Source: Abditibacterium sp.
GTDB taxonomy: Bacteria > Armatimonadota > Abditibacteriia > Abditibacteriales > Abditibacteriaceae
NCBI GenBank assembly: GCA_965246885.1
Contig: OZ251992.1
Location: 1,184,001-1,248,000, forward strand
Length of the DNA stretch: 64,000 nucleotides
Reading direction: 5' to 3'
The position numbers were made by a program, and so were the translations under genes. The notes below the pieces were generated by a model. That model was not told the DNA's origin, searched no databases, and saw only the letters and a program-made list of their open reading frames with translations. Below are positions 1-64,000 of this stretch, one piece after another. The stretch's first letter is position 1; every line of letters begins with the position of its first letter.

Positions 1-1868
1 TCCGCCAACCCCAAACGCAACCACTTGAGGGCCAAGGCGCGCGCCGACGGGACGGGCCAAACGGCCTCGACTGCGCTCTCGAAGCGGCCCATGCCCGCCA
101 GATGCTGACCCCACAGGAGGCGCAACTTCTGGGCGTCGTCGCGGTGCTTCTGGTCGCGTTCCAAGCGCGTGACGGCATCGGCGAACGCGCCGCGCAAGCG
201 GGCAATCTGAACCGCGCGCTCATGGTTGCCCGCCAGCCACCACGCCCGCACCACGATTCCCGGCGCCAGTTCCCGCCCTTCGGCCAAGCGCGCCGCCAGT
301 TCCATCTGGCCCGCTTCTTCGAGGAACGCCACCGCTTCCGCGACGTTTTGGAGTAGCTCCGCAAGCACGAACGCCGCTTTCTGCCAGTCGCCCGCCGCCT
401 TCAACTTCTCGAAAGCGTTCCGATAAAGCCCGCGCAGCTTCGCCTCGATCTCCGGCCCGAAGTTCAGCGACCCGCTCGTCGGCAGATTGGCAAACGACAG
501 CCCCAACTCGCCCCGCGCCGATGGCAACCCCAGCGCGGGCGGCGGCGTCCACAGGCCCTCCGACTTGCCCCCAAGGGCGATGGCGCTTCGCAGTGCCGCT
601 TCCAAGTCGCCGCGCTCGAAGAGTTCCATCGAGCGCAACAAGTAACGCGCCTGCGCGCGTCCCAAGCGCTTGAACAGCCCGCTTTGCATCGCCCCGCGCG
701 CCAACAGGCGCCGCCACGCGTCCATTAGGTCGTCGTGCTCTTTGGGCTTGGTTGGCCCCGTGCCCGCCTTGCGTTTGCTCAGGCGCTCGCGCAGCCAGCG
801 CGCGAAGCGCCCCTCGCCCTTGGCACCCGTCGTGCCCGATGGGGGAGGGGCAGGCGCTCCCGATACCGGAACCGGCACATTCTGGCGTCCCACCAAGCGG
901 CCCAGTAGGTTCATGCGCCGCCCGATATGCAGCGCAATAACGAGGAACAGAAACGCCCCGTTGAGCGCGTCCGGGTTCCTGACTGACGCGAGCACCACGC
1001 CCAACCCAACGAGCGCCAGTGCCGCCCAGCGCACGCGATCCGACACAAAGAGCGGCGGTATCTTGCGCGCCGGGTTAGACTCTGGCGGTGCTGCGCGCCG
1101 CCAGAGGGCGGTCGCAACGCCGAGGGCCATTACCACCGCGAGCACGCTCCCTGCCGACACCGGCGCCGCCGTTGGCGCCAGCGTCATCGCCAGAAAAAAT
1201 AGCAGCGCCCCGCCCAGCACGAGCGCCGCCGCGAGCACAATCGCCCCGTCCGACGCCACGATCTTTCCTTCCACTTCCTGCGGCGGCGTGAAGAAGCGGC
1301 CCCATTGGTGCAGCCAAAACCCCGGCGCGAAGTCGCGGAGCAGAGCGCCCTTTTCGCCGCGCTCCCAGATGGTCTGCCATTTTACTTCCGGTGCCCCGAT
1401 GCCAAGCTCGCCGCGCACATCGAGCGCGAGCGGCGCCATCGCCGTTGGAATCAGTGGCACCTCACCCAGCGCCGCCGTTTCGGGCGCTTCCCACGCGCCC
1501 ACATCGAGCCAACTGGAAACATCCACCGTTCGCCCATCCTCCAGCGCATGCCAATCGCCGCCCTCGACCACCCACACGCCCGCGCCCAGTTCTGTTGCTT
1601 CGCCCGCTTCCAACGGAGCCGCGAGCAACCGCCCACCGTCGCGCACGAACGGCAGCGCGGGCGCGCTTTGCACCCGCACCGGTTCGGGCGACGGCAGATG
1701 CAACACGTGTCCCCACGCGAACTCTTCCAAGCGCGCGCCGCTTTGCCACAGCGCCCACACCTTTGGGCGCAAGGCCGCGTCATCCACGAGGGCGCGCGGA
1801 AACCCCCACGCCGCCACTTCCACTATGCCCCGAAACGCCAACCGGCGCGGGGCGAGCAATGTTGGCAT
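1..1868 (-). CDS. bpX6-domain/TPR-like protein of MoxR-vWA-beta-propeller ternary conflict system (3' end runs off the window)
   Basis: Not in ORF track because no stop inside window. Manual translation from ATG 1868: MPTLLAPRRLAFRGIVEVAAWGFPRALVDDAALRPKVWALWQSGARLEEFAWGHVLHLPSPEPVRVQSAPALPF...; later AQARYLLRSMELFERGDLEAALRSAIAL, AAFVLAELLQNVAEAVAFLE, AVEAVWPVPSARALALKWL, all typical of bpX6 proteins. Confidence 0.8.
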   Translation of the reverse strand, partial: MPTLLAPRRLAFRGIVEVAAWGFPRALVDDAALRPKVWALWQSGARLEEFAWGHVLHLPSPEPVRVQSAPALPFVRDGGRLLAAPLEAGEATELGAGVWVVEGGDWHALEDGRTVDVSSWLDVGAWEAPETAALGEVPLIPTAMAPLALDVRGELGIGAPEVKWQTIWERGEKGALLRDFAPGFWLHQWGRFFTPPQEVEGKIVASDGAIVLAAALVLGGALLFFLAMTLAPTAAPVSAGSVLAVVMALGVATALWRRAAPPESNPARKIPPLFVSDRVRWAALALVGLGVVLASVRNPDALNGAFLFLVIALHIGRRMNLLGRLVGRQNVPVPVSGAPAPPPSGTTGAKGEGRFARWLRERLSKRKAGTGPTKPKEHDDLMDAWRRLLARGAMQSGLFKRLGRAQARYLLRSMELFERGDLEAALRSAIALGGKSEGLWTPPPALGLPSARGELGLSFANLPTSGSLNFGPEIEAKLRGLYRNAFEKLKAAGDWQKAAFVLAELLQNVAEAVAFLEEAGQMELAARLAEGRELAPGIVVRAWWLAGNHERAVQIARLRGAFADAVTRLERDQKHRDDAQKLRLLWGQHLAGMGRFESAVEAVWPVPSARALALKWLRLGLA

Positions 1869-1891
1869 AGGAAAAGTGTGGCGCGATAACT

Positions 1892-1956
1892 TGTTTGGAG
1901 TGCGCCCGTCAGGGCGTTGTCTCGAATCAACCGCCCTGACGGGCGCACTCCGAACA
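1892..1956. repeat. REP-like inverted repeat (25-bp arms)
   Basis: tgtttggagtgcgcccgtcagggcg (1892-1916) pairs with cgccctgacgggcgcactccgaaca (1932-1956), one mismatch. Confidence 0.85.
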
Positions 1957-3003
1957 TCAAAACCTAACCTGCGCCACCACCATCCGGTGGTCGGACGCAC
2001 CCATCGGCGCAACTTGCACTGTTTGGGCACGGACGCCGCGCGTCCAGATGTAGTCAATGCGCAACAGCGGGAATTTGGCCGGGAACGATAACCCCAAGCC
2101 GCTCCCCGCCCGCGCGAAGCCGTCGTCCAAACGCCCGCGCAGGTGACGATACAAGAGGCCGCGCGGCGGGGTATTGAAGTCGCCGCACAAGAGGAGCGGG
2201 GTGGTGGGGTCGGCATCGAGGGCGGCGTCGAGCGGGCCGATTTGCTCCAACCGCGCGCCTGCCGCTTGGCGCGCGTTGGGGATGATCTCACGTATCTGAG
2301 CGCGCAAGCCGCGATAAGGCGCTTGCCCGGCGAAAGAGGTCGAGATGTGCGTGGTCAACACGCGGAGCGGGCCGTGTGGGGTCGTGAGGCGCACTTCCAA
2401 CGTGCGCCGTCCGCCGCGCAAAGCGAAAGAGCGGTTGGACGCGATGGGAAAGCGCGACAGGATGCACACGTCGCCCGCGCTTGCGCTGTGCCAGCCGGGG
2501 AAGAAGCGCGCGATGGGGCGGGCGACGCTGTCTTCCCCGGCGTGGTCGAGGGGAAAGCAGACCTGCGCTTCTTGCAGGCAGATGATGTCGGGCCGCGCGC
2601 GCTCGATGTCGCTCGCCAGTTCCGCCGCCAAGCGCGTGCGCCGCCCCACGTTGTATGTCACGATGCGGAGCGCGCGCGGGGTGCGCTCCTCGCCAAGGGT
2701 CGGGTGCCAGTGCAACCCCAAAAGGGCGCTCGCCCAAAACGCGAGCAGGGCGCCGCTCCATAGCGCCCATCGAAAGCGCCGACCTCGCAACGCCGCCAAC
2801 CCGCACAACGCGGGCAGTAGTCCCCAGAGGTGCTGCGGGCAATACGCGAGAAGTGCCGTCGGCCCAGTGCGTTCGCCGACGAAATTCTCGCCGACCCACA
2901 GCGCCAGCAGACCCGCGCCCGTCCATAAACTCCACGCGCGTAATCTGTCGCGCCGTTTGGCGGGGGCAGTGGGACGGGCGGCGCGCGACGGAAGAAAAGG
3001 CAC
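1957..3003 (-). CDS. Endonuclease/exonuclease/phosphatase (EEP) family membrane-anchored protein
   Basis: N-terminal TM segments; motifs TYNV, DIICLQE, GDFN, RIDYIW, SDH. Start placed at GTG 3003; the longer ORF overlaps rng and a repeat. Confidence 0.85.
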   Translation of the reverse strand: MPFLPSRAARPTAPAKRRDRLRAWSLWTGAGLLALWVGENFVGERTGPTALLAYCPQHLWGLLPALCGLAALRGRRFRWALWSGALLAFWASALLGLHWHPTLGEERTPRALRIVTYNVGRRTRLAAELASDIERARPDIICLQEAQVCFPLDHAGEDSVARPIARFFPGWHSASAGDVCILSRFPIASNRSFALRGGRRTLEVRLTTPHGPLRVLTTHISTSFAGQAPYRGLRAQIREIIPNARQAAGARLEQIGPLDAALDADPTTPLLLCGDFNTPPRGLLYRHLRGRLDDGFARAGSGLGLSFPAKFPLLRIDYIWTRGVRAQTVQVAPMGASDHRMVVAQVRF

Positions 3004-3024
3004 CCTTTTATTTTGGCGGTGACG

Positions 3025-3171
3025 CGATGACAGACGTCTGTCGGCCAGTGGCGCACGTCTGGGAACGAATGACACAGGCGCGCCAACGAAAGAATTAAGC
3101 GCGCCAATGGATGACAGGTATACGGGAATGGAAGAATTAATCGCGCCGATAGATGACAGGTATACGGGAAT
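3025..3171. repeat. Degenerate 21-bp-period array (7 units, incl. a near-perfect 42-bp duplication)
   Basis: Units cgatgacagacgtctgtcggc / cagtggcgcacgtctgggaac / gaatgacacaggcgcgccaac / gaaagaattaagcgcgccaat / ggatgacaggtatacgggaat / ggaagaattaatcgcgccgat / agatgacaggtatacgggaat. Confidence 0.8.
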
Positions 3172-3252
3172 GGTTCTCCGTCGTTTGTTGAAGAATCCCC
3201 GACATTGGGCGCGGGGCGCGCGAAGGCTTAGACTGCGCGCACGCTGTTTCCG

Positions 3253-4902
3253 ATGTCCCGTTTGTTTCTTGTCAACGTCGAAGCGCCCGAAATTCGCGTG
3301 GCCGAAGTGCGCGATGGGCGTTTGTTCGACCTCGACATCGAGCGGGACACCCGACTGCTCGGCTCGATTTTCAAGGGCCGCGTCGAAAACATCGTTCCGG
3401 GCATGGACGCGGCGTTTGTAGATATCGGCCTCAAGCGCAACGCTCTGCTGTATGTGGGCGACGTGATTGGCGGGGAGCGCGGCGCTTCGATTGCGGCGCT
3501 GCTCAAGCCCAACCAAGAGCTATTGGTGCAAATCGCGCGGCCTCCCGTTGGAAGCAAGGGCGCGCGCGTCACGACGCGGCTCTCGCTTCCCGGTCGCACT
3601 TCGATTTTGGTCATTGGGAGCGACACGGTGGGCGTCTCGAAGCGCATCGAAGCCGATGAAGAGCGGGCGCGCTTGCGTCGCATTGCCGACCGCTTGCGGC
3701 CCCTCGATCACGGCCTGATTCTGCGCACGGAAGCCGAGGGCGCAACGGAAGCGCAAATCGCCGCCGATTTGAATACCCTCTCGCGCGGTTTGGTGGCGCT
3801 GGTGGCCAAGGGGCGCGACCAAAACGCGCCCTCGCTCATCCACGAAGATTTGGGATTGTTGGGCCGCATCGCGCGTGACCGCTTGGCCGAGGATGTGGCG
3901 GCGGTGATCATTGATTCGCGCGCCGTGTATGAAGCGTTCGCGGCGCAAGTGCGCGCTTTTTCGCCCTCGCTGGCGCGGCTGGTGCAATTGTATCCCGACG
4001 CGACGCCTTTGTTCGAGCGCTACGGCGTCGCGGACGATGTGAAGGTGGCAGGCGAGCGGTTCGTGCCACTTGCGGGCGGCGGTTCGCTCGCCATAGACGA
4101 AGCCGAAGCGCTGACGGCCATAGATGTCAACTCCGGCTCGCACGTGTCGAAAAAGGGACTCAACGATACGGCGGTGCAGGTGAACTTGGGCGCGGTGGAC
4201 GAGATCGCGCGCCAACTGCGCCTACGCGATTTGGGCGGAGTGGTCGTGGTGGACTTCATTGACATGGAGCGCACCCGCGACCGCGTGCGCGTGCTCAACG
4301 CCCTCGAAGCGGCGCTCAAAGAAGACCGGGGCCGGACGCGCATCGTGCAGATTTCGCCGTCGGGCTTGGTTGAAATGACGCGCCGCCGCGAAGGGCAATC
4401 GCTGTCGAAGACCTTGGGCGAGCCGTGCCCGCGCTGCGATGGGACGGGTTTGGTGCCTAAAGCGGAAACCTTGGGAGTTGAGGCGCGCCGCCACGTGCGG
4501 CAGATGGCGCTCGAAAACGTTGGGACGGGCATCCTCATCCTCGCTCACCCCGAAACCGCGTGCGCGATTCTGGGCGAAGATGGCGAGTGGCTGGCCGGCT
4601 TGGAACATGAAACGGGTGCCCGCATCCGTTTGCGCGTGGACGAAGAACGCGCACCGGAAGCGGTCGCCTTTGAGCGCATTTTGCCGTCAGTTCTGCTCGC
4701 CCGCGACCTGAGCGTGGGCGCGCTCCTCGTGCTGAATCTGCGCTGGCCGTTTTATCCGCGCGACCTGCCACGCTATGCGGTGTTGGGCGAAACCCTCGTG
4801 GCGCTCGAACCCATTCCCGATGCGCACGAAGGGACGATGCTGGTGGAAATCGAGGAAGTGGGGCGCCACTTCGCGCGCGGAAAGGTGGCGCCGGGGAAGT
4901 AG
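3253..4902 (+). CDS. rng: Rne/Rng family ribonuclease (RNase G-like)
   Basis: S1 domain (GSIFKGRVENIVPGMDAAFVDIG), DVNSG, DFIDM, GLVEMTR, CPRCDG Zn-link. Confidence 0.92.
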   Translation: MSRLFLVNVEAPEIRVAEVRDGRLFDLDIERDTRLLGSIFKGRVENIVPGMDAAFVDIGLKRNALLYVGDVIGGERGASIAALLKPNQELLVQIARPPVGSKGARVTTRLSLPGRTSILVIGSDTVGVSKRIEADEERARLRRIADRLRPLDHGLILRTEAEGATEAQIAADLNTLSRGLVALVAKGRDQNAPSLIHEDLGLLGRIARDRLAEDVAAVIIDSRAVYEAFAAQVRAFSPSLARLVQLYPDATPLFERYGVADDVKVAGERFVPLAGGGSLAIDEAEALTAIDVNSGSHVSKKGLNDTAVQVNLGAVDEIARQLRLRDLGGVVVVDFIDMERTRDRVRVLNALEAALKEDRGRTRIVQISPSGLVEMTRRREGQSLSKTLGEPCPRCDGTGLVPKAETLGVEARRHVRQMALENVGTGILILAHPETACAILGEDGEWLAGLEHETGARIRLRVDEERAPEAVAFERILPSVLLARDLSVGALLVLNLRWPFYPRDLPRYAVLGETLVALEPIPDAHEGTMLVEIEEVGRHFARGKVAPGK

Positions 4903-4933
4903 AAGGAGCGAGCGGCGAAAACCTCGCAAGTAG

Positions 4934-5045
4934 AGAGAGCGACTCAAGTCGCAGCCAGCAAGGTCGTCGGCCTTCGCCGACGAGTTTTATGCACTCCGTC
5001 GGCGAAGGCCGACGACCTTGCTGGCTGCGACTTGAGTCGCTCTCT
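4934..5045. repeat. Long palindrome (49-bp perfect arms), REP/MITE-like family copy 1
   Basis: 4934-4982 is the reverse complement of 4997-5045; homologous to 19340-19448. Confidence 0.92.
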
Positions 5046-5046
5046 A

Positions 5047-5727
5047 ATGAACGAATTTTCTTTGTCGCTGCTGGGTGATTCGCAGTTTGCGCGCTGGGGG
5101 CAGTGCCGCGAGCTAACGACCGAACTGACGCGGCTGTATGGGCGCTCGACGTTTGAGTTGGTCAACTACGGCTTGGAAGGGGCGCGCGTGGGCAATGCGC
5201 TCTTCCGCATTTGCGCGCCCTACGAAAGCGGCGGTCAAACGCTGCCGCCCCTGTCGTTTTCCAATCCGACGATCGTGATTTTGGAATCGTGCGCGCACTC
5301 GCAGTTTTGGGACGGGCCGGAGGGGTTGTCCGAATACCGCGACTTGCTGCGCCGCGCGTGGGAGGAGGTGGGGCGCACCACGACGGCCAAAGTCCTCTTT
5401 TGCCTGAGCGCCGCGCCGCCGCGAGACCGCTTCTTGGAAGGAAGCCCCTTGTTCGTCAATACCAGCAAGGCGACGCGCGCGCGCCACGCGGACGGCGTGA
5501 AGATGTATCTGGACGAAGCCCGCGCCATTGCGCACGACGAGGGCTGGCCGCTCGCGGACATCGGCGCGGAGATAGACAAGCGCGTCAAAGCCGGGGAATC
5601 GGTGCGCCGCTTTTGGGAGCAACACGAAGGAACAAGCCTGTCGCGCTATGGCTTCGAGGCCGCCGCCCGCGCTTTGGTGAGGGAACTGGACAACCACCGT
5701 TTTATCGAAGAACGGATGCAGAAGTAA
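5047..5727 (+). CDS. SGNH/GDSL hydrolase-fold protein (possibly inactive)
   Basis: N-terminal LLGDS block I and NYGLEG block II; DxxH block V replaced by EGTSL. Confidence 0.6.
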   Translation: MNEFSLSLLGDSQFARWGQCRELTTELTRLYGRSTFELVNYGLEGARVGNALFRICAPYESGGQTLPPLSFSNPTIVILESCAHSQFWDGPEGLSEYRDLLRRAWEEVGRTTTAKVLFCLSAAPPRDRFLEGSPLFVNTSKATRARHADGVKMYLDEARAIAHDEGWPLADIGAEIDKRVKAGESVRRFWEQHEGTSLSRYGFEAAARALVRELDNHRFIEERMQK

Positions 5728-5757
5728 GTCTTGGCGACGCGGCTTAAACTCCCGGTT

Positions 5758-7053
5758 ATGCCCATTGAACTGCGTTATGGCCGCGCGGGTCTCGACCTCG
5801 AACTGCCCTCGGATGTCCAATCTGAGGTGTTGCACCTGCACCCACTGCCGCCACTGGTTGACCCCGATGCCGCGATTCGCGCGAGCTTTGAATCGCCCAT
5901 CGGGAGCGCGCCGCTCTCCGAGTTGGCGCGGGGCAAGCGCAGCGCTTGCGTTGTGTTGTGCGACGTGACGCGGCCCGTGCCCAATGAGGCGATTCTGCGG
6001 CCCCTTGCCCAAACGCTGGAAGCTTCTGGCATCGCGCGCGATGCCTTGACGTTCCTGATAGCGACCGGGTTGCACCGTCCCAACGTCGGCGAGGAGTTGC
6101 GCGAGATGGTCGGCGACTTTCTCTACGAGAACTACCGCTTCGAGAACCACGACGCCCGCGACGAAGCGGCCATGACTTTATTGGGCGACGTCGCGTTTGG
6201 CGAGGAGCAGACCGGCGCGGGCCAGACCGCGCGCGTCGCACTCAATTCGCATTACGTCGGCGCCGAGCTAAAAATCACGACGGGCCTGTTGGAGCCGCAC
6301 TTTATGGCGGGCTATTCAGGCGGGCGCAAGGTGATTTGCCCCGGCATCGCGTCGGCTTCGACCATTCTCCAGTTCCACGCGCCGCCGATGATTGGCAACC
6401 CGCAAGCGCGCGCGGGGAACTTGGCGGCGAACCCGATTCACGCCATGAGCTTGGAAGTGGCCCGCAAAGTCGGTTGCGACTTTATCTGCAACGTCACGCT
6501 TGACGAAGAGCGGCGCATTACCGGCGTCTTTTCGGGCGATATGGAAGCCGCGCACGCTCAGGGCATCGCGTGGATTGACCAGAGCGCCAAAGTCGCGGTC
6601 GCGCCCGCGCCCATTGTCGTCACGACCAGCGCGGGCTACCCGCTCGACACTACCTTTTACCAGTGCATCAAAGGCATGGTGTGCGCCCTGCCCGCGTTGG
6701 AGCGCGGCGGCACGCTCATCATCGCCGCGAGTTTGTCCGAAGGCATCGGCGGCCCGGAGTTTTCGGCGATGTGCCATTCGCTCACAAGCGTGGAGGAGTT
6801 CCTCGCGCGCATTAACAGCCGCCCAACGGAAATAGACCAGTGGCAACTGCAAGAGATGATGCTCGCGCTTCAGCACGCGGGGCGCATCTATGTTGTGAGC
6901 GACGGCCTCGCGCCCGAAACGCTCGGCGCCTTTTTGCTGCATCCGATGCCAAGCGTCGAGGCCGCCCTTGAAGCCGCGCGGGGCACGCACGGCGCGCAGG
7001 CGCGCGCCGTCGTCATTCCCGAAGGCCCCTACGTCACGCCCGTGCCGCGCTGA
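5758..7053 (+). CDS. larA: Nickel-pincer-dependent lactate racemase family protein
   Basis: DVTRPVP, ATGLHR, NHDA, PHFMAGYSGGRK, GYPLD..YQ..K motifs. Confidence 0.9.
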   Translation: MPIELRYGRAGLDLELPSDVQSEVLHLHPLPPLVDPDAAIRASFESPIGSAPLSELARGKRSACVVLCDVTRPVPNEAILRPLAQTLEASGIARDALTFLIATGLHRPNVGEELREMVGDFLYENYRFENHDARDEAAMTLLGDVAFGEEQTGAGQTARVALNSHYVGAELKITTGLLEPHFMAGYSGGRKVICPGIASASTILQFHAPPMIGNPQARAGNLAANPIHAMSLEVARKVGCDFICNVTLDEERRITGVFSGDMEAAHAQGIAWIDQSAKVAVAPAPIVVTTSAGYPLDTTFYQCIKGMVCALPALERGGTLIIAASLSEGIGGPEFSAMCHSLTSVEEFLARINSRPTEIDQWQLQEMMLALQHAGRIYVVSDGLAPETLGAFLLHPMPSVEAALEAARGTHGAQARAVVIPEGPYVTPVPR

Positions 7054-7071
7054 TTCAACGGGAGTGGCGCC

Positions 7072-7773
7072 TCAACTGGGCGCCCAGCAAGAGGACATTT
7101 GGTCTGTGCCGCCCGTCCAAAGGAAGTTTTGCGCGACGGAGCCGGGGCGCAGCCATTTGACGTGGCCATCCACAAAAGCGTAGTTGGCGCCGTCGAAATG
7201 GCGAAGCGCGGCGGTGTCGCCGTTGGCCGGGGACACCAAGCCGTCGTTGGTGGACGCGCCTCCTTGCCCCTCTTCGGCCAGCATGATCCAGAGGTGTGCG
7301 CTGTCAAACTCGGCGAGCGCCTTGCCCCAACTGACCGCATCGGTCGGGGCGGCGGCGTTCAACACGCACGACGAGAGGGCGTACGATTGCGGCCCGCGCT
7401 CGTTGTTGGGGTCGGCGGGGCACAAAAACATGCGTCCGTTTTTCAGATAAGGTTGGAGCGAGCCAAGCGCGGGCGCAAACACCGAGTCCTTGCCCACCGC
7501 GTCGAAGTGCGAGTAAAACGTCCAACCGTTGGGCTGCCCTTCGCCGCCTGCGAGTGCCCACGCGCCGGGCAACCGCTCGTCGTAGTCCTGCTCGTACTGG
7601 GCAAAGCCGAGCGCAACCTGCTTCATGTTCGACTGGCACGAGGCTTTGCGCGCACTTTCGCGCGCACGGGTGAAAGCCGGGAAAAGAATCGCCGACAAAA
7701 TGGCGATGATAGAAATGACGATGAGCATTTCCACGAGGGTGAACGCCCTGCGGCCCGAAGAAAAGTGATGCAT
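7072..7773 (-). CDS. Prepilin-type N-terminal cleavage/methylation DUF1559 protein with H-X9-DG C-terminal motif
   Basis: AFTLVEMLIVISIIAILSAILFPAF..ARESARKASCQSNMKQ; RHFDGANYAFVDGHVKW. Confidence 0.92.
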   Translation of the reverse strand: MHHFSSGRRAFTLVEMLIVISIIAILSAILFPAFTRARESARKASCQSNMKQVALGFAQYEQDYDERLPGAWALAGGEGQPNGWTFYSHFDAVGKDSVFAPALGSLQPYLKNGRMFLCPADPNNERGPQSYALSSCVLNAAAPTDAVSWGKALAEFDSAHLWIMLAEEGQGGASTNDGLVSPANGDTAALRHFDGANYAFVDGHVKWLRPGSVAQNFLWTGGTDQMSSCWAPS

Positions 7774-7989
7774 TGGAATCCAAACGACGACTCCTTGGAG
7801 AGGCTATGCGCGAGTTCGGGAGACCGTTCGCCCACTTTCGCCGTCGCGCCCTGCAAAACACGGAAATGGCCACTCGCTGGGGGCTTTACAGGCTTAACGC
7901 CCAAAGTCCGCCAAACTCTTTTGGGCGCGGAGCGCGCAATTCACCTCCCATTTCTGCTAATCTTTTCTCGATTCCCAAGGAACACTTCT

Positions 7990-9162
7990 ATGACCAAGAA
8001 AAAAGTCGGCATTGGCCTCATCGGTTACGCCTTTATGGGCAAGACGCACTCGAACGCTTACCGTCAGGTCGGCAAGTTCTTCGATGACCTCGCGGTCGAA
8101 CCCGAAATGACCGCGCTCTGCGGGCGCAACGCCGCCAACGTCGAGCGCGCCGCCGCGCAGTTCGGCTGGAACTCGTTCGAGACGGACTGGCGCAAACTCA
8201 TTGACCGCCCCGACATCGACATCGTGGACATCTCCACCCCCGGCAACGAACACCGCGAAATGGCGATCTACGCCGCCAAAGCGGGCAAGACCGTGTTTTG
8301 CGAGAAGCCGCTTGGCAACACCTTCGACGACGCGCGCGCCATGCTCGATGCCGTCGAGCAAGCCAAAGTCATCAACATGGTGTGCTTCAACTACCGCCGC
8401 GTTCCGGCCATTGCGCTCGCCAAGCGCATGATCGAAAACGGCGACTTGGGCCGCATCTACCACTTCCGCGCGCGCTACTTGCAGGACTGGATTGCCGACC
8501 CGAACTTCCCGCTCGTCTGGCGCCTCAAGAAGGAAATCGCTGGCTCCGGCACGCTCGGCGACATCGGCGCGCACATCCTCGACATCTCCAAATTCCTCGT
8601 CGGCGACCTGACCTCCTTGTGCGGCATGACCGAGACCTTCGTCAAACAGCGCCCCTTGCAAGCCGCCACAACAGGGAGCGAGGGTTTGAACGCGCAAGCG
8701 TCGGACGAGATGGGCGAAGTCACCGTTGACGACGCCGCCGCGTGGCTGGGCCGCTTCGACAACGGCGCGATGGGCGTTTTCGAGGCCACGCGCTTCGCGC
8801 CGGGGCGCCGCAACTTCAACTCCTTCGAGATCAACGGCGAAAAGGGCAGCATCGCCTTCAACTTCGAGCGGATGAACGAACTGGAATACTTCGATAACAA
8901 CGACAAGTCCGACCGCCAAGGCTTCCGCACCATCAACGTCAACGAAAACGACCAACCCTATTCCGGCATCTACTGGCCGCCCGGCCACATCATCGGCTAC
9001 GGCGAAACGTTCATCAACACCGTCCACGACCTGCTCCAAGCCCACGCAACCGGCACCGCCACCCACCCGGATTTCCGCGTCGGCGCCTACAACAACCTCG
9101 TGCTGGACACGATAGAGAAGGCCGCCAACTCCCAGAAGTGGGAAGACGTGGCGAAGTTTTAA
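7990..9162 (+). CDS. Gfo/Idh/MocA family oxidoreductase
   Basis: IGLIGYAFMG Rossmann motif, CEKP, GDIGAH; start at ATG 7990. Confidence 0.92.
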   Translation: MTKKKVGIGLIGYAFMGKTHSNAYRQVGKFFDDLAVEPEMTALCGRNAANVERAAAQFGWNSFETDWRKLIDRPDIDIVDISTPGNEHREMAIYAAKAGKTVFCEKPLGNTFDDARAMLDAVEQAKVINMVCFNYRRVPAIALAKRMIENGDLGRIYHFRARYLQDWIADPNFPLVWRLKKEIAGSGTLGDIGAHILDISKFLVGDLTSLCGMTETFVKQRPLQAATTGSEGLNAQASDEMGEVTVDDAAAWLGRFDNGAMGVFEATRFAPGRRNFNSFEINGEKGSIAFNFERMNELEYFDNNDKSDRQGFRTINVNENDQPYSGIYWPPGHIIGYGETFINTVHDLLQAHATGTATHPDFRVGAYNNLVLDTIEKAANSQKWEDVAKF

Positions 9163-9166
9163 AGGA

Positions 9167-9210
9167 GAGCCGTATGGAGTAGGGGTGTAAGCTTCTACTC
9201 TATACGGCTC
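9167..9210. terminator. Hairpin between convergent genes (probable terminator)
   Basis: gagccgtatggagtag / ctactctatacggctc, 16-bp arms with one G-U. Confidence 0.6.
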
Positions 9211-9254
9211 AGCCTCTGCGACGCCGCAGAAAGACCAGACGCACCGCGAGAGCG

Positions 9255-9665
9255 TCAACCGTCTCCATCAAGCCATTTGGGATCGTTGGAATCGCGCTCA
9301 TACTCTGCCCACGTGCCCAGCCCGGCAGCTTGCAATTTGGCAAAATACGGCGCGTAATGCGTCCCTTCCTCGTCTGGCCACCACTTCTCGTCCTGCAAGT
9401 TCCAAATCGTGTCCGCCGTCCATCCCAGCCAGCACGGAGGCGGAGGCCACTTCTGAAAGAAAAGCAAGGCCTGGCCTTCGTCATATTGCTGGTCTTCCCA
9501 CCACTGCCACCACACCATCATCGCACTTTCACCCGCGCCCATACGCCAGCGCATCTCACAAGGGTGCGTATCTATCTCAACGGCATATGGGGGCCGCACA
9601 ACCCCATATTCGCGCACTGACTGGGCGATTGCGTCTGTTATCCATTGCTTTGGTTCTTCCGGCAT
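9255..9665 (-). CDS. Hypothetical Trp-rich protein
   Basis: Open frame with lower GC than flanks; no recognisable family. Confidence 0.6.
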   Translation of the reverse strand: MPEEPKQWITDAIAQSVREYGVVRPPYAVEIDTHPCEMRWRMGAGESAMMVWWQWWEDQQYDEGQALLFFQKWPPPPCWLGWTADTIWNLQDEKWWPDEEGTHYAPYFAKLQAAGLGTWAEYERDSNDPKWLDGDG

Positions 9666-9716
9666 GATGATGAGTCTCGCAAATATCACGTCCGTGCCGG
9701 ATGAAGCCCCGATGCC

Positions 9717-11255
9717 TCAGCTTCCCGGGTGACTGTTGCCACCTTGCGCGAGGTGCGCGGCGGGGGTTACGCCGGGGGCCATTGGGCCGATGTAGTGGCG
9801 GGCGATGACAAGGTTATCCAAGAAGACGTGTTGGTCGTAGGGCGAGGGTTTGGTGCCGCCGTGATAGATGTCCATCCACAGCGCCTCGATTTTGAGGGCG
9901 TCGGTGGTGCGGAAGCGGATGTCGGTCTTCTCGAAGGCGAGGCGGCCATCCACCCACGCGCGAATGACGCCGTTCTTTTGCGTCGGGTCGTTGAGCCGGA
10001 CTTGCTGCTCGATGCAATACCACCGGTTGCGCTCCAACAGGCCGCGATTGCCGCGCGTCCACTTCCAGCCTTCGCCGTAGTTGGTGGGCATATCGGCGTT
10101 GTAGCAGTAGGAGCCGATGGGCGTTCGGCCCGCGAGGGGATTGCCTTCGGGGATGGTGAGGGCGAAGCCGCCGCGCGCCGACCAGCCATCCGTGCCGTGC
10201 GCTTTGCGACCGCCCCAACCCGCTCTGCCGTAGGTGCCGCTAAAGCCGGGCAATTTGCCGCCGTCAACGGTCTGATTCCAGTCGTCGCCCAAGCGCAGGT
10301 AGTAGCGGAAGAACATTTCCTGCGGCTCGGCTCCGGTGTGGCGCTTGAACCGCCACAGCATGGCGAGGGCGGTGTTGGTGCCTTGGGCGAGGTTCGCGCT
10401 CAGCGCCTTGCCTTGAAGTGGCACGAACTTCTGTCCGGCGCCCGCGCCAACGGTTTCGCTCGCACCGGGGTTGCCGATGTCCGACCAATCCCTACGCCAG
10501 TCGGGGGACTCGAAGCCGGAAAAGAAGACGACATCGGGGTCAGCCGCGATGCCTTTGTCGCCGGGGTAGCGCGCAGCCAAACCGGGCAAGGGTGCGGTGT
10601 CGGGAACATCGTTGTTTTCGCCGCAACGAAAGACGCCGATGCCCCCATCCGCGCCGCTTGTTTGCGCGTTGCTCCACAAGCGCAAGACAGCTTTGCCCCC
10701 CGCGCCTATGGGTTTTGCGCCGCTCAAATCGAAGCGGAGCAGGGCGTTGTTGGGCCGCGCCGAAACCTTGAGAACTTCGAGGTTGCCCAAGCTGCGAACG
10801 GTGGACGTTTCCAGATAGGTGTCCGCGACCGGCGCAAGCGTGGCGGCATCGCCGCCCGACAGCACCAACTGGGGGCGATGCGAGGCGTCCGCCGCTTCGC
10901 GGCTGGCGAACGCGAAACTGCCGCGCCCATCTACCATCCGCAGGAAGAAGCCGAGGTTGGCGCTCGTTCCGGCCTGCCACTCGCGCACAAGGGGCGTCAC
11001 GTCCCACTCGACAAAGGCGCCCTTTTGCGCGTTCGTGACGCGGGAGGTGGCGTAGGGAACGCTGCCTTGCGCGGTGTTCTTGGCGTCGCGCCAGTCGCCC
11101 ATCTTGTTCGCCCAAGGCAGAAAGGCGCCCCGGTTGTAGAACTCTTGCGACGCGCCGTCGTTGTGGCCCGCGACGCCTTCGGCCCAGTCGTTGGGGTCGG
11201 CGTGCGCGCAAGAGATGAACCCGGCAACCGCAAGCGCGGCGATGAGTGGTTTCAT
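9717..11255 (-). CDS. Secreted DNRLRE/CBM96-like domain plus PL14-like polysaccharide lyase
   Basis: Signal peptide; WDVTPLV...FASRE...RPQL and ADTY motifs; C-terminal GGKLPG, WYCIEQQV, WVDG, YHGG. Confidence 0.75.
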   Translation of the reverse strand: MKPLIAALAVAGFISCAHADPNDWAEGVAGHNDGASQEFYNRGAFLPWANKMGDWRDAKNTAQGSVPYATSRVTNAQKGAFVEWDVTPLVREWQAGTSANLGFFLRMVDGRGSFAFASREAADASHRPQLVLSGGDAATLAPVADTYLETSTVRSLGNLEVLKVSARPNNALLRFDLSGAKPIGAGGKAVLRLWSNAQTSGADGGIGVFRCGENNDVPDTAPLPGLAARYPGDKGIAADPDVVFFSGFESPDWRRDWSDIGNPGASETVGAGAGQKFVPLQGKALSANLAQGTNTALAMLWRFKRHTGAEPQEMFFRYYLRLGDDWNQTVDGGKLPGFSGTYGRAGWGGRKAHGTDGWSARGGFALTIPEGNPLAGRTPIGSYCYNADMPTNYGEGWKWTRGNRGLLERNRWYCIEQQVRLNDPTQKNGVIRAWVDGRLAFEKTDIRFRTTDALKIEALWMDIYHGGTKPSPYDQHVFLDNLVIARHYIGPMAPGVTPAAHLAQGGNSHPGS

Positions 11256-11324
11256 GGAATAAGGTATTTATACCTCGAATCCCGGTGCGCGGAAAGGCAA
11301 GAAAAGAAAGTGGAGGGCATTGCC

Positions 11325-12692
11325 TTAGCGGTTCACTTCGGCGGGAACGGGGGACGCGATGGGAGGGGGGATGAGGCCCTTGGCTTCGTAGATGGGGCGC
11401 ACGCCCGCGCGTAGAGAGGGCAGGTTGCGCCAGAACGCGGCAGCGGCGCACAGGGCGAGGACGCCCGACGCGAAAATGGTGGGCATCGGGCCGATTTTGT
11501 GCGACAAGGCGCCCGCGAGGAGGGAGCCGAAGGGCATGGTGCCTTGGAAGGACATGGCGAAGAACGACATGGCGCGGCCCCGCTTTTCGTCGGGCACGAG
11601 GGTTTGCATGAGCGTGTTGCACGCCGCCATTTGCACCATGAAGCCAAAACCCGCGAGCGGCATGAGCGCGATGGACAGCCACAAAGAGCGCGAGAAGGAG
11701 AAGGCAATTAGCCCGATTCCTAAGACCGACGTGGCGAAGGGGATGATGCGGCCCAAGCCGACGACCGACTTGCGCGCGGCCAAAAAGAGCGCCCCACCAA
11801 GGGCGCCGATGCCCGACGCGCCCATCAGGTAGCCCAAGGCGTGCGAGTCGCCCCCCAAGATGTTTTTGGCGACGGCGGGCATGAGGACGGTGTAGGGCAG
11901 GGAAAGTAGCGTGACGCCCGACATCAGCAGCAGAATGGCGCGCACTGGCGCGAAGCGCGAAACGTAGGCCCAGCCGTCTTGGAAGGAAGCGAGGGGAGAA
12001 AGGAGGTTTTTGGGCGCGGGTTGCGGCCCAACGCGCATCAGGAACATGGAGATGAGGACAGCGATGTAGGAGATGCCGTCGAGCAAGAAGCAGAACCCTT
12101 CGCCCGAAACGGCGATAATGGCGCCCGCCAAGGCTGGCCCGACGAGCCGCGCGGCGTTGACCATCGAGGAGTTGAGCGCGATGGCGTTGGGCAAGTCGGC
12201 TTTGTCCTCGACCAACTGCACCACGAACGCTTGGCGCGCGGGCATGTCAAGCGCGTTGATGGCGCCCTGAACGGCGCCCAAAAACAGGATGTGCGGGACG
12301 GTGATTTGGTGGCTAAGAGTCAGCGCCGCGAGCGCGAACGACTGGAGCATGGCGGCGGTCTGCGTCCACTTCAGGACGCGCAACTTGTTCAGCCGGTCAA
12401 TCCACACGCCCGCGAACGGGCCAAGCAAAAGCGCCGGAATCTGCGACACAAAGGCGACCGTGCCCAAAAGCAGCGTCGAACCGGTCAGCCGAAACACCAG
12501 CCACGACAGCGCCACGCTCGTCATCCAGTTGCCCACGAGGGAAATGATCTGCCCGCAAAAGAACAAACGATAATTGGGCGAGCGCAGCGCCCGCGTCATC
12601 CACGCGAAATCCATAAAGTTCCTGACGGCGGGTTTGGGGCCGGGGGCTTCACTTTTGAACGCCTTGCCAGAAAATGGGCTATTCGTCTTCAT
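11325..12692 (-). CDS. MFS transporter (MFS_3/DHA3-like)
   Basis: ~12 TM helices; NYRLFFCGQIISLVGNWM, DMPARQAFV, NAIALNS. Confidence 0.92.
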   Translation of the reverse strand: MKTNSPFSGKAFKSEAPGPKPAVRNFMDFAWMTRALRSPNYRLFFCGQIISLVGNWMTSVALSWLVFRLTGSTLLLGTVAFVSQIPALLLGPFAGVWIDRLNKLRVLKWTQTAAMLQSFALAALTLSHQITVPHILFLGAVQGAINALDMPARQAFVVQLVEDKADLPNAIALNSSMVNAARLVGPALAGAIIAVSGEGFCFLLDGISYIAVLISMFLMRVGPQPAPKNLLSPLASFQDGWAYVSRFAPVRAILLLMSGVTLLSLPYTVLMPAVAKNILGGDSHALGYLMGASGIGALGGALFLAARKSVVGLGRIIPFATSVLGIGLIAFSFSRSLWLSIALMPLAGFGFMVQMAACNTLMQTLVPDEKRGRAMSFFAMSFQGTMPFGSLLAGALSHKIGPMPTIFASGVLALCAAAAFWRNLPSLRAGVRPIYEAKGLIPPPIASPVPAEVNR

Positions 12693-13305
12693 CGGCGTCA
12701 AAGGGCAGTTCCAGAGTCAGCACGCCTTCGGGAATATCCAAGAACAAATAAAACTCCTCGACCGGAATCTCCAGTTGGCGGCAAACCAAATGGATGCTTT
12801 GGCTCCGATTTAAGTAGCGGCGGAAAAGCCAATCTGTTTCGCTTTGGCGGGCGTAGTGTTCGATTTGCACCATATTCGGCCACACGATGAGGTAGTCCAG
12901 AAGAGACGGGAGCGCTTGGTAGGCCGCGAGTTTGGCGCCGCGATCCTTATTCCGCGTGGACGGCGACAACACTTCAATGAGGATGTGCGGATTGAGCAGC
13001 ACGTGTGTCCAGCGCGGGTCGAACTGCTCGTTCTCGCACGAAACGACGACATCGGGCAACGTGAAAATCTGCTCTGCCGTTTTTACCTTTTGGTCGCTGG
13101 TCGTTATCTCACAGCCCTTGCCCAACAAGCGGCTTGTTAACGAGTAAGCGATGCGATTGACGATGCGGCTATGGCGGGGAACGGCGGTCGCCATCGCCAC
13201 GATGGTACCGTTCCAGAACTCATATCTGGTGTCGCTATCGGTTTCTTCGAGGGCAAAGTATTCGTCTTCCGTTGCCAGTTGTTCAATTCGGTTCGGTTGT
13301 GCCAT
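12679..13305 (-). CDS. Uma2 family endonuclease (DUF820)
   Basis: RYEFWNG, H..I, PDVVV, IEVLSPSTRNKDRGAK...Y motifs. Confidence 0.92.
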   Translation of the reverse strand: MAQPNRIEQLATEDEYFALEETDSDTRYEFWNGTIVAMATAVPRHSRIVNRIAYSLTSRLLGKGCEITTSDQKVKTAEQIFTLPDVVVSCENEQFDPRWTHVLLNPHILIEVLSPSTRNKDRGAKLAAYQALPSLLDYLIVWPNMVQIEHYARQSETDWLFRRYLNRSQSIHLVCRQLEIPVEEFYLFLDIPEGVLTLELPFDADEDE

Positions 13306-13313
13306 AACGCACA

Positions 13314-13323
13314 AGTTTAAACT
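13314..13323. promoter_or_regulatory. Overlapping divergent -10 boxes (palindrome AGTTTAAACT)
   Basis: Only 28 bp separate the divergent Uma2 and ilvE starts; TAAACT reads on both strands, 8 and 10 nt before the ATGs. Confidence 0.55.
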
Positions 13324-13333
13324 GGCTCCCAGC

Positions 13334-14230
13334 ATGAATCCCGAACTGCGAATCTACCTTGATGGCGAACTGGTGCCCGCGCGCGACGCGAAAATCAGCG
13401 TGTATGATCACGGCTTCCTGTATGGCGATGGCGTTTTCGAGGGGCTGCGCGTGTATAACCGCCGCATCTTCCGCCACGACGCGCATTTGAAGCGGCTCTA
13501 CCGGAGCGCCAAGGCGATTTGGTTGGAGCCGACGCTCTCAATGTCTGAGATGAAGGCGGCGACCGAGCGCACCGTCGCGGCGAACCGCATCGAGAACGGT
13601 TACATTCGCGCCATCTTCTCGCGCGGCTTCGGCGATTTGGGCCTCGACCCGCGCAAATGCCCGACGCCCACGACGGTCATCATCGCCGATGCCATCAAGC
13701 TCTATCCGCCCGAAGTCTATTCCGAGGGCATGGAAGTCATCACCGTCTCCACCCGCCGCAACCGGCACGACGTCTTAGGCTCGCAAATCAAGTCGCTCAA
13801 CTACCTCAACAACATCCTCGCCAAAATCGAGTGCATCCGCGCGGGCGTGCCGGAGTGCATCATGCTGAACACCAATGGCCTCGTCGCCGAGTGTTCGGGC
13901 GATAATATCTTCATCGTCCACGAAGACTATGTGGGCAACGTCGAACTGCGCACGCCGCCCGTCAGCGCGGGCAGTTTGGAAGGCATCACACGCGACGTAG
14001 TGATTGAACTGGGCCGCAAACTAGGCCTTTCGGTTGTCGAGAAAGACTTGACTCTCTTCGACCTTTATAACGCGCGCGAAGCGTTTCTCACCGGCACGGC
14101 GGCGGAAGTGGTGCCTGTCACGCGCCTCGATATGCGCGACATCGGGGACGGCAAACCCGGCCCCATCACGGGGCAACTGATGGCGGCTTACGCCGAACTG
14201 CGCAACTCCGAAGGCGAGCCGGTTTTCTAA
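13334..14230 (+). CDS. ilvE: Branched-chain amino acid aminotransferase
   Basis: DHGFLYGDGVFEG, KSLNYLNN, LEGITR, FLTGTAAEV. Confidence 0.95.
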   Translation: MNPELRIYLDGELVPARDAKISVYDHGFLYGDGVFEGLRVYNRRIFRHDAHLKRLYRSAKAIWLEPTLSMSEMKAATERTVAANRIENGYIRAIFSRGFGDLGLDPRKCPTPTTVIIADAIKLYPPEVYSEGMEVITVSTRRNRHDVLGSQIKSLNYLNNILAKIECIRAGVPECIMLNTNGLVAECSGDNIFIVHEDYVGNVELRTPPVSAGSLEGITRDVVIELGRKLGLSVVEKDLTLFDLYNAREAFLTGTAAEVVPVTRLDMRDIGDGKPGPITGQLMAAYAELRNSEGEPVF

Positions 14231-14290
14231 ACCGCCCCAAAAGGGGAACCTAACGGCGGCGGGAGATTTCTGTCTTTGGTGGCTGAACTC

Positions 14291-15031
14291 ATGTGCGAAG
14301 AATGTGGATTGAACCGGGTGGAGTTGCGCGTGATGCGCCTCGTCGGGAACAAGACGAGGATGTGCCTGTTGTGCCTCGATTGCGCGAGCCAATACGCCGC
14401 GCCTTCGCCCCCTTGGGACGCGGAGGGCGACCCGCTCGCGGCGTTGGGATTCCGCGCCTCCGGTGACGACTTGGACGAGCAGATTTCGGGCGCGCCGTTC
14501 GAGGCGCTCATGAACGCCTGCTTTGCCCGCGAAGGCTTCAACCCCGATGAAGACGAGTTCTCCGAGGGCAACTGGAGCGACGACGAAGACTCCTTTGCCG
14601 ACGATGAGCCGCTCGAAAGCGATGACCCGAACGACTCCGACCCCTTTGCCGATGACGCCGCTCTTGCGCCCGATGCCAACTTGTTCCGCCAGTTGGACGC
14701 CGCTCCCCCCGAAGCGGACGCCGTTTGCTCCGGTTGCGGCGCCTCGTGGGAGCAGATCGCCCTCGACGAGCGCGTCGGGTGCGCCCGCTGCTACGCGACT
14801 TTCCGCGCGAGCCTCGCGGCCTTGTTGGAGCAAGTGCAACGGCAAGCTCTTCACCGGGGCAAAACCCCGCGCGCCGCGCGTCAACGGGAACTTCGCCGCG
14901 AGCACCTCGAAAAGCGCCGCGAGCATCAACTCGCCCTTCTGCGCAACCGCTTATCCGACGCCGTCCAAGCCGAGCGCTACGAGGAAGCCGCCACCCTGCG
15001 CGACCGCATCAAGGCAGTTTCGGAGAATTAG
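14291..15031 (+). CDS. mcsA: McsA-like activator (CxxC motifs plus UvrB/C motif)
   Basis: CEEC, CLDC, CSGCG, GCARCY, HRGKTP, ERYEEAATLRDRI; abuts mcsB. Confidence 0.85.
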   Translation: MCEECGLNRVELRVMRLVGNKTRMCLLCLDCASQYAAPSPPWDAEGDPLAALGFRASGDDLDEQISGAPFEALMNACFAREGFNPDEDEFSEGNWSDDEDSFADDEPLESDDPNDSDPFADDAALAPDANLFRQLDAAPPEADAVCSGCGASWEQIALDERVGCARCYATFRASLAALLEQVQRQALHRGKTPRAARQRELRREHLEKRREHQLALLRNRLSDAVQAERYEEAATLRDRIKAVSEN

Positions 15032-16123
15032 ATGCTCCTTTCCCGACTGGATAAAACCGCGCGTTGGATGAAACGCGGCGGGCGCGAAGAGGATGTCGTG
15101 CTTTCCTCGCGCGTTCGGCTGGCGCGCAACTTCGCGCGCTTCTCCTTTCCGCACCGCGCCGGAGAGGACGAACTGCTGCGCGTGCGCGCCGGCGTGTTAG
15201 AAGCGCTGGGTGCCGTCGCCGATGCCGCGCCCGATTCTTTGCTCGTCCTGCCTTTCGAGGAGTTCTCGCCAACCGAGCGCCGCTCGCTGGTTGACCGTCA
15301 CCTTTCCTCGCGCGAACACGTGCGCGCCGAAGTGGGACGAGCGCTTGTCACCACCGCCGACGGCGCTTTCTCGGTGCAAGTCAACGAAGAAGACCACTTG
15401 CGCTTGAGCGCCGTGTTGCCCGGACTGCAACTCGACGCGGCGCTACGCCTATGCGACGCCGTAGACGACGCTCTCGAAGCGCACTTCGACGGCGGCAACG
15501 ACTACGCCTTCGACCCCGAATTTGGCTTCTTGACCGCGTGCCCGACCAACGCCGGAACGGGCCTTCGCGCGTCGGCCATGCTCCACCTGCCCGCGCTTTG
15601 TTTGTTGGGCGAACTGCATGAGGCCCGCGCGTGGGCGCTGGAGCGCGGCTTTATCTTGCGCGGCACAAGCGGCGAAGGCTCCGATGTCGCGGGGCACTTG
15701 GAACAATTGTCCAATCAGTCCACCCTCGGCCAAGACGAAGCCGACATCGCCATCGAGATCGAGTTCGCCGCCCGCGAGTTGGCGACCCGCGAACGCGACG
15801 CGCGCGCGCGCCTCATCCAAGAGCAGCCAGTCCACACCCGCGACTTGGTGGGTCGCGCGTATGGCATCGCCCGCTTCGCGCGCCGCATCGGAAGTGTTGA
15901 AGCCACGCACGCCCTCTCGTTGCTGCGTTTGGGGCACGAATTGGGTTGGATGAAGGGCTTGCCGCGCCAGCGTTTCAACGAACTGAGCGTGTGGATGCGC
16001 CCCGATTACCTCAGCGTCTTGCACTCGCGCCCGCTCAACCGCTCCGAGCGCGCCGAACTGCGCGCCGACTTGCTCCATGTTCACGTCGGGAAGGTCAAAC
16101 TGGAAGCCGCTTTCGAGCAATAA
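15032..16123 (+). CDS. mcsB: Protein arginine kinase (ATP:guanido phosphotransferase)
   Basis: SSRVRLARN, NEEDHLR, LTACPTNAGTGLRAS. Confidence 0.92.
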   Translation: MLLSRLDKTARWMKRGGREEDVVLSSRVRLARNFARFSFPHRAGEDELLRVRAGVLEALGAVADAAPDSLLVLPFEEFSPTERRSLVDRHLSSREHVRAEVGRALVTTADGAFSVQVNEEDHLRLSAVLPGLQLDAALRLCDAVDDALEAHFDGGNDYAFDPEFGFLTACPTNAGTGLRASAMLHLPALCLLGELHEARAWALERGFILRGTSGEGSDVAGHLEQLSNQSTLGQDEADIAIEIEFAARELATRERDARARLIQEQPVHTRDLVGRAYGIARFARRIGSVEATHALSLLRLGHELGWMKGLPRQRFNELSVWMRPDYLSVLHSRPLNRSERAELRADLLHVHVGKVKLEAAFEQ

Positions 16124-16126
16124 ACC

Positions 16127-16396
16127 ATGTCTGAACTCAATCCAAACACCGAACCCAAGCTCAAACTCACCGTTGCGCGCAATGGCCCGCTCCGCATCCA
16201 AGGCGCAGGCGAACTGCTCGCGTCGGGCGAACTTCAAATCGCGTGGAACGACGGCGAAGCCGTCACCCCCGCCAACCCCAACGCTTTCACCATCTGCCGG
16301 TGCGGTGCCAGCGCGAGCAAGCCGTTCTGCGACGGCTCGCATTCCAAAATGGGCTTCGACATCGCTGCCCAAGCCGTGCCCGAATCGAAGGAGTGA
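16127..16396 (+). CDS. CDGSH iron-sulfur domain protein
   Basis: NGPL...ICRCGASASKPFCDGSH. Confidence 0.92.
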   Translation: MSELNPNTEPKLKLTVARNGPLRIQGAGELLASGELQIAWNDGEAVTPANPNAFTICRCGASASKPFCDGSHSKMGFDIAAQAVPESKE

Positions 16397-16417
16397 GCGC
16401 CGCGCCCCTTGCCCGCC

Positions 16418-17209
16418 ATGCTCCTTACCCTCGACATCGGCAACACCAACCTGTCCGCCGGGTTGTTCGACGGCGCCCATTTAGTCCAAACATGGCGCTT
16501 TGCCACGCGGCGCGACGCGACGGGTGATGAACTGGGCGCGCTTTTCTACGCGGCCATGCGCGCGCGGGGCGTGCTGTTTGATGCCGTCCAAGGGCTGTGC
16601 TTGTGCTGCGTCGTGCCGTCGCTGTCCTCGCCCGCGCGCTTTTTCGGGCGCGAATACCTCCATGTGGCGCCGCTCGAAATCGGGCGCGGCTTCGACTGCG
16701 GGTTGGGCAACGCTTACGAAGACCCGCACGCCGTTGGCGCTGACCGCTTGGTCAACGGCGTGGCGGCGCGCGCCATCGCCGGAGGTCGCGCGGTCGTCGT
16801 CGCGGACTTCGGTACCGCCACAACGGTGGATGCGGTTTCTGCCGATGGCACCTACTTGGGCGGCGCCATTGCGCCGGGGGTTGGCATTTCGTCTGACGCC
16901 CTGTTTTCTGCCGCCGCGAAGTTGCCGCGCGTCGAACTGCTTGCGCCGCCGCGCGCCCTCGCCACCAACACGACGCACTCGGTTCAGGCCGGTCTCGCTT
17001 TCGGCTACGCGGGGTTAACTAAGGAACTCGTCGCGCGCATCGCGGCGGAAGTCATAGAGCGCGAGGGAAACGCGCCGCTCGTGTTGGCAACGGGCGGTTT
17101 GGCAGAGCTAATCGCCCCGCTTGTCCCCCAAATCGAGCGCGTCGAGCCGGACTTAACCTTGCAGGGCTTGCGTTTGCTGTGGGAGCGCACAAGAAACGGC
17201 GGCGGTTGA
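16418..17209 (+). CDS. coaX: Type III pantothenate kinase
   Basis: LDIGNTN, VGADRL, DFGTATT, ATGG. Confidence 0.95.
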   Translation: MLLTLDIGNTNLSAGLFDGAHLVQTWRFATRRDATGDELGALFYAAMRARGVLFDAVQGLCLCCVVPSLSSPARFFGREYLHVAPLEIGRGFDCGLGNAYEDPHAVGADRLVNGVAARAIAGGRAVVVADFGTATTVDAVSADGTYLGGAIAPGVGISSDALFSAAAKLPRVELLAPPRALATNTTHSVQAGLAFGYAGLTKELVARIAAEVIEREGNAPLVLATGGLAELIAPLVPQIERVEPDLTLQGLRLLWERTRNGGG

Positions 17210-17477
17210 ACGAGGGACGTCCGCCATCGGACGAGGGACGTCCGCCATCGGACGAGGGACGTCCGCCATCGGACGAGGGACGTCCGCCATCGGACGAGGG
17301 ACGTCCGCCATCGGACGAGGGACGTCCGCCATCGGACGAGGGACGTCCGCCATCGGACGAGGGACGTCCGCCATCGGACGAGGGACGTCCGCCATCGGAC
17401 GAGGGACGTCCGCCATCGGACGAGGGACGTCCGCCATCGGACGAGGGACGTCCGCCATCGGACGAGGGACGTCCGCC
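17210..17477. repeat. Perfect 21-bp tandem repeat (12 full copies plus one partial)
   Basis: Unit acgagggacgtccgccatcgg repeated head-to-tail without spacers. Confidence 0.97.
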
Positions 17478-17543
17478 GCGCGAGGAATTTCCCTCGCTGA
17501 GCGGCGAGAAACCGCGCTCGCGGGAAGAAAGAGGTCACTGCTG

Positions 17544-19334
17544 ATGTCATCGTTGCTACTCCCGCCGCCGCTCGCGCCTTGGGCGCCGATGCTCGAACTG
17601 TTCCCGACCGAGTCGGCGCTCGCGCTCGGCCCACTTTTGCGGCGCTTAGAAGGGTTTATCGGCCCCCTGCGCGCCCATCCGCAAAGCGGGAGCATGGAGC
17701 CGGACGGCTTCGACGGCCTCGCGCGGCGCGGCAGTTTGGAGCGATTGCTCCTGTCCGAATGGCTGTTGCTCGAAGAGGCGCCCTTGGAGTTTTTGCGGCG
17801 CTTCTCGCAGGGGGAAAGCGGGTATTTGCAACTGGCGCGGCGCGATCCGACGGCGGCGCGCGCATCATTAGTGCTTCTCGATTGTGGGCCGGACGCGCTC
17901 GGCGGGCCGCGCTTGGTGCAATTGGCGGCGCTACTGGTGCTATCGCGGCGCGCGCAAAACGCGGGCGCAAGTTTTCGTTGGGGCGCGTGGCAAAAGCCGG
18001 GGCAGTGGCAGGAGGCCGTGAGCCGCGACGCGTTGGAATGGTGGCTCGGCTTGCGGCGCGAGGGCGAGCCGACGCCGCACGAGCGCGCCGCGTGGGAGGA
18101 GGCGTGGCAAGCCGAGGGCGCCGATTTTGGCAACGATGAACTGTGGCTTCTCGGCTCTCCCGCCTTGTGCCCGCTCGTTCCGCCGCGAGCGCGCTTCTTG
18201 GAACTGCGCGACGAGTTAGACCCGCACGCGCCCAATCGCGCAGTGGAAACGCTACTCGATGGCCGGACGCTGCGCCTCGAACTGCCCGAAGATGCCATTG
18301 GCGCGCGCTTATTGCGCGACCCCTTCACGCAGACAAGCGCCGCCAAAACGGGCGATAAGAACTCCTTCCCCATCCCGCCGCTCGACCAAGGTTTGGTGTG
18401 GGCGCACTCCGGTTGGAAACTTTTCGCGCGCGCCAAGGACGGCGCGTTGCTGACGTTTTCCGTTCCCAACTCGCCCAACGCCGCCGTCGGCCCGCCCAAA
18501 CAGCACGCCAAAACAGTGGGCACGTTCGTCGCCGTAGGCCGAGTCGGACGCGCGACAGTCGCGGCGTCGCTGCTGCCAGCGAAAGACGGGGAAGACGCCC
18601 GGATGCGCTTCTCGGCGTGGGGCCGGGGTTCGGATGAGTGGGATGGGGCGACGTTTGACTTCGACGACTCGGTCACAGAAGCCATGCCCTACTTCATGCA
18701 TCAGAAGCCACTGGGCAAGGTGTTGGGCGTGGGAGTTGGAAACGGAGTGGCGCTGTGGCTTGCGGAGCGGCAATTGTTCATCGCAACGCGCGGCGAGAGG
18801 GAGTTGAGCACTCAATCCACCGGTGTGCGCGGCGTGGCGCTCCGTAACAGCGTTGTCGAGGTGCTGCGAACAACGAGGGGAGCCGCCGAAATGGTTCAAC
18901 TCACGGCGCAATATCCGCGCGAACTCACCCCGGCGCGCACCACGATTTCTCTGCCCGTGCCGCCCATTACAGATGCCCATGCTGGTTGGAGTGGGCGACC
19001 GGACGCGGTGCTGTGGGCGCTCGGCCAGCCCGATGGGAAGTGGACGCTCCAAACGCCTGCCGCTTCGAGCGAGGTGCGCGTGGATGCGGCGCGTTCGGTT
19101 GTCGGTTGCCTGTTCGATGGGAGCGAGATGGGGTTGCTGATACACACGGTGGGCGAGCGGGAGTTGTCGCTGCAAGGCGCGGCGAGCGAGCGGCGCTTGT
19201 TCCGCTTTTCTTCGCCGATTACGTCAGTCGCGGCGTGCCCGTTCGCGCCCTTGGTGGCGGTGCAGGGCGAAGAGGAGGTGGGCGTGTGGTCGCTTCCGCA
19301 CGGCGGCTGGCTGTTGCGGGCGCGGGTGGAGTGA
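17544..19334 (+). CDS. vWA-beta-propeller component of MoxR-vWA-beta-propeller ternary conflict system
   Basis: LAPWAPML..., EPDGFDGLARRGSLERLLLSEWLL.EEAPLEFLRR, LLDCGPDALGGPRLVQLAALLVLSRRA; beta-rich C-terminal half. Confidence 0.75.
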   Translation: MSSLLLPPPLAPWAPMLELFPTESALALGPLLRRLEGFIGPLRAHPQSGSMEPDGFDGLARRGSLERLLLSEWLLLEEAPLEFLRRFSQGESGYLQLARRDPTAARASLVLLDCGPDALGGPRLVQLAALLVLSRRAQNAGASFRWGAWQKPGQWQEAVSRDALEWWLGLRREGEPTPHERAAWEEAWQAEGADFGNDELWLLGSPALCPLVPPRARFLELRDELDPHAPNRAVETLLDGRTLRLELPEDAIGARLLRDPFTQTSAAKTGDKNSFPIPPLDQGLVWAHSGWKLFARAKDGALLTFSVPNSPNAAVGPPKQHAKTVGTFVAVGRVGRATVAASLLPAKDGEDARMRFSAWGRGSDEWDGATFDFDDSVTEAMPYFMHQKPLGKVLGVGVGNGVALWLAERQLFIATRGERELSTQSTGVRGVALRNSVVEVLRTTRGAAEMVQLTAQYPRELTPARTTISLPVPPITDAHAGWSGRPDAVLWALGQPDGKWTLQTPAASSEVRVDAARSVVGCLFDGSEMGLLIHTVGERELSLQGAASERRLFRFSSPITSVAACPFAPLVAVQGEEEVGVWSLPHGGWLLRARVE

Positions 19335-19339
19335 ATCAT

Positions 19340-19448
19340 CAAGCGACTGAAGTCGCAGCCAGCGGAGGCGTCGGCCTTCGCCGAAGCAGTTGCAGTTACC
19401 CCGTCGGCGAAGGCCGACGCCTCCGCTGGCTGCAACTTCAGTCGCTTG
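19340..19448. repeat. Long palindrome (45-bp arms), REP/MITE-like family copy 2
   Basis: 19340-19384 pairs with 19404-19448 (one G-U); homologous to 4934-5045; between convergent genes. Confidence 0.92.
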
Positions 19449-19450
19449 GC

Positions 19451-20377
19451 TTACGCTACCACCCGCGCGCCCTCCGACATTTCGACTCCCATCGCCCGGC
19501 CCGCGACGTGCCCGCGCGCGGCAGCTTCGATATGCGACGTGAAAGCGGATACCTCCGCATCGGGCGCGAGCCAAAACAGGAGGCTCGGCCCCGCGCCGGA
19601 AAGGGTCGTGCCTAAGGCGCCCGCTTCATGGGCGGCGGCGCCCAGTTCGTCCCAACCGGGCACGAGATGCGCGCGGAAGTCTTGGTGAACGCGGTCGCGC
19701 AACGCTTCGGACAAGGCTGCAAAGTCGCCCGTCGCCAAGGCCGCGACGAGGAGGGCGGCGCGGGACAGGTTGAACACGCAGTCGCGCCGCAGGTAAGCCG
19801 AGGGAAGCGCGTCGCGGGCGCGTTCGGTGAGCAGTTCGGCTTCGGGCACCCATACAGTCCAGCGCGGCGCGCTGGACACAGGGAGTTTAACCGCGAAAGC
19901 GCGCCCATCTTCGCGCATGGCGCAAGCGCAAAACCCGCCGAGAAGGGCGGGCGCCACGTTGTCCGGGTGCCCTTCCAAGCGCGTCGCCAAGTCAAGCAAC
20001 TCTTGCCCCGATAAGGCGCGGGAATGATGCGCGCGCGCCCATTCGTTCGCGGCGAACAGCCCACCGACGATGGCGGCGCTGCTCGAACCCAAACCGCGCG
20101 CGAATGGGATGGCGTTGTGCATCGAGAGGGCGAATCCCGTCGGCGCCAAGTCCAATGTCTCCCACGCCAAGCGCGCGGCTTCGTGCGCGAGGGAAGTGCT
20201 GTGCCCCTTCATTTGTGCTGCGCCTTCGCCCGACACTTCGAGACTATCTTCCGGGGCGGGTTGGAGCGTCAAGCGGTTGCGGATGGAAAGCGCGAGGCCC
20301 AAACAGTCGAAGCCGGGGCCGCAGTTGGCGCTTGATGCGGGAACTACGACGTGGATGGCGGGCTTGGAATGGGGCAC
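19451..20377 (-). CDS. thrB: Homoserine kinase
   Basis: PASSANCGPGFD, IPFARGLGSSSAA, EGHPDNVAP, SGAGPS. Confidence 0.95.
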   Translation of the reverse strand: MPHSKPAIHVVVPASSANCGPGFDCLGLALSIRNRLTLQPAPEDSLEVSGEGAAQMKGHSTSLAHEAARLAWETLDLAPTGFALSMHNAIPFARGLGSSSAAIVGGLFAANEWARAHHSRALSGQELLDLATRLEGHPDNVAPALLGGFCACAMREDGRAFAVKLPVSSAPRWTVWVPEAELLTERARDALPSAYLRRDCVFNLSRAALLVAALATGDFAALSEALRDRVHQDFRAHLVPGWDELGAAAHEAGALGTTLSGAGPSLLFWLAPDAEVSAFTSHIEAAARGHVAGRAMGVEMSEGARVVA

Positions 20378-20459
20378 CTATTCCATTTTGACCGGTTTAC
20401 CCTCTCTGGTGGCGGCGACGGAACACGCGGGCGCGGCGACTGTCCAACCCTCCCGATTG

Positions 20460-21431
20460 ATGAAACCCCCCTTGGCCCCGCATATGTCCGCGCTTCGCCC
20501 GTTCGGGGTGATGGCGTTGGCGCTCGCTTTGGCGGGTGCGGCGCGCGCGCAAGAGGCGCCCCTTCCCAATGCGCTTCCCGCGTCGGGGCCAGCCGCGCCC
20601 GACACCTACCAATCCGCCATGACAAACAGCGACGCCAAAGCGGACGCGGCGGTGGCACGGGCGGCGGCGCGGCGGGCGGTGATGGAAGCGCGCATGCGCG
20701 ACTTGATGACGCGCACCGGCATTACCTCGGTCGCCACGCAAGACGCCATTCTGGAGTTCGAGCGTAACGACGAAGACGACAAGCGCGCCGTGCGCGAAGC
20801 GGGCCGCAATCTCTGGAACGGAGTGCGCCGCGACGCGCCCGCCGAGCGGCTGCGCGCCCTGTTGGGCGATTATCAAAAAACCATCGAAGAGGCCCGCGCC
20901 CGCCGCGCCCATGCGCAAACCGCCCTTGATGCGCGGGTGGGCTACTCGCTCGATGCCCGTCTGGAATCCCTGCTATGGCTGTTCGGCGTGTTGGGGGAAG
21001 GGCAGATCGTGCTGCTTCCTCCGTCCGCTCCGCCGCGCGATGGCGGCGCCAAACCCGTCGTTGCTCACTCGCAAGTTCAGGCCCAAGTCACGCCGCCCGC
21101 CAACGGCGGCGACCCCGATGAGCGGCCCATCGAAGGCACCGTTGCCGCCAAGTGTGCGCCCGATGAGGCGCTGCCTTGGCTCGAAGTGCGCGACGCGGGC
21201 GGGCGCGTGTGGCACCTGACCGCTCCCGAAGACCCCGCCGCGCGCGCCATTCTCGCGCGCCAAATTGCGGGGCTGGCCCTTGGCGCGCGGGTGTTGGTGC
21301 GCGCCGGAAATCCGACCCCGCCCCCAAACGGCGCTCCCGGCAACGCGGATGCGCCCCTTGTGCTCCTCGCCATTGTGCCGCTCGCGGGCGCGGCAGGGGA
21401 AACTGCGCCCGCTCCGGCACCGTATAAATAA
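20460..21431 (+). CDS. Secreted hypothetical protein (helical domain shared with next gene)
   Basis: Signal peptide (ALALALAGAARAQ); helical domain ending ARLESLLWLFGVLG; start uncertain (20460 or 20484). Confidence 0.65.
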   Translation: MKPPLAPHMSALRPFGVMALALALAGAARAQEAPLPNALPASGPAAPDTYQSAMTNSDAKADAAVARAAARRAVMEARMRDLMTRTGITSVATQDAILEFERNDEDDKRAVREAGRNLWNGVRRDAPAERLRALLGDYQKTIEEARARRAHAQTALDARVGYSLDARLESLLWLFGVLGEGQIVLLPPSAPPRDGGAKPVVAHSQVQAQVTPPANGGDPDERPIEGTVAAKCAPDEALPWLEVRDAGGRVWHLTAPEDPAARAILARQIAGLALGARVLVRAGNPTPPPNGAPGNADAPLVLLAIVPLAGAAGETAPAPAPYK

Positions 21432-21436
21432 CCACC

Positions 21437-22030
21437 ATGAAACGCGCTCACTTCTTCTCACTCGCCGCTTTGCTCGCTCTGTCTGTTGTGGCGGGCGCCC
21501 AACCCGACCCCAATAACGCGCCCAAAGGAGATAACCCCGCCAACCATCCCGTCCGCGCTCCGCTCACGCCCGAACAACTCCAAGCGCGCCTGCTGGCCAC
21601 CTACAAGCGCCAACTCGAAGCCGCCAACGTCACCGACGCCAAGCAGCAAGAGGCCGTCATCGCGTATGTCACCGGCGAACTCACTTCCCGCCAAAAGCTC
21701 GCCGAAGCCAGCCGCGCCTTGCAGAACGCCCTGCGCACCCCCGCCGCGACCGACGCCCAAATCGCCGGTCTGCTCAACGACCTCCAAGGCGCCGCGAGCG
21801 ACGACAAAGCCCGCCGCCAAAAGGCCCAAGACACCCTCAAAGCGACTATTGACGTGACGCAGTTCCCCCGCTTGGAAGCGGGACTGACCCTGTTGGGCTT
21901 GTTCGGAGACGTGCCGGTAACGGGGGGCGGCTTCAACAACATGCTCGGTGGCGGCGATAACCGCCCGCGCAACCCGCGTCCAAACACGCCCAAAGCCAAC
22001 GCGCCCCGCCAACACCCCGTCCCGTTTTGA
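21437..22030 (+). CDS. Secreted hypothetical helical protein (Spy/CpxP-like?)
   Basis: Signal peptide; helical domain ending PRLEAGLTLLGLFG; paralogous to upstream gene. Confidence 0.75.
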   Translation: MKRAHFFSLAALLALSVVAGAQPDPNNAPKGDNPANHPVRAPLTPEQLQARLLATYKRQLEAANVTDAKQQEAVIAYVTGELTSRQKLAEASRALQNALRTPAATDAQIAGLLNDLQGAASDDKARRQKAQDTLKATIDVTQFPRLEAGLTLLGLFGDVPVTGGGFNNMLGGGDNRPRNPRPNTPKANAPRQHPVPF

Positions 22031-22045
22031 AGCGAGCGGGAGACG

Positions 22046-22735
22046 CTATTCCGCTTGGGTGAACGCCCGCACCGCCGCTTCGATGCCCTCGGTGTCGCGG
22101 CCCAACACGATGGCGCCCAGCAGAACCCCGCGCGCGCCAGTTTTGCGCAGAAGCGGCAAGTCGGTGGGCGTCAGCTTCTTTTGCGAGGGGAGGATGACGG
22201 CCGCCGTCGTCGCTTCGCACAGGGCGCAGTAAGCGGCCAAATCCTGCGCACTCAGCGCGGCGCCGTATCCGTCGTGCGCCATAATGGAGGCTTCGCACAG
22301 CGTCATGCCCAAGCGCTCGTAGAGGTGCAGGGCGGTGGGCGCCATACCATGATGGGCGGCGATCATCACGCTTAAATCGGTTTGCTCTAAGGCCCACGCG
22401 GGGCAGTCGAAGGGGTAAGCGTCGAAGTAATCCACCCCGATGGCGGCAAGAGATGCGAAATCTTCCGGGGAAGCGAAGCCCGCGAGCGTGCCGGGGACGA
22501 CGCCGACATTGGCGCCGACGCCCCGCGCCGCGTCAACGATGGCGGCAATGGCGTCGCGCTCCTCTTGGAGCGGCCCAAAGCGGGTGCCGGATGCGAAGTG
22601 TTCGACGTTGATGTGGACTTTGAGGCCCCCCGCCCCGCCGCGTAGCGCGGCACGCGCCATTTCCACGTCGTTGCGCGGCAAAGAAGCGAGCGTCGTCCAG
22701 TTATTGCGGGTGAGTTGTTCGAGAAGTTGGTTCAT
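22046..22735 (-). CDS. Conserved hypothetical TIM-barrel protein (ribulose-phosphate-binding barrel-like)
   Basis: SLPRND, GLKVHINVEH, DYFDAY, PSQKK, GVLLGAIV pattern. Confidence 0.65.
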   Translation of the reverse strand: MNQLLEQLTRNNWTTLASLPRNDVEMARAALRGGAGGLKVHINVEHFASGTRFGPLQEERDAIAAIVDAARGVGANVGVVPGTLAGFASPEDFASLAAIGVDYFDAYPFDCPAWALEQTDLSVMIAAHHGMAPTALHLYERLGMTLCEASIMAHDGYGAALSAQDLAAYCALCEATTAAVILPSQKKLTPTDLPLLRKTGARGVLLGAIVLGRDTEGIEAAVRAFTQAE

Positions 22736-22747
22736 GGTGGTTGTAGA

Positions 22748-23980
22748 TTACTGCGCGGCGGGCGCGGGCGCGGGAGTAGCGGCGGGCGTGTCCCACACAA
22801 AGGGGAAGTTGATGCGGATTTTGCCGACACCCGCGAGGGCGGTGTTCGCCCACTTGGGAAGCGGCTGCTTGGCTTGCATCCAGAAGGTGGGCATCGGTTC
22901 CCACGTGTCTTTGCCGCGCATTTGGACGTCGAAGTAGAAGCGGCCCGCCAAGCCCTCAACGGTATCGGGGTTGTTCCAATCGGCCTCTTCAAAGCGCGGG
23001 CGCAAAAAGCGCGAGAAAAGCGGGGCGGTGCCTTCGTAACTGGGGTCGGTGGCGGAAACGGGGCCGACGACCATCCACTGCGTCGCTTCGCGGATGTAGT
23101 TCGTTTCGGGACTCATGGCGTGGTTGGCGGGCACGATTTGGAAGCTCCCGACGGCGCCGCGCGGACTGGTGGAGATGTCAATGACGCCCTCGTGATTGGC
23201 GCGCAAACGCCCGACATCGGAGAAATACGAGCCGACAAAGCGTCCGACGCCCACGACGGGGCGCAACACTTGGCCGATGACGCGCGGCGCCTCGCCCCGG
23301 TATTGGATGGTAATCAGCCCGCCGAAGCGGTTCTCAAAGACGATCTCGCGCGGGTAGCGGACGGGGCGGCGCACCTGCCAGACCCAGCTATCGCCCACGC
23401 GCGGAACGTAGCCGTCGGGCAGGGGAGCGAGTGTGTTTGTGCGGTCGTTGTCGAGGAAGAGCGGATTGCCAACGAAGGGCGTGAACGGCCCGCCGAACAC
23501 CCCGGTCGCGCCGGGCATGTCGGTGTAAGCGGCGCTTTGCGGCGAGATTTCCTGTTGAAGCGAGTTGCGCCCCGCCGCGTTTTCGGCGAGCGGCGCGAGC
23601 GACCAGATGATGCCGCGCCCTTCTTTGGCGTTGAAGCCGCTTCGGAGGTGGATGGCGTTGACCGCCGTCGCCACGACGGAGCCAGTGAGTCCGTATTTGG
23701 AAGCGGTGAAGCCCAAAACGTTCACCTTTGCACACGGCGCGAGGATGTGCCCGATAGTTGTCCACGTCCGGCCCTCGTCGCGCGAGCCTTCGATGTCGCC
23801 GCCCTTGACGTTGTGCAGGCGGACGCGGCCAATCTCGACAGTTGCCTCGTCGTTTTCGCTTTGAACGGGAGCGCTTGGCCCGTGTTCGAGCGTCGCCGCC
23901 CTCGCCGGGACGGGCAAGAGATCGGGCGACAAAACAACGAGCGCGCAGAAGGCAAGAAGAATGATAGAGCGAAGGGACAT
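22748..23980 (-). CDS. Secreted conserved hypothetical protein
   Basis: Signal peptide; globular beta-rich ORF with typical codon use. Confidence 0.75.
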   Translation of the reverse strand: MSLRSIILLAFCALVVLSPDLLPVPARAATLEHGPSAPVQSENDEATVEIGRVRLHNVKGGDIEGSRDEGRTWTTIGHILAPCAKVNVLGFTASKYGLTGSVVATAVNAIHLRSGFNAKEGRGIIWSLAPLAENAAGRNSLQQEISPQSAAYTDMPGATGVFGGPFTPFVGNPLFLDNDRTNTLAPLPDGYVPRVGDSWVWQVRRPVRYPREIVFENRFGGLITIQYRGEAPRVIGQVLRPVVGVGRFVGSYFSDVGRLRANHEGVIDISTSPRGAVGSFQIVPANHAMSPETNYIREATQWMVVGPVSATDPSYEGTAPLFSRFLRPRFEEADWNNPDTVEGLAGRFYFDVQMRGKDTWEPMPTFWMQAKQPLPKWANTALAGVGKIRINFPFVWDTPAATPAPAPAAQ

Positions 23981-24025
23981 AGCAATTTAGAGGTTGCGGC
24001 TTCCAACCTCTTGCTCCTTTAAGTT

Positions 24026-25579
24026 ATGGCACTTTCCGCCGCCGCGCGCGCCGCGCTCGACCAGTTCAAGACCCAGCAACAAAACTCCGGTGCCGTTCCC
24101 CCCGAACCCGCCGCTCCCATTCCACCCAGTCCCAACGGCTTCGCGCCCGCGCCCGCCATTTCCAACGGCGCGGCGCTTCCCGCCATGCCCGCGCCCACAC
24201 CGGAAAACAGCGCGTGGAATCGGCTCAACGACCCCGCCACCACCATCCAAATGGGCGGCCTGTTCCGCCCCGAACAGCCCAAGACCTTCACTGAGTCGGG
24301 CATTTCCTACCGCGTGTTGGAAGGGCTAATCCTCAAAATCATCAAGCAGGAAGGCCCGCAGAACGAGGGACAAATCGCGGACATCCTGAAGATTTCGCCC
24401 AATGTCTTCCGCGACATTCTGGCGTCCCTCAACAAGCGCGAACTGCTCGACACGCCGCTCCCGATGCATTACGACCTAACCGGCAAAGGCCGCGAATTGG
24501 TCGGATTGGTCGAGCGCGAGGACGGCTATATCGGCCCCGCTCCCGTCCCGTTCGAGACCTACGTCAACATGGTCAAAGCGCAGGCCAAGCGCGAGCGCCG
24601 CGTCACCATGCGCGAAGTCGAGGAAGTTTTCGCGTCCTACCCGATGCGCCCTGCGCTCAAGTCCACGCTCAAAGAAGGCTTCAACTCGCAGCGCGTCATT
24701 ATCTTCTACGGCCCTCCGGGTAACGGCAAATCGCTCATCACCGACAACTTGCACCGCTTGCTCAAGGAGCCGGTTCTGCTGCCCTACGCGTTTGAATACA
24801 ACTCCAAGGTGGTGCAGTTGTTCGACCCCGCCTTTCACAAACTGCGCGAGGACTTGATGGAGCGCGAGGAAGCCGAGACCATGCACTCCGTTTCGACGGC
24901 GGGCAAACCCGATCGGCGCTGGGTTATCTCCGAGCCGCCGCTTGTGACGGTCGGCACGGAGTTCAAGGTCGCGCAGTTCGACATCACTTTCGACGGCCAG
25001 TACTTCGCGCCGCCGCATTTAAAAGCCAACAACGGCATCTTCATCTTCGACGACTTGGGGCGCCAGCAGGAGGATCACAACATGATCCTCAACCAGTTCA
25101 TTTATCCGCTCGAACACCGCGCCTCCATCATCCGCTTCGCGGGCGGCTCCTCAATGCGCGCCCCCTTCTTGCAGCGCCTCTTTCTTTCGACCAACCTGAA
25201 CCACGAGGAGATATTGGATGACGCTTTCAAACGCCGCTTGCTGTATCAGGTGTTGGTTGACCGCCCCACGACGCAACTCTGGAAGCAGATTTTCGTCAAC
25301 GAAGCGGGCAAAGTCGGTATCGAACCGACCCGCGCGCGCGATTTGGGCGAAAGCGTGGTGGCGTGGTATAAAACCGACGAGCGCGTCTTCCGTGCTTGCG
25401 ACCCGCGCAACCTGATGACCATGATTGACGCCAGCCTCGACACCGGCCAACGCGCCGAGGACGTGCTCGACCTCAACAAAATGCGCGACATCTACGACCG
25501 CTACCCCGCCGCGCACAAGAAAGACTCCAAGTTTTTCGTCGGCTCGATGGACTCGACCGGCGCTGGCGACGAGGAGTAA
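24026..25579 (+). CDS. AAA+ family ATPase with Pro-rich N-terminus and winged-helix-like domain
   Basis: Walker A GPPGNGKS, Walker B IFIFDD, STN sensor, AFKRR arginine finger. Confidence 0.85.
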   Translation: MALSAAARAALDQFKTQQQNSGAVPPEPAAPIPPSPNGFAPAPAISNGAALPAMPAPTPENSAWNRLNDPATTIQMGGLFRPEQPKTFTESGISYRVLEGLILKIIKQEGPQNEGQIADILKISPNVFRDILASLNKRELLDTPLPMHYDLTGKGRELVGLVEREDGYIGPAPVPFETYVNMVKAQAKRERRVTMREVEEVFASYPMRPALKSTLKEGFNSQRVIIFYGPPGNGKSLITDNLHRLLKEPVLLPYAFEYNSKVVQLFDPAFHKLREDLMEREEAETMHSVSTAGKPDRRWVISEPPLVTVGTEFKVAQFDITFDGQYFAPPHLKANNGIFIFDDLGRQQEDHNMILNQFIYPLEHRASIIRFAGGSSMRAPFLQRLFLSTNLNHEEILDDAFKRRLLYQVLVDRPTTQLWKQIFVNEAGKVGIEPTRARDLGESVVAWYKTDERVFRACDPRNLMTMIDASLDTGQRAEDVLDLNKMRDIYDRYPAAHKKDSKFFVGSMDSTGAGDEE

Positions 25580-25637
25580 AGCGACTGGACGGGCACAGCG
25601 ATTGCTTTGTACGGAGCGAGACCGACAAGGACGAACC

Positions 25638-25901
25638 ATGAGCCTGCATCACCACTTTCAAGAAGTCAAAAAAGCCGAAACCCTGCCGAACGCCGAAAAG
25701 CTGGGCATGTGCCTCAACTGCAAATACTGGAGCGCCGAGGGCACCCTAACACTCGACAAAAAGGAGCACCTCGCTGTGTGCGTGTACCCCGAACTCAAGC
25801 CCTATGCCCTCATCGTGAGTGGCACCAGCGCTTGCAACAAGTGGGCGGAGCGCGCAAACGTTGACCCGGAAGCCAAAGCCTACTCCAAGCAAGGCGAGTA
25901 G
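25638..25901 (+). CDS. Small 4-Cys protein (HiPIP-like/metal-binding)
   Basis: AAGGA RBS; CLNCKYW...C...CNKW spacing. Confidence 0.65.
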   Translation: MSLHHHFQEVKKAETLPNAEKLGMCLNCKYWSAEGTLTLDKKEHLAVCVYPELKPYALIVSGTSACNKWAERANVDPEAKAYSKQGE

Positions 25902-25990
25902 AACTAAACAACGAGCGCCCCCCAACCGCCCGCCCACTTGTGGCAGCGTTCCACCGACGCGGGCGACGCGGCGACGCGACCCGGTGAAAG

Positions 25991-26128
25991 AAAAAATTAG
26001 GTGCGCCACAAAGTGGCTCAGCTAATTTTTTGACTGGCGCGACTAATTCTTCGACTGGCGCGGCTAATTCTGCCAGTAATTAGTTGCGTCAATCGTCGGC
26101 GCGGCCCGGCGGAGCGAAGAATTAATCG
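25991..26128. repeat. Degenerate 21-bp-period array upstream of pyrE
   Basis: ctaatt at 26022, 26043, 26064 (ctaattttttgactggcgcga / ctaattcttcgactggcgcgg); gaagaattaatcg also found in the 3025-3171 array. Confidence 0.7.
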
Positions 26129-26192
26129 GTTTTCTCGCCGCGCGGAGCCTATCCGTCGAGTAACGGCGCCCGTCCCTTTACACTGCGCGTCT

Positions 26193-26777
26193 ATGAAATC
26201 GGAAGAAGTCGAGGCGGCGCTGAAAGATTCGGGCGCGCTATTGGAAGGGCACTTTTTACTCGCGTCGGGGCGGCACTCGCAGTTCTACGTGGAGAAGTTC
26301 CGCTTGTTGGAGCAGCCGCGCCTTACGTCGCGCTTGTGCGCCGAGATCGCGTGGCGCTTCCGGGGCGACGGCATCGAGTGCGTCGTCGGACCAGTGACGG
26401 GCGGCATCATCCTCGCGTTCGAGGTCGCGCGGCAAATGGGCATCCGCGCCGTCTACGCCGAGCGCGCCGAAGATGGGCGCGACTTCGCCTTTCGGCGCGG
26501 TTTTGAACTCAAGGCGGGCGAGCGGTGCCTCATCGTCGAAGACATCGTAACAACGGGCGGAAGCGCGCAAAAAGTCGTGGATTTGGTGCGAGCCAATGGC
26601 GGCGAAGCGGTGGGCGTCGGCCTGCTCGTTGACCGCTCGAACGGGCAGTTGCAAATCAACGCGCCGCGCGTGGAATCGCTGTTGACGATGCCAGTGCAAA
26701 GCTACGCGCCCGACGAAGTCCCCGATTGGCTGACCGAGCAATACGGCCCCGCCCGCAAACCCGGCACGACGCGTTAA
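26193..26777 (+). CDS. pyrE: Orotate phosphoribosyltransferase
   Basis: GHFLLASGRHS, PRPP motif LIVEDIVTTGGS. Confidence 0.95.
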   Translation: MKSEEVEAALKDSGALLEGHFLLASGRHSQFYVEKFRLLEQPRLTSRLCAEIAWRFRGDGIECVVGPVTGGIILAFEVARQMGIRAVYAERAEDGRDFAFRRGFELKAGERCLIVEDIVTTGGSAQKVVDLVRANGGEAVGVGLLVDRSNGQLQINAPRVESLLTMPVQSYAPDEVPDWLTEQYGPARKPGTTR

Positions 26778-26840
26778 GCGGGCAAAGCGCGCTTGCGGCA
26801 ACGGCTAAATCGGTTTAAAATGGAAGTCGAGGAAAACGCT

Positions 26841-27029
26841 ATGGAATCGCTTCAATTGCCCCCGCAACCCCCCGCCGAGCCGATAGACGACGCGACGCGC
26901 GCCGCGCTCGAAGAAGCGCGCGCCGAAGCCGCGCGCGGCGAGGTTTATACCCTTGACGAAGTGCGCGAAAGCATCAAACAACGGTCAATCGAATGGCGCA
27001 AAACCCAAGAAACCCTTCTCGCCGCGTAG
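26841..27029 (+). CDS. Putative type II antitoxin
   Basis: Small acidic ORF (ALEEARAEAARGEVYTLDEVRE) overlapping the ParE-like gene; GAGG RBS. Confidence 0.7.
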   Translation: MESLQLPPQPPAEPIDDATRAALEEARAEAARGEVYTLDEVRESIKQRSIEWRKTQETLLAA

Positions 27030-27334
27030 TCACTTTTTCCGCGACGGCGCGGCGCAGTCAGTTCGCTATCTATGACAGCACCGCCGCGCAGTGGGGTGAC
27101 GAGCAGGCCGAAGCCTATACCGAATTTTTGCTCAATACGATGCAAATGCTGGCCGATACCCCGGCGATGGCGCCGCGCGTTCCCAACGACCCCACCGCGC
27201 GCGTTTTTGTCGCGCGCTGGAAGAACGCGCGATACGGCCACCACATCTATTTCGATGAGACGCCGACCGGGATTTTGGTGCTGCGCATCTTGCATACCGC
27301 GCAAGACAGGCCAAGCGACCTGCGGGATAATTGA
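26993..27334 (+). CDS. parE: RelE/ParE family toxin
   Basis: FSATA..., QWGDEQAEAY, HHIYF, VLRILHTAQD. Confidence 0.8.
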   Translation: MAQNPRNPSRRVVTFSATARRSQFAIYDSTAAQWGDEQAEAYTEFLLNTMQMLADTPAMAPRVPNDPTARVFVARWKNARYGHHIYFDETPTGILVLRILHTAQDRPSDLRDN

Positions 27335-27363
27335 GTGGTGTGGAGAGCCGAAGGGAGTGAGAC

Positions 27364-27876
27364 CTAAAACCGGCGCTTTGGCCCGACGCCTAAATGGTGC
27401 TCGATCATGCGGCGCTCGAAGCGGAACAGAAACCACTCGAAGAACTGGTGCGCGCCCAGCTTGGTGTAAAGGTCTTGCGCCGATTTGTTCCAGTCCAAGC
27501 CCATGCACTCGACGCGCCAGCAACCCCGCGTGTAGGCTTGCTGGATGCACCACTTAATCAGCCCCGTCCCGATGCCGCGCCGCCGAAATTCGGGGCGCAC
27601 GTACAAGTCCTCAATGAACAGGCGCGGGCGCGCCATGAAGCTGGAGTAGGTCTCGAAGAACAAGCAGAACCCGGCGGGCGCTGCGCTTTCGGGAACAAAA
27701 GCCAGAAACGCCTCGAAGCGCGGGCGCTCGCCCCAGCCGTCCTCCAGAAAGCGCGCGCGGGCGGAAGTGTCGGGCGGGTGCAGATGCTCGAACAGCGCCA
27801 GTTCGTGCACGAGGTCGAGCAAAGCGGGCGCATCTTCGCGCTCGGCGCGGCGAATCGAGAAAGCGGAATCGGACAC
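27364..27876 (-). CDS. GNAT N-acetyltransferase (SSAT/diamine acetyltransferase-like)
   Basis: ELALFEH, YSSF, IEDLYVRPEFRRRGIG, LDWN..A..LY..LGA; GTG start 7 nt after TATAAT. Confidence 0.85.
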   Translation of the reverse strand: MSDSAFSIRRAEREDAPALLDLVHELALFEHLHPPDTSARARFLEDGWGERPRFEAFLAFVPESAAPAGFCLFFETYSSFMARPRLFIEDLYVRPEFRRRGIGTGLIKWCIQQAYTRGCWRVECMGLDWNKSAQDLYTKLGAHQFFEWFLFRFERRMIEHHLGVGPKRRF

Positions 27877-27928
27877 GAGAGCGATTATACGCGGCGAGTT
27901 TTTCCGGCGTGTTTCGGAGTAAACTCCA

Positions 27929-27950
27929 GCGCCACGACTCGTCGTGGCGC
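27929..27950. terminator. Hairpin just downstream of gmaS/glnT
   Basis: gcgccacgac-tc-gtcgtggcgc. Confidence 0.45.
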
Positions 27951-27959
27951 CCCAGTTCT

Positions 27960-29318
27960 TTAAAGCGCCAAGTAGCGGTTGAGTTCCCAGTTGGTGACGG
28001 CGCGGGAGTTCATGTCGTTGTATTCGTCCCACTCGGCGCGCTTAGTAGCGAGGTAGTTCCCCGCGTACTCCTCGCCCAGCGCGCGGCACAGCGCCTCATC
28101 CGCTTCGAGGGCGTCCAGCGCTTCGCCGAGGTTGGCGGGCAGCAGTTCGATGCCGCGCGCCTGCGCTTCTGACGGGGAGTGAAGGAACAGGTTCTCACTC
28201 CCGCGACTTTTCCCGGCGCTAAGTCCCCGCGCGACGCCGTCCAAGCCTGCCGCGAGGACGCCCGCCGCCGCGAGATAGGGGCTGGAACTGCCGTCGGCGG
28301 TGCGGTATTCCAACCTGCCGGGGGCCGGAACGCGGATCATGGTGGTGCGGTTGTTGCCGCCGTGCGCCACGAAAATCGGTGCCCACGTCGCGCCGCTCCG
28401 GGGGCTGCGCGCGCCAAAGCGTTTGTAGGAGTTGATGCTCGGCGCGGTCAGGGCGCACAACGCGCGGGCGTGGTGCATGACGCCGCCCATGAAGGCATAC
28501 GCGAGGCCGCTCAAGCCCATGTCGTCGTTCTTGTCGAGGAACAGGTTGTCGCGCGCCTCGGCGTCCCAGATGGAGCAGTGCATATGCGCGCCGCTTCCGG
28601 TCAGGTTCTCGAACGGCTTGGGCATGAACGTCGCGTGCAGGCCGCGCTCTTCGGCCAAGGCTTTGACCATGAACTTAAAGAAGATGACTTGGTCGGCGGT
28701 CTTGAGGGCGTCGTTGAAGTTCCAGTTGATCTCGAACTGCCCGTTGGCGTCCTCGTGGTCGTTCTGGTAGGCGCCGTAGCCAAGCTCGTTGAGGTAGGTG
28801 AGGAGCGTGGTGAGGAAATCGGCGTTGCGCAGAAGCGCCAGTTGGCCGTAGCAGGGCTTCGACAGCGTGTCGGACGGGTCGGAGATCTGCGGCGGGGCGC
28901 CGTTCTTGGCGGGCTTCTCCATCAGGAAGAACTCCGGTTCGATGCCCAGTTTAAAGCGGAAGCCCTGCTCCTGCGCCGCTTCAAGGTTGCGCGCCAAGAT
29001 GGAGCGCGGGCAGTGCGCCCAGTCATTCCCGTCGTGCTGCATATTGCCCGCAATCCACGCCATCCCCGGCTTCCAAGGCAAGGGAAAGACGGTCGAATCG
29101 GACTTGGGCACGCACGACAGGTCGGGGTCTTGCGGCCCTTGGCCCAGCCCGTCAACGGCGAAGCCCGCGAACCCCGCCGCGCCGTCCACCACGTCGGGCA
29201 GGCAGTGCGCGGGCACCAGTTTGGCGCGCGGGATGCCGTTGATGTCGGAGAAAGACATCAGAAAGTATTTGATTTGATGCGCGTCAAAGAGTTGTTGGGT
29301 TTGGGAAATGTTGTGCAT
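27960..29318 (-). CDS. glnT: Type III glutamate-ammonia ligase / gamma-glutamylmethylamide synthetase
   Basis: AKLVPA, GAAGFAGFA, YQNDHEDANGQFEIN, SGATWAP, NNRT; mgs operon context favours GmaS. Confidence 0.9.
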   Translation of the reverse strand: MHNISQTQQLFDAHQIKYFLMSFSDINGIPRAKLVPAHCLPDVVDGAAGFAGFAVDGLGQGPQDPDLSCVPKSDSTVFPLPWKPGMAWIAGNMQHDGNDWAHCPRSILARNLEAAQEQGFRFKLGIEPEFFLMEKPAKNGAPPQISDPSDTLSKPCYGQLALLRNADFLTTLLTYLNELGYGAYQNDHEDANGQFEINWNFNDALKTADQVIFFKFMVKALAEERGLHATFMPKPFENLTGSGAHMHCSIWDAEARDNLFLDKNDDMGLSGLAYAFMGGVMHHARALCALTAPSINSYKRFGARSPRSGATWAPIFVAHGGNNRTTMIRVPAPGRLEYRTADGSSSPYLAAAGVLAAGLDGVARGLSAGKSRGSENLFLHSPSEAQARGIELLPANLGEALDALEADEALCRALGEEYAGNYLATKRAEWDEYNDMNSRAVTNWELNRYLAL

Positions 29319-29324
29319 AATGGT

Positions 29325-29774
29325 TTAGTCCGTTGGGTATTTGAAGAAGCCGACGAGTTGTGTTTGGGCGAAGCCGACTTTCGGATAGAACGCCATCGCG
29401 GGCGCGTTGGCGCTGTCACACAGAACCTGAAAGCGCGCCGCGCCCTTGCCGACGGCCCAGCGTTCCAGTTCCGCTAACAGCAGGGGCATCAGTCCGCGCC
29501 CGCGAAAGGCGGGGAGGAGAATTACGTCCTCGATCCACACGGCGGGCGCGCCCATCGCGGTCGAGATGATGAGTTGCGCGCTGCACATCCCGGCGACTTC
29601 GCCCTCGACTTCCCCGACCAAGATAGTCCGCAAGCCGGGCGCTTGGAGCATCAATTCCAGTCCGCGCCGCGACTTGGCGGGGTCGAAGTGGAAGTCCGCT
29701 TCGATGGCGAAGAGGGTTTCGAGCAAGCCGAGCAGGGCGGGGATGTCGGCGGAAGTGGCGGCGCGGATGTGCAT
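29325..29774 (-). CDS. GNAT N-acetyltransferase
   Basis: LFAIEADF, ISTAMG, IEDV...FRGRG, N..A..FY..VGF. Confidence 0.88.
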   Translation of the reverse strand: MHIRAATSADIPALLGLLETLFAIEADFHFDPAKSRRGLELMLQAPGLRTILVGEVEGEVAGMCSAQLIISTAMGAPAVWIEDVILLPAFRGRGLMPLLLAELERWAVGKGAARFQVLCDSANAPAMAFYPKVGFAQTQLVGFFKYPTD

Positions 29775-29777
29775 GGG

Positions 29778-30980
29778 TTAGCGCAAGAACTTGGCGCGCT
29801 CGTATTTCCACTTCGAGGCGATGGGGCGCCCATCGGCAAAGCGGGCGAGGTCGAAGATGCCGGTTGGGAACGGCGAGGCGATGCCCTCGACGCGGCAGGC
29901 CATCTCCTCGCCCATCACCGTCGCCAGCTTGAAGCCGTGCCCGGAAAAGCCGACGGCGACATGGACGGTCTCGAAGGAGTCAATGATTGGCTGCCAGTCG
30001 GGGGTGGTTTCATACAGCCCGCAAAAGGCGCGCTCGACGCCACCTTTGTCGAGCGCGTCAATCCCCTCGAAACGCAGCGCGGCCTTGCCCTTAGCGTCGC
30101 GGATGGCGCGGGCGTCGGCTTCGGGGTCGTGCGAAATGGCGCAGTCGCGGGCGGGAACGGCTTGGAAATCCTGCAAATCGGCGGAGTCCGAGGAGCCAAC
30201 CCACATCCCGCTCCCGCCATCGGCGCGGAAATAGGCGAGGTTAATGAGGTCGGACACGACGGGAAAGCTCCCCCGGAAACTGGCGGGCCGCTCGACGACG
30301 ACGATCTGCGCGCGCATCGGGGTAACGGGCAACTCCAAGCCGAACAGTTCGCCCACGCCGCGCGACCAGTTGCCGGTGCAAAGCACGACTTGCGCGCAAC
30401 TCACGCTCGTTCCGTCGCCCAGCGCGACTTCCCAGCCTTCGCCGACAGCGCGCGCGCCGATAACGGGGGCGCCAAAGCGAAACGCTGCGCCGCTCTGTTT
30501 GGCGCCGTCGGTGAACGACCGGACAACGAGCGCGGGCGAAGCGTAGCCGCCGTGCTTCTCATAGGCGACGAGGGCGACATCTTCGGTGCGGACGGCGGGC
30601 GCGAGGGCTTTGAAGGCGGCGGGCGCCATTAACTCGACTTCGACGCCCAACTTCTGGTGCATCCCGATGTTGCGATGCAGCGTCGCCACGTCATCGGCGG
30701 CGACCAACACGGCGTAGCCGCACCCGTTCCAGCCCGCGTCGCCGCCGAAGAGTTCGCCGAAGCGTTGGAATCGCTTATTGGCTTCGAGCGCCATTTCGAC
30801 CAACTCCGGCACGCCGTAGTGCGCGCGGATGATGGCGCCGGACTTGGCGGTGGACTCCCCACCCGGCGCGGCGTTACGCTCGGCGACGACGACGCGGTAG
30901 CCGCGCCGCGAAAGCTCGAACGCCGCCGCGCACCCCATCAAGCCCGCGCCGACAACCAAGACATCGCAGGTTTCGGCCAT
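29778..30980 (-). CDS. FAD-dependent oxidoreductase (sarcosine oxidase beta/DAAO-like; candidate N-methylglutamate oxidase)
   Basis: VVGAGLMG, STAKSGAIIRAHY, TPDWQPII, GFSGHGFK. Confidence 0.88.
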   Translation of the reverse strand: MAETCDVLVVGAGLMGCAAAFELSRRGYRVVVAERNAAPGGESTAKSGAIIRAHYGVPELVEMALEANKRFQRFGELFGGDAGWNGCGYAVLVAADDVATLHRNIGMHQKLGVEVELMAPAAFKALAPAVRTEDVALVAYEKHGGYASPALVVRSFTDGAKQSGAAFRFGAPVIGARAVGEGWEVALGDGTSVSCAQVVLCTGNWSRGVGELFGLELPVTPMRAQIVVVERPASFRGSFPVVSDLINLAYFRADGGSGMWVGSSDSADLQDFQAVPARDCAISHDPEADARAIRDAKGKAALRFEGIDALDKGGVERAFCGLYETTPDWQPIIDSFETVHVAVGFSGHGFKLATVMGEEMACRVEGIASPFPTGIFDLARFADGRPIASKWKYERAKFLR

Positions 30981-31181
30981 TTAAAGCGCCCCCATAGCCA
31001 TCAGGCTCAGATTTTCAAGTGTGGAGAATCCCGCGTTTACCTCGCAGCGCGTCCGGCAGGACGCTTGGCGAAGCCGGATGCCGGGGATTTCATATCCCCG
31101 AAAGCGTTTCGCCAAGCGTCCTGCCGGACGCGCTGCGAGGCTTCGCTTGATGATGGTGATCTCCATTTAAAGCGCCCCCAT
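30977..31181. mobile_element. 186-bp palindrome-containing insert flanked by 19-bp direct repeats (MITE/REP-like)
   Basis: ccatttaaagcgcccccat at 30977-30995 and 31163-31181; internal 33-bp-arm inverted repeat 31040-31072/31108-31140; carries a 61-codon ORF 30981-31166. Confidence 0.6.
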
Positions 31182-32504
31182 CAGTTCGGCGACGTGCGAC
31201 GGGGCGAGCGGCGCTCTCATTCCGGCGAAGGGGATGCCCGTCACAAGCGCCGATTCGAGCGTGAGGGCGCGCAAGTCGTCGCGGTCGAGGTTGCCGACGT
31301 GCGATTTGCCGCAGGCGCGCGCCATGATTTGCATCTCCAACGTCATCGCGCGCAGGAAGTTCTCGACGCGCTCGGCGGCTTCTTGCACGTCTAAACGCTT
31401 CACCAGTTCGGGGTCTTGCGTGGCGACGCCGACCGGACAGCGTCCGGTGTGGCAGTGGTGGCAGGCTCCGGCGCGCGTGCCCATCGCCTCGTAATCTTCG
31501 AGGTAGAGCGGCGCGTTGCAGTTCAAGGCGATAATCGCCGCCGTCCCAATCGCCACCGCGTCGGCGCCCAGCGCCAAGGCTTTGGCGGCGTCCACGCCGG
31601 ATTTAATGCCGCCGCAAACGATGAGTTGCACTTCGCCGGTCAAGCCCAAGTCCTCCAAAGCGCGCGCCGCTTCGACGATGGCGGCGAGGGTGGGAATCCC
31701 GGTATGGTCGAGCAAAACGTCGGGCGACGCGGCGGTTCCGCCTTCCATGCCGTCCACGACCACGCAGTCCGCGCCCGCTTTGGCGGCGAGTTTCACGTCC
31801 TCATACACGCGCGCGGCGCCCAATTTCACGTAGATGGGCTTTTGCCAATCGGTCGCTTCGCGGAGTTCCTCTATCTTGATGGCGAGGTCTTCTGGCCCCA
31901 TCCAATCGGGATGGCGGCAGGGGGAGCGCTGGTCTACGCCGTCCGGCAGGTCGCGCATCCCGGCGATTTCGCTACTCACTTTCTGGCCGAGCAGCAAGCC
32001 GCCCGTTCCCGGTTTGGCGCCCTGCCCGACGACGACTTCGATGGCGTCGGCGCGCATCACATCGTGCGGGTTGAAGCCGTAGCGCGACGGCAAGCACTGA
32101 TACACGAGAGTCTGCGAATACTCGCGGTCGGTCGGGTGCATGCCGCCATCGCCGGTGCAAGTCGAGGTGCCAACGGCGGACGCGCCCAGTCCAAGGGCTT
32201 CTTTGGCGTTGCGACTGAGCGCGCCGTAGCTCATGCCCGCGATGGTGATGGGCGTTTTGAGGCGAAGCGGCTTTTTGGCGAAGCGCCCGCCCAAGATAAT
32301 ATCCGTCGAGCAGGTCTCGCGGTAGCCTTCGAGAGCTACGCGCGTCAGGCCCGCCGGGATAAAGGTCAGGTCTTCGAGCGTCGGGAGCGCGCGCGCGGTC
32401 GAGAAAGCGCGAATGCGGTAGCGGCCCAAACGCGCTTTCTCTTGAATGTCGTGAATGGAGCTTTCGTCCCAAATGCGGGAGGCTTGGCGGTCGTCAATAG
32501 GCAT
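31167..32504 (-). CDS. mgsC: FMN-binding glutamate synthase-family protein (NMG synthase subunit C / GlxD)
   Basis: AGMSYGALS, TGDGG, GQGAKPG.GG, RHPDW, CHHCHTGRCPVGVATQD. Confidence 0.9.
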   Translation of the reverse strand: MPIDDRQASRIWDESSIHDIQEKARLGRYRIRAFSTARALPTLEDLTFIPAGLTRVALEGYRETCSTDIILGGRFAKKPLRLKTPITIAGMSYGALSRNAKEALGLGASAVGTSTCTGDGGMHPTDREYSQTLVYQCLPSRYGFNPHDVMRADAIEVVVGQGAKPGTGGLLLGQKVSSEIAGMRDLPDGVDQRSPCRHPDWMGPEDLAIKIEELREATDWQKPIYVKLGAARVYEDVKLAAKAGADCVVVDGMEGGTAASPDVLLDHTGIPTLAAIVEAARALEDLGLTGEVQLIVCGGIKSGVDAAKALALGADAVAIGTAAIIALNCNAPLYLEDYEAMGTRAGACHHCHTGRCPVGVATQDPELVKRLDVQEAAERVENFLRAMTLEMQIMARACGKSHVGNLDRDDLRALTLESALVTGIPFAGMRAPLAPSHVAELMGAL

Positions 32505-32520
32505 GATGTGTGGTTGATTG

Positions 32521-32718
32521 GATGATTCACGGGATCGTTTCGCGGCGTCGCGGAACTCTTTCGGGAACTCGCGGAACTCTCCCCCGAACTCGCGGAACTC
32601 TTTCGCGGCGTCGCTGAACTCTCTCCCGAACTCACGGAACTCCTCCGCGAACTCACGGAATCGTTTCGCGGCGTCGCGGAACTCTTCCGCGAACTCGCGG
32701 AATCGTTCCGCGAACTCG
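32521..32718. repeat. Degenerate 21-bp tandem array (~9 units)
   Basis: Units such as gcggaactctttcgcggcgtc, gcggaactctcccccgaactc, gcggaatcgttccgcgaactc. Confidence 0.9.
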
Positions 32719-32732
32719 TTGTGTGCGTGGAT

Positions 32733-33539
32733 TTAGGCAAAAATCTCCACCGCGTCGCCGCGCCGCATGACGCCGGGCGTGAGGATGCGAGCGTAGACGC
32801 CGACGCCGCCTTCGTTGTGCTGGACGGCGGCGCGCAGGACGGCGGAGTCTTTGGGCAGGTCGTATTGCGGCAGCGTCGTCATCACGCAGCGCGGGCAGGG
32901 GCCGGTGATTTCCATTTCGACTTCGCCGATTTTCAAGGTTTTGCCGATCCAGTCGTTCTCGACGAAGCCGGGAGCGCCTTGCGTGTCCACGATGAAGTTC
33001 GGGCGAAAGCGGCGCGCTTCCAAACGCGAGCCGGGAATAATGCCCATCAAGGTTTGCAGCGTGGAAGTCGTGAGGAGGTGAATGGTGGACAAGTCGAAGA
33101 AGGTGCCCGCGAGCGTGTTTTCGTCCGTTACGGCGTCGGCGTGCGGCAAACCCTCGACATCGGCGGGCCAAAACTCCTCTATCACCGGCACTTCCGGCGC
33201 GACCGATTCCCACGACACGGGCTTGCCGAGAGATGCCGACAGCGCCGCTTCGAGGTGCGGGTCGTTCGAGAGCATCATCGCGCCATCGGGAAGCGTCAGC
33301 ATCACGGGCGGCAGTTCGCCGTTGCCCGACAGCGCGATGGGAGCCGCGAACGCCGCGCGGTGCGAGAACATCGTCGGCCACTTGCGCGGGTTCTTCGCGG
33401 TAACGAGCTTGCCTTCCTCATCTTTGAGCGCGAACGCGCGGTCGCCCAGCACGCCCTTCTCAGTCACGAAGGAAGCGTTGAGTTCTTCGCCCATCATGGA
33501 CTTGACGGGAAAGCGGTAAATGGAAGCGAGGGTGTTCAT
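32733..33539 (-). CDS. MOSC domain-containing protein
   Basis: IYRFPVKSMMGE, GDRAFAL, RRFRPNF, PCPRCVMTT. Confidence 0.92.
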   Translation of the reverse strand: MNTLASIYRFPVKSMMGEELNASFVTEKGVLGDRAFALKDEEGKLVTAKNPRKWPTMFSHRAAFAAPIALSGNGELPPVMLTLPDGAMMLSNDPHLEAALSASLGKPVSWESVAPEVPVIEEFWPADVEGLPHADAVTDENTLAGTFFDLSTIHLLTTSTLQTLMGIIPGSRLEARRFRPNFIVDTQGAPGFVENDWIGKTLKIGEVEMEITGPCPRCVMTTLPQYDLPKDSAVLRAAVQHNEGGVGVYARILTPGVMRRGDAVEIFA

Positions 33540-33557
33540 GGTGTGGTTGCGCGCGGC

Positions 33558-34904
33558 TCACATCGTAATCACAAACACTTTCTTGAGCGGCTCGTGAACT
33601 TCCCAAACGGACGGGGTGTTCATCGGGAAGGAGATGATGTCGCCGGGTTTGACGAGGACGCTGGTGCCGTCGTCTATGGTGATGGTGGCGCGGCCTTCGA
33701 GGACATGGAAGGTCTCGTTGCCAAAGAACAGCCAGCGAAAGGTCGCGGGCTGCACCCACCAGAGGCCGGTGAGGTAAACCGGGTCGTTCTTCTCGTTCTT
33801 TTTGAGCCAGTGGACTTTGGGAACGGGGTCGCCTTGGAGCAGGTCGTGCGCTTCGATGGGCATCGGCTCCCAAAGCGTGGTTTCGGTGGTGGAATAGTAG
33901 ATGTTTCCCATGACGGGTTCCTTTTTGTGGTTGATTTCGGGCAGGGCGCGCAGACCGGGAACGGTGGAGCGGGGCTTTTTCTCGACTTCGCGGATGCGGG
34001 TATCGAGGAAATCCACGAGCGCGTCGTAGAAGTTGGCCCAGCCCTTGTATTCGCGCGTCGGGCGCGGCACGCCCTTGACGTTGCTGGCGAAGCGTTTGAG
34101 CCGGACGGGGTCGGCGATGACTTCCGCGAGCGGGGTTAAATAGGTGTGGATGGTGAAGAGAATCCCCTCGGTGCGCGGCAGGCGGACGAACATCTGGCGT
34201 TCGACGCGCATGTGCAAGCGGTCTCCGGCGTTCTCGTGGGTGATGCCGCGCTTGGCGGGCGCCCATTCGTGGTAGGTCGGCGGAGCGAGGTTGAGGCGGT
34301 CGGTCGCGCTGATTGTCCAATTCAAGCGCCCCGTCGGGCGGTGCGGCTTGAGGCGCTGCATCATCGAAAGCGCGGGGTGGCCAATGCGCTCGATAAAGCC
34401 GGGAGTCGGCTCGTGGATGCGCAGGAATCCCTCGCCGATTTTGTCGTCCAAGCACCAACTCGCCGCAAAGCACAAGTGCCCCGCCGCCATCGTGATGCTC
34501 TCGTCGCCGTTCATTAGGATTAAGTCCTCCTGAACGTGGCGCCCCAGCCAATCGAGCGGCGCAAGTGGAAGAGTCGAAGCGTCGCCGAGGGTGAAGGTTT
34601 CGCGCGTGCCGCGCAGGTGGTTGGCGAATGTCCACTCGGCCCCATTGCGTTCAAGGGCGAAGTGGGTGGGGTAGTGCGCGACCAAGTCGGGCAGGACGGT
34701 CTCGATGCAATCCCACGCGAGCGCGAGCGCATCAGGCGGGCACTGGAAGTAGTAGCGGTGGTCGGTCGCCAAGATTTCGTCCTTGAGCGCCATCTCTGCT
34801 GCGTAATGCTCGATGTCCACCTCGATGATTGGCCCACTTTGTGGGCGGGCGTTCATCGGCATGTCGTATTCGTCGTGATCGAAGGGGAAGTAAGGGAGGG
34901 ACAT
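33558..34904 (-). CDS. DUF3445 heme-dependent oxidative N-demethylase alpha-like protein fused to a cupin (DUF861/EutQ-like)
   Basis: VQEDLILM, CFAASW..DKIG..FLRIHEP, R.NW, RVERQ, LFTIHTY; C-terminal GDP, TGLW, ETFHVLEG, PGDIISFP, W.V...LKK cupin. Confidence 0.85.
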   Translation of the reverse strand: MSLPYFPFDHDEYDMPMNARPQSGPIIEVDIEHYAAEMALKDEILATDHRYYFQCPPDALALAWDCIETVLPDLVAHYPTHFALERNGAEWTFANHLRGTRETFTLGDASTLPLAPLDWLGRHVQEDLILMNGDESITMAAGHLCFAASWCLDDKIGEGFLRIHEPTPGFIERIGHPALSMMQRLKPHRPTGRLNWTISATDRLNLAPPTYHEWAPAKRGITHENAGDRLHMRVERQMFVRLPRTEGILFTIHTYLTPLAEVIADPVRLKRFASNVKGVPRPTREYKGWANFYDALVDFLDTRIREVEKKPRSTVPGLRALPEINHKKEPVMGNIYYSTTETTLWEPMPIEAHDLLQGDPVPKVHWLKKNEKNDPVYLTGLWWVQPATFRWLFFGNETFHVLEGRATITIDDGTSVLVKPGDIISFPMNTPSVWEVHEPLKKVFVITM

Positions 34905-34907
34905 GTT

Positions 34908-36383
34908 TTAAATCGCTTCCGCCAAGTCGTCGTCCAGCACGGGTGCGGGGATGTAAGCGGGCGCGGCGGCTTTGGCTTTGTCCTGCGCGCGGCGGATGAG
35001 GTAGAAGGGCACGAAGGTGAACATGATGAGAAAGCCCATCACGAACGGTTGGGTGATGGCCCACCCGCCCCATTGAAAGCCGCCGACAAAGAGCAAGACG
35101 GTGTTGAAGACCGCGAAGAGCGCGGCGAGGGGCACGAAGAAGGCGGGCAACTTGAAGGGGCGGTCGGCGTGCGCGGCGTCGCGGCGCAGCAGGATGTAAG
35201 CGATGGGCAGAATCATCCACACCAGCAGGTAGCCAATCGTCGAGGCGCCCACCATATTGATGACGTTGTCTTTGAAGACGACCAGCAGAAGCAGGGTGAT
35301 GAAGCAATCCCAGAACATGCCCCGGTCGGGCACGCCGAACGGGTTGAGGTGGCCGAACTGCTTGATCATCGTGCCGTCTTTGCTCATCTCGTAGACCGTG
35401 CGCGACGAGCCGATGATGGCCGTTTGCGCGCCCAGCAAAAGCGCGGCGATGAGCATCACGACGACAACCGTCGCGCCACCTTTGCCGAAAATGGCCGTCG
35501 CTGCCGGAAGAAACGCGACCTGCGGGTCTTTAGTCAGCGTGTCCACACCGACGATGCCCAGCAACACGAACGGCACGACGCCATACGCGAACATCCCGAC
35601 GAGCGAAGCGGCAATCATCGCTTTGGGCGCGTCGCGGTGCGGGTTTTTTAGTTCCGCCACAACGGTGGACGCCGACTCAAAAGCGTAGCTTGACCAGACG
35701 GCGATGAACGCCCACTTAATCATCAACAGCCACGACGCGCCCGAACTCCACGAGCCTTTGAGCGGGATGAACGGCAGGATGTTGGCCCACGAGAACAAGT
35801 GCGCGCGGTAGATGGGCGAGAGGGCGATCACCAGAAGCGGCCCCATTGCGAAGACGGCCATTGCCACGCTCATCCACACGCCCGGCTTGAGGCCGAAATA
35901 GTTGGCGCCATAAAGCGCGAGTGCCAAAACGCCCGCGACGATGGCCACGTTCGCGTTGGGCATGACGGTGCCCTTGAGGTAGCCCGCGATGAGCACGAGG
36001 TTGACCGGGATGACGGGAATCCAGCCGAGCCAATAGCCCCACGCGGCGATGGCGCCGGGAAAAGGCGACTTCTTTTTGAACGCTTCATGCGCGTAGACCG
36101 CGCCGCCGCCGGACTTGTGCGGGAACATCCCGGACATTTCGCAAATCATCAGGCAGTTGGCCACGCCAATTAGGGCAGTGAGAATCCAGATGAAGACCGA
36201 AGCGGCGCCAAGGTCGGCGGCCATCGGGCCGAGCGAAACGGCGACCAAGATGGAGCCACCCATCGAAATGACGGCGGCGCTTTTCCACGACACATGACGC
36301 TCCAGTTCGTGCGAGTCGGCGGTGTGTTCCTTGCCGGAGATGCCAACGGTGGGCATCGAGTTTGGGTTTGTTTGTGCGGCCAT
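34908..36383 (-). CDS. APC family amino acid/amine permease
   Basis: ~12 TM; PHKSGG..VYA, ELKNPHRDAPKA, SRTVY, RPFK. Confidence 0.9.
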   Translation of the reverse strand: MAAQTNPNSMPTVGISGKEHTADSHELERHVSWKSAAVISMGGSILVAVSLGPMAADLGAASVFIWILTALIGVANCLMICEMSGMFPHKSGGGAVYAHEAFKKKSPFPGAIAAWGYWLGWIPVIPVNLVLIAGYLKGTVMPNANVAIVAGVLALALYGANYFGLKPGVWMSVAMAVFAMGPLLVIALSPIYRAHLFSWANILPFIPLKGSWSSGASWLLMIKWAFIAVWSSYAFESASTVVAELKNPHRDAPKAMIAASLVGMFAYGVVPFVLLGIVGVDTLTKDPQVAFLPAATAIFGKGGATVVVVMLIAALLLGAQTAIIGSSRTVYEMSKDGTMIKQFGHLNPFGVPDRGMFWDCFITLLLLVVFKDNVINMVGASTIGYLLVWMILPIAYILLRRDAAHADRPFKLPAFFVPLAALFAVFNTVLLFVGGFQWGGWAITQPFVMGFLIMFTFVPFYLIRRAQDKAKAAAPAYIPAPVLDDDLAEAI

Positions 36384-36428
36384 AGGGATTGTTCCTTTGG
36401 GATTGGGGTGGTGCGCGTCGTAACGGGG

Positions 36429-37145
36429 TTAAAGCGCCTGCTTCCAAATCTCTTTTTCTTTGGTGTTGAAGTTGTAAAGTCGTCGGGCCGACTCGACTTT
36501 GCGGAAGTCGTCGGGCCGGAAATCCACGCCCGCTTCGAGGAAGGTTTCGGAAAGAAACTCGACATCGCGGGCGTTTAGCTCCGCCATTTGCGCGTCGGCG
36601 CCCAGCGATTTGGCTTGGCCGCGAATGTAAATCTTGCCTTCGTAAAGCGAGTCGCCCAACGCTTCGTCGGCGTCGCCGCCGATGATGAGGGCGCCCTTTT
36701 GCATCATAAAGCACGACATCACGCCGACATCGCCGGTAACGAGGAGGGTGCCGCCCTTCATGGCGGCGGCGGTGCGCGCTCCCGCGTCGCCATGCACGAC
36801 AACCAAACCGCCGCGCATGGTGGCGCCCGTCGCGCTGCCCGAACTGCCGTGAAGGATGACCTTGCCGCCCATCAGGTTTTCGGCCAGTCCCCAACCGGCG
36901 CCGCCCATAATTTCGACTTCGACGCCGTCGCAAAGGCCAGCGCAGTAGTAGCCGACCGGCCCTTCGATGCGGATGCGAAGCGGCTTGACAAGGCCCACGC
37001 CGATGTTATGGCGCGAGTCGGGATTGAACAAGACGACGGACAGCGTTTCGCCTAAGACGGAAGCGCTCGCGTGTTCGCGCAGAAAAGTGTTGATCTCGCG
37101 CGTCGAGTGCGCCGAGCAATCGAGGGTGGTTAATCCAGCGCCCAT
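36429..37145 (-). CDS. mgsB: GXGXG-repeat protein (NMG synthase subunit B / GlxC)
   Basis: REIN, HNIGVG, GYYCAG, GWGLAENLMGG, ALGDSLYEG; ATG 37145 overlaps upstream gene. Confidence 0.88.
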   Translation of the reverse strand: MGAGLTTLDCSAHSTREINTFLREHASASVLGETLSVVLFNPDSRHNIGVGLVKPLRIRIEGPVGYYCAGLCDGVEVEIMGGAGWGLAENLMGGKVILHGSSGSATGATMRGGLVVVHGDAGARTAAAMKGGTLLVTGDVGVMSCFMMQKGALIIGGDADEALGDSLYEGKIYIRGQAKSLGADAQMAELNARDVEFLSETFLEAGVDFRPDDFRKVESARRLYNFNTKEKEIWKQAL

Positions 37146-38032
37146 GTTTTGGTCTCCTGTGGTTTGATTTCGCGGATGCGCGCATCCATGCCGCACGCAT
37201 GATACAGCGACTGCGGCTCCGACCCAAGCGTGACGCCCGCGTCGGTTTCGACGTATAGCAAGGGCTTGGTCGCAAGCGGGTCGCGCGTCACGCCGAGGGC
37301 GTTTTCGGTGGCGACGATGAACGAGAACGAGCCGTCGAGTTGGGTTTTGGCGGTTTCGAGCGCCTCGAACAAAGTTGCGCCACTCTCCATCAGGTCGCCC
37401 AGAAAGACGCCGATGATTTCGGAGTCGTTGTGTGAAGCGAACGAAAAGCCGCGCGCCTCGAAGCGTTGCCGAAGTTTGTAGTAGTTCGTGATATGCCCGT
37501 TGTGCGTGACGGCGATGTCGGAGAACGGGCGCCCCCAAAACGGCTGGGCGTGCGCGGGGTCAATGCGGCTTTCGGTCGCCAACCGCAAGTGAGCGATGCC
37601 ATGCGTGCCCTTTAAATCCGCGATTTGCGGCGCCAATTCTTCGATGCGCCCGACGGCCTTGTAGACGCTCATGCGCTCGCCCAAGCCGGACACCGTCGCG
37701 CCGGGAAAGGCATCTTCGAGCAAGCGCACAAGCGCGAGGTCGTCAAGAGAATTTGGCGGGTCGTCGCCCCTAAGGGGCGCGTCGAAACCGCCGGTTTGCG
37801 CGTGGAAAGATTGGAGACGTCCGCCCGAAGCGGCGCTCAGTTCGTCAAAAGAAGGCGCGCCAATCGAAGCGGGCAACGCCATTTGCAAGTGCGAGGCGCC
37901 AATCGCCCCGAAAACCGCGACGCCCGCCGAATCGGCGCCGCGATGTTGAAGAGTGCGCGCCATTTCCAAAAGCGTTGCGCCGATGGAAAAGTCGCTCGTG
38001 TCGCGTCGAAGGACGCCAGCAATGCCGCACAT
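37130..38032 (-). CDS. mgsA: Class II glutamine amidotransferase (NMG synthase subunit A / GlxB)
   Basis: MCGIAG, HRGADSAG, HLRLATES, HNG, NDSE. Confidence 0.88.
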   Translation of the reverse strand: MCGIAGVLRRDTSDFSIGATLLEMARTLQHRGADSAGVAVFGAIGASHLQMALPASIGAPSFDELSAASGGRLQSFHAQTGGFDAPLRGDDPPNSLDDLALVRLLEDAFPGATVSGLGERMSVYKAVGRIEELAPQIADLKGTHGIAHLRLATESRIDPAHAQPFWGRPFSDIAVTHNGHITNYYKLRQRFEARGFSFASHNDSEIIGVFLGDLMESGATLFEALETAKTQLDGSFSFIVATENALGVTRDPLATKPLLYVETDAGVTLGSEPQSLYHACGMDARIREIKPQETKTWALD

Positions 38033-38159
38033 AGGGATAGGAAAAACGGTGGCCTAAAAACCAACGCCCTCCATTTTCCCCCCGCCATGTCAACCCAAAA
38101 TGAACGCCGCGAAAACATTGCCGCGACCTTGAATGAACGCCATGTTTCGCCGCAATCGG

Positions 38160-38195
38160 CAAACGGCCCGCTTTCTTTGGAAAGCGGGCCGTTTG
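38160..38195. terminator. GC-rich hairpin (16-bp arms), terminator-like
   Basis: caaacggcccgctttc-tttg-gaaagcgggccgtttg; similar to hairpin at 45952-45990. Confidence 0.6.
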
Positions 38196-38265
38196 TTTCG
38201 GTTGGGTTATGCGTGAAAAAGCCCGGTGTTACGTAGGGCTGTTTCGGCGGGTCGGGGGCTTTTGG

Positions 38266-38973
38266 CTACTCATATCCGGGGTAGAGAAGAGTCACACATT
38301 CTGGGCAGATGAATCGTCTATCCCAAGTCGAGCCGTCGTCAGGGCGGCGAGTATGCAGTGGCGTTTTTCTGCGGCCTGTGACGTGGCTCCAGAACACCAA
38401 GCCCTTTTCTTCGCTTATGGCTGAGCCGATGCTTTGCGAGTAGCGCTCGCTGCTTTGTGCTCGCCGCATATTTGACCACCCCCTTGGCTTATCTACGGTA
38501 TTGAGGCGAAAGAAGTCGCCACAAAAGCGGCAACGTCCCAAGCCCACGCCTTCGAGAAGGGACAACCGCAACCGCTCGATGGGTTGATACACCGGGCTGG
38601 AAAGAACTTCGGCGCAACTAAAGGGAGACTGCCGGATTTCGATAAGCCCCACGCCTAAGTGCCGCGCCACTTCCACTTCTTCAAACGAGAAACCTTGAGG
38701 TCGCACATCCGCCAGATAAACCAAGTTGGTCATAATTCGGTAGCCCAAGGCTTGACCAACCGTTGCCGCGAATTGGGTTGCGCCTCGTTTGACTTCGATG
38801 GAAAGGGTTTCCACTTCGCCACTCAAGTCGCCTCCCGCGTCACGCACGCCCAAAACATCGACGCGGCCAAAGGCGATGCCGCGATTGATGAACACATCGA
38901 AACATCTAAAGTGCGACTTTGCCCATTCGCCAACAGGCGCATAAAGTTCGGCTTCTAAATCAGTGCTTGCCAT
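38266..38973 (-). CDS. PD-(D/E)XK nuclease-like protein with C-terminal Zn ribbon
   Basis: E..L, RVDVLG...IEVK, GQALGY (QxxxY), VYLA, GVGLI; CRFC...CPEC; lower GC than flanks. Confidence 0.7.
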   Translation of the reverse strand: MASTDLEAELYAPVGEWAKSHFRCFDVFINRGIAFGRVDVLGVRDAGGDLSGEVETLSIEVKRGATQFAATVGQALGYRIMTNLVYLADVRPQGFSFEEVEVARHLGVGLIEIRQSPFSCAEVLSSPVYQPIERLRLSLLEGVGLGRCRFCGDFFRLNTVDKPRGWSNMRRAQSSERYSQSIGSAISEEKGLVFWSHVTGRRKTPLHTRRPDDGSTWDRRFICPECVTLLYPGYE

Positions 38974-39048
38974 GTTGACCAGTTTGCTTGAGTCGCCGCC
39001 GCCACGCCCGAAACAGCCAGTCGCGCCGCGCGCCGTCCGATGTGCAGC

Positions 39049-41640
39049 CTAAACCAACTCCCCTGCCCGTTCCAACGCCTCGTCAATTTTACCCGCGTCC
39101 TTGCCGCCTGCTTGGGCGAAGTCGGGGCGTCCGCCGCCGTTGCCGCCGGTGATTTGCGCCAACTGCTTGGCCAAATTCCCGGCGTGTGCGCCCTTGGCGA
39201 CGGAGGACTTGGTGGCGTTGACGATCCACACGATTTTGCCGTCGTCCTCGCTGACTAAGGCGACCATGCCGTCCAACTTTTGCGCGATTTGGCTCGACAG
39301 TTCGCGTAGAGATTCGCCCGATACGCCCTCTGGCGCGCGGCCCGCGACGAAGCGAAAACCCTTGACTTCGACGGCGCCCGCCAGCAACGTTTCGAGCGCG
39401 CCGCTTCCCAACTGGCGCTGCACGCCCGCCAACTGTCGCTCCAACTCTTTAACTCGCGCTGCGAGTTTACTCGCCGCTTGCGTCACCTGGTCGGGCTTGG
39501 CGTTCAGTTCGCGCGCGACTTCGCGCAATGCCGCCGCCGTCTGGCGCTCGTGTTCCAAGGCCGCGAAACCCGTGAGGGCTTCGATGCGGCGCACGTTCGC
39601 TGCGACGCCGCCTTCGCTCACGATGCGAAACGTGCCCGCCGCCGAAGTCGTGGGGATGTGCGTGCCGCCGCACAGTTCCAAGCTGAAGTCGCCCATCCGC
39701 ACCGTCCGCACAACGTCCCCGTACTTCTCGCCAAAAAGCGCCATCGCGCCCATCGCGCGCGCTTCGGCGAGCGTCTTTTCGGCGATTTCGACGGGGAGGG
39801 ACTTCAAGATTTCCTCGTTGACCGTCGCTTCGACGGAAGTGCGCTCGGCCTCAGTCAACGGCCCGAAATGCACGAAGTCAAAGCGCAGCGTATCGGCGGT
39901 AACGAGCGAACCTTTCTGCTGAACGTGGTCGCCCAAGTGCTGACGTAGCGCTGCGTGGAGCAAGTGCGTCGCGGAGTGCGCCCGTTCGACGGCGCGGCGG
40001 CGGTGGACATCCACGCGCGCGGACACGGTTTGCCCTTCGTTCAACTGCCCGGAGACAAGTTCGACGGTGTGAACCCACGCCTTGCCGTCCTTTTGAGTGT
40101 CCACTACGCGGGCCAGCCCTTCGCCCGCCCCAGCGAGGAGTTCGCCCGTGTCGCCGACTTGCCCGCCACTCTCGCCATAAAAGGGCGAGCGGTCGAGAAC
40201 CACCTTGTCGCCTTGAACCGCCAAAATGCGCGCGTCGCTTTCGAGAACGCCGTAGCCGACGAACTCCGTCGTCAACTCGCCGAAGCTGCGCTTGACGTAA
40301 TCCGGCCTCACGTCGGGCGCGGACTCACGCTCGTGCTGCTCGCGCGCTTCTATAAAGGAGGCGTCGTCGTAGCTCAGGCCCTGCGCTTCAAGTAAATCCG
40401 CCGTCAGTTCGGGCGGGAAGCCCTTGGACTGATACAAGTCGAAGACCTCGCGGCCCGAAATCTGGCGCTCGCCCTTGCGTTTGGCGTCCTCGATCATGTC
40501 TTCGATGCGGCCCATGCCCGAATCGAGGGTCTGCTCGAACTTCTCTTCCTCAGAGCGGATGAAGTTCGTGATGATGGCGCCGCGCTCCAGCAGTTCGGGA
40601 TAAACCTCGCCATAGGAGCGTTGGATGGTCGGGATGAGGCGGTGCAAAAACGGCTGCGTGATTCCCAAAGCGCGGCCCGACAAGTAGGCGCGGCGGATGA
40701 AGCGGCGCAGCATATAGTCGCGCCCGTTGGCGCCGGGGATGACGCCATCGCCAATCAGAAACGCCGCCGCCCGCACATGGTCGGCGATGACGCGCGCCGG
40801 TTTGGAGGTCGGGTCGTCGGGGTGCAGTTCGGGCTTGGACAGGGAAAACGGCAGTTCGCCGCCCGACTTCGCGGCGAAAATCGCGTTGACGAGCGGCGCG
40901 AACAGGTCGGTTTGGTGGATGGTGTCCACGCCTTGCAAAATGGCGGCGGTGCGCTCCAAGCCCATGCCGGTATCAATGCCGGGAGCGGGCAGATTGACCA
41001 GTTCGCCCGATTCCAGTTGGTTGTATTGCTGGAAGACGAGGTTCCAAATCTCGCCGTAGCGGTCGCCGTCGCCGCCGGGCCTGTCCATTTCCGGGTCGCC
41101 CGTGTCGTATTTCGCGCCCCGGTCGAAGAAGATTTCGCTGTCCGGCCCACACGGGCCGCTTTTGCCGACCGGCCCCCACCAGTTGTCCTTTTTGCCAAAA
41201 CGATAAATGCGCTCATCCAACAACCCCACATCGCGGCGCCAGATGTCGGGCGCCTCGGTGTCTTCATGGTAGACGCTGACCCACAGGACGGCGGGGTCAA
41301 TGCCAAGGGTCTGGGTGAGGAACTCCCAGCCCCACACTATGGCTTCGCGCTTGAAGTAGTCGCCAAAGGAGAAGTTGCCGAGCATCTCGAAGAACGAGGC
41401 GTGCCGCCACGTCACGCCGACTTGCTCGATGTCATCGGCGCGGCAGGACTTCTGGCACGAAGCGAGGCGCGTCGCGGGCGGCTTCTCCTCGCCCTTGAAA
41501 TACGGCACGAGCGGCTGCATCCCCGCGGAGGTAAGGAGAGTCGTCGGGTCAGTGGGAATCAGCGACCCCGAAGGGATGATGAGCGAGCCTTTGGATTGAA
41601 AGAACGAAAGATAGCGCGAGCGAAGGTCGTGTCCGGTCAT
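39049..41640 (-). CDS. alaS: Alanine--tRNA ligase
   Basis: DPTTLLTSAGM, HASFFEMLGNFSFGDYFK, IDTGMGLER, HSATHLLHAAL, ELCGGTH, GGGRPDFAQAGG. Confidence 0.98.
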   Translation of the reverse strand: MTGHDLRSRYLSFFQSKGSLIIPSGSLIPTDPTTLLTSAGMQPLVPYFKGEEKPPATRLASCQKSCRADDIEQVGVTWRHASFFEMLGNFSFGDYFKREAIVWGWEFLTQTLGIDPAVLWVSVYHEDTEAPDIWRRDVGLLDERIYRFGKKDNWWGPVGKSGPCGPDSEIFFDRGAKYDTGDPEMDRPGGDGDRYGEIWNLVFQQYNQLESGELVNLPAPGIDTGMGLERTAAILQGVDTIHQTDLFAPLVNAIFAAKSGGELPFSLSKPELHPDDPTSKPARVIADHVRAAAFLIGDGVIPGANGRDYMLRRFIRRAYLSGRALGITQPFLHRLIPTIQRSYGEVYPELLERGAIITNFIRSEEEKFEQTLDSGMGRIEDMIEDAKRKGERQISGREVFDLYQSKGFPPELTADLLEAQGLSYDDASFIEAREQHERESAPDVRPDYVKRSFGELTTEFVGYGVLESDARILAVQGDKVVLDRSPFYGESGGQVGDTGELLAGAGEGLARVVDTQKDGKAWVHTVELVSGQLNEGQTVSARVDVHRRRAVERAHSATHLLHAALRQHLGDHVQQKGSLVTADTLRFDFVHFGPLTEAERTSVEATVNEEILKSLPVEIAEKTLAEARAMGAMALFGEKYGDVVRTVRMGDFSLELCGGTHIPTTSAAGTFRIVSEGGVAANVRRIEALTGFAALEHERQTAAALREVARELNAKPDQVTQAASKLAARVKELERQLAGVQRQLGSGALETLLAGAVEVKGFRFVAGRAPEGVSGESLRELSSQIAQKLDGMVALVSEDDGKIVWIVNATKSSVAKGAHAGNLAKQLAQITGGNGGGRPDFAQAGGKDAGKIDEALERAGELV

Positions 41641-41670
41641 GTTGGTGAGGGGGAAGTCTAACGGTGCCCT

Positions 41671-42883
41671 TTACGCGCGAATGGCGCGCAGGGCTTGACC
41701 GACGGGAAAATCTTCGTCTTCCAACAACTCCGCCAAGTCCAGTTCATGCGTTTTGGCCCAGTCTCGCGCCAGCGATTCGAGGGTTTCCTCGGCTTCCGCT
41801 CCCGCGAGCGGGCCGATGGCTTCCAAGACGCCCAACACGCCTTTGTCGGGTTCGCCATATTCGTCTTTCAACCGCGCCAACGGCAAGCGGGCCGAAAGCC
41901 TTCAAACCGCGCGTGACGAAGGTATGCGCCGAGCCGTAGCAGTAGTCCGGGTCGGGTTCGTCGTAGTCGTCGAAGGCTTCGATGAGGCGCGGCACGACCA
42001 CATCGGGTGACATCGCCAAATCGCCCAGCGCCCACAGCGCCGCGCCCTTTTGCCACTCGTCGTCGGTGCGCGATAGTTCGAGCAAGCGGCGCGCGATGCG
42101 TTCGCCCCACGTGGCGTTGCCCGCTCCGATCGTTCCCATCGCGCGAATAGCCGCGTTGCGCGACTCTTTGGCGTCCAAGGCGGCGAGCAAAACCTCGAAA
42201 ACATCGGGCGCAACTTCGGCAACGCGCGGCCCGATGGAGCGCAACACCCGAAGCGGATTGACCGCGCCTTTTCCGGGCGACAACTGAACGCGCTCGATGA
42301 GGGCGCGAATCGTGTCCGCGTCGTCCCGCGCGAGGGAAGCGAGCGCGCCCACGAACTCGAAGCGATACATCTCGGCGCGGTCGAGTGCCGCCAACAGGTC
42401 GGGCGTAAACTGCCGCGCGGCGCCGCCCAACTGCTTTAACGCCTCGTTCAGTCGCCGCTTTCTGTCTCCATCTCCACCTATCCACGCGCGCAACGCCTCC
42501 GGCGCAAGCAGCAACTCGTCGCGCAAGCAACTGAACACGATGCCCGCTTGCACTTGCCGCTTCAGAATCTGCGACCGGGTCTTTTGGGTGCCCGCGTCGT
42601 CTTGGCGGTAAAGCCCCATCCGGCGCCCTTGCGCGGCTTCGAGAAAATCGCCGAGTTGCTCAACAAACAAGCGAGTGCCAAAGTCCGGCGCCGCCAGTGT
42701 CGCGCGCACTTGCGCAGCGTAGCCCCCTTCCGTAAGGGCGTCCAACTCGTAATACAAGCGCTGGAGGTTCTTGGCCGCGCCCGCGCCCGCCTCATCGTTG
42801 GCGCCAATCAGTTGCCAGAGCCAGTTGGTCAAATCGGATTGCATGAAGTTAGAGTTTGCGACGACGCCCTCGAAAAAGGCCAA
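41671..42883 (-). pseudogene. HEAT-repeat protein with apparent frameshift near 41870
   Basis: HEAT-like text (ALWALGDL, VVPRLIEAF, AFGPLAVGAV) continues in another frame as KDEYGEPDKGVLGVLEAIGPLA...ALRAIRA* ending at 41671. Confidence 0.6.
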
Positions 42884-42927
42884 ATCGCCTCAACTCCCCC
42901 TGACAAAACCGGCTTCCATAGAAAGGA

Positions 42928-43182
42928 TTAGCGGCACGCGGGCGCGGCTTCTGAGGCGACGACCTCGGTGGGCGCGTCGTCGGCCTCACCAGTTATTTTG
43001 CCGGAATAGACCTGTTCTTCCGGTGCGCTCAGGGTATCACTCATCAACGAGAATTGAAAGAGGGCGTTGGCGCCGTGCGCGTGTTCTTCCGATTCAGCTA
43101 ACGCTTTGAAGTGCGCCGTGATTTGGTCGAAGCTCGCGTTTTCGTCGGGGCCGCCGATTTTGATGGTAATGGTGTCGGGCAT
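42928..43182 (-). CDS. Small acidic hypothetical protein
   Basis: 84 aa, starts 4 nt after upstream stop; AAGGAA RBS. Confidence 0.6.
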   Translation of the reverse strand: MPDTITIKIGGPDENASFDQITAHFKALAESEEHAHGANALFQFSLMSDTLSAPEEQVYSGKITGEADDAPTEVVASEAAPACR

Positions 43183-43185
43183 CGC

Positions 43186-43821
43186 TTATTTCCTTTCTCC
43201 TATTCGACAGGCCACTCCGAAGCGCGTTGCCATTTGTTTGGAAACCAAAGCGCGCACCCTCGTTTCAGCAGACGCGCTCCAACCACCCCCGCGTTCGTAG
43301 GCGCCGAGGGCGAACTGGGCGAAGATGCCCAGTATTTTACGGGCGTTGCGCGCAGCAGTGGCTTCGAGTTCTCCTCCAATGTCGGAAGAGCGCAACTCCT
43401 CCAGTTCGTAGCGCGCGGGATCCCATCCGTCGGGTTTGTGGAGCGAGTAAGTCAAATCAGGCGCGACAACGTGCGATTGTTCGATGTTGGGGAAGCCTAA
43501 AAACGTCGCCCAGTCCCGTTCGCTATGGGCCTCGTTGAGGGAGTGCGTGTGCAAAAGGGCCACCTTCTCGTGCGCGGGCGCGTTGATGTTCACCTCATCG
43601 GGCGTGCCGACTGCGAAACTCCACAGGCGCCCGTCGCTGTGTAGAACGACAGACGCGGCCTCGTTGCTTTGGGCGTGGACAAATGGCAGCAATTGGAGCA
43701 ACGCGGCGTACTTTCCGGCTTGAAGTGCCGCCGACTCAAGGGCAATGGCGTCTCCTGTCCAAGAATGGATGGCGTCGAAGGGCGCGTTTGACACACATCC
43801 AGTTAAACCGCCTTGGCTCAC
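43186..43821 (-). CDS. Hypothetical protein with JAB/MPN-like motif
   Basis: NEAA...LLHTHSLNEAHSERD (E..HxH..S..D). Confidence 0.55.
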   Translation of the reverse strand: MSQGGLTGCVSNAPFDAIHSWTGDAIALESAALQAGKYAALLQLLPFVHAQSNEAASVVLHSDGRLWSFAVGTPDEVNINAPAHEKVALLHTHSLNEAHSERDWATFLGFPNIEQSHVVAPDLTYSLHKPDGWDPARYELEELRSSDIGGELEATAARNARKILGIFAQFALGAYERGGGWSASAETRVRALVSKQMATRFGVACRIGERK

Positions 43822-43873
43822 TCACACTGTTTGAGCGCTCCTGCTTTGTGCCGAATCTCTTTAACTGCTCTTT

Positions 43874-45031
43874 GTGAATTGTTTTCGTTGGTTGGCGCTT
43901 TTGTTGGTTCTGCTTCCCGTGCCCGCGTTTGGAAAGCCTGCCGCGCCGCGCGCGGTAGTGATTGCGTCGCAAAAGCCGAGTGGGGTGGCAAAGGTGGATG
44001 CCATCCATGTCGAGTGGTATCCGGCGCAAACGGGGGAGGGGAAGAGGCCCGCCGTTATCGTGTTGCACGCGCTGGGCGGGAGCATCAATATCGCGCAAGG
44101 GTTCGCGCGGCACTTGTCGCGGCATGGGGTCAGCGCCGCCGTGATGGAGATGCCGTATCACTACCACCGCGCCTTGCGGGGGGTGTCGCCGTCGTCGCGC
44201 TTTGTGTCGCGCGATGCGAGCGTCGCGGCGCAAGCGTTCGGGCAAGCAGAGTCGGATGTTTCGACTGTGGTGACGTGGATGATCGCGCAACCAAGCGTGG
44301 ACGCGGCGCGCATCGGCGGCATCGGCGTGAGTTTGGGCGCCATCACACTGCACGCGGCGATGGGGCTGGACGCGCGCATCGGGGCAGGCGTGACGTTTGT
44401 GGGCGGCGGCGACTTCCCGCTCATCACCACGACTTCGCCCATCGCGCGGCTGATTCTCCACTCGAAGTCGTCGGTTTCCCCGCAGGAACGCGCGATTCTG
44501 GCCCCCGTTGACCCGCTTTCCCTCGCCAACCGCAACCGTCCGCGCCGCGTTTTGATGATTCAGGCCGCGCGCGACCTACTTATCGTGCCGCGCGCGTCGG
44601 AGGAGTTATGGAAGGCGCTGGACTACCCGCCGATTCGCTGGCTTGATGTCGGGCACTTCGGCCTCAACTTGGCGGTGCCCGCCGCGCAACGCGCAGCGCT
44701 GTCGTTTTTGACGGCGGCGTGGGAGGATAAGGCAGAGCATGGCGACGACGCTTCGCGCTTGCGCGCGCCCAACATCTACTCGCCCACGCTCAAAGCGGGT
44801 CTGCTAAGCGGGCTGGATTCCAGCTTAACACCCGCCATCACGCTGCAAGTGCTCTCTATTGGCAATCGCCCCGACCATCTCAGTTGGGTGCATGCCGACG
44901 TCGGGATGAGCGGGGCTGGCCCGTATGTGGGCCTCGCCGCGACGGTCACGCAGTTCTTCGACCTCGGCATCGGGCGCCGCTTGGGGGGCAAGCGGTTCCG
45001 CCCCTACGTGGGGGCACAGGTCGCATTTTAG
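43874..45031 (+). CDS. Secreted alpha/beta hydrolase with C-terminal amphipathic beta-strand domain
   Basis: Signal peptide; GVSLG nucleophile, RD..V, VGH; C-terminus ends YVGAQVAF. Confidence 0.8.
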   Translation: MNCFRWLALLLVLLPVPAFGKPAAPRAVVIASQKPSGVAKVDAIHVEWYPAQTGEGKRPAVIVLHALGGSINIAQGFARHLSRHGVSAAVMEMPYHYHRALRGVSPSSRFVSRDASVAAQAFGQAESDVSTVVTWMIAQPSVDAARIGGIGVSLGAITLHAAMGLDARIGAGVTFVGGGDFPLITTTSPIARLILHSKSSVSPQERAILAPVDPLSLANRNRPRRVLMIQAARDLLIVPRASEELWKALDYPPIRWLDVGHFGLNLAVPAAQRAALSFLTAAWEDKAEHGDDASRLRAPNIYSPTLKAGLLSGLDSSLTPAITLQVLSIGNRPDHLSWVHADVGMSGAGPYVGLAATVTQFFDLGIGRRLGGKRFRPYVGAQVAF

Positions 45032-45909
45032 TCTGCCGCTTCCCACGCCTTTTGCGCGATGGAGCGCATGACGAGAGATTGTTCCCATCGGTCGGAGATT
45101 TCCTTGCCGTCGAGGGTGGTAATGGCGTAGCGCGGCGGGCCGAGTTCCGACGAAAACGGCAGCACGTCGCCGGGCTGAGCGCGCTTTTTCCAACTGGCGA
45201 AGCACTCGCGCCAAAGCTCGAAGAACAGTCCGGCAGAGGTGCCTTCGGACAGGTCAGTGCCGTCGCCAACGTCCACTTGAATCTGCTCGCCGTTAGAAAT
45301 GCGCCCGTGAACGTGGGCGACGCGCTCGATGATCGGGCGCATGCGCTCAACGGCGCCTTCGCCTGCCCGGCCATAGAACTCGCCGACGACGACGAAGTGC
45401 GAAAAGTCGGCGGTGATGGCAATCTCCGGCACGGCTTCGAGCAACGTGAGTGTTTGCGGGATGGTTTCCGTGAAGTTGTTGCGGTGCGTTTCGACGAAGT
45501 AGTTCATGCCACGCTCGGCGGCGGCCCGCGCGCCCGCGCGCACGATTTCGACGACTTCGCCCAGTGGATGAAAGGCGCTCGCAGGTTGGCAGAGCACCCA
45601 TTTGGCGCCGAACTTTTCGGCGAGGCGCACGGTATCAAGGGTGCCCTCAACGCTTGTCGGGCGGTGCCCTAAGGCAAGCGTGAGGCCGTTGGCTTTGGCT
45701 TCGCGCACAGCAGTCTGCCCGCGCTCGTCGTCACCAATCCAGCACTCGATATGCGCGAAGCCCGCTTCTTGGACGAGGCGCATCTTTTCGGCGATTGTCC
45801 ACTCGACGGGCGCGTTCATCGGCAAGCGCTCTAAGTTCCAGAAGGTATGGCCGCACTGTAAGCGCGGGGCGCCTTGGGTGCCGTCATTCAAATTGGCGAA
45901 AGGTTTCAT
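45028..45909 (-). CDS. Sugar phosphate isomerase/epimerase (xylose isomerase-like TIM barrel)
   Basis: ETHR, TADFSH, HVHGR, ELGPPRY. Confidence 0.85.
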   Translation of the reverse strand: MKPFANLNDGTQGAPRLQCGHTFWNLERLPMNAPVEWTIAEKMRLVQEAGFAHIECWIGDDERGQTAVREAKANGLTLALGHRPTSVEGTLDTVRLAEKFGAKWVLCQPASAFHPLGEVVEIVRAGARAAAERGMNYFVETHRNNFTETIPQTLTLLEAVPEIAITADFSHFVVVGEFYGRAGEGAVERMRPIIERVAHVHGRISNGEQIQVDVGDGTDLSEGTSAGLFFELWRECFASWKKRAQPGDVLPFSSELGPPRYAITTLDGKEISDRWEQSLVMRSIAQKAWEAAD

Positions 45910-45951
45910 GCCACTTTATTTTACGCGGCCCATCGAACAGGTGCCGGAACG

Positions 45952-45990
45952 CAAGCGGCCCGCCCATTGGAAAGAAGGGCGGGCCGCTTG
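45952..45990. terminator. GC-rich hairpin downstream of ABC operon
   Basis: caagcggcccgccc / gggcgggccgcttg. Confidence 0.55.
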
Positions 45991-46002
45991 GTGGGCGTGG
46001 GT

Positions 46003-47601
46003 TTAGTAGTAGGAGCCGATGGAAGGCGCGTCTTTGGGAGATGCATCCGGCACGCCCGCTTTGCGCGAGTCCTTGATTTCCTTGAGGATGGCTTGCGGCG
46101 CCGTGAAGTTGTATTTGTCCTCGTAGAGGCGCGTTTGGCGCAGGGCGTAGAAGTCGAGCGCGTTGCGCGAGCGCGAGCGATACCAAGTCTCGTACGCGAG
46201 TTGCGCGAAGTTCTTCTCGGCTTTGGCATTGTGCCCCGCGCTGGCGGTTTTGGTGGCTTTGTCGGCGAGGGTGGCGAGGAAGTGCAAGCCCAACTCTTGC
46301 GAGCTTTGGCGCTCGTCCTCACGCAGCTTTTCGAGCTTGGCTTGAATGACGGCAGGGGCGTCGCCGCTCAGTTCGTAGATTTTGGCCATGACCGGCAGCT
46401 TTTGCAGATGATATTTTGGGTCGGCCTTCATCACGCCAGTGATGGCGTTGATGGCGCCTTGCAAATCGCCTTTGTCGGCCAATAACTGCGCGGGCAAGTA
46501 GCGCGCGGTGATGGAAACGTAAGCGCCAACGGGCTGGTCGCGGCCCGTTTGTCCGGCGATCTTTTGGCGCACGGCGTAGGCTTGGACGAGTTCCTCGACG
46601 TCGGGCACGAGTTGCTTGACCTGCGCTTTGGTGACGGCGTCAGTTTTGGGCGAGGTGTAAAGCTCGGCGATGGATTGGTAGTCGTTGCCGTAGAGTCCCC
46701 AGTAACGTCCGTTGGCATCGAGCATTTTGCGGTCGGTGGAATCGGCTTTAATGCCCATAAGGTCGCCAGCGTAATGGTCGAGCGCCTGATGGAAGCGCGG
46801 CATGCGCTCCAGCAAGTGGCCAATGGTGCGCCCCAAGACGTCGAGGCCGTTGTCCTGCTTGATGGTTTTACCGCCGGGGCCAGTGACTTCGACGGTGCGG
46901 GCATCGGACTGCTTGCGCGCCATCTTGTATAAGCTGAGTGTCTTGTCGTCGTAGAGGCCCGCTTTTTCGGCGCGCGTCCAGCCGTACTCGAACCACAAGC
47001 GGTAGGTGTCGGGGTTCATCGCGGAACCCCGGTCAAGATAGTCCACGCCGGTAGCGACAGCGTTATCTTGCGCGATGCGGATGGCTTTGTCGCCCTTGGC
47101 CTTGTAGTCGGGGTTGGAAGGGATGTCGGCGTAGATGTTATACGCCCAGTGCCAGCCCGCCGTTGACCACGCATCAATGAACTGCGGATCGAGGGTCACG
47201 ACCGCTTCCATGAGCGGGACTTGGCGAGTGAATAAACCTTGATGCCAATACTCGTCGGACTTCATCCACAACAGATTGGCGACTTGCGAGCGGAAGCCCG
47301 ACGCCAAGCCCGCCACCATCAAGCTGGACAAAACCGAGAAGTTGAGCTTGACGGAGCCGGTGCCGCTGATTCTTCCTTGAGAGTCCACTTCTTGCCCCTT
47401 CTCGGAGGAGGAATTGGCCAAGCGGTCGAGCCATTGAAGCGACTCGGCGTAGCCTTCGCGCTTGCTGGTTTCCTTGCCAGTGAAAGGGTCTTTGAGGTGC
47501 GCGTCGTTGTTGCGCATCTTGAGCAGGCCCGGTTGCGTGAGATTGTATGAGACAAGCAGCGCCCCGGCCAAGCCGAGGACGCCCCATTTGTTGAGTTGCA
47601 T
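46003..47601 (-). CDS. Membrane-anchored TPR-like protein associated with ABC exporter (PilG/XapA-like)
   Basis: GFRSQVANLLWMKSDEYWH, TLDPQFIDAW...WH.AYN, G..MNP..YRL; AAGGAG RBS. Confidence 0.75.
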   Translation of the reverse strand: MQLNKWGVLGLAGALLVSYNLTQPGLLKMRNNDAHLKDPFTGKETSKREGYAESLQWLDRLANSSSEKGQEVDSQGRISGTGSVKLNFSVLSSLMVAGLASGFRSQVANLLWMKSDEYWHQGLFTRQVPLMEAVVTLDPQFIDAWSTAGWHWAYNIYADIPSNPDYKAKGDKAIRIAQDNAVATGVDYLDRGSAMNPDTYRLWFEYGWTRAEKAGLYDDKTLSLYKMARKQSDARTVEVTGPGGKTIKQDNGLDVLGRTIGHLLERMPRFHQALDHYAGDLMGIKADSTDRKMLDANGRYWGLYGNDYQSIAELYTSPKTDAVTKAQVKQLVPDVEELVQAYAVRQKIAGQTGRDQPVGAYVSITARYLPAQLLADKGDLQGAINAITGVMKADPKYHLQKLPVMAKIYELSGDAPAVIQAKLEKLREDERQSSQELGLHFLATLADKATKTASAGHNAKAEKNFAQLAYETWYRSRSRNALDFYALRQTRLYEDKYNFTAPQAILKEIKDSRKAGVPDASPKDAPSIGSYY

Positions 47602-47616
47602 GATGCTCCTTTTTCT

Positions 47617-48726
47617 TTAGAACTCCCGGTCGCTGAACGCGAAATACGCGATGGTCAGTAGCACCGCCGCGTAGACAGCGCCAGACGAGGCGGCTTTGAG
47701 AATGTAGTTCGCCGCGACAGGTGCGTCGTTGATGAGCCGCGCGCGCACGTCGAAGCGGTCGAGTCGCGGCAAAAAGAAGTAAACGAAGTTTACTACCGCC
47801 GTCAAACCCGGCCCCAGTAGTGGCTTGGCCGCGCTCGAAGCCGCGCCCGTGCCACCCGTGAGCCGCTCCCAATACGGCGCCGATTGGCCCAAGAAGTAAA
47901 CGACGAAGGAGAGGATAATCGCCGTGATGCCCGTTGTGAACTGCGACAGAACAATGGCCAGCGCCGCCATGATGGACAGCGTGCCAAAGTGCAGCATCAG
48001 CGACTTAAGCAGGTTCCAGTCGTCGAACGCGAGGCCGCGCGGCGAAATGCCGCCGCCCGTCGGGGTCAAAGCTGCCGACAAGCCGCCCTGTTTGCTAATC
48101 ACGAACAGCGAATAGGACAGGATGAACACCGCCGCCATGAAGACGAGGTTGAACAAGAGCACCATCAGCACGCCGAGGTATTTACCGATAAGAAATTCCA
48201 AGCGAGTCACCGGCTTGGACAGAATCGTAAAGATGGTGCGCCGCTCGATTTCCGGCGGGATGGTCGCCGTGCCCAAAAATATTGCCGTGATGAGCGTCAG
48301 AATGACCGTAAAGCCCACGCCGTAGTCGAGCAGAAACTTCTTTTGCTCGCCGGGCGACATAAACGTGAACAGCGTCGAAACGCCGAGCATGACGACGGCA
48401 AAGCCAAGGAGCACCGTCACCCAGCGCCGCCGGATGGCTTCTTGAAACGTCGTGACGGCGACTGTCCATGCGGCGGGCGAGGTCAGCCAAATGAGGGCGG
48501 CGACCACACCGAAACCGGCGAAGTCGAACGGCGACAAGCGGTCGGCGAGGCCCGATTCTCCGGCGGGCGAACGATAACCGCCGAGGGCATAATAAAGTGC
48601 CACGAGCGCGACCAGTCCAAGCAGGATGAACTGCTTCGCGCGCCACGCGGCGGGAACGGCCACGCCTTCGCCCGTCGCAGTGGACGAAACGAGGGGCCGG
48701 TTAGATAAAGTGGGATTGGCAGCCAT
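47617..48726 (-). CDS. ABC-2 type permease (PilI-like)
   Basis: TFQEAIRRR, EIERRTIFTILSKPVTR.EFLIGKYLG, FSDREF. Confidence 0.88.
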   Translation of the reverse strand: MAANPTLSNRPLVSSTATGEGVAVPAAWRAKQFILLGLVALVALYYALGGYRSPAGESGLADRLSPFDFAGFGVVAALIWLTSPAAWTVAVTTFQEAIRRRWVTVLLGFAVVMLGVSTLFTFMSPGEQKKFLLDYGVGFTVILTLITAIFLGTATIPPEIERRTIFTILSKPVTRLEFLIGKYLGVLMVLLFNLVFMAAVFILSYSLFVISKQGGLSAALTPTGGGISPRGLAFDDWNLLKSLMLHFGTLSIMAALAIVLSQFTTGITAIILSFVVYFLGQSAPYWERLTGGTGAASSAAKPLLGPGLTAVVNFVYFFLPRLDRFDVRARLINDAPVAANYILKAASSGAVYAAVLLTIAYFAFSDREF

Positions 48727-48734
48727 AGCAGAGG

Positions 48735-48792
48735 AGAGGTTAGAAGTCAGAGATTTAGAGGTTAGAAGCTGCGTGGGCGTGTTCTAACCTCT
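48735..48792. repeat. AGAGGTTAGAAG direct repeats plus an inverted copy
   Basis: agaggttagaag at 48735 and 48757; ttctaacctct at 48782; related motif at 23985-24011. Confidence 0.6.
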
Positions 48793-48797
48793 GACAA

Positions 48798-49790
48798 TTA
48801 CCCCCGTCCGTCGCTCTTGACGCTACGCACGAAGACGTCTTCGAGGGTTTCGGAGTAGCCCTTCACGTCGAGGGTGCGCGCGTCTTGGTCGTTGATGAAG
48901 CGCAGAACGGTTTGCAAGCCTTCGCTCGACTGCGCCTCGAACTTGACGTGGCCGTTCTCGCGCACGAAGGGCATTTGCAACCCCTGCGCTTTGGCAAGCG
49001 CGGCGTCGGAGAAGCCTTCGGCGAAGATTTCAAAGTGCTGGCTCGGCCCGACCAGTTCGGCGACGGTGCCGAACTTGACGAGTTTGCCTTCGGACAGAAT
49101 CGCCACGCGGTCGCAAATGCTTTGCACGTCGGCGAGCAAGTGCGAACACATCAACACGGTCTTTCCGGCGTCGCGCACGCGCAAGATGGTGTCCTTCATG
49201 CCGCGCGCGCCGATGGGGTCGAGACCCGTTGTCGGTTCGTCCAAGAACAAGAGTTCCGGGTCGTTGAGCAGGGCTTGGGCGAGACCGACGCGTTGCATCA
49301 TGCCCTTGGAGTAGGTGCGAATGACGCGCTTGCGGTCAGCCTTGTTGAGGCCCACCATATCCAGAATCTCCTCGGATTTCTGCTGGCGCACGGCTTTGGA
49401 GTAGCCAAAGAGCTTGCCATAGAAGTCGAGAACTTCGTAGGAGTTCAGGTGGTCGTAAAAGTACGGGCCGTCGGGCAAAAAGCCGATGCGCTGCTTGACG
49501 GCGACATCGCGCGGGCCGCGCCCGAAGATTTCGACGCTGCCACCGGTCGGCTTGATGAGGCCGAGCATGGTTTTGAGCGTGGTGGTTTTGCCCGACCCGT
49601 TGGGGCCGACTAAGCCGAAGATTTCGCCGCGCCGCACGTCAATGGTGAGCGAATGGAGCGCGACTTTGCCCGTGCGCGCGAACGCGGGGCGGTAGGTCTT
49701 GTTCAGGTTGTGAGTTTGAATGATGACTTCGCGGTCACTCGTGGGAACCAAAGTTTCAACGGGCGAGGCGGTGTCTTGTATTTGTGGCAT
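48798..49790 (-). CDS. ABC transporter ATP-binding protein (PilH-like)
   Basis: GPNGSGKTT, YSKGMMQR, LDEP, SH; AAGGAG RBS before ATG 49790. Confidence 0.93.
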   Translation of the reverse strand: MPQIQDTASPVETLVPTSDREVIIQTHNLNKTYRPAFARTGKVALHSLTIDVRRGEIFGLVGPNGSGKTTTLKTMLGLIKPTGGSVEIFGRGPRDVAVKQRIGFLPDGPYFYDHLNSYEVLDFYGKLFGYSKAVRQQKSEEILDMVGLNKADRKRVIRTYSKGMMQRVGLAQALLNDPELLFLDEPTTGLDPIGARGMKDTILRVRDAGKTVLMCSHLLADVQSICDRVAILSEGKLVKFGTVAELVGPSQHFEIFAEGFSDAALAKAQGLQMPFVRENGHVKFEAQSSEGLQTVLRFINDQDARTLDVKGYSETLEDVFVRSVKSDGRG

Positions 49791-49830
49791 AACCACTCCT
49801 TAAGCGAAAATAAGCGCGGGAACACTCGAA

Positions 49831-49839
49831 ATTATAGCA
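49831..49839 (-). promoter_or_regulatory. Extended -10 promoter of ABC operon
   Basis: TGCTATAAT on minus strand ~40 nt upstream of the start. Confidence 0.65.
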
Positions 49840-49939
49840 ACCAGAAGCACCCAGACGCCCTCGCCGAAAACACGGTTTCCCACGCTCGCGTGAGAATGTG
49901 TCGAGGGAGGACGCCTGACGCGCGGCCTCCTTTCCCCAG

Positions 49940-50043
49940 TCGCCCATATCTGTGCTTCTGTCGCCCATGCCGGTCGTTGGTCGCCAGAGGTGCGCCAAGC
50001 GCTGCCAGAGGTGCGCCAAGCGTCGCCAGAGGTGCGCCGGTCA
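49940..50043. repeat. 21-bp-period array downstream of arfB
   Basis: tcgccagaggtgcgccaagcg / ctgccagaggtgcgccaagcg / tcgccagaggtgcgccggtca, preceded by two degenerate tcgcccat units. Confidence 0.85.
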
Positions 50044-50460
50044 CTCAGTTTCGCTAATGGTGCGAGCGCGTTTGCGGGCGCTCTGGAACCGTTTGTCGTC
50101 GAGCCGCTTGCGGGCGGCGGCGCGCGAGGGTTTAGTGGGGCGGCGCAGGAGCGGGGCGACACTCGCACGCGCGATGAGTTCAATCAAGCGGGCGCGGGCG
50201 GCTTCGCGGTTGCGCTCTTGGGTGCGCGCGGTTTGCGCTTTGAGAATCAGCACGCCCTCGCGGGTGGCGCGCGAGCCAACGAGGATAAGCAGCCGCTCCT
50301 TGACTTCGGGCGGCAAGGAGGGGGAGTTGGCGATGTCGAAGCGCAGTTGAACCGCCGTCGCCACTTTGTTGACGTTTTGCCCGCCCGCGCCCGACGAGCG
50401 CACGAACTCTTCGTGTATCTCGTCTTCGCGCAAGGCGATGTGGGGCGTGATGGGAATCAT
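50041..50460 (-). CDS. arfB: Alternative ribosome-rescue peptidyl-tRNA hydrolase
   Basis: RSSGAGGQNVNKVATAV, RTQERNR, basic tail RRPTKPS. Confidence 0.95.
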   Translation of the reverse strand: MIPITPHIALREDEIHEEFVRSSGAGGQNVNKVATAVQLRFDIANSPSLPPEVKERLLILVGSRATREGVLILKAQTARTQERNREAARARLIELIARASVAPLLRRPTKPSRAAARKRLDDKRFQSARKRARTISETE

Positions 50461-50514
50461 GGCGGTTCAGACGAACGGGTTGGACGCAAAGGCGCGGTTT
50501 TTTGGGCGCGGTGG

Positions 50515-51669
50515 TTACGTGTCCAAGCCCCCATACAACTCCAGCATCTTGCTGGTGTGGTCGGCGATGTGGAAGCGGTTTTCGACGGAGGGGCGGGCGT
50601 TGTGCGCTATGTGAGCGCGCAAGGGCGCGTCCAACAGGACGCGCTTCATGGCGTGAACGAGGCCGTCGGCGGTTTCGGGTTCGACGAGCAGGCCGTCTTC
50701 TTCCGGTTTGATGATCTCTTTGGGGCCGTTGGAGTTCATGGCGATGACGGGCTTTTCCATCGCCATCGCTTCCATGACCACGCGGGCGAACGGCTCATCG
50801 AGCGCGGGGTGGACGAGGCAGTCGAGGGCCGCCATCGCGTCGCCGCCGTCGGTTTGCTGCGGCACGAAGTTGAAGCGGTGCATCAGCTCGGCTTTTTTGA
50901 CTTCGGCGCGCAGTTCTTTGATGTAGCCCTGTTGCTCGCCCCACAAGTCGCCGCCAATGACCACGAAGCGCGCGGTCGCGCAGCCTTGCTCGTGGGCCAG
51001 TTTGTGCGCGGCTTCGATGAAGTCGCGGTGGTTCTTCCAAGGCACCAACTGCCCGACCATGCCGAATACGAACGCAGTGGGCGGAATGGCGAGCAGTTCG
51101 CGCACGACCGAGCGCGGGCGGGGGCGCCACTCGTCGGGGTCGAGGCCGTTGTAGACGACGCTGATTTTGTCGCGCGGCACGCCGTCGCGCTCCAAGGCGT
51201 CGGCGACGCAGTTGGAAATGGCCACGACGCGCGCCGCTTTTTGCGCCAATTGCGGCGCCATCTTGCCAAGGGGCACGAGGTCGCGGCAGTGCCACAGCGC
51301 CGGTTTGCCGGTCTTTTCGCCCGCCAAACCGCCAACGAGGTGGGCGGTGGTGGAGTTGGAGTGGATGATTTTAGCGTTGGCGCCTTGCGCGAGGCGGCAG
51401 ATGTGCGGCGCCGTTTGCATGACATGGAGCAGGGAGGACATGGTGTCGAACAGACCGCGCGGGCGGTGCAAGCGGCGAAGCGGCGCGAGCGTCACGCTCC
51501 AGCCCTCGTCGCGCAGGAGAGTGGTGAGCGCGCCTTCGCCGGGCAGGGCCACAAGCGGGTCAATGGGCGCGTCGGCGCGGCGAAGTCCCCACAACAGCGC
51601 GCGCAGCGAAGCCTCGGCTCCGCTCATTTGCGCGGAGTGGTTCAGATACAAAACGGTGTCTTTGGACAT
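50515..51669 (-). CDS. Glycosyltransferase family 4
   Basis: SGAE, VYNG, GQL.PWK, EPFARVVMEAMA. Confidence 0.92.
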   Translation of the reverse strand: MSKDTVLYLNHSAQMSGAEASLRALLWGLRRADAPIDPLVALPGEGALTTLLRDEGWSVTLAPLRRLHRPRGLFDTMSSLLHVMQTAPHICRLAQGANAKIIHSNSTTAHLVGGLAGEKTGKPALWHCRDLVPLGKMAPQLAQKAARVVAISNCVADALERDGVPRDKISVVYNGLDPDEWRPRPRSVVRELLAIPPTAFVFGMVGQLVPWKNHRDFIEAAHKLAHEQGCATARFVVIGGDLWGEQQGYIKELRAEVKKAELMHRFNFVPQQTDGGDAMAALDCLVHPALDEPFARVVMEAMAMEKPVIAMNSNGPKEIIKPEEDGLLVEPETADGLVHAMKRVLLDAPLRAHIAHNARPSVENRFHIADHTSKMLELYGGLDT

Positions 51670-51738
51670 GGTGGTCAAGAGCGCAACGGGACTTCCCCAT
51701 TTTGCCACATTTCGGGCGGTCGGTGAACCCCCGCCTTT

Positions 51739-52572
51739 TCACTTCCCGGCGAGCCACCCCTCCGTTTGCGCGAAAACTTCCTCTTCCCACGCGAGGCCGT
51801 AGAAGGAATGGTTGGCGCCCTCGACCAAATGGAAGCGGCTGATGCGCGGCGAGTGAGCCTCGTAGAAGGCGCGCGCGGCGGGGGTGATGGGGTCGGCACC
51901 GCCGTAAATCTGCCAGATTTCGCCGCCAAACGCGCCCCAGTCTTTCAAACTTTGCGCGCGGAAGCCGGGGGGCAGTTGACCAGCGTCGTCTGACTCGCGG
52001 TTTTTGTGAGCCGCGCCGCCGCCGCCTTGCAGGGCGCTTTTGACGCCCGCCGTGTCCACTTGCCCGCGCAGAACTTTGGCGTAGGTGGCGGGGTTGAGCA
52101 ACTTGCGCGCGTATAGGCGCCAGTTCGCGGCGCGCTTTTGGGCACCTCCGGCGTTTTCGGGCGGCGCGGCGAAGATGGGCGCGCTCCACAAAATGGCGCC
52201 CGCGATGCCCGCTTCGACCGCCGCGACCGCGATCTCGCTTCCCGAACATAAGCCCAGCACCCAGACAGGCCCGCCGCCCTCGCCGCGCACGGACGCGAAC
52301 ACGTCGCGCGCGTCGTCGCGCATGGTGGCAAGCGAAGCGAGGCCGGTGTCGCCCTCGGAGTCGCCGCGCCCCGCGAAATCGAAGCGCACACACTCGAAGC
52401 CCAAAGCGCAAAAGCGCCGCGCCGCGCGGGTCAGCATCTGGTGCGGGCCGCACCGCGTCCCACTCCAGCCGTGCAGCATGACGATGGTGCCGCGCGCTTG
52501 GTCAGCGACGTGGTGCACGCCGACGAGCGTCTCGCCGCGCCGGTTGGGGAGGATGAAGGGGACTTCGGTCAT
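51739..52572 (-). CDS. Alpha/beta hydrolase with Cys nucleophile (exosortase-associated hydrolase-like)
   Basis: GPHQM, RFDFAGRGDSEGD, GLCSG, YGGADP, GANHSF. Confidence 0.82.
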   Translation of the reverse strand: MTEVPFILPNRRGETLVGVHHVADQARGTIVMLHGWSGTRCGPHQMLTRAARRFCALGFECVRFDFAGRGDSEGDTGLASLATMRDDARDVFASVRGEGGGPVWVLGLCSGSEIAVAAVEAGIAGAILWSAPIFAAPPENAGGAQKRAANWRLYARKLLNPATYAKVLRGQVDTAGVKSALQGGGGAAHKNRESDDAGQLPPGFRAQSLKDWGAFGGEIWQIYGGADPITPAARAFYEAHSPRISRFHLVEGANHSFYGLAWEEEVFAQTEGWLAGK

Positions 52573-53840
52573 GGGGTGGAGTGTTGCCGTTCCATAAGTT
52601 TCTCTATTACCTCGCACGCCGCGCGTGGGCCGTCCTCCCAGCGCATACGCTCGCCTATACATACCGCGTGGTGGCTTAACGCCTCATAGTTCTCGAACAG
52701 CGTTTGCACGGCGCGATTCGGATGCTTCCGAAGGGAAAAGCCTAAGCCCAAGCGCGTGATGCGCGCCGCGTGGTCGGGTTGGTCGTGCGCGAAAGGCGCG
52801 ATGATTTGTGGCACGCCCGCGCGAAGCGCCTGTGCCGTCGTGCCGATGCCGCCTTGATGCACCACGCACGCCGCGAGCGGAAAGACCTCCGAATAGGGCG
52901 CGTAGTCGAGAACCAACACTTGCTCTTCCGAGTAAGCGCCGCGCAGTTGGGCCGCGTTTTCGCCCGCAATGAGCAAGGCGCGGCGCCCACTCTCCAAACA
53001 GTCCTCCGCGCCGTCCGTGTAGAAGCTCCCGGCGTCGTGCACTGCCGAACTGCCGAGCGTCCACACGACAGGGGGCGGGCCGTCCGCCATCCACTCGCGC
53101 CAATCTTGCCCCGCGTCGGGCGCCTTTAGGCCCTGCGCGTCATAGAAGCAAAAGCCCGTCGCCTTCGTGTGTGCAGGCCAGTCGCTTTGGGGCGCGCAAA
53201 AGTGGCGCGAAAACAGCGCGAGGTTGCCATACGGCGAGAACTGGCCCGCGAACATCGGGTGTCCGGCGTTTTCGAGGCCCTCGTCGGCCCGCAAACGCTC
53301 GACGGCGGCGACCCAAGGGCGCGTGACCCGCTCCCCCGCGCGCACTTGGACGGCGCCCCACAGGGGGCCGAACACCCGCAGCCAATCGAGGTGCGGCATC
53401 GTCGGCGGGGTGGCGGGGTCGCGGCGGCTCCACAGCGAAATCGGAGCGAGCACGCTCGCCAGCCACCGCTTTCCCAGCTTGCGCGCGACAAGCGGCCCCG
53501 CGAGCGCCGCCGGGTGCGTTATCATCACGTCCGCATCGGCGCTCGCCTCTAGGAGGTCGGCGTAAGCCGCGCGGATGGTGGGCGATAAAAGTTCCTCGAA
53601 CAAAAAGCGCGGCCCGTCGCGCTCATTCATCACGCGCTTGGCGAAGTCGCCGAACTCCCCGTCGGGCGGCAAGTCAGGCGCAACCGCGCGAAACTCCAGT
53701 CCCAGCGCTTCCACTTTCGGGCGGTAGCGCTCCGACGTGGCAATCACCGGCGCATGCCCGCGCGCCTTGGCTTCGAGGGCCAGCGCCAGATACGGGTGCA
53801 AGTCGCCGAGCGAGCCGAAGGTGGAAAAGAGGATTTTCAT
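52569..53840 (-). CDS. Glycosyltransferase family 1 (RhlB/UDP-glycosyltransferase-like)
   Basis: GSLGDLHP, TLGSS, HQGGIGTT.QAL.AG.P, HDQPD.A. Confidence 0.92.
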   Translation of the reverse strand: MKILFSTFGSLGDLHPYLALALEAKARGHAPVIATSERYRPKVEALGLEFRAVAPDLPPDGEFGDFAKRVMNERDGPRFLFEELLSPTIRAAYADLLEASADADVMITHPAALAGPLVARKLGKRWLASVLAPISLWSRRDPATPPTMPHLDWLRVFGPLWGAVQVRAGERVTRPWVAAVERLRADEGLENAGHPMFAGQFSPYGNLALFSRHFCAPQSDWPAHTKATGFCFYDAQGLKAPDAGQDWREWMADGPPPVVWTLGSSAVHDAGSFYTDGAEDCLESGRRALLIAGENAAQLRGAYSEEQVLVLDYAPYSEVFPLAACVVHQGGIGTTAQALRAGVPQIIAPFAHDQPDHAARITRLGLGFSLRKHPNRAVQTLFENYEALSHHAVCIGERMRWEDGPRAACEVIEKLMERQHSTP

Positions 53841-53894
53841 GGGCGCAGCGTAGCAAAGAACATCTTAGCGGGGCGAAGCCGCAAACTCTCGTCC

Positions 53895-54272
53895 ATGAAA
53901 CGCCCCTCATGGAAAACGGCGCTGTGGTTCTGCCTGCCCTTCGTGATTCTGGCGGGCATGGCTTGGCTCTCGCGCCGCGCGCTGCAACTCCCCAAGAACA
54001 ACGGCTTCTTCGCGGCGGAGGTCAAGCAAAGAATCCCCGTCGGGATGCCGCTCCGTCAGGCCAAAGAGCTTTTGCGGGGCAACGGGTTTGAAACAGGCCA
54101 TTATGTCCAAACCATCGCGCTCGGACGACCTGCCACTGCGGTGAAATTCACGCGCATGCAGAACGATTTCCCGCGTTTCCTCAACAAGAATGGGTGGGAG
54201 GTTGATCTGTGGGTCAAAAACGGGCGCGTCGCCCATGCACAGGGCGGCTATTACTACAGTAGGTGGGACTGA
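53895..54272 (+). CDS. Hypothetical membrane-anchored protein
   Basis: N-terminal TM helix then small soluble domain. Confidence 0.6.
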   Translation: MKRPSWKTALWFCLPFVILAGMAWLSRRALQLPKNNGFFAAEVKQRIPVGMPLRQAKELLRGNGFETGHYVQTIALGRPATAVKFTRMQNDFPRFLNKNGWEVDLWVKNGRVAHAQGGYYYSRWD

Positions 54273-54320
54273 GCCGCGCACTGGCCTTGTGTTCCTCCGA
54301 GCCTTCCTACACTTGCGCCC

Positions 54321-55511
54321 ATGAATCCGAAATCGCTCGATGCGGTTGTGTTGCGCTATACGGGGTTTGCGCTGTTGTTCGTGAGCCTTGCGGTGATGCT
54401 GTATCTGGTGCGCGGGGTGCTGCCGGTGTTTATTGTCGGCGGGGTCATCGCGTATGCGTTGGAGCCGCTCCTGCAAAAGCTGGAAAAGCGCGGGCGCTCG
54501 CGGGGCAAGGCGGTGGGGTTTGTGTTTGGTATTTACGTTCTGCTGCTGCTGGTAGCGTTTTCGCTGTTGGCGACGGCAGTACAGCAGGGGCAGTCGCTCG
54601 TAGAGCGCGGGCCGGAACTGTTTAAAAGCGCCTCGAAGCTGGTGACGACGACGCAGACGCGCTTGCAGAAGCTGCCTTTGTTGCCGTCGGTGCGCGACGC
54701 GGTGAACAACGCCATCACGTCCGCGACGGCGTCGGTGTCGAAAAGCGCTCCCACGTATGTGCGCGATGTGGGGCTAAACGTCGTGCAGGGCACGGGCTTA
54801 TTCGTGTTTTCGGTGTTCCTGATTACGCTGATTTCTTTTGGCCTGATGCTCGAAGCGCCGCGTCTCAAAGGGCGGCTGATGATGTTGATTCCCCCTCCCA
54901 ACCGGCGGGATATGACGCGGCTGTCGGCCTCGATTAACGAACTGCTGGGCCGCTACGTGCGCGGGCAGATGGTGGTGTGCGCGACGTTCGGGGCGCTGTG
55001 CACTGTTGCCTTCGAGGTGCTCAACCACGTCTACGGGATGCAGTATCCGCTCGTCTTGGGAGCAATGGCAGCGATTCTTTACATTCTGCCCTACTTCGGG
55101 CTGGCGCTCGTGATGGCGGTAGCCACGCTGACGGCGTATCTAACGGCTACGCCCGGACACGGGCTAATCTGCGCGGCGCTCACTTTTGGTTTATGCATCG
55201 CTTTCAACCTGACGGTGGACTACGGTGTGGCACCACGCGTGTTGGGGCGGGGCGTGGGGTTACATCCCCTTGTAGTTATCTTCGCCATTTTGTGCGGCTT
55301 CGAGTTGGGCGGGCCAATCGGCTCCATTTTAGGCGTGCCAGTCGTCGCGTCGCTGCGGGTGATTTTTATCTATTTGTTCCCGCAACTCGTCGCGCCGCTT
55401 CCCGAAGACTCGCCCGAAGCGACCAGCCAAGGCACCCGCCACTCTCCCACGACGGAGATGGTGAGACGCGTGGCCAAGGCGGAATCGAGCGTGCACCGCG
55501 AAGCGATATAG
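54321..55511 (+). CDS. AI-2E family transporter
   Basis: AYALEP, YVRGQ, ILPYFG, VAPRVLG..VGLHP. Confidence 0.92.
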   Translation: MNPKSLDAVVLRYTGFALLFVSLAVMLYLVRGVLPVFIVGGVIAYALEPLLQKLEKRGRSRGKAVGFVFGIYVLLLLVAFSLLATAVQQGQSLVERGPELFKSASKLVTTTQTRLQKLPLLPSVRDAVNNAITSATASVSKSAPTYVRDVGLNVVQGTGLFVFSVFLITLISFGLMLEAPRLKGRLMMLIPPPNRRDMTRLSASINELLGRYVRGQMVVCATFGALCTVAFEVLNHVYGMQYPLVLGAMAAILYILPYFGLALVMAVATLTAYLTATPGHGLICAALTFGLCIAFNLTVDYGVAPRVLGRGVGLHPLVVIFAILCGFELGGPIGSILGVPVVASLRVIFIYLFPQLVAPLPEDSPEATSQGTRHSPTTEMVRRVAKAESSVHREAI

Positions 55512-55515
55512 CGCC

Positions 55516-57048
55516 TTAGCCGCCCGGCTTGCTCGCTCGCTGTAGCACGAGGACATCTCCGTTTTTGAACGCGACGCGCCAATCCGGGTCGGCAAGCAGT
55601 TGTTCTTGCACGGCGTGGCGCGTGCTGGTCGGCGCTTTCGAGCGCGGCCAGAAAATCCAGTCGGCGCGCGTCCCGAACGCCGCAAGGTCGGCCTGCATTT
55701 GCGCCCACGAACGGAGCGTGAATATCCGCTTGTAGTGGCTCTGCTGCGCGGCGAAGGTGCCCTTGGGCAACCACTCGGCGCCTTGCACCGTAAGCGGCGC
55801 GGCGCGGCGGGCGAGCGCCGGGAACCACTCGCCTTCCAAGTCAATGGGCCAACTGGGGCTGCGATTGATGGGCATCACGACAAAGCGCGCCTGCTGGGGT
55901 GAGTTGGCGGCGCACCACGCCATCGCCGCGCGCGTATCCGGAGACAACACCCGCAGCGCCAAGACGGAGCTACTCGCTTGCAGCAACAGCCAACCCGTCG
56001 CGCCCAGAAACAGCGCGCGGCGCGGCAGGCGCGGGAGTGACACCACGAACCCCGCCGCCGCAAGCGCAATCGGCAGCGAAATAAACGCCACGCCCGACCG
56101 AAGCTCCAGCGCCCAAATCACCAAATACCACACCCACAAAAACGGTGCGCGCCGACGCCCCAGCACCAGCACACCGCCCAGCGCGAAACACACCAGAACC
56201 GGGAACAAACTCTCGCCACCCAATCCCACGCCCAGTTGCGAGGCGTAGCCGTCCATCCAGTCGAGGCCCCCACTGCGCGACGCCGCCCGAAACGGCCCCA
56301 AGCCAAAGCGCATCACGCATGCTCCCCACCAAGGCGCGCACAACAGCGCCCCCATAAGAAAGCACCCCATCAGCGCCCCCAAACCGCGCGCGGTGCGGCC
56401 ATACACCAGCCACACCAGCAGGAGAGCGATAAGCAGAAACCGCGCGCGCTCCAAGTGCGTCGCAAGGGCGAGGGCCACGAACAGCGCAGTGTGAAACCAC
56501 GCTCGCTTTTCTCCGTCGCGCCAAAAGGCAAGGCCGCGCTCCACCCCTAACACGGCGAAGAACAGCCCCGGCGAGCGCGTCAATCCCCCTCCCATCACCA
56601 TCCACAGATACCCGTTGGGCGTGAGCGCCCAAAACAGCGCCGCCACGCCCGCCATCATCTCGCCTTCTTTCTCGGCTGCGAACACGCGCCGCGCCAAACG
56701 CCACACCGCCCAAATCGTGAGCGTCGAGAAAAGCGGCGGCAGCAAGCGCATCGAAAGCAAAAGCGGCACGCCCGCCAAGTGCAAGAGCGCCGTCAGGTAA
56801 AACGCGAGCGGCGGGTAGCAAAACGGGATCGTCGGAGCAATCGTCGGGTAGGGCAGCGTCGCGGGAAGCGCAGGGAAATGCGCGCTCACTTCCCGCGCCG
56901 CCACTAAGAACATCCCGCCGTCCATCGGCACGAAGCCACCCGTCACCGGCACCCAAAAGCGGGCCAGCGCGCCGAAGAGGAGGGCCGCCCACAAAAAATA
57001 AACGCCCCTGAGCGGGAACTGCGGCGCGGCGCGAGGGGAAAAGTGCAA
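55516..57048 (-). CDS. GT-C fold (ArnT/PMT-like) membrane glycosyltransferase
   Basis: DGGMF, YPPLAFY, GGGLTRSPG; many TM helices; EWFPAL...VQGAEW. Confidence 0.75.
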   Translation of the reverse strand: MHFSPRAAPQFPLRGVYFLWAALLFGALARFWVPVTGGFVPMDGGMFLVAAREVSAHFPALPATLPYPTIAPTIPFCYPPLAFYLTALLHLAGVPLLLSMRLLPPLFSTLTIWAVWRLARRVFAAEKEGEMMAGVAALFWALTPNGYLWMVMGGGLTRSPGLFFAVLGVERGLAFWRDGEKRAWFHTALFVALALATHLERARFLLIALLLVWLVYGRTARGLGALMGCFLMGALLCAPWWGACVMRFGLGPFRAASRSGGLDWMDGYASQLGVGLGGESLFPVLVCFALGGVLVLGRRRAPFLWVWYLVIWALELRSGVAFISLPIALAAAGFVVSLPRLPRRALFLGATGWLLLQASSSVLALRVLSPDTRAAMAWCAANSPQQARFVVMPINRSPSWPIDLEGEWFPALARRAAPLTVQGAEWLPKGTFAAQQSHYKRIFTLRSWAQMQADLAAFGTRADWIFWPRSKAPTSTRHAVQEQLLADPDWRVAFKNGDVLVLQRASKPGG

Positions 57049-57118
57049 GATGCTTTAAATTTATCGCTTTGGTCGCACTTCCAACGCGCCGCGCCGCGCG
57101 CCGGAGCGTCCCTCCCTT

Positions 57119-58258
57119 ATGCACACCGAGTTAGAGCCACTGGTATTGAAGCGCAAATCGGACATCAGCGACATCGCCGCCAAAGTTTTCGCGGGCGAGC
57201 GGCTTTCGTTCGAGGACGGGCGACGCTTGTTCGCGCACCCCGACCTGACGGAGTTGGGCATGCTGGCCGATTTTGCCAGACAGCGCGCCGTGCCCTCGGA
57301 CGACGTGACCTATATCGCGGGCCGCAACATCAACTACACCAACGTCTGCTGGGTCGGCTGCAAGTTCTGCGCGTTCTACGACACCCCCGCTTCCAAGCAG
57401 GGCTACACCTTGTCGCGCGACGTGGTCTTCGCCAAAATCCAAGAGATGGTGGACTTGGGCGGCATCGAAATTCTGCTCCAAGGCGGCCTCAACCCGGCGC
57501 TCAAAATCGGCTATTACGAGGAGTTGTTCAGCGCCATCGGCGAGCGCTTCCCCGGCGTGTGGATACATGGCCTCAGCGTCGCGGAGATTCTTTACATCGC
57601 CAAAATCTCACGCCTCAGCCTTGAAGACACCCTGATTCGCTTGCGCGACGCCGGACTCAAGACCATCCCCGGCGCGGGTGCCGAGATGCTTGTTGACCGC
57701 GTGCGCAAGATCATCGCGCCCTACAAAGACACGACTTTCGAGTGGCTCGACACCATGAAACGCTGGCACCGCTTGGGCGGCCACTCGACGGTCACCATGA
57801 TGTATGGCACGGTCGAAACAACGGACGAGCGGTTAGAGCACATGCTCGCTACCCGCGCCGCGCAGGACGAGAGCTTGGCGAATACAACGGGCGGCTTCAC
57901 GGCGTTCATCGCGTGGAACTTCCAGCCCGACGGCACGCCGCTCGGCGACGAAATCCGCGCCCAAAACCCCCACTGGCGCAAAGCGAGTGGCACCGATTAC
58001 CTGCGCACCGTCGCCATCGGACGCCTGATGCTCGACAACATCCCGCACCACCAAGCCAGTTGGGTGACGCAAGGCCCCAAAATCGCGCAGATTGCGCTGG
58101 GCTTCGGCTTGGACGACTTCGGCTCAACGATGATGGAAGAGAACGTCGTGAGCGCCGCAGGCACTGACTTTGTGATGCCCATCAGCGAAATCCAGCGCCT
58201 CATTCAAGAAGCCGGGCACACCCCCGCCAAGCGCGACACACTTTACCGCCGGGTGTGA
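57119..58258 (+). CDS. mqnC: Cyclic dehypoxanthinyl futalosine synthase (radical SAM)
   Basis: NINYTNVCWVGCKFCAF, LLQGG.NP, PGAGAE, QASWVTQG, DFGSTMMEENVV. Confidence 0.93.
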   Translation: MHTELEPLVLKRKSDISDIAAKVFAGERLSFEDGRRLFAHPDLTELGMLADFARQRAVPSDDVTYIAGRNINYTNVCWVGCKFCAFYDTPASKQGYTLSRDVVFAKIQEMVDLGGIEILLQGGLNPALKIGYYEELFSAIGERFPGVWIHGLSVAEILYIAKISRLSLEDTLIRLRDAGLKTIPGAGAEMLVDRVRKIIAPYKDTTFEWLDTMKRWHRLGGHSTVTMMYGTVETTDERLEHMLATRAAQDESLANTTGGFTAFIAWNFQPDGTPLGDEIRAQNPHWRKASGTDYLRTVAIGRLMLDNIPHHQASWVTQGPKIAQIALGFGLDDFGSTMMEENVVSAAGTDFVMPISEIQRLIQEAGHTPAKRDTLYRRV

Positions 58259-58273
58259 CAACACGCCCCACCC

Positions 58274-58843
58274 CTACGCTTGCACGCGCGCCACGATTTG
58301 CGGGAAGAACTCCAAGAACTCGGCTGTATACTCCCCTTCGCCATCGGCGAAGGTCGCCCACGCATCCTCCCCGGAAGGCGCGCGGGGTGAGCGGCGCCGG
58401 ACGCGGTTGAGGGCGTAACGCACGCCATCGGGATGGGCATACGAGCAAAGCCAATCGTCGGCGATCATGGCGGGGACGACGCCTTGCATGGGGGCAGGCA
58501 TTTGGTCGCGGCGCGCGCCCAACTCGGCGTAAACCCACCCGGCGAAGTCGGGAAGCGTCTGGGCGTGGAACTGCCCCCAGTTGCGGGCGAGCAGATGGTC
58601 GTAAAAGACATCCACCAACACGGCGGAGTAGTGGCGGTAGAAGGGGAACAAGCGGGCGCGGCTTCTGGCCACGACGGGGTGCGAGTCCATGAAGTGGTCA
58701 ATAGCATAATGCCGCTCGACGCCCGCCAAGACGCGCGGGTGAGCCGAAAACGGCGGGTCGGGGCGCAGGAAATCGGTCATCAAATTTCCCAGCAGCAAGT
58801 CGCCATCATCCCCGGACAAAAGCGCGTGAGCAAGGAAATTCAT
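58274..58843 (-). CDS. acpH: ACP phosphodiesterase (DUF479)
   Basis: MNFLAH, GN...DF, H.AID.FMDSHP, DVFYDHLLA. Confidence 0.88.
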   Translation of the reverse strand: MNFLAHALLSGDDGDLLLGNLMTDFLRPDPPFSAHPRVLAGVERHYAIDHFMDSHPVVARSRARLFPFYRHYSAVLVDVFYDHLLARNWGQFHAQTLPDFAGWVYAELGARRDQMPAPMQGVVPAMIADDWLCSYAHPDGVRYALNRVRRRSPRAPSGEDAWATFADGEGEYTAEFLEFFPQIVARVQA

Positions 58844-58924
58844 GGGGAAAGCATAGCCTTCTCCCTCAAATCGGCGCGCGGAGGAAGCGCAAGGGCGCCA
58901 CTTGTGTCTAAGGACGCAGCCGCT

Positions 58925-59407
58925 ATGGACATCAACGCCAACTCCGCCTTTTACCACGCCCAAAAAACGCCCGCCTCCAACGCCTTGACTGATCTCATCC
59001 GCGCGGTGTTTCGCATGAGCGCCAACGCCCAAAAAACGGGCACGCGGCTCACCAAAGGGCTGGGCCTGACCAACGCCCGTTGGCAGATGCTCGGCGAACT
59101 GCACGCCATTGAGGAGCGTGTGACGGTCAGCCAATTAGCGCGGCACATGGGGCTGACGCGCCAAGCCGTGCAACGTTTGGCCGATGACATGGCGCGCGAC
59201 GGCTTGCTCGAATTCCTCGCCAACCCGACCGACGCGCGCGCTATGCACCTCGTCTTGACCGAAACGGGCGCGGCTGTTTATCGGCACTCGCTCGAAGGCG
59301 AATGGCAATGGACGAACGCCGTCGCCGCCGACTTCGACGAGGCCGAACTGCGCGCCGCCGCGCGCCTCATCGAAGCCATTAACCGCAAGATGCAAGAGGC
59401 GCCTTGA
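58925..59407 (+). CDS. MarR family transcriptional regulator
   Basis: GLTNARWQMLG, TVSQLARHMGLTRQAVQRLAD, LTETG. Confidence 0.9.
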   Translation: MDINANSAFYHAQKTPASNALTDLIRAVFRMSANAQKTGTRLTKGLGLTNARWQMLGELHAIEERVTVSQLARHMGLTRQAVQRLADDMARDGLLEFLANPTDARAMHLVLTETGAAVYRHSLEGEWQWTNAVAADFDEAELRAAARLIEAINRKMQEAP

Positions 59408-59456
59408 CGCGGCGGGCCGGGATAGGCATAATCTCCTTTGACAACGCATTGTCAAA
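59404..59456 (+). promoter_or_regulatory. Sigma70 promoter with palindromic operator upstream of P450
   Basis: TTGACG (59404-09), 17-nt spacer, CATAAT (59427-32); TTTGACAA-cgca-TTGTCAAA (59437-59456). Confidence 0.8.
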
Positions 59457-59461
59457 TATCC

Positions 59462-60688
59462 ATGTCCACTGCCGCCGCCCAATTCGACCCGCGCCAAGCG
59501 CAATTCACTACCGACCGCTTCTCCTTGCTGGCGCAAATGCGTGCCGAGGCTCCGGTCACTTTCCTGCCCGCTCTCGGCGTGTGGGCGGTGACGCGCTGGG
59601 AGGAGGCGCGCAATGTGTTGGGCGACCCGGAGCTATTCGCGTCGTCGGAGGCGTTCAGCGCGGCGGTGCATTTGGCGCCCGAAGCGTTGGCGATTCTGCC
59701 GATGAGTTCGCCGCTTTTCGCGTATTCGATTATCAACGTGGACAAGCCTCTGCATCCCCGTCTGCGCGAGCCGCTCATGGCCGCGTTTTCGCCGCGCCGC
59801 ATGGACTCGCTCGCGCCCGCTATCGTCGCGGATGTGGAAGAGTTGCTCGTGGCGATGGAGGGCATGGACGGGGTTGACCTGATGCAAGCGGTGTGCAAGC
59901 CCGTTCCGCTTCGCGCGATTTGCCGCCTGTTCGGGATTCCGCTCGCCGATGCCGACAAGTTGCGCGGCTGGTCGGACGCTTTCGTGGCTTTTCAAATCCC
60001 CGGTTTGCCCCTCGAAGCGCAGGTTGGCGCGGCGCACGGACTGCGCGCGCTCGAAACGTATATCCGCGCGCTCATCGCCGAAAAGACCGCGACGCCGGAC
60101 GACGGCTTGGTCGCCTCGCTCGTCGCGGGCCGCGCCCAAAGCGAGAACGACTTGAGCGACGACGAACTGGTGGCCGACATTGCGAGCGTCTTCTTCGCGG
60201 GGCACGAAACGACGATTAACACCCTCGGCAACGCCTTTCATTCGCTGCTCGCGCGGCGCGACTTGTGGGACGCGGTCGCGACGGGGACGGTCGGCGGCGA
60301 CGAGTTGACCGACGAACTGCTGCGCCATGACACGTCGGTGATGGGCCTCTATCGCCGCGCGACGACGGAGACCATCATCGGCGGTGTCAGCGTGCCCAAA
60401 GACGCGACTCTGTGGGTTGCCTTCGGCGCCGCCAACCGCGACCCCGCCAAGTTCGACGCGCCCGAAAAGCTCGTGTGTCCGCGCACGGGCGCCCGTCAGC
60501 ATCTCGCGTTCGGCTATGGCGTTCACTACTGCGTCGGCGCCGCGCTCGCGCGTTTGCAGATAAGCGAAGTCGTCACTCGGACGGCCAAACGCTTCCCCAC
60601 GATGCAGTTGGCGCATGGAGCGTTCGTGCCGGAAATTCCGCATCACGCGCTCCGCGCACCCATTATATTGCCCGTCGTGCTGCAATAG
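59462..60688 (+). CDS. Cytochrome P450
   Basis: AGHETT I-helix, ELLR (ExxR), ANRDP, FGYGVHYCVG heme motif. Confidence 0.96.
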   Translation: MSTAAAQFDPRQAQFTTDRFSLLAQMRAEAPVTFLPALGVWAVTRWEEARNVLGDPELFASSEAFSAAVHLAPEALAILPMSSPLFAYSIINVDKPLHPRLREPLMAAFSPRRMDSLAPAIVADVEELLVAMEGMDGVDLMQAVCKPVPLRAICRLFGIPLADADKLRGWSDAFVAFQIPGLPLEAQVGAAHGLRALETYIRALIAEKTATPDDGLVASLVAGRAQSENDLSDDELVADIASVFFAGHETTINTLGNAFHSLLARRDLWDAVATGTVGGDELTDELLRHDTSVMGLYRRATTETIIGGVSVPKDATLWVAFGAANRDPAKFDAPEKLVCPRTGARQHLAFGYGVHYCVGAALARLQISEVVTRTAKRFPTMQLAHGAFVPEIPHHALRAPIILPVVLQ

Positions 60689-60742
60689 AGGAGCGCAGTG
60701 GGAAGCAATGCGGCACAGAACGCGCATCCCGTGCCGTTCACT

Positions 60743-61711
60743 ATGCCCGAAGGCCCCGAAGTGCGTCGTTACGCGCTCCAACTCCAAGACGCGCTCGCGG
60801 GCGAAGAACTCGTCGCGCTGTCGGCGCGCACTCAGGGCGCCAAAGCGTGGCTTCTTGAACACGGCGCGGGGCTTGTCGGAAAGCGCATTGAGCAAGTCCG
60901 CTCGCATGGCAAGCACCTGTATGGCACGGTCGAGGGCGGCGTCGGCTTCCACTCGCACCTGATGATGTGGGGGCGCTGGCAACTGCTTGGCGCCGGGGAT
61001 GCTCCGCCGCCCGACCGCCGCGAGCGGGCGCGCATCGTGGTTCCAAACGCGGGTGCCTTGCTCCTGTCGGCGCCCATATTCGAGATGTTCACCGGCCTCC
61101 CGTACGAGCAGATTGACAACCTACGCACCCTCGGCCCCGATATTCTCCCCTACGACGGCGCCTTTGACGCCCACGAATGGGAGCGGCGCTTGCTGTTGCC
61201 CGAAAACCAAGGGCGCGAAGTCGGCGCGGTCTTGTTGGATCAGCGCGTGTGCGCGGGCATCGGCAACTACTTCCGCGCCGATTTACTGTGGACGTGCGGG
61301 ATTAACCCTTGGACGCGCGCGGGCGACCTCTCGCCTTCGGAGCGCGCCTGCTTGGGTGAGCAGATTCCCACGCTTGCCCGCCGCTCGCTCGCCGAGCCGG
61401 GAGTCACTGTCGCGCCCGACCTACGCGCTCGCTTGTTGGACGACCCGACGCTCCACTACAACCCGGAAATCCCCGAATGGGCCGCGCGTCACGCCGTCTT
61501 TCGGCGCACCAACTTGCCCTGCCTCCGGTGCGGCGAACCCATCAAGCAGAAATACCAGACCACCTACCAAACCCCCGACGGCGACGACGAAAACGATCGG
61601 GCGCGCCTCATCTACTTTTGCCCAAACTGTCAGGGCGTGGACATCGCGGGCGTGCCCAAAGCCAAAATGACCCGCCGAAAGACCGCCAAAACCCGCACGA
61701 CCAGCCCATGA
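60743..61711 (+). CDS. Fpg/Nei family DNA glycosylase/AP lyase
   Basis: MPEGPEV, HGKHL, HL.M.G, LLDQ..CAGIGN, CLRCG...CPNCQ Zn finger. Confidence 0.92.
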   Translation: MPEGPEVRRYALQLQDALAGEELVALSARTQGAKAWLLEHGAGLVGKRIEQVRSHGKHLYGTVEGGVGFHSHLMMWGRWQLLGAGDAPPPDRRERARIVVPNAGALLLSAPIFEMFTGLPYEQIDNLRTLGPDILPYDGAFDAHEWERRLLLPENQGREVGAVLLDQRVCAGIGNYFRADLLWTCGINPWTRAGDLSPSERACLGEQIPTLARRSLAEPGVTVAPDLRARLLDDPTLHYNPEIPEWAARHAVFRRTNLPCLRCGEPIKQKYQTTYQTPDGDDENDRARLIYFCPNCQGVDIAGVPKAKMTRRKTAKTRTTSP

Positions 61712-62880
61712 AACCCGCGTTTTTTCTCGCGTTGCTCGCCAGCCCCGTCATGGCCGCGCCCACACTAATGCCGCATCCGGTGCAACTCCAAAGCGGGGCG
61801 CGGTTTGTGCTGCGTTTGCCCGCGCGCTATGCTATCGCGCCGGTTATCGAGGGTTTGGCCCGACCGCGCTTTTTTGCGGTCGCGCCCGATAGTCGCATCT
61901 TCCTCACGCAGATGCACGACAAGACCGACAACTCGCTCGGCAAAGTCACCATCTTGGGCACCTACAACGCGCTCACTCGTCGCTTTGCCGGGCAAAGCGA
62001 CTACTTGAGCGGCCTGCGCAACCCCAACTCCGTCGCCTTTTGGCGCGACCCCAACGATGGGAAGATGTGGCTGTATCTGGCGCTTACCGACCGCCTCGTC
62101 CGTTACCCCTTTCGCGCGGGCGACATCAAACCTTCCGGCGAGCCGCAAACCTTGGCGCGCTTCCCGGCTTATGGCCTGAGCTACAAATACGGCGGCTGGC
62201 ACCTCACGCGCACCGTCACCGTTGACCAGCAAAGCGGGCGCGTGTGGGTGTCCATCGGCTCCAGTGGCAACGCTCTGGTTGAAAAGGAAGCTATCCGCGC
62301 GACGGTGCTGAGCATGAACGCCGATGGCACGCATCAAACCACCTACGCGCGCGGTCTTCGCAACGCCGTCGGCCTCAAATGGGAGCGCGGCGCGCTGTGG
62401 GCGACCAACCAAGGCGCCGATCACTTGGGCGACGACGCGCCCAACGACACCTTCACCCGCCTTCGGGGGGGCGCGGATTACGGCTGGCCGTTCTGCTACC
62501 AATCGGGCGGGCGCGTGCGCCTCGATCCGCGCTTCCACCGCCCGACCGGGGCATCGGGTGTCCCACTCGCGCTCGTGGCGTTCCCGGCTCACTCTTCGGC
62601 GTTGGGGTTCGCGTGGTTCGACCAAAAGACCGCCGACCCGGCCCTGCGTAATCGGTGGCTGTTCGCCCTGCACGGGTCGGGCTTTACCCGTCTCCGGCGC
62701 GGCTACTCGCTTGTCACGGCCACCCCGGATGGGCGCCTCACCCCGTTTCTAACGGGCTTTTTGCAACACGGCCACATCAACGGCAGGCCGTGCGACATCC
62801 TGCGCCTCCCCGACGGTTCGTTCCTCTTCTCAGACGACTACGCGGGCGTCGTCTACCGCGTCGCGCCCTTAGCCCACTGA
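61708..62880 (+). CDS. PQQ-dependent sugar/sorbosone dehydrogenase family beta-propeller
   Basis: Signal peptide; GLRNAVG, DYGWP, PAHSSALG, HGS, GRP.D, SDD. Confidence 0.85.
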   Translation: MKPAFFLALLASPVMAAPTLMPHPVQLQSGARFVLRLPARYAIAPVIEGLARPRFFAVAPDSRIFLTQMHDKTDNSLGKVTILGTYNALTRRFAGQSDYLSGLRNPNSVAFWRDPNDGKMWLYLALTDRLVRYPFRAGDIKPSGEPQTLARFPAYGLSYKYGGWHLTRTVTVDQQSGRVWVSIGSSGNALVEKEAIRATVLSMNADGTHQTTYARGLRNAVGLKWERGALWATNQGADHLGDDAPNDTFTRLRGGADYGWPFCYQSGGRVRLDPRFHRPTGASGVPLALVAFPAHSSALGFAWFDQKTADPALRNRWLFALHGSGFTRLRRGYSLVTATPDGRLTPFLTGFLQHGHINGRPCDILRLPDGSFLFSDDYAGVVYRVAPLAH

Positions 62881-63795
62881 CGCGTTGGCCCGCGCGAAGT
62901 CCTCCCCGGCGTGGTAGGAACTGCGCACGAAGGGGCCACTCGCCACCATAGAGAAGCCCATTTGCTCACCAATGGCTTGCAAGTCGGCAAATTCGTCGGG
63001 GTGCGCATAACGGTGGACGGGCAGGTGACGCGGCGTTGGGCGCAGATACTGACCGATGGTGAGGAAGTCCACACCGTGCGCGCGTAGGTCACGCAGCACT
63101 TCCACGACCTGTTCCTGCGTTTCGCCCAGACCTAACATCAGGCCGGACTTCGTCTTAATTCCAGTGCCGCTTACCCTTTGGAGCAGTTCCAAGCTCCTTT
63201 CATACAGCGAGCCGGGACGCACGTGGCGATACAGCGCGGGCACGGTTTCGATGTTGTGGTTATACACATCGGGGCGCGTCGCCGCGACTTGCTCCAACGC
63301 CGCCCAGTTGCCCTTGAAGTCGGGCGTGAGTATCTCGATTTGCGCGTCGGGCAGTTCCGCCCGCACAGCTTGAATCGTCGCCACCCAATGCGAGGCGCCG
63401 CCATCGGGCAGGTCGTCGCGGTCTACGCTTGTAATCACCACGTATTTCAAGCCCAACTCGCGCGCCGACAGCGCGACTTTGCGCGGTTCCTCCGGGTCGA
63501 GGGCGCGCGGCTTGGCGGTCGAGACGTTGCAAAAGCCGCAGTTGCGCGTGCAGGCCTCGCCGCCAATCATGAACGTCGCGGTTTTGTGGCTCCAGCACTC
63601 GCCGATGTTGGGGCACCTCGCTTCTTGGCACACAGTCACAATCCCCCGCTCGCGGAGCAGCGCGTCGGTTGCGGCGCTTTGGCGGAACTTGCCCGCTTTG
63701 GTCTTCATCCAAGGCGGCAACTTCTCGGCGTTAGGGAACGCCCGATGCGCGTCGTGCGCGCCGATGCGCAGGCTGTCGAGCGGGATAATTTGCAT
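62869..63795 (-). CDS. lipA: Lipoyl synthase
   Basis: VCQEARCPNIGECW, CTRNCGFC, TSVDRDDL, GQYL.P, RSSYHA. Confidence 0.96.
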   Translation of the reverse strand: MQIIPLDSLRIGAHDAHRAFPNAEKLPPWMKTKAGKFRQSAATDALLRERGIVTVCQEARCPNIGECWSHKTATFMIGGEACTRNCGFCNVSTAKPRALDPEEPRKVALSARELGLKYVVITSVDRDDLPDGGASHWVATIQAVRAELPDAQIEILTPDFKGNWAALEQVAATRPDVYNHNIETVPALYRHVRPGSLYERSLELLQRVSGTGIKTKSGLMLGLGETQEQVVEVLRDLRAHGVDFLTIGQYLRPTPRHLPVHRYAHPDEFADLQAIGEQMGFSMVASGPFVRSSYHAGEDFARANASVG

Positions 63796-63819
63796 GAGAA
63801 GCAGTGTAGGTGGACGGGC

Positions 63820-63945
63820 GACAGACATCTGTCATTGCTCGGCGCATGTCTGTCGGCGACTGGCGCATGTCTGTCATCGAGCGGCGCATGTCTGTCATCG
63901 AGCGGCGCGCCTGTGTCATTGCTCGGCGCGGGCCTGTCATTGCGT
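63820..63945. repeat. Degenerate 21-bp tandem array upstream of lipA (~6 units)
   Basis: ggcgcatgtctgtcatcgagc twice, ggcgcatgtctgtcggcgact, ggcgcgcctgtgtcattgctc; reverse complement shares atgacacaggcgcgcc with the 3025-3171 array. Confidence 0.88.
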
Positions 63946-64000
63946 CGCCGCCGTCCGTTTAATTCGAGCGGGTGATGCCGATTTGCAGCCCGGAAATATC

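Follow-up and report, generated by a model that had tools for sequence, protein, structure and literature searches.

The closest described counterparts of the locus analysed here include the N-methylglutamate (NMG) pathway of Proteobacteria, represented by the Rhizobium leguminosarum plasmid cluster L098, and the dimethylamine monooxygenase DmmABC(D)/HODM of Pseudomonas mendocina (5LTE/5LTH), Ruegeria pomeroyi and Methylocella silvestris. According to the available part of PMC5520151, dmmABC is the functional unit reported for Dmm, and surveys of methylated-amine use, of which that study is an example, look for dmmABC together with mgdABCD. In Mycobacterium smegmatis, msmeg_6259–6264 are induced by GlnR/nitrogen starvation (available parts of PMC4222082 and PMC4617892). 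Going by the published gene set rather than by sequence comparison, msmeg_6260–6264 match the five-gene core described below.

In the Abditibacterium sp. window (the whole 64,000-nt stretch of DNA that was analysed), the known NMG pathway is likely present as a variant, in which a one-subunit FAD enzyme and a partnerless DUF3445-cupin fusion take part; these assignments are read from sequence.

Gene order and the N-methylglutamate core

Nine intact ORFs, all on the minus strand, run from 38032 to 27960 (ORF calls and domain profiles) in the order mgsA-mgsB-APC permease-DUF3445/cupin-MOSC-mgsC-FAD enzyme-GNAT-gmaS, as the first-pass annotation had described. Relatives share this order: all nine genes follow it in the genomes G010 and G020 and in the metagenome locus L018, and in G024 it is found as far as the contig end. 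The features of the region are as follows.

38195..38209, minus strand: upstream motif T-n-A-Y-N6-GAAAC, about 175 nt before mgsA
37130..38032, minus strand: mgsA, class II glutamine amidotransferase subunit of N-methylglutamate synthase, 300 aa (GATase_6/7)
36429..37145, minus strand: mgsB, GXGXG subunit, 238 aa (PF01493)
34908..36383, minus strand: APC amine permease (putative), cassette gene 1, 491 aa (AA_permease_2)
33558..34904, minus strand: DUF3445/HODM-alpha with EutQ-like cupin, cassette gene 2 (PF11927, 208 bits, and Cupin_3)
32733..33539, minus strand: mARC/YcbX-like MOSC molybdoprotein, cassette gene 3, 268 aa (MOSC_N+MOSC)
32530..32718, no strand: imperfect 21/63-bp tandem array filling the MOSC-mgsC gap (TRF score 256)
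31167..32504, minus strand: mgsC, FMN glutamate-synthase-like subunit, 445 aa (PF01645, 345 bits)
31030..31150, no strand: long hairpin, a dispersed repeat element filling the mgsC-flavoprotein gap
29778..30980, minus strand: single-subunit FAD enzyme, sarcosine oxidase/DMGDH fold, 400 aa (DAO domain)
29325..29774, minus strand: GNAT acetyltransferase, accessory, 149 aa (PF00583)
27960..29318, minus strand: gmaS, gamma-glutamylmethylamide synthetase, 452 aa (TIGR03105)
27364..27876, minus strand: second GNAT, 83 nt downstream of gmaS (PF00583)

The real start of mgsB is the ATG at 37145, which gives a 16-nt overlap with mgsA, and intergenic gaps range from -16 to 45 nt with two exceptions, 228 nt between MOSC and mgsC and 186 nt between mgsC and the FAD (DAO) gene. 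The locus was compared with 301 genomes of the phylum (Armatimonadota), 17 of which carry mgsC; these 17 are kin, and counts among them are non-independent. Genome-wide absences are based on a host genome that is 92.7% complete, in two contigs. The genome search for mgdBCD, dmm and tmm genes proposed at first pass was run at this level: dmmA, dmmB, dmmD, tmm, tdm, soxD and soxA were not found.

By its diagnostic residues, the ligase is a true GmaS. It scores 558 bits against TIGR03105 (cut-off 469.6), has 7CQL and 9QUR as best PDB matches, and carries K33, A54, Y157, Q185, D187, E189, E196, N198, W312 and R324, which match the RhGmaS residues given in the available part of PMC7948447. D187, E196 and R324 stand for Asp177, Glu186 and Arg312, the MMA-pocket residues are kept, and the pattern is not that of an ordinary glutamine synthetase (GS): W312 replaces the GS flap Glu, retained by two ordinary GS genes elsewhere in the host genome, and A54 replaces GS Asp50'. 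Since all GmaS-diagnostic residues are kept, the cluster is assigned as an NMG operon, as had been proposed, and mgsABC are present and linked to gmaS. Its core layer consists of mgsA-mgsB-mgsC-flavoprotein-gmaS, and MgsA has the N-terminus MCG. Identities to the Rhizobium L098 proteins are 47% for GmaS, 32% for MgsA, 42% for MgsB and 61% for MgsC, whereas the host lacks MgdB/SoxD, MgdC/SoxA, purU, dmmD, tmm and tdm and, unlike the canonical NMG cluster, has its mgsABC genes split by the cassette.

Concerning the FAD enzyme, orthologues at E<1e-120 are present in 16 of the 301 phylum genomes, all with mgsC (next best match, 7.5e-51); in the seventeenth mgsC genome, G024, which has no match, the contig ends inside mgsC. 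SoxD was detected in none of the 17 mgsC genomes (the positive control was detected), SoxA gave no full-length match among them but GcvT-domain matches only, and tblastn of Rhizobium SoxB and SoxD against the host genome returned no match at E<=1e-3. A four-subunit MgdABCD was not found in the host, and the FAD enzyme is 23% identical to MgdA. With monomeric sarcosine oxidase (MSOX), SoxB and DMGDH, it shares TM values of about 0.8–0.85 and 20–28% identity. It keeps the equivalents of the MSOX substrate anchors Arg52, Tyr55 and Lys348 (R52, Y55 and K351, invariant in 41 sequences), whereas the oxygen-activating Lys265 and Arg49 and the covalent Cys315 are absent, the alignment placing W260, A49 and G321 at these positions. 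In MSOX, Cys315 is the covalent FAD site. The strict co-occurrence with mgsC, the lack of Sox/Mgd subunits and the substrate-anchor residues together suggest an NMG oxidiser, and the protein is a likely candidate for a one-subunit NMG dehydrogenase/oxidase.

A single FAD enzyme beside gmaS-mgsABC is not unique to the host. Among plasmids, its best homologues are found in a glnT-mgsABC-FAD locus of Ca. Mycobacterium methanotrophicum and, in Cupriavidus and Paraburkholderia, beside glnT-mgsABC together with ETF and ETF-QO; SoxD was not found on these four plasmid records. The host enzyme is 30–33% identical to these proteins and shares their RxHY, TPDWxP and GFSGHGFK motifs. Their loci lack the APC/DUF3445-cupin/MOSC cassette, and the Armatimonadota hosts lack both of the proteins added in Burkholderiales (ETF, 0 of 17 mgsC genomes). 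The first-pass view of the single flavoprotein as non-canonical is weakened, since enzymes of its kind accompany gmaS-mgsABC across phyla, and the label 'oxidase' is unsure because the Lys265 equivalent is missing.

The slot between mgsB and mgsC

The second layer of the operon, a slot lying between mgsB and mgsC, is variable: of the 17 genomes with mgsC, five leave it empty, six fill it with a cupin and dmmABC, and six with the DUF3445-cupin fusion; in the empty ones the five-gene core stands without the cassette and mgsABC is contiguous, which bears out the earlier view of three genes inserted into the host cluster. The fusion and cupin+dmmABC never occur together in one of these genomes. 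Of 53 genomes searched for DmmA_C, the six above cut-off are the canonical six, to which full-length DmmB is also confined among the 17. Tdm lies in the slot as well in three of the six canonical dmmABC clusters; DUF1989 matches form part of a urea carboxylase locus and were therefore rejected as Tdm. By housing dmmABC and Tdm at this position, relatives favour the previously suggested larger methylated amine as the likely input. Cupin_3 accompanies the haem enzyme in both forms, fused or separate, and EutQ cupins have been proposed to act in methylated-amine oxidation (available part of PMC5023230).

The alternation of fusion and dmmABC in one operon position, absent from the first-pass annotation, is the most telling point of the comparison.

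The fusion is one 448-aa frame, with the haem domain at about residues 1–310 and the cupin at about 340–448. It matches 5LTE with a phmmer E of 6e-51, and its AF2 model (pLDDT 91.3) aligns to 5LTH in Foldseek at an rmsd of 1.5 Å. That the cupin is a separate gene joined by a sequencing error was rejected, the frame being open in relatives: it is intact across two families at 58–87% identity, and what looks like a split in G266 is due to an assembly gap. W150, H164, R193, N195, W196, R233, E235 and Q237 are kept in 10 of 10 fusions and 12 of 12 DmmC. Of these, H164, E235, W150 and R193 align to H194, E266, W180 and R224 of 5LTE, where the His is the haem ligand and the Glu binds the amine.

Compared with DmmABC(D)/HODM, the PF11927 fold and the haem/amine-site residues are thus shared, and dmmABC in kin likewise has a cupin companion; the host fusion differs by its C-terminal cupin, by the lack of DmmA, DmmB and DmmD, and by its place outside the DmmC clade. 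It is 38% identical to DmmC and differs in 20 diagnostic columns. In a maximum-likelihood tree from a quick search (two short rows skipped), a single clade gathers the 12 DmmC rows (SH-aLRT 100) and leaves the fusions outside. A common clade of fusion and DmmC is nevertheless not rejected by an AU test (p=0.36) on the 43 rows left after 27 distant, long-branched or near-duplicate ones had been removed from 70, and a separate origin of the fusion was not retained.

In the host genome, DmmA has only a sub-cut-off match (E 6e-4) in an unrelated-looking frame, the DmmB PDR/VanB reductase only a weak partial match to a PyrK-like protein, and DmmD only a single GCV_T locus elsewhere, 22% identical to DmmD. 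The lack of reductase and THF subunits observed earlier next to DUF3445 consequently holds genome-wide. DmmA and DmmB are absent from all six fusion genomes, DmmD having been tested in G000 alone. No flavodoxin was found in the host genome, nor a clear soluble 2Fe-2S ferredoxin (a single weak match). Because its haem/amine site is intact and it alternates with dmmABC at one operon position, the fusion likely replaces the dimethylamine monooxygenase, with electrons that would come from outside the dedicated Dmm partners.

A stand-alone P450 is also present in the host genome, which suggests that host haem enzymes borrow reductases. As a whole, 42 of the 48 PF11927-positive phylum genomes lack DmmA. 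Neither gmaS, mgsC, dmmA nor dmmB was found near the 48 partnerless DUF3445 loci, many of which are short; the ancestral job of this lone clade may therefore not concern dimethylamine.

All 12 mgsC genomes whose slot holds a haem enzyme also have the APC permease, and none of the other five does. It had been regarded as unusual, a view that does not stand: such a permease is ordinary for these clusters, and one also lies beside the canonical Rhizobium L098 cluster. MOSC is present in 10 of the 12 slot-filled genomes and shares with mARC/YcbX N-reductases the MOSC_N+MOSC architecture and the FRPN and CxRC motifs, which align to human mARC1, and it has the Mo-ligand Cys. It differs in lacking a fused ferredoxin (Fer2) and in being placed in an amine-catabolic operon. 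The host encodes moaA (the one Moco-synthesis gene examined) and a CysJ-like FAD/NAD protein without flavodoxin domain. A role of MOSC as DmmB substitute was rejected, as it occurs in 5 of 6 canonical-Dmm clusters and is missing from the three fusion loci G266, L021 and L023.

Proposed pathway and alternative readings

With moderate confidence, we read the locus as an NMG cluster in which the APC permease would import the amine, the fusion would demethylate dimethylamine (DMA) in place of DmmABC, and the FAD enzyme would oxidise NMG in place of MgdABCD. Uptake by the permease is suggested by co-occurrence. In view of its site and the slot alternation, the fusion would convert DMA + O2 + 2e to methylamine and formaldehyde, with electrons perhaps supplied by a general cellular reductase. 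GmaS, from its family membership, would form GMA from methylamine, Glu and ATP, MgsABC, from homology, would turn GMA into NMG, and the FAD enzyme would release Glu and formaldehyde from NMG, with O2 or quinone as acceptor, both being possible because the hosts lack ETF. Disposal of formaldehyde would fall to housekeeping routes such as two FolD-family genes and Zn dehydrogenases, and MOSC likely reduces an N-oxygenated amine, imported or a side product, back to usable amine. The operon likely supplies nitrogen from DMA and methylamine, its predicted use being nitrogen scavenging, not methylotrophy.

A cassette serving TMAO or another N-oxide appears rather unlikely. APC would then import the N-oxide, and either MOSC would yield TMA, twice demethylated by the fusion, or the N-oxide would act as haem oxygen donor, a redox-neutral step that would account for the missing DmmB. 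MOSC proteins do reduce N-oxides, but the available part of PMC10637980 that reports this also describes TMAO reduction by mARC1 as very poor. The best NCBIfam family of APC is the TMAO permease NF053774, at 225.7 bits far under the cut-off of 690; its identity to the permease of Rhizobium is only about 30%, and a 53% paralogue adjoins ethanolamine ammonia-lyase in G266. The Tdm of three canonical clusters, the MOSC directly after APC in five and the Mo-bisPGD oxidoreductase added in two are in keeping with an N-oxide; against it stand the absence of Tmm-family genes (0 of 17 mgsC genomes), the fusion loci devoid of MOSC, and the oxidative step that TMAO-derived DMA would still require. The earlier idea of an N-oxide handled by MOSC is weakened by these points and by the presence of MOSC in most canonical-Dmm clusters.

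It is unlikely that the operon scavenges monomethylamine only, the fusion being no working demethylase but a passenger of the permease that binds an amine or a gas or detoxifies. The host has no DmmA/DmmB or clear electron carrier, partnerless DUF3445 genes are mostly distant from amine genes, and the core occurs alone in five genomes; however, the fusion occupies the cupin+dmmABC slot of its kin in a mutually exclusive manner, keeps every active-site position in a frame intact across two families, and could borrow a reductase, as the P450 suggests. Also unlikely is another small amine or N-alkyl amide (e.g. ethylamine or a creatininase-family product) entering the same glutamylation chemistry: RhGmaS accepts ethylamine, propylamine and hydroxylamine (available part of PMC7948447), M. 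smegmatis did not grow on methylamine (available part of PMC4222082), and several fusion loci also contain a gene of the creatininase family, together with a second TIGR03105 ligase whose pocket residues are altered, but that ligase has S and D where host GmaS has Q185 and N198 as in RhGmaS, the host operon has no creatininase, and in kin the slot is occupied by canonical enzymes for DMA and TMAO.

Another doubtful version makes the fusion a self-sufficient haem N-demethylase without dedicated reductase, driven by electrons/H2O2 from the NMG flavoenzyme or by an amine N-oxide. If true, it would provide a mechanism for the numerous DUF3445 proteins that lack partners (42 of 48 in the phylum sample) and explain a flavoenzyme without need for ETF. 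The two electrons per methylamine from the NMG flavoenzyme match 1:1 the two needed per DMA.

If the preferred reading, nitrogen supply from DMA and methylamine, holds, both steps have simpler substitutes missed by dmmABC/mgdABCD surveys, for NMG a one-subunit oxidiser that occurs here in three phyla and for DMA a haem demethylase without partners, and Armatimonadota join the organisms recycling methylamine nitrogen. The slot swap would be a natural experiment pointing to a substrate for the orphan DUF3445 branch, and the operon a test case for the function of lone haem enzymes. In a literature search covering few subscription papers and no supplements, so that an earlier description is possible, nothing was found linking N-methylglutamate with DUF3445, nor joining N-methylglutamate, N-formylglutamate or ETF pairwise; Abditibacter and Capsulimonas are unmentioned in the methylamine/N-methylglutamate literature, among the matches listed.

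Spacers and flanking elements

The 21/63-bp tandem array occurs at three places in the host genome and is outside the pathway. The hairpin (-97.5 kcal/mol, z -11.3) is found at about 26 places, and the mgsC-flavoprotein gap of G010, at 5 nt, is too small for it. An Rfam scan of 26500–39200 gave eight matches, every one under the gathering score, a promoter and terminator scan gave nothing above shuffled sequence, and an ESM Atlas search no usable match. The upstream motif, defined post hoc and among kin, was seen in 7 of the 10 upstream regions from the family (mean in shuffles, 0.08), and is possibly a regulator site. A global nitrogen box is not supported, with no enrichment before glnA, gltB or two of the three amt genes.

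As for the acetyltransferases, the operon GNAT is present in 4 of the 17 mgsC genomes (G000, G007, G010 and G020), and the second GNAT directly follows gmaS in G010, G012, G007 and L018, a linkage seen in close relatives only.

Layout and conservation of the operon

The window spans G000:C1:1184001-1248000, and its region 27960-38032 comprises nine minus-strand genes, all of them intact. The co-oriented order proposed in the first-pass annotation was recovered in full, with uninterrupted ORFs and matching domains.

Features of the operon and its surroundings (coordinates, strand where noted, description)
27960-38032, minus: mgsA, mgsB, APC permease, PF11927 + Cupin_3 fusion, MOSC_N+MOSC, mgsC, DAO-family FAD protein, GNAT and TIGR03105 ligase, in this order, from domain matches
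38266-38973: 235-aa ORF just upstream of the operon, no Pfam/NCBIfam match, adjacency not kept in relatives
24026-25579: 517-aa ATPase-like ORF, weak AAA matches only
26993-27334: ParE-family toxin gene

At seven of the nine junctions (the gap to a second GNAT gene being counted), genes are separated by -16 to 83 nt, while the two longer gaps are filled by a tandem array and by a hairpin repeat with ca. 26 copies in the genome, respectively. The complete order is also present in genomes G010 and G020 and in locus L018, as well as in G024 as far as the contig end; the closest locus, from a same-genus genome, is 87% identical. The genus, Abditibacterium, belongs to the Armatimonadota. The operon is real and conserved, and represents a known pathway in a new variant. 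Its main interest is the swap between dmmABC and a DUF3445-cupin fusion, and it makes two one-protein tests possible.

The slot between mgsB and mgsC

At E ≤ 1e-100, mgsC was detected in 17 of the 301 genomes of the phylum sample, seven from the host's family and ten from family f31. That inserted genes split mgsC from mgsAB, as noticed earlier in the host, holds against this set: the slot is empty in five genomes (G007, G012, G022, G197 and G284), occupied by a Cupin_3 gene with dmmA, dmmB and dmmC in six (G125, G141, G165, G173, G181 and G290; the canonical six), and by the fusion in the last six (G000, the host, G010, G020, G024, G091 and G266). With presence defined at 48% identity and 40% length, the APC gene accompanies 12/12 filled slots and MOSC 10/12, both being absent from the five empty ones. 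DmmA_C was searched in 53 genomes, namely every PF11927-positive one (48) and five more, and exceeded its cut-off in exactly the canonical six; full-length DmmB was confined to the same 6 of the 17; the fusion and dmmABC therefore alternate in one position. Since the genomes are kin, this alternation is a pattern and not a statistical test. In both forms, the haem enzyme is accompanied by an EutQ-like cupin, a type proposed earlier as relevant to methylated-amine oxidation (PMC5023230, section 3.3.1, excerpt).

As for the canonical six, three also carry Tdm and an acyl-CoA-dehydrogenase-fold gene, and two a Mo-bisPGD enzyme. The acyl-CoA-dehydrogenase-fold gene lies directly 5' of Tdm in all three Tdm clusters (L189:4897-6513, L190:13203-14657 and L192:12696-14129), in genomes from which ETF and Tmm are absent, and is a candidate TMA- or TMAO-related flavoenzyme.

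The fusion itself matches HODM alpha (5LTE, E 6e-51; model pLDDT 91.3; rmsd 1.5 Å to 5LTH). Residues 316-338 form a flexible linker, and no His metal ligands are seen in the DUF861/EutQ cupin that follows. W150, H164, R193, N195, W196, R233, E235 and Q237 are retained in 10/10 fusions and 12/12 DmmC. These positions correspond to residues of the haem and amine site in 5LTE.

Concerning its origin, the nearest relatives are DUF3445 proteins of 44-62% identity, some of which are assigned to Chloroflexota by name and some of which likewise carry a cupin; identity to DmmC is 38%. In a quick ML phylogeny (70 rows), DmmC formed one clade (100) with the fusions outside it, and an AU test on 43 rows did not reject a shared clade of fusion and DmmC (p = 0.36). 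Among 48 partnerless DUF3445 loci, a divergent MOSC, a DAO-type, an amidotransferase and a Mo enzyme gene were each found once, and gmaS, mgsC, dmmA and dmmB had no match in any. We infer that a partnerless DUF3445 protein was recruited into the dimethylamine (DMA) slot.

Two side observations concern the fusion. In its linker, Met332 is encoded by an in-frame ATG accompanied by AAGGA, which resembles a ribosome-binding sequence (33909-33925, minus strand); most close homologues retain this Met within MGN, and the cupin might also be produced as a free protein. Locus L027 (722-1303 and 1629-3110) encodes a Chloroflexota-like DUF3445 protein fused to a degenerate cupin, divergent from a MOSC-domain gene, mgs genes being absent nearby.

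Ligase and FAD enzyme of the N-methylglutamate core

The best structure matches of the ligase are 7CQL and 9QUR. By alignment, it retains RhGmaS residues Asp177, Glu186, Arg312, Tyr147, Gln175, Asn188 and Lys30' (list from PMC7948447, excerpt), while Trp replaces the glutamine synthetase flap Glu and Ala replaces Asp50'; the flap Glu is present in the two ordinary glutamine synthetases encoded elsewhere in the host genome. On these sequence grounds the ligase is classed as GmaS, in agreement with the initial gmaS/glnT call.

Of 27 family genomes, 12 have a TIGR03105 match above cut-off, but many of these matches are to a second type of ligase that has no mgs with it and is linked to genes for creatininase and ureohydrolase. 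In this type, Gln175 and Asn188 are replaced by Ser and Asp, respectively (loci L131, L132, L134, L135, L136 and L139 in family f1; L187 and L189-L194 in f31), and a creatininase-family gene nearly always precedes it. The f1 loci lack mgs, and their companions are ureohydrolase, gamma-glutamyltransferase, RidA, isochorismatase, MBL hydrolase and an NMT1-type ABC transporter, whereas in f31 the creatininase and second-ligase pair sits inside the NMG operon. This is possibly a separate module for amide- or guanidine-derived amines.

The FAD protein (29778-30980, minus strand) was found in 25/301 genomes at E ≤ 1e-25, 16 of them at E < 1e-120 (next best, 7.5e-51). Its gene directly follows mgsC in all 16, the contig of the 17th genome ending inside mgsC. 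SoxD was detected in none of the 17 mgsC genomes, while a Rhizobium positive control matched, and SoxA searches returned GcvT-domain matches only. The model (pLDDT 90) has a SoxB/DMGDH/MSOX fold. It retains the MSOX carboxylate anchors Arg52, Tyr55 and Lys348 (PMC12582975, in part) and lacks equivalents of Lys265, Arg49 (roles in PMC5459902, in part) and Cys315.

Homologues occur in 13 plasmid records at E ≤ 1e-30, three of which were examined. The Ca. Mycobacterium methanotrophicum plasmid reads glnT-mgsA-mgsB-mgsC-FAD; the Cupriavidus and Paraburkholderia plasmids differ in that the FAD gene, with ETF beta/alpha, HutD and ETF-QO, adjoins glnT-mgsABC. The mgsC search also gave a Streptomyces record, in which the flavoprotein in this position is more MSOX-like and is followed by mycothiol formaldehyde dehydrogenase. 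SoxD is in none of these four records (plasmid sequences only). The FAD-ETF arrangement suggests an ETF-linked NMG dehydrogenase. The FAD-ETF-HutD-ETF-QO operon lies opposite LysR and N-formylglutamate deformylase genes (L219:15954-23271, Cupriavidus; L221:10003-17254, Paraburkholderia), perhaps an ETF-linked module with an N-formylglutamate route.

We infer that the host FAD enzyme oxidises N-methylglutamate as a single subunit. ETF was found in 0/17 mgsC genomes; the acceptor may be O2 or a quinone. Against this assignment, M. smegmatis msmeg_6259-6264 is induced by nitrogen limitation (PMC4222082 and PMC4617892, excerpts), yet methylamine gave no growth in PMC4222082, and Mycobacterium Mgd was assigned by McTaggart 2015 to distant mgdA-D genes (PMC5023230, section 3.3.1, excerpt).

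Proposed route, alternatives and neighbouring elements

The reading we favour, with somewhat better than even confidence, is that the amine would be taken up and the fusion would convert DMA to methylamine with borrowed electrons; GmaS would make GMA, MgsABC NMG, and the FAD enzyme would yield glutamate and formaldehyde, the latter entering housekeeping routes (two FolD-family genes; Zn dehydrogenases). The NMG core by itself is highly probable; DMA as the substrate of the fusion is rather probable. The Mgs step has been described in two differing ways (PMC10781810, in part). The pathway has been surveyed mostly in Proteobacteria (PMC5023228, in part) and reported in Mycobacterium (PMC5023230, section 3.3.1, excerpt); the literature covered, which leaves out most subscription papers, gave no account of the operon or the fusion, nor of an NMG enzyme with one subunit.

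Three alternatives are unlikely: in falling order, but at close probabilities, an N-oxide route, a fusion carried as a non-catalytic passenger, and another amine as substrate.

The MOSC protein retains mARC motifs, moaA is present in the host, and MOSC proteins reduce many N-oxygenated compounds, yet mARC1 is poor on TMAO (PMC10637980, excerpt) and FMO/Tmm was not found in the 17 mgsC genomes. MOSC likely salvages an N-oxygenated amine.

The working enzyme is shown to be dmmABC (PMC5520151, in part), so the fusion would depend on electrons from another source. The host genome encodes a PyrK-like protein and a stand-alone P450 as well as a CysJ-like FAD/NAD protein, the last lacking a flavodoxin domain; no flavodoxin was found there, and a Fer2 search gave one weak match.

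The best family of the permease is the TMAO permease, far under cut-off. The APC transporter, first regarded as unusual, proved not to be, as the canonical Rhizobium cluster too has an annotated APC permease next to it. An APC paralogue (53%) and, beside it, an EutB-EutC fusion encoding ethanolamine ammonia-lyase converge on the NMG operon in G266 (L194:689-4489); given both neighbourhoods, 'small-amine permease' is the safe label. GNAT, present in 4/17 mgsC genomes, is accessory.

Upstream of mgsA, the f31 loci (L187-L196, L023 and L026) share a conserved leader motif of the type GGCRAYGACGTC, with a T-rich hairpin end after it; the motif presumably resembles an ANTAR antitermination element and was not seen in the host's family. 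Elsewhere in the host, L251 (G000:C1:3348000-3362000) groups urea carboxylase, allophanate hydrolase, two DUF1989 genes and an NMT1 ABC transporter beside the stand-alone P450, which is further evidence of organic-nitrogen scavenging. As for repeats, the near-perfect long hairpin at 31030-31150 is REP/MITE-like and has about 26 related genomic sites, and tandem arrays of 21-bp period lie at 17210-17477 (12.8 perfect copies), 32530-32718 and 63828-63940.
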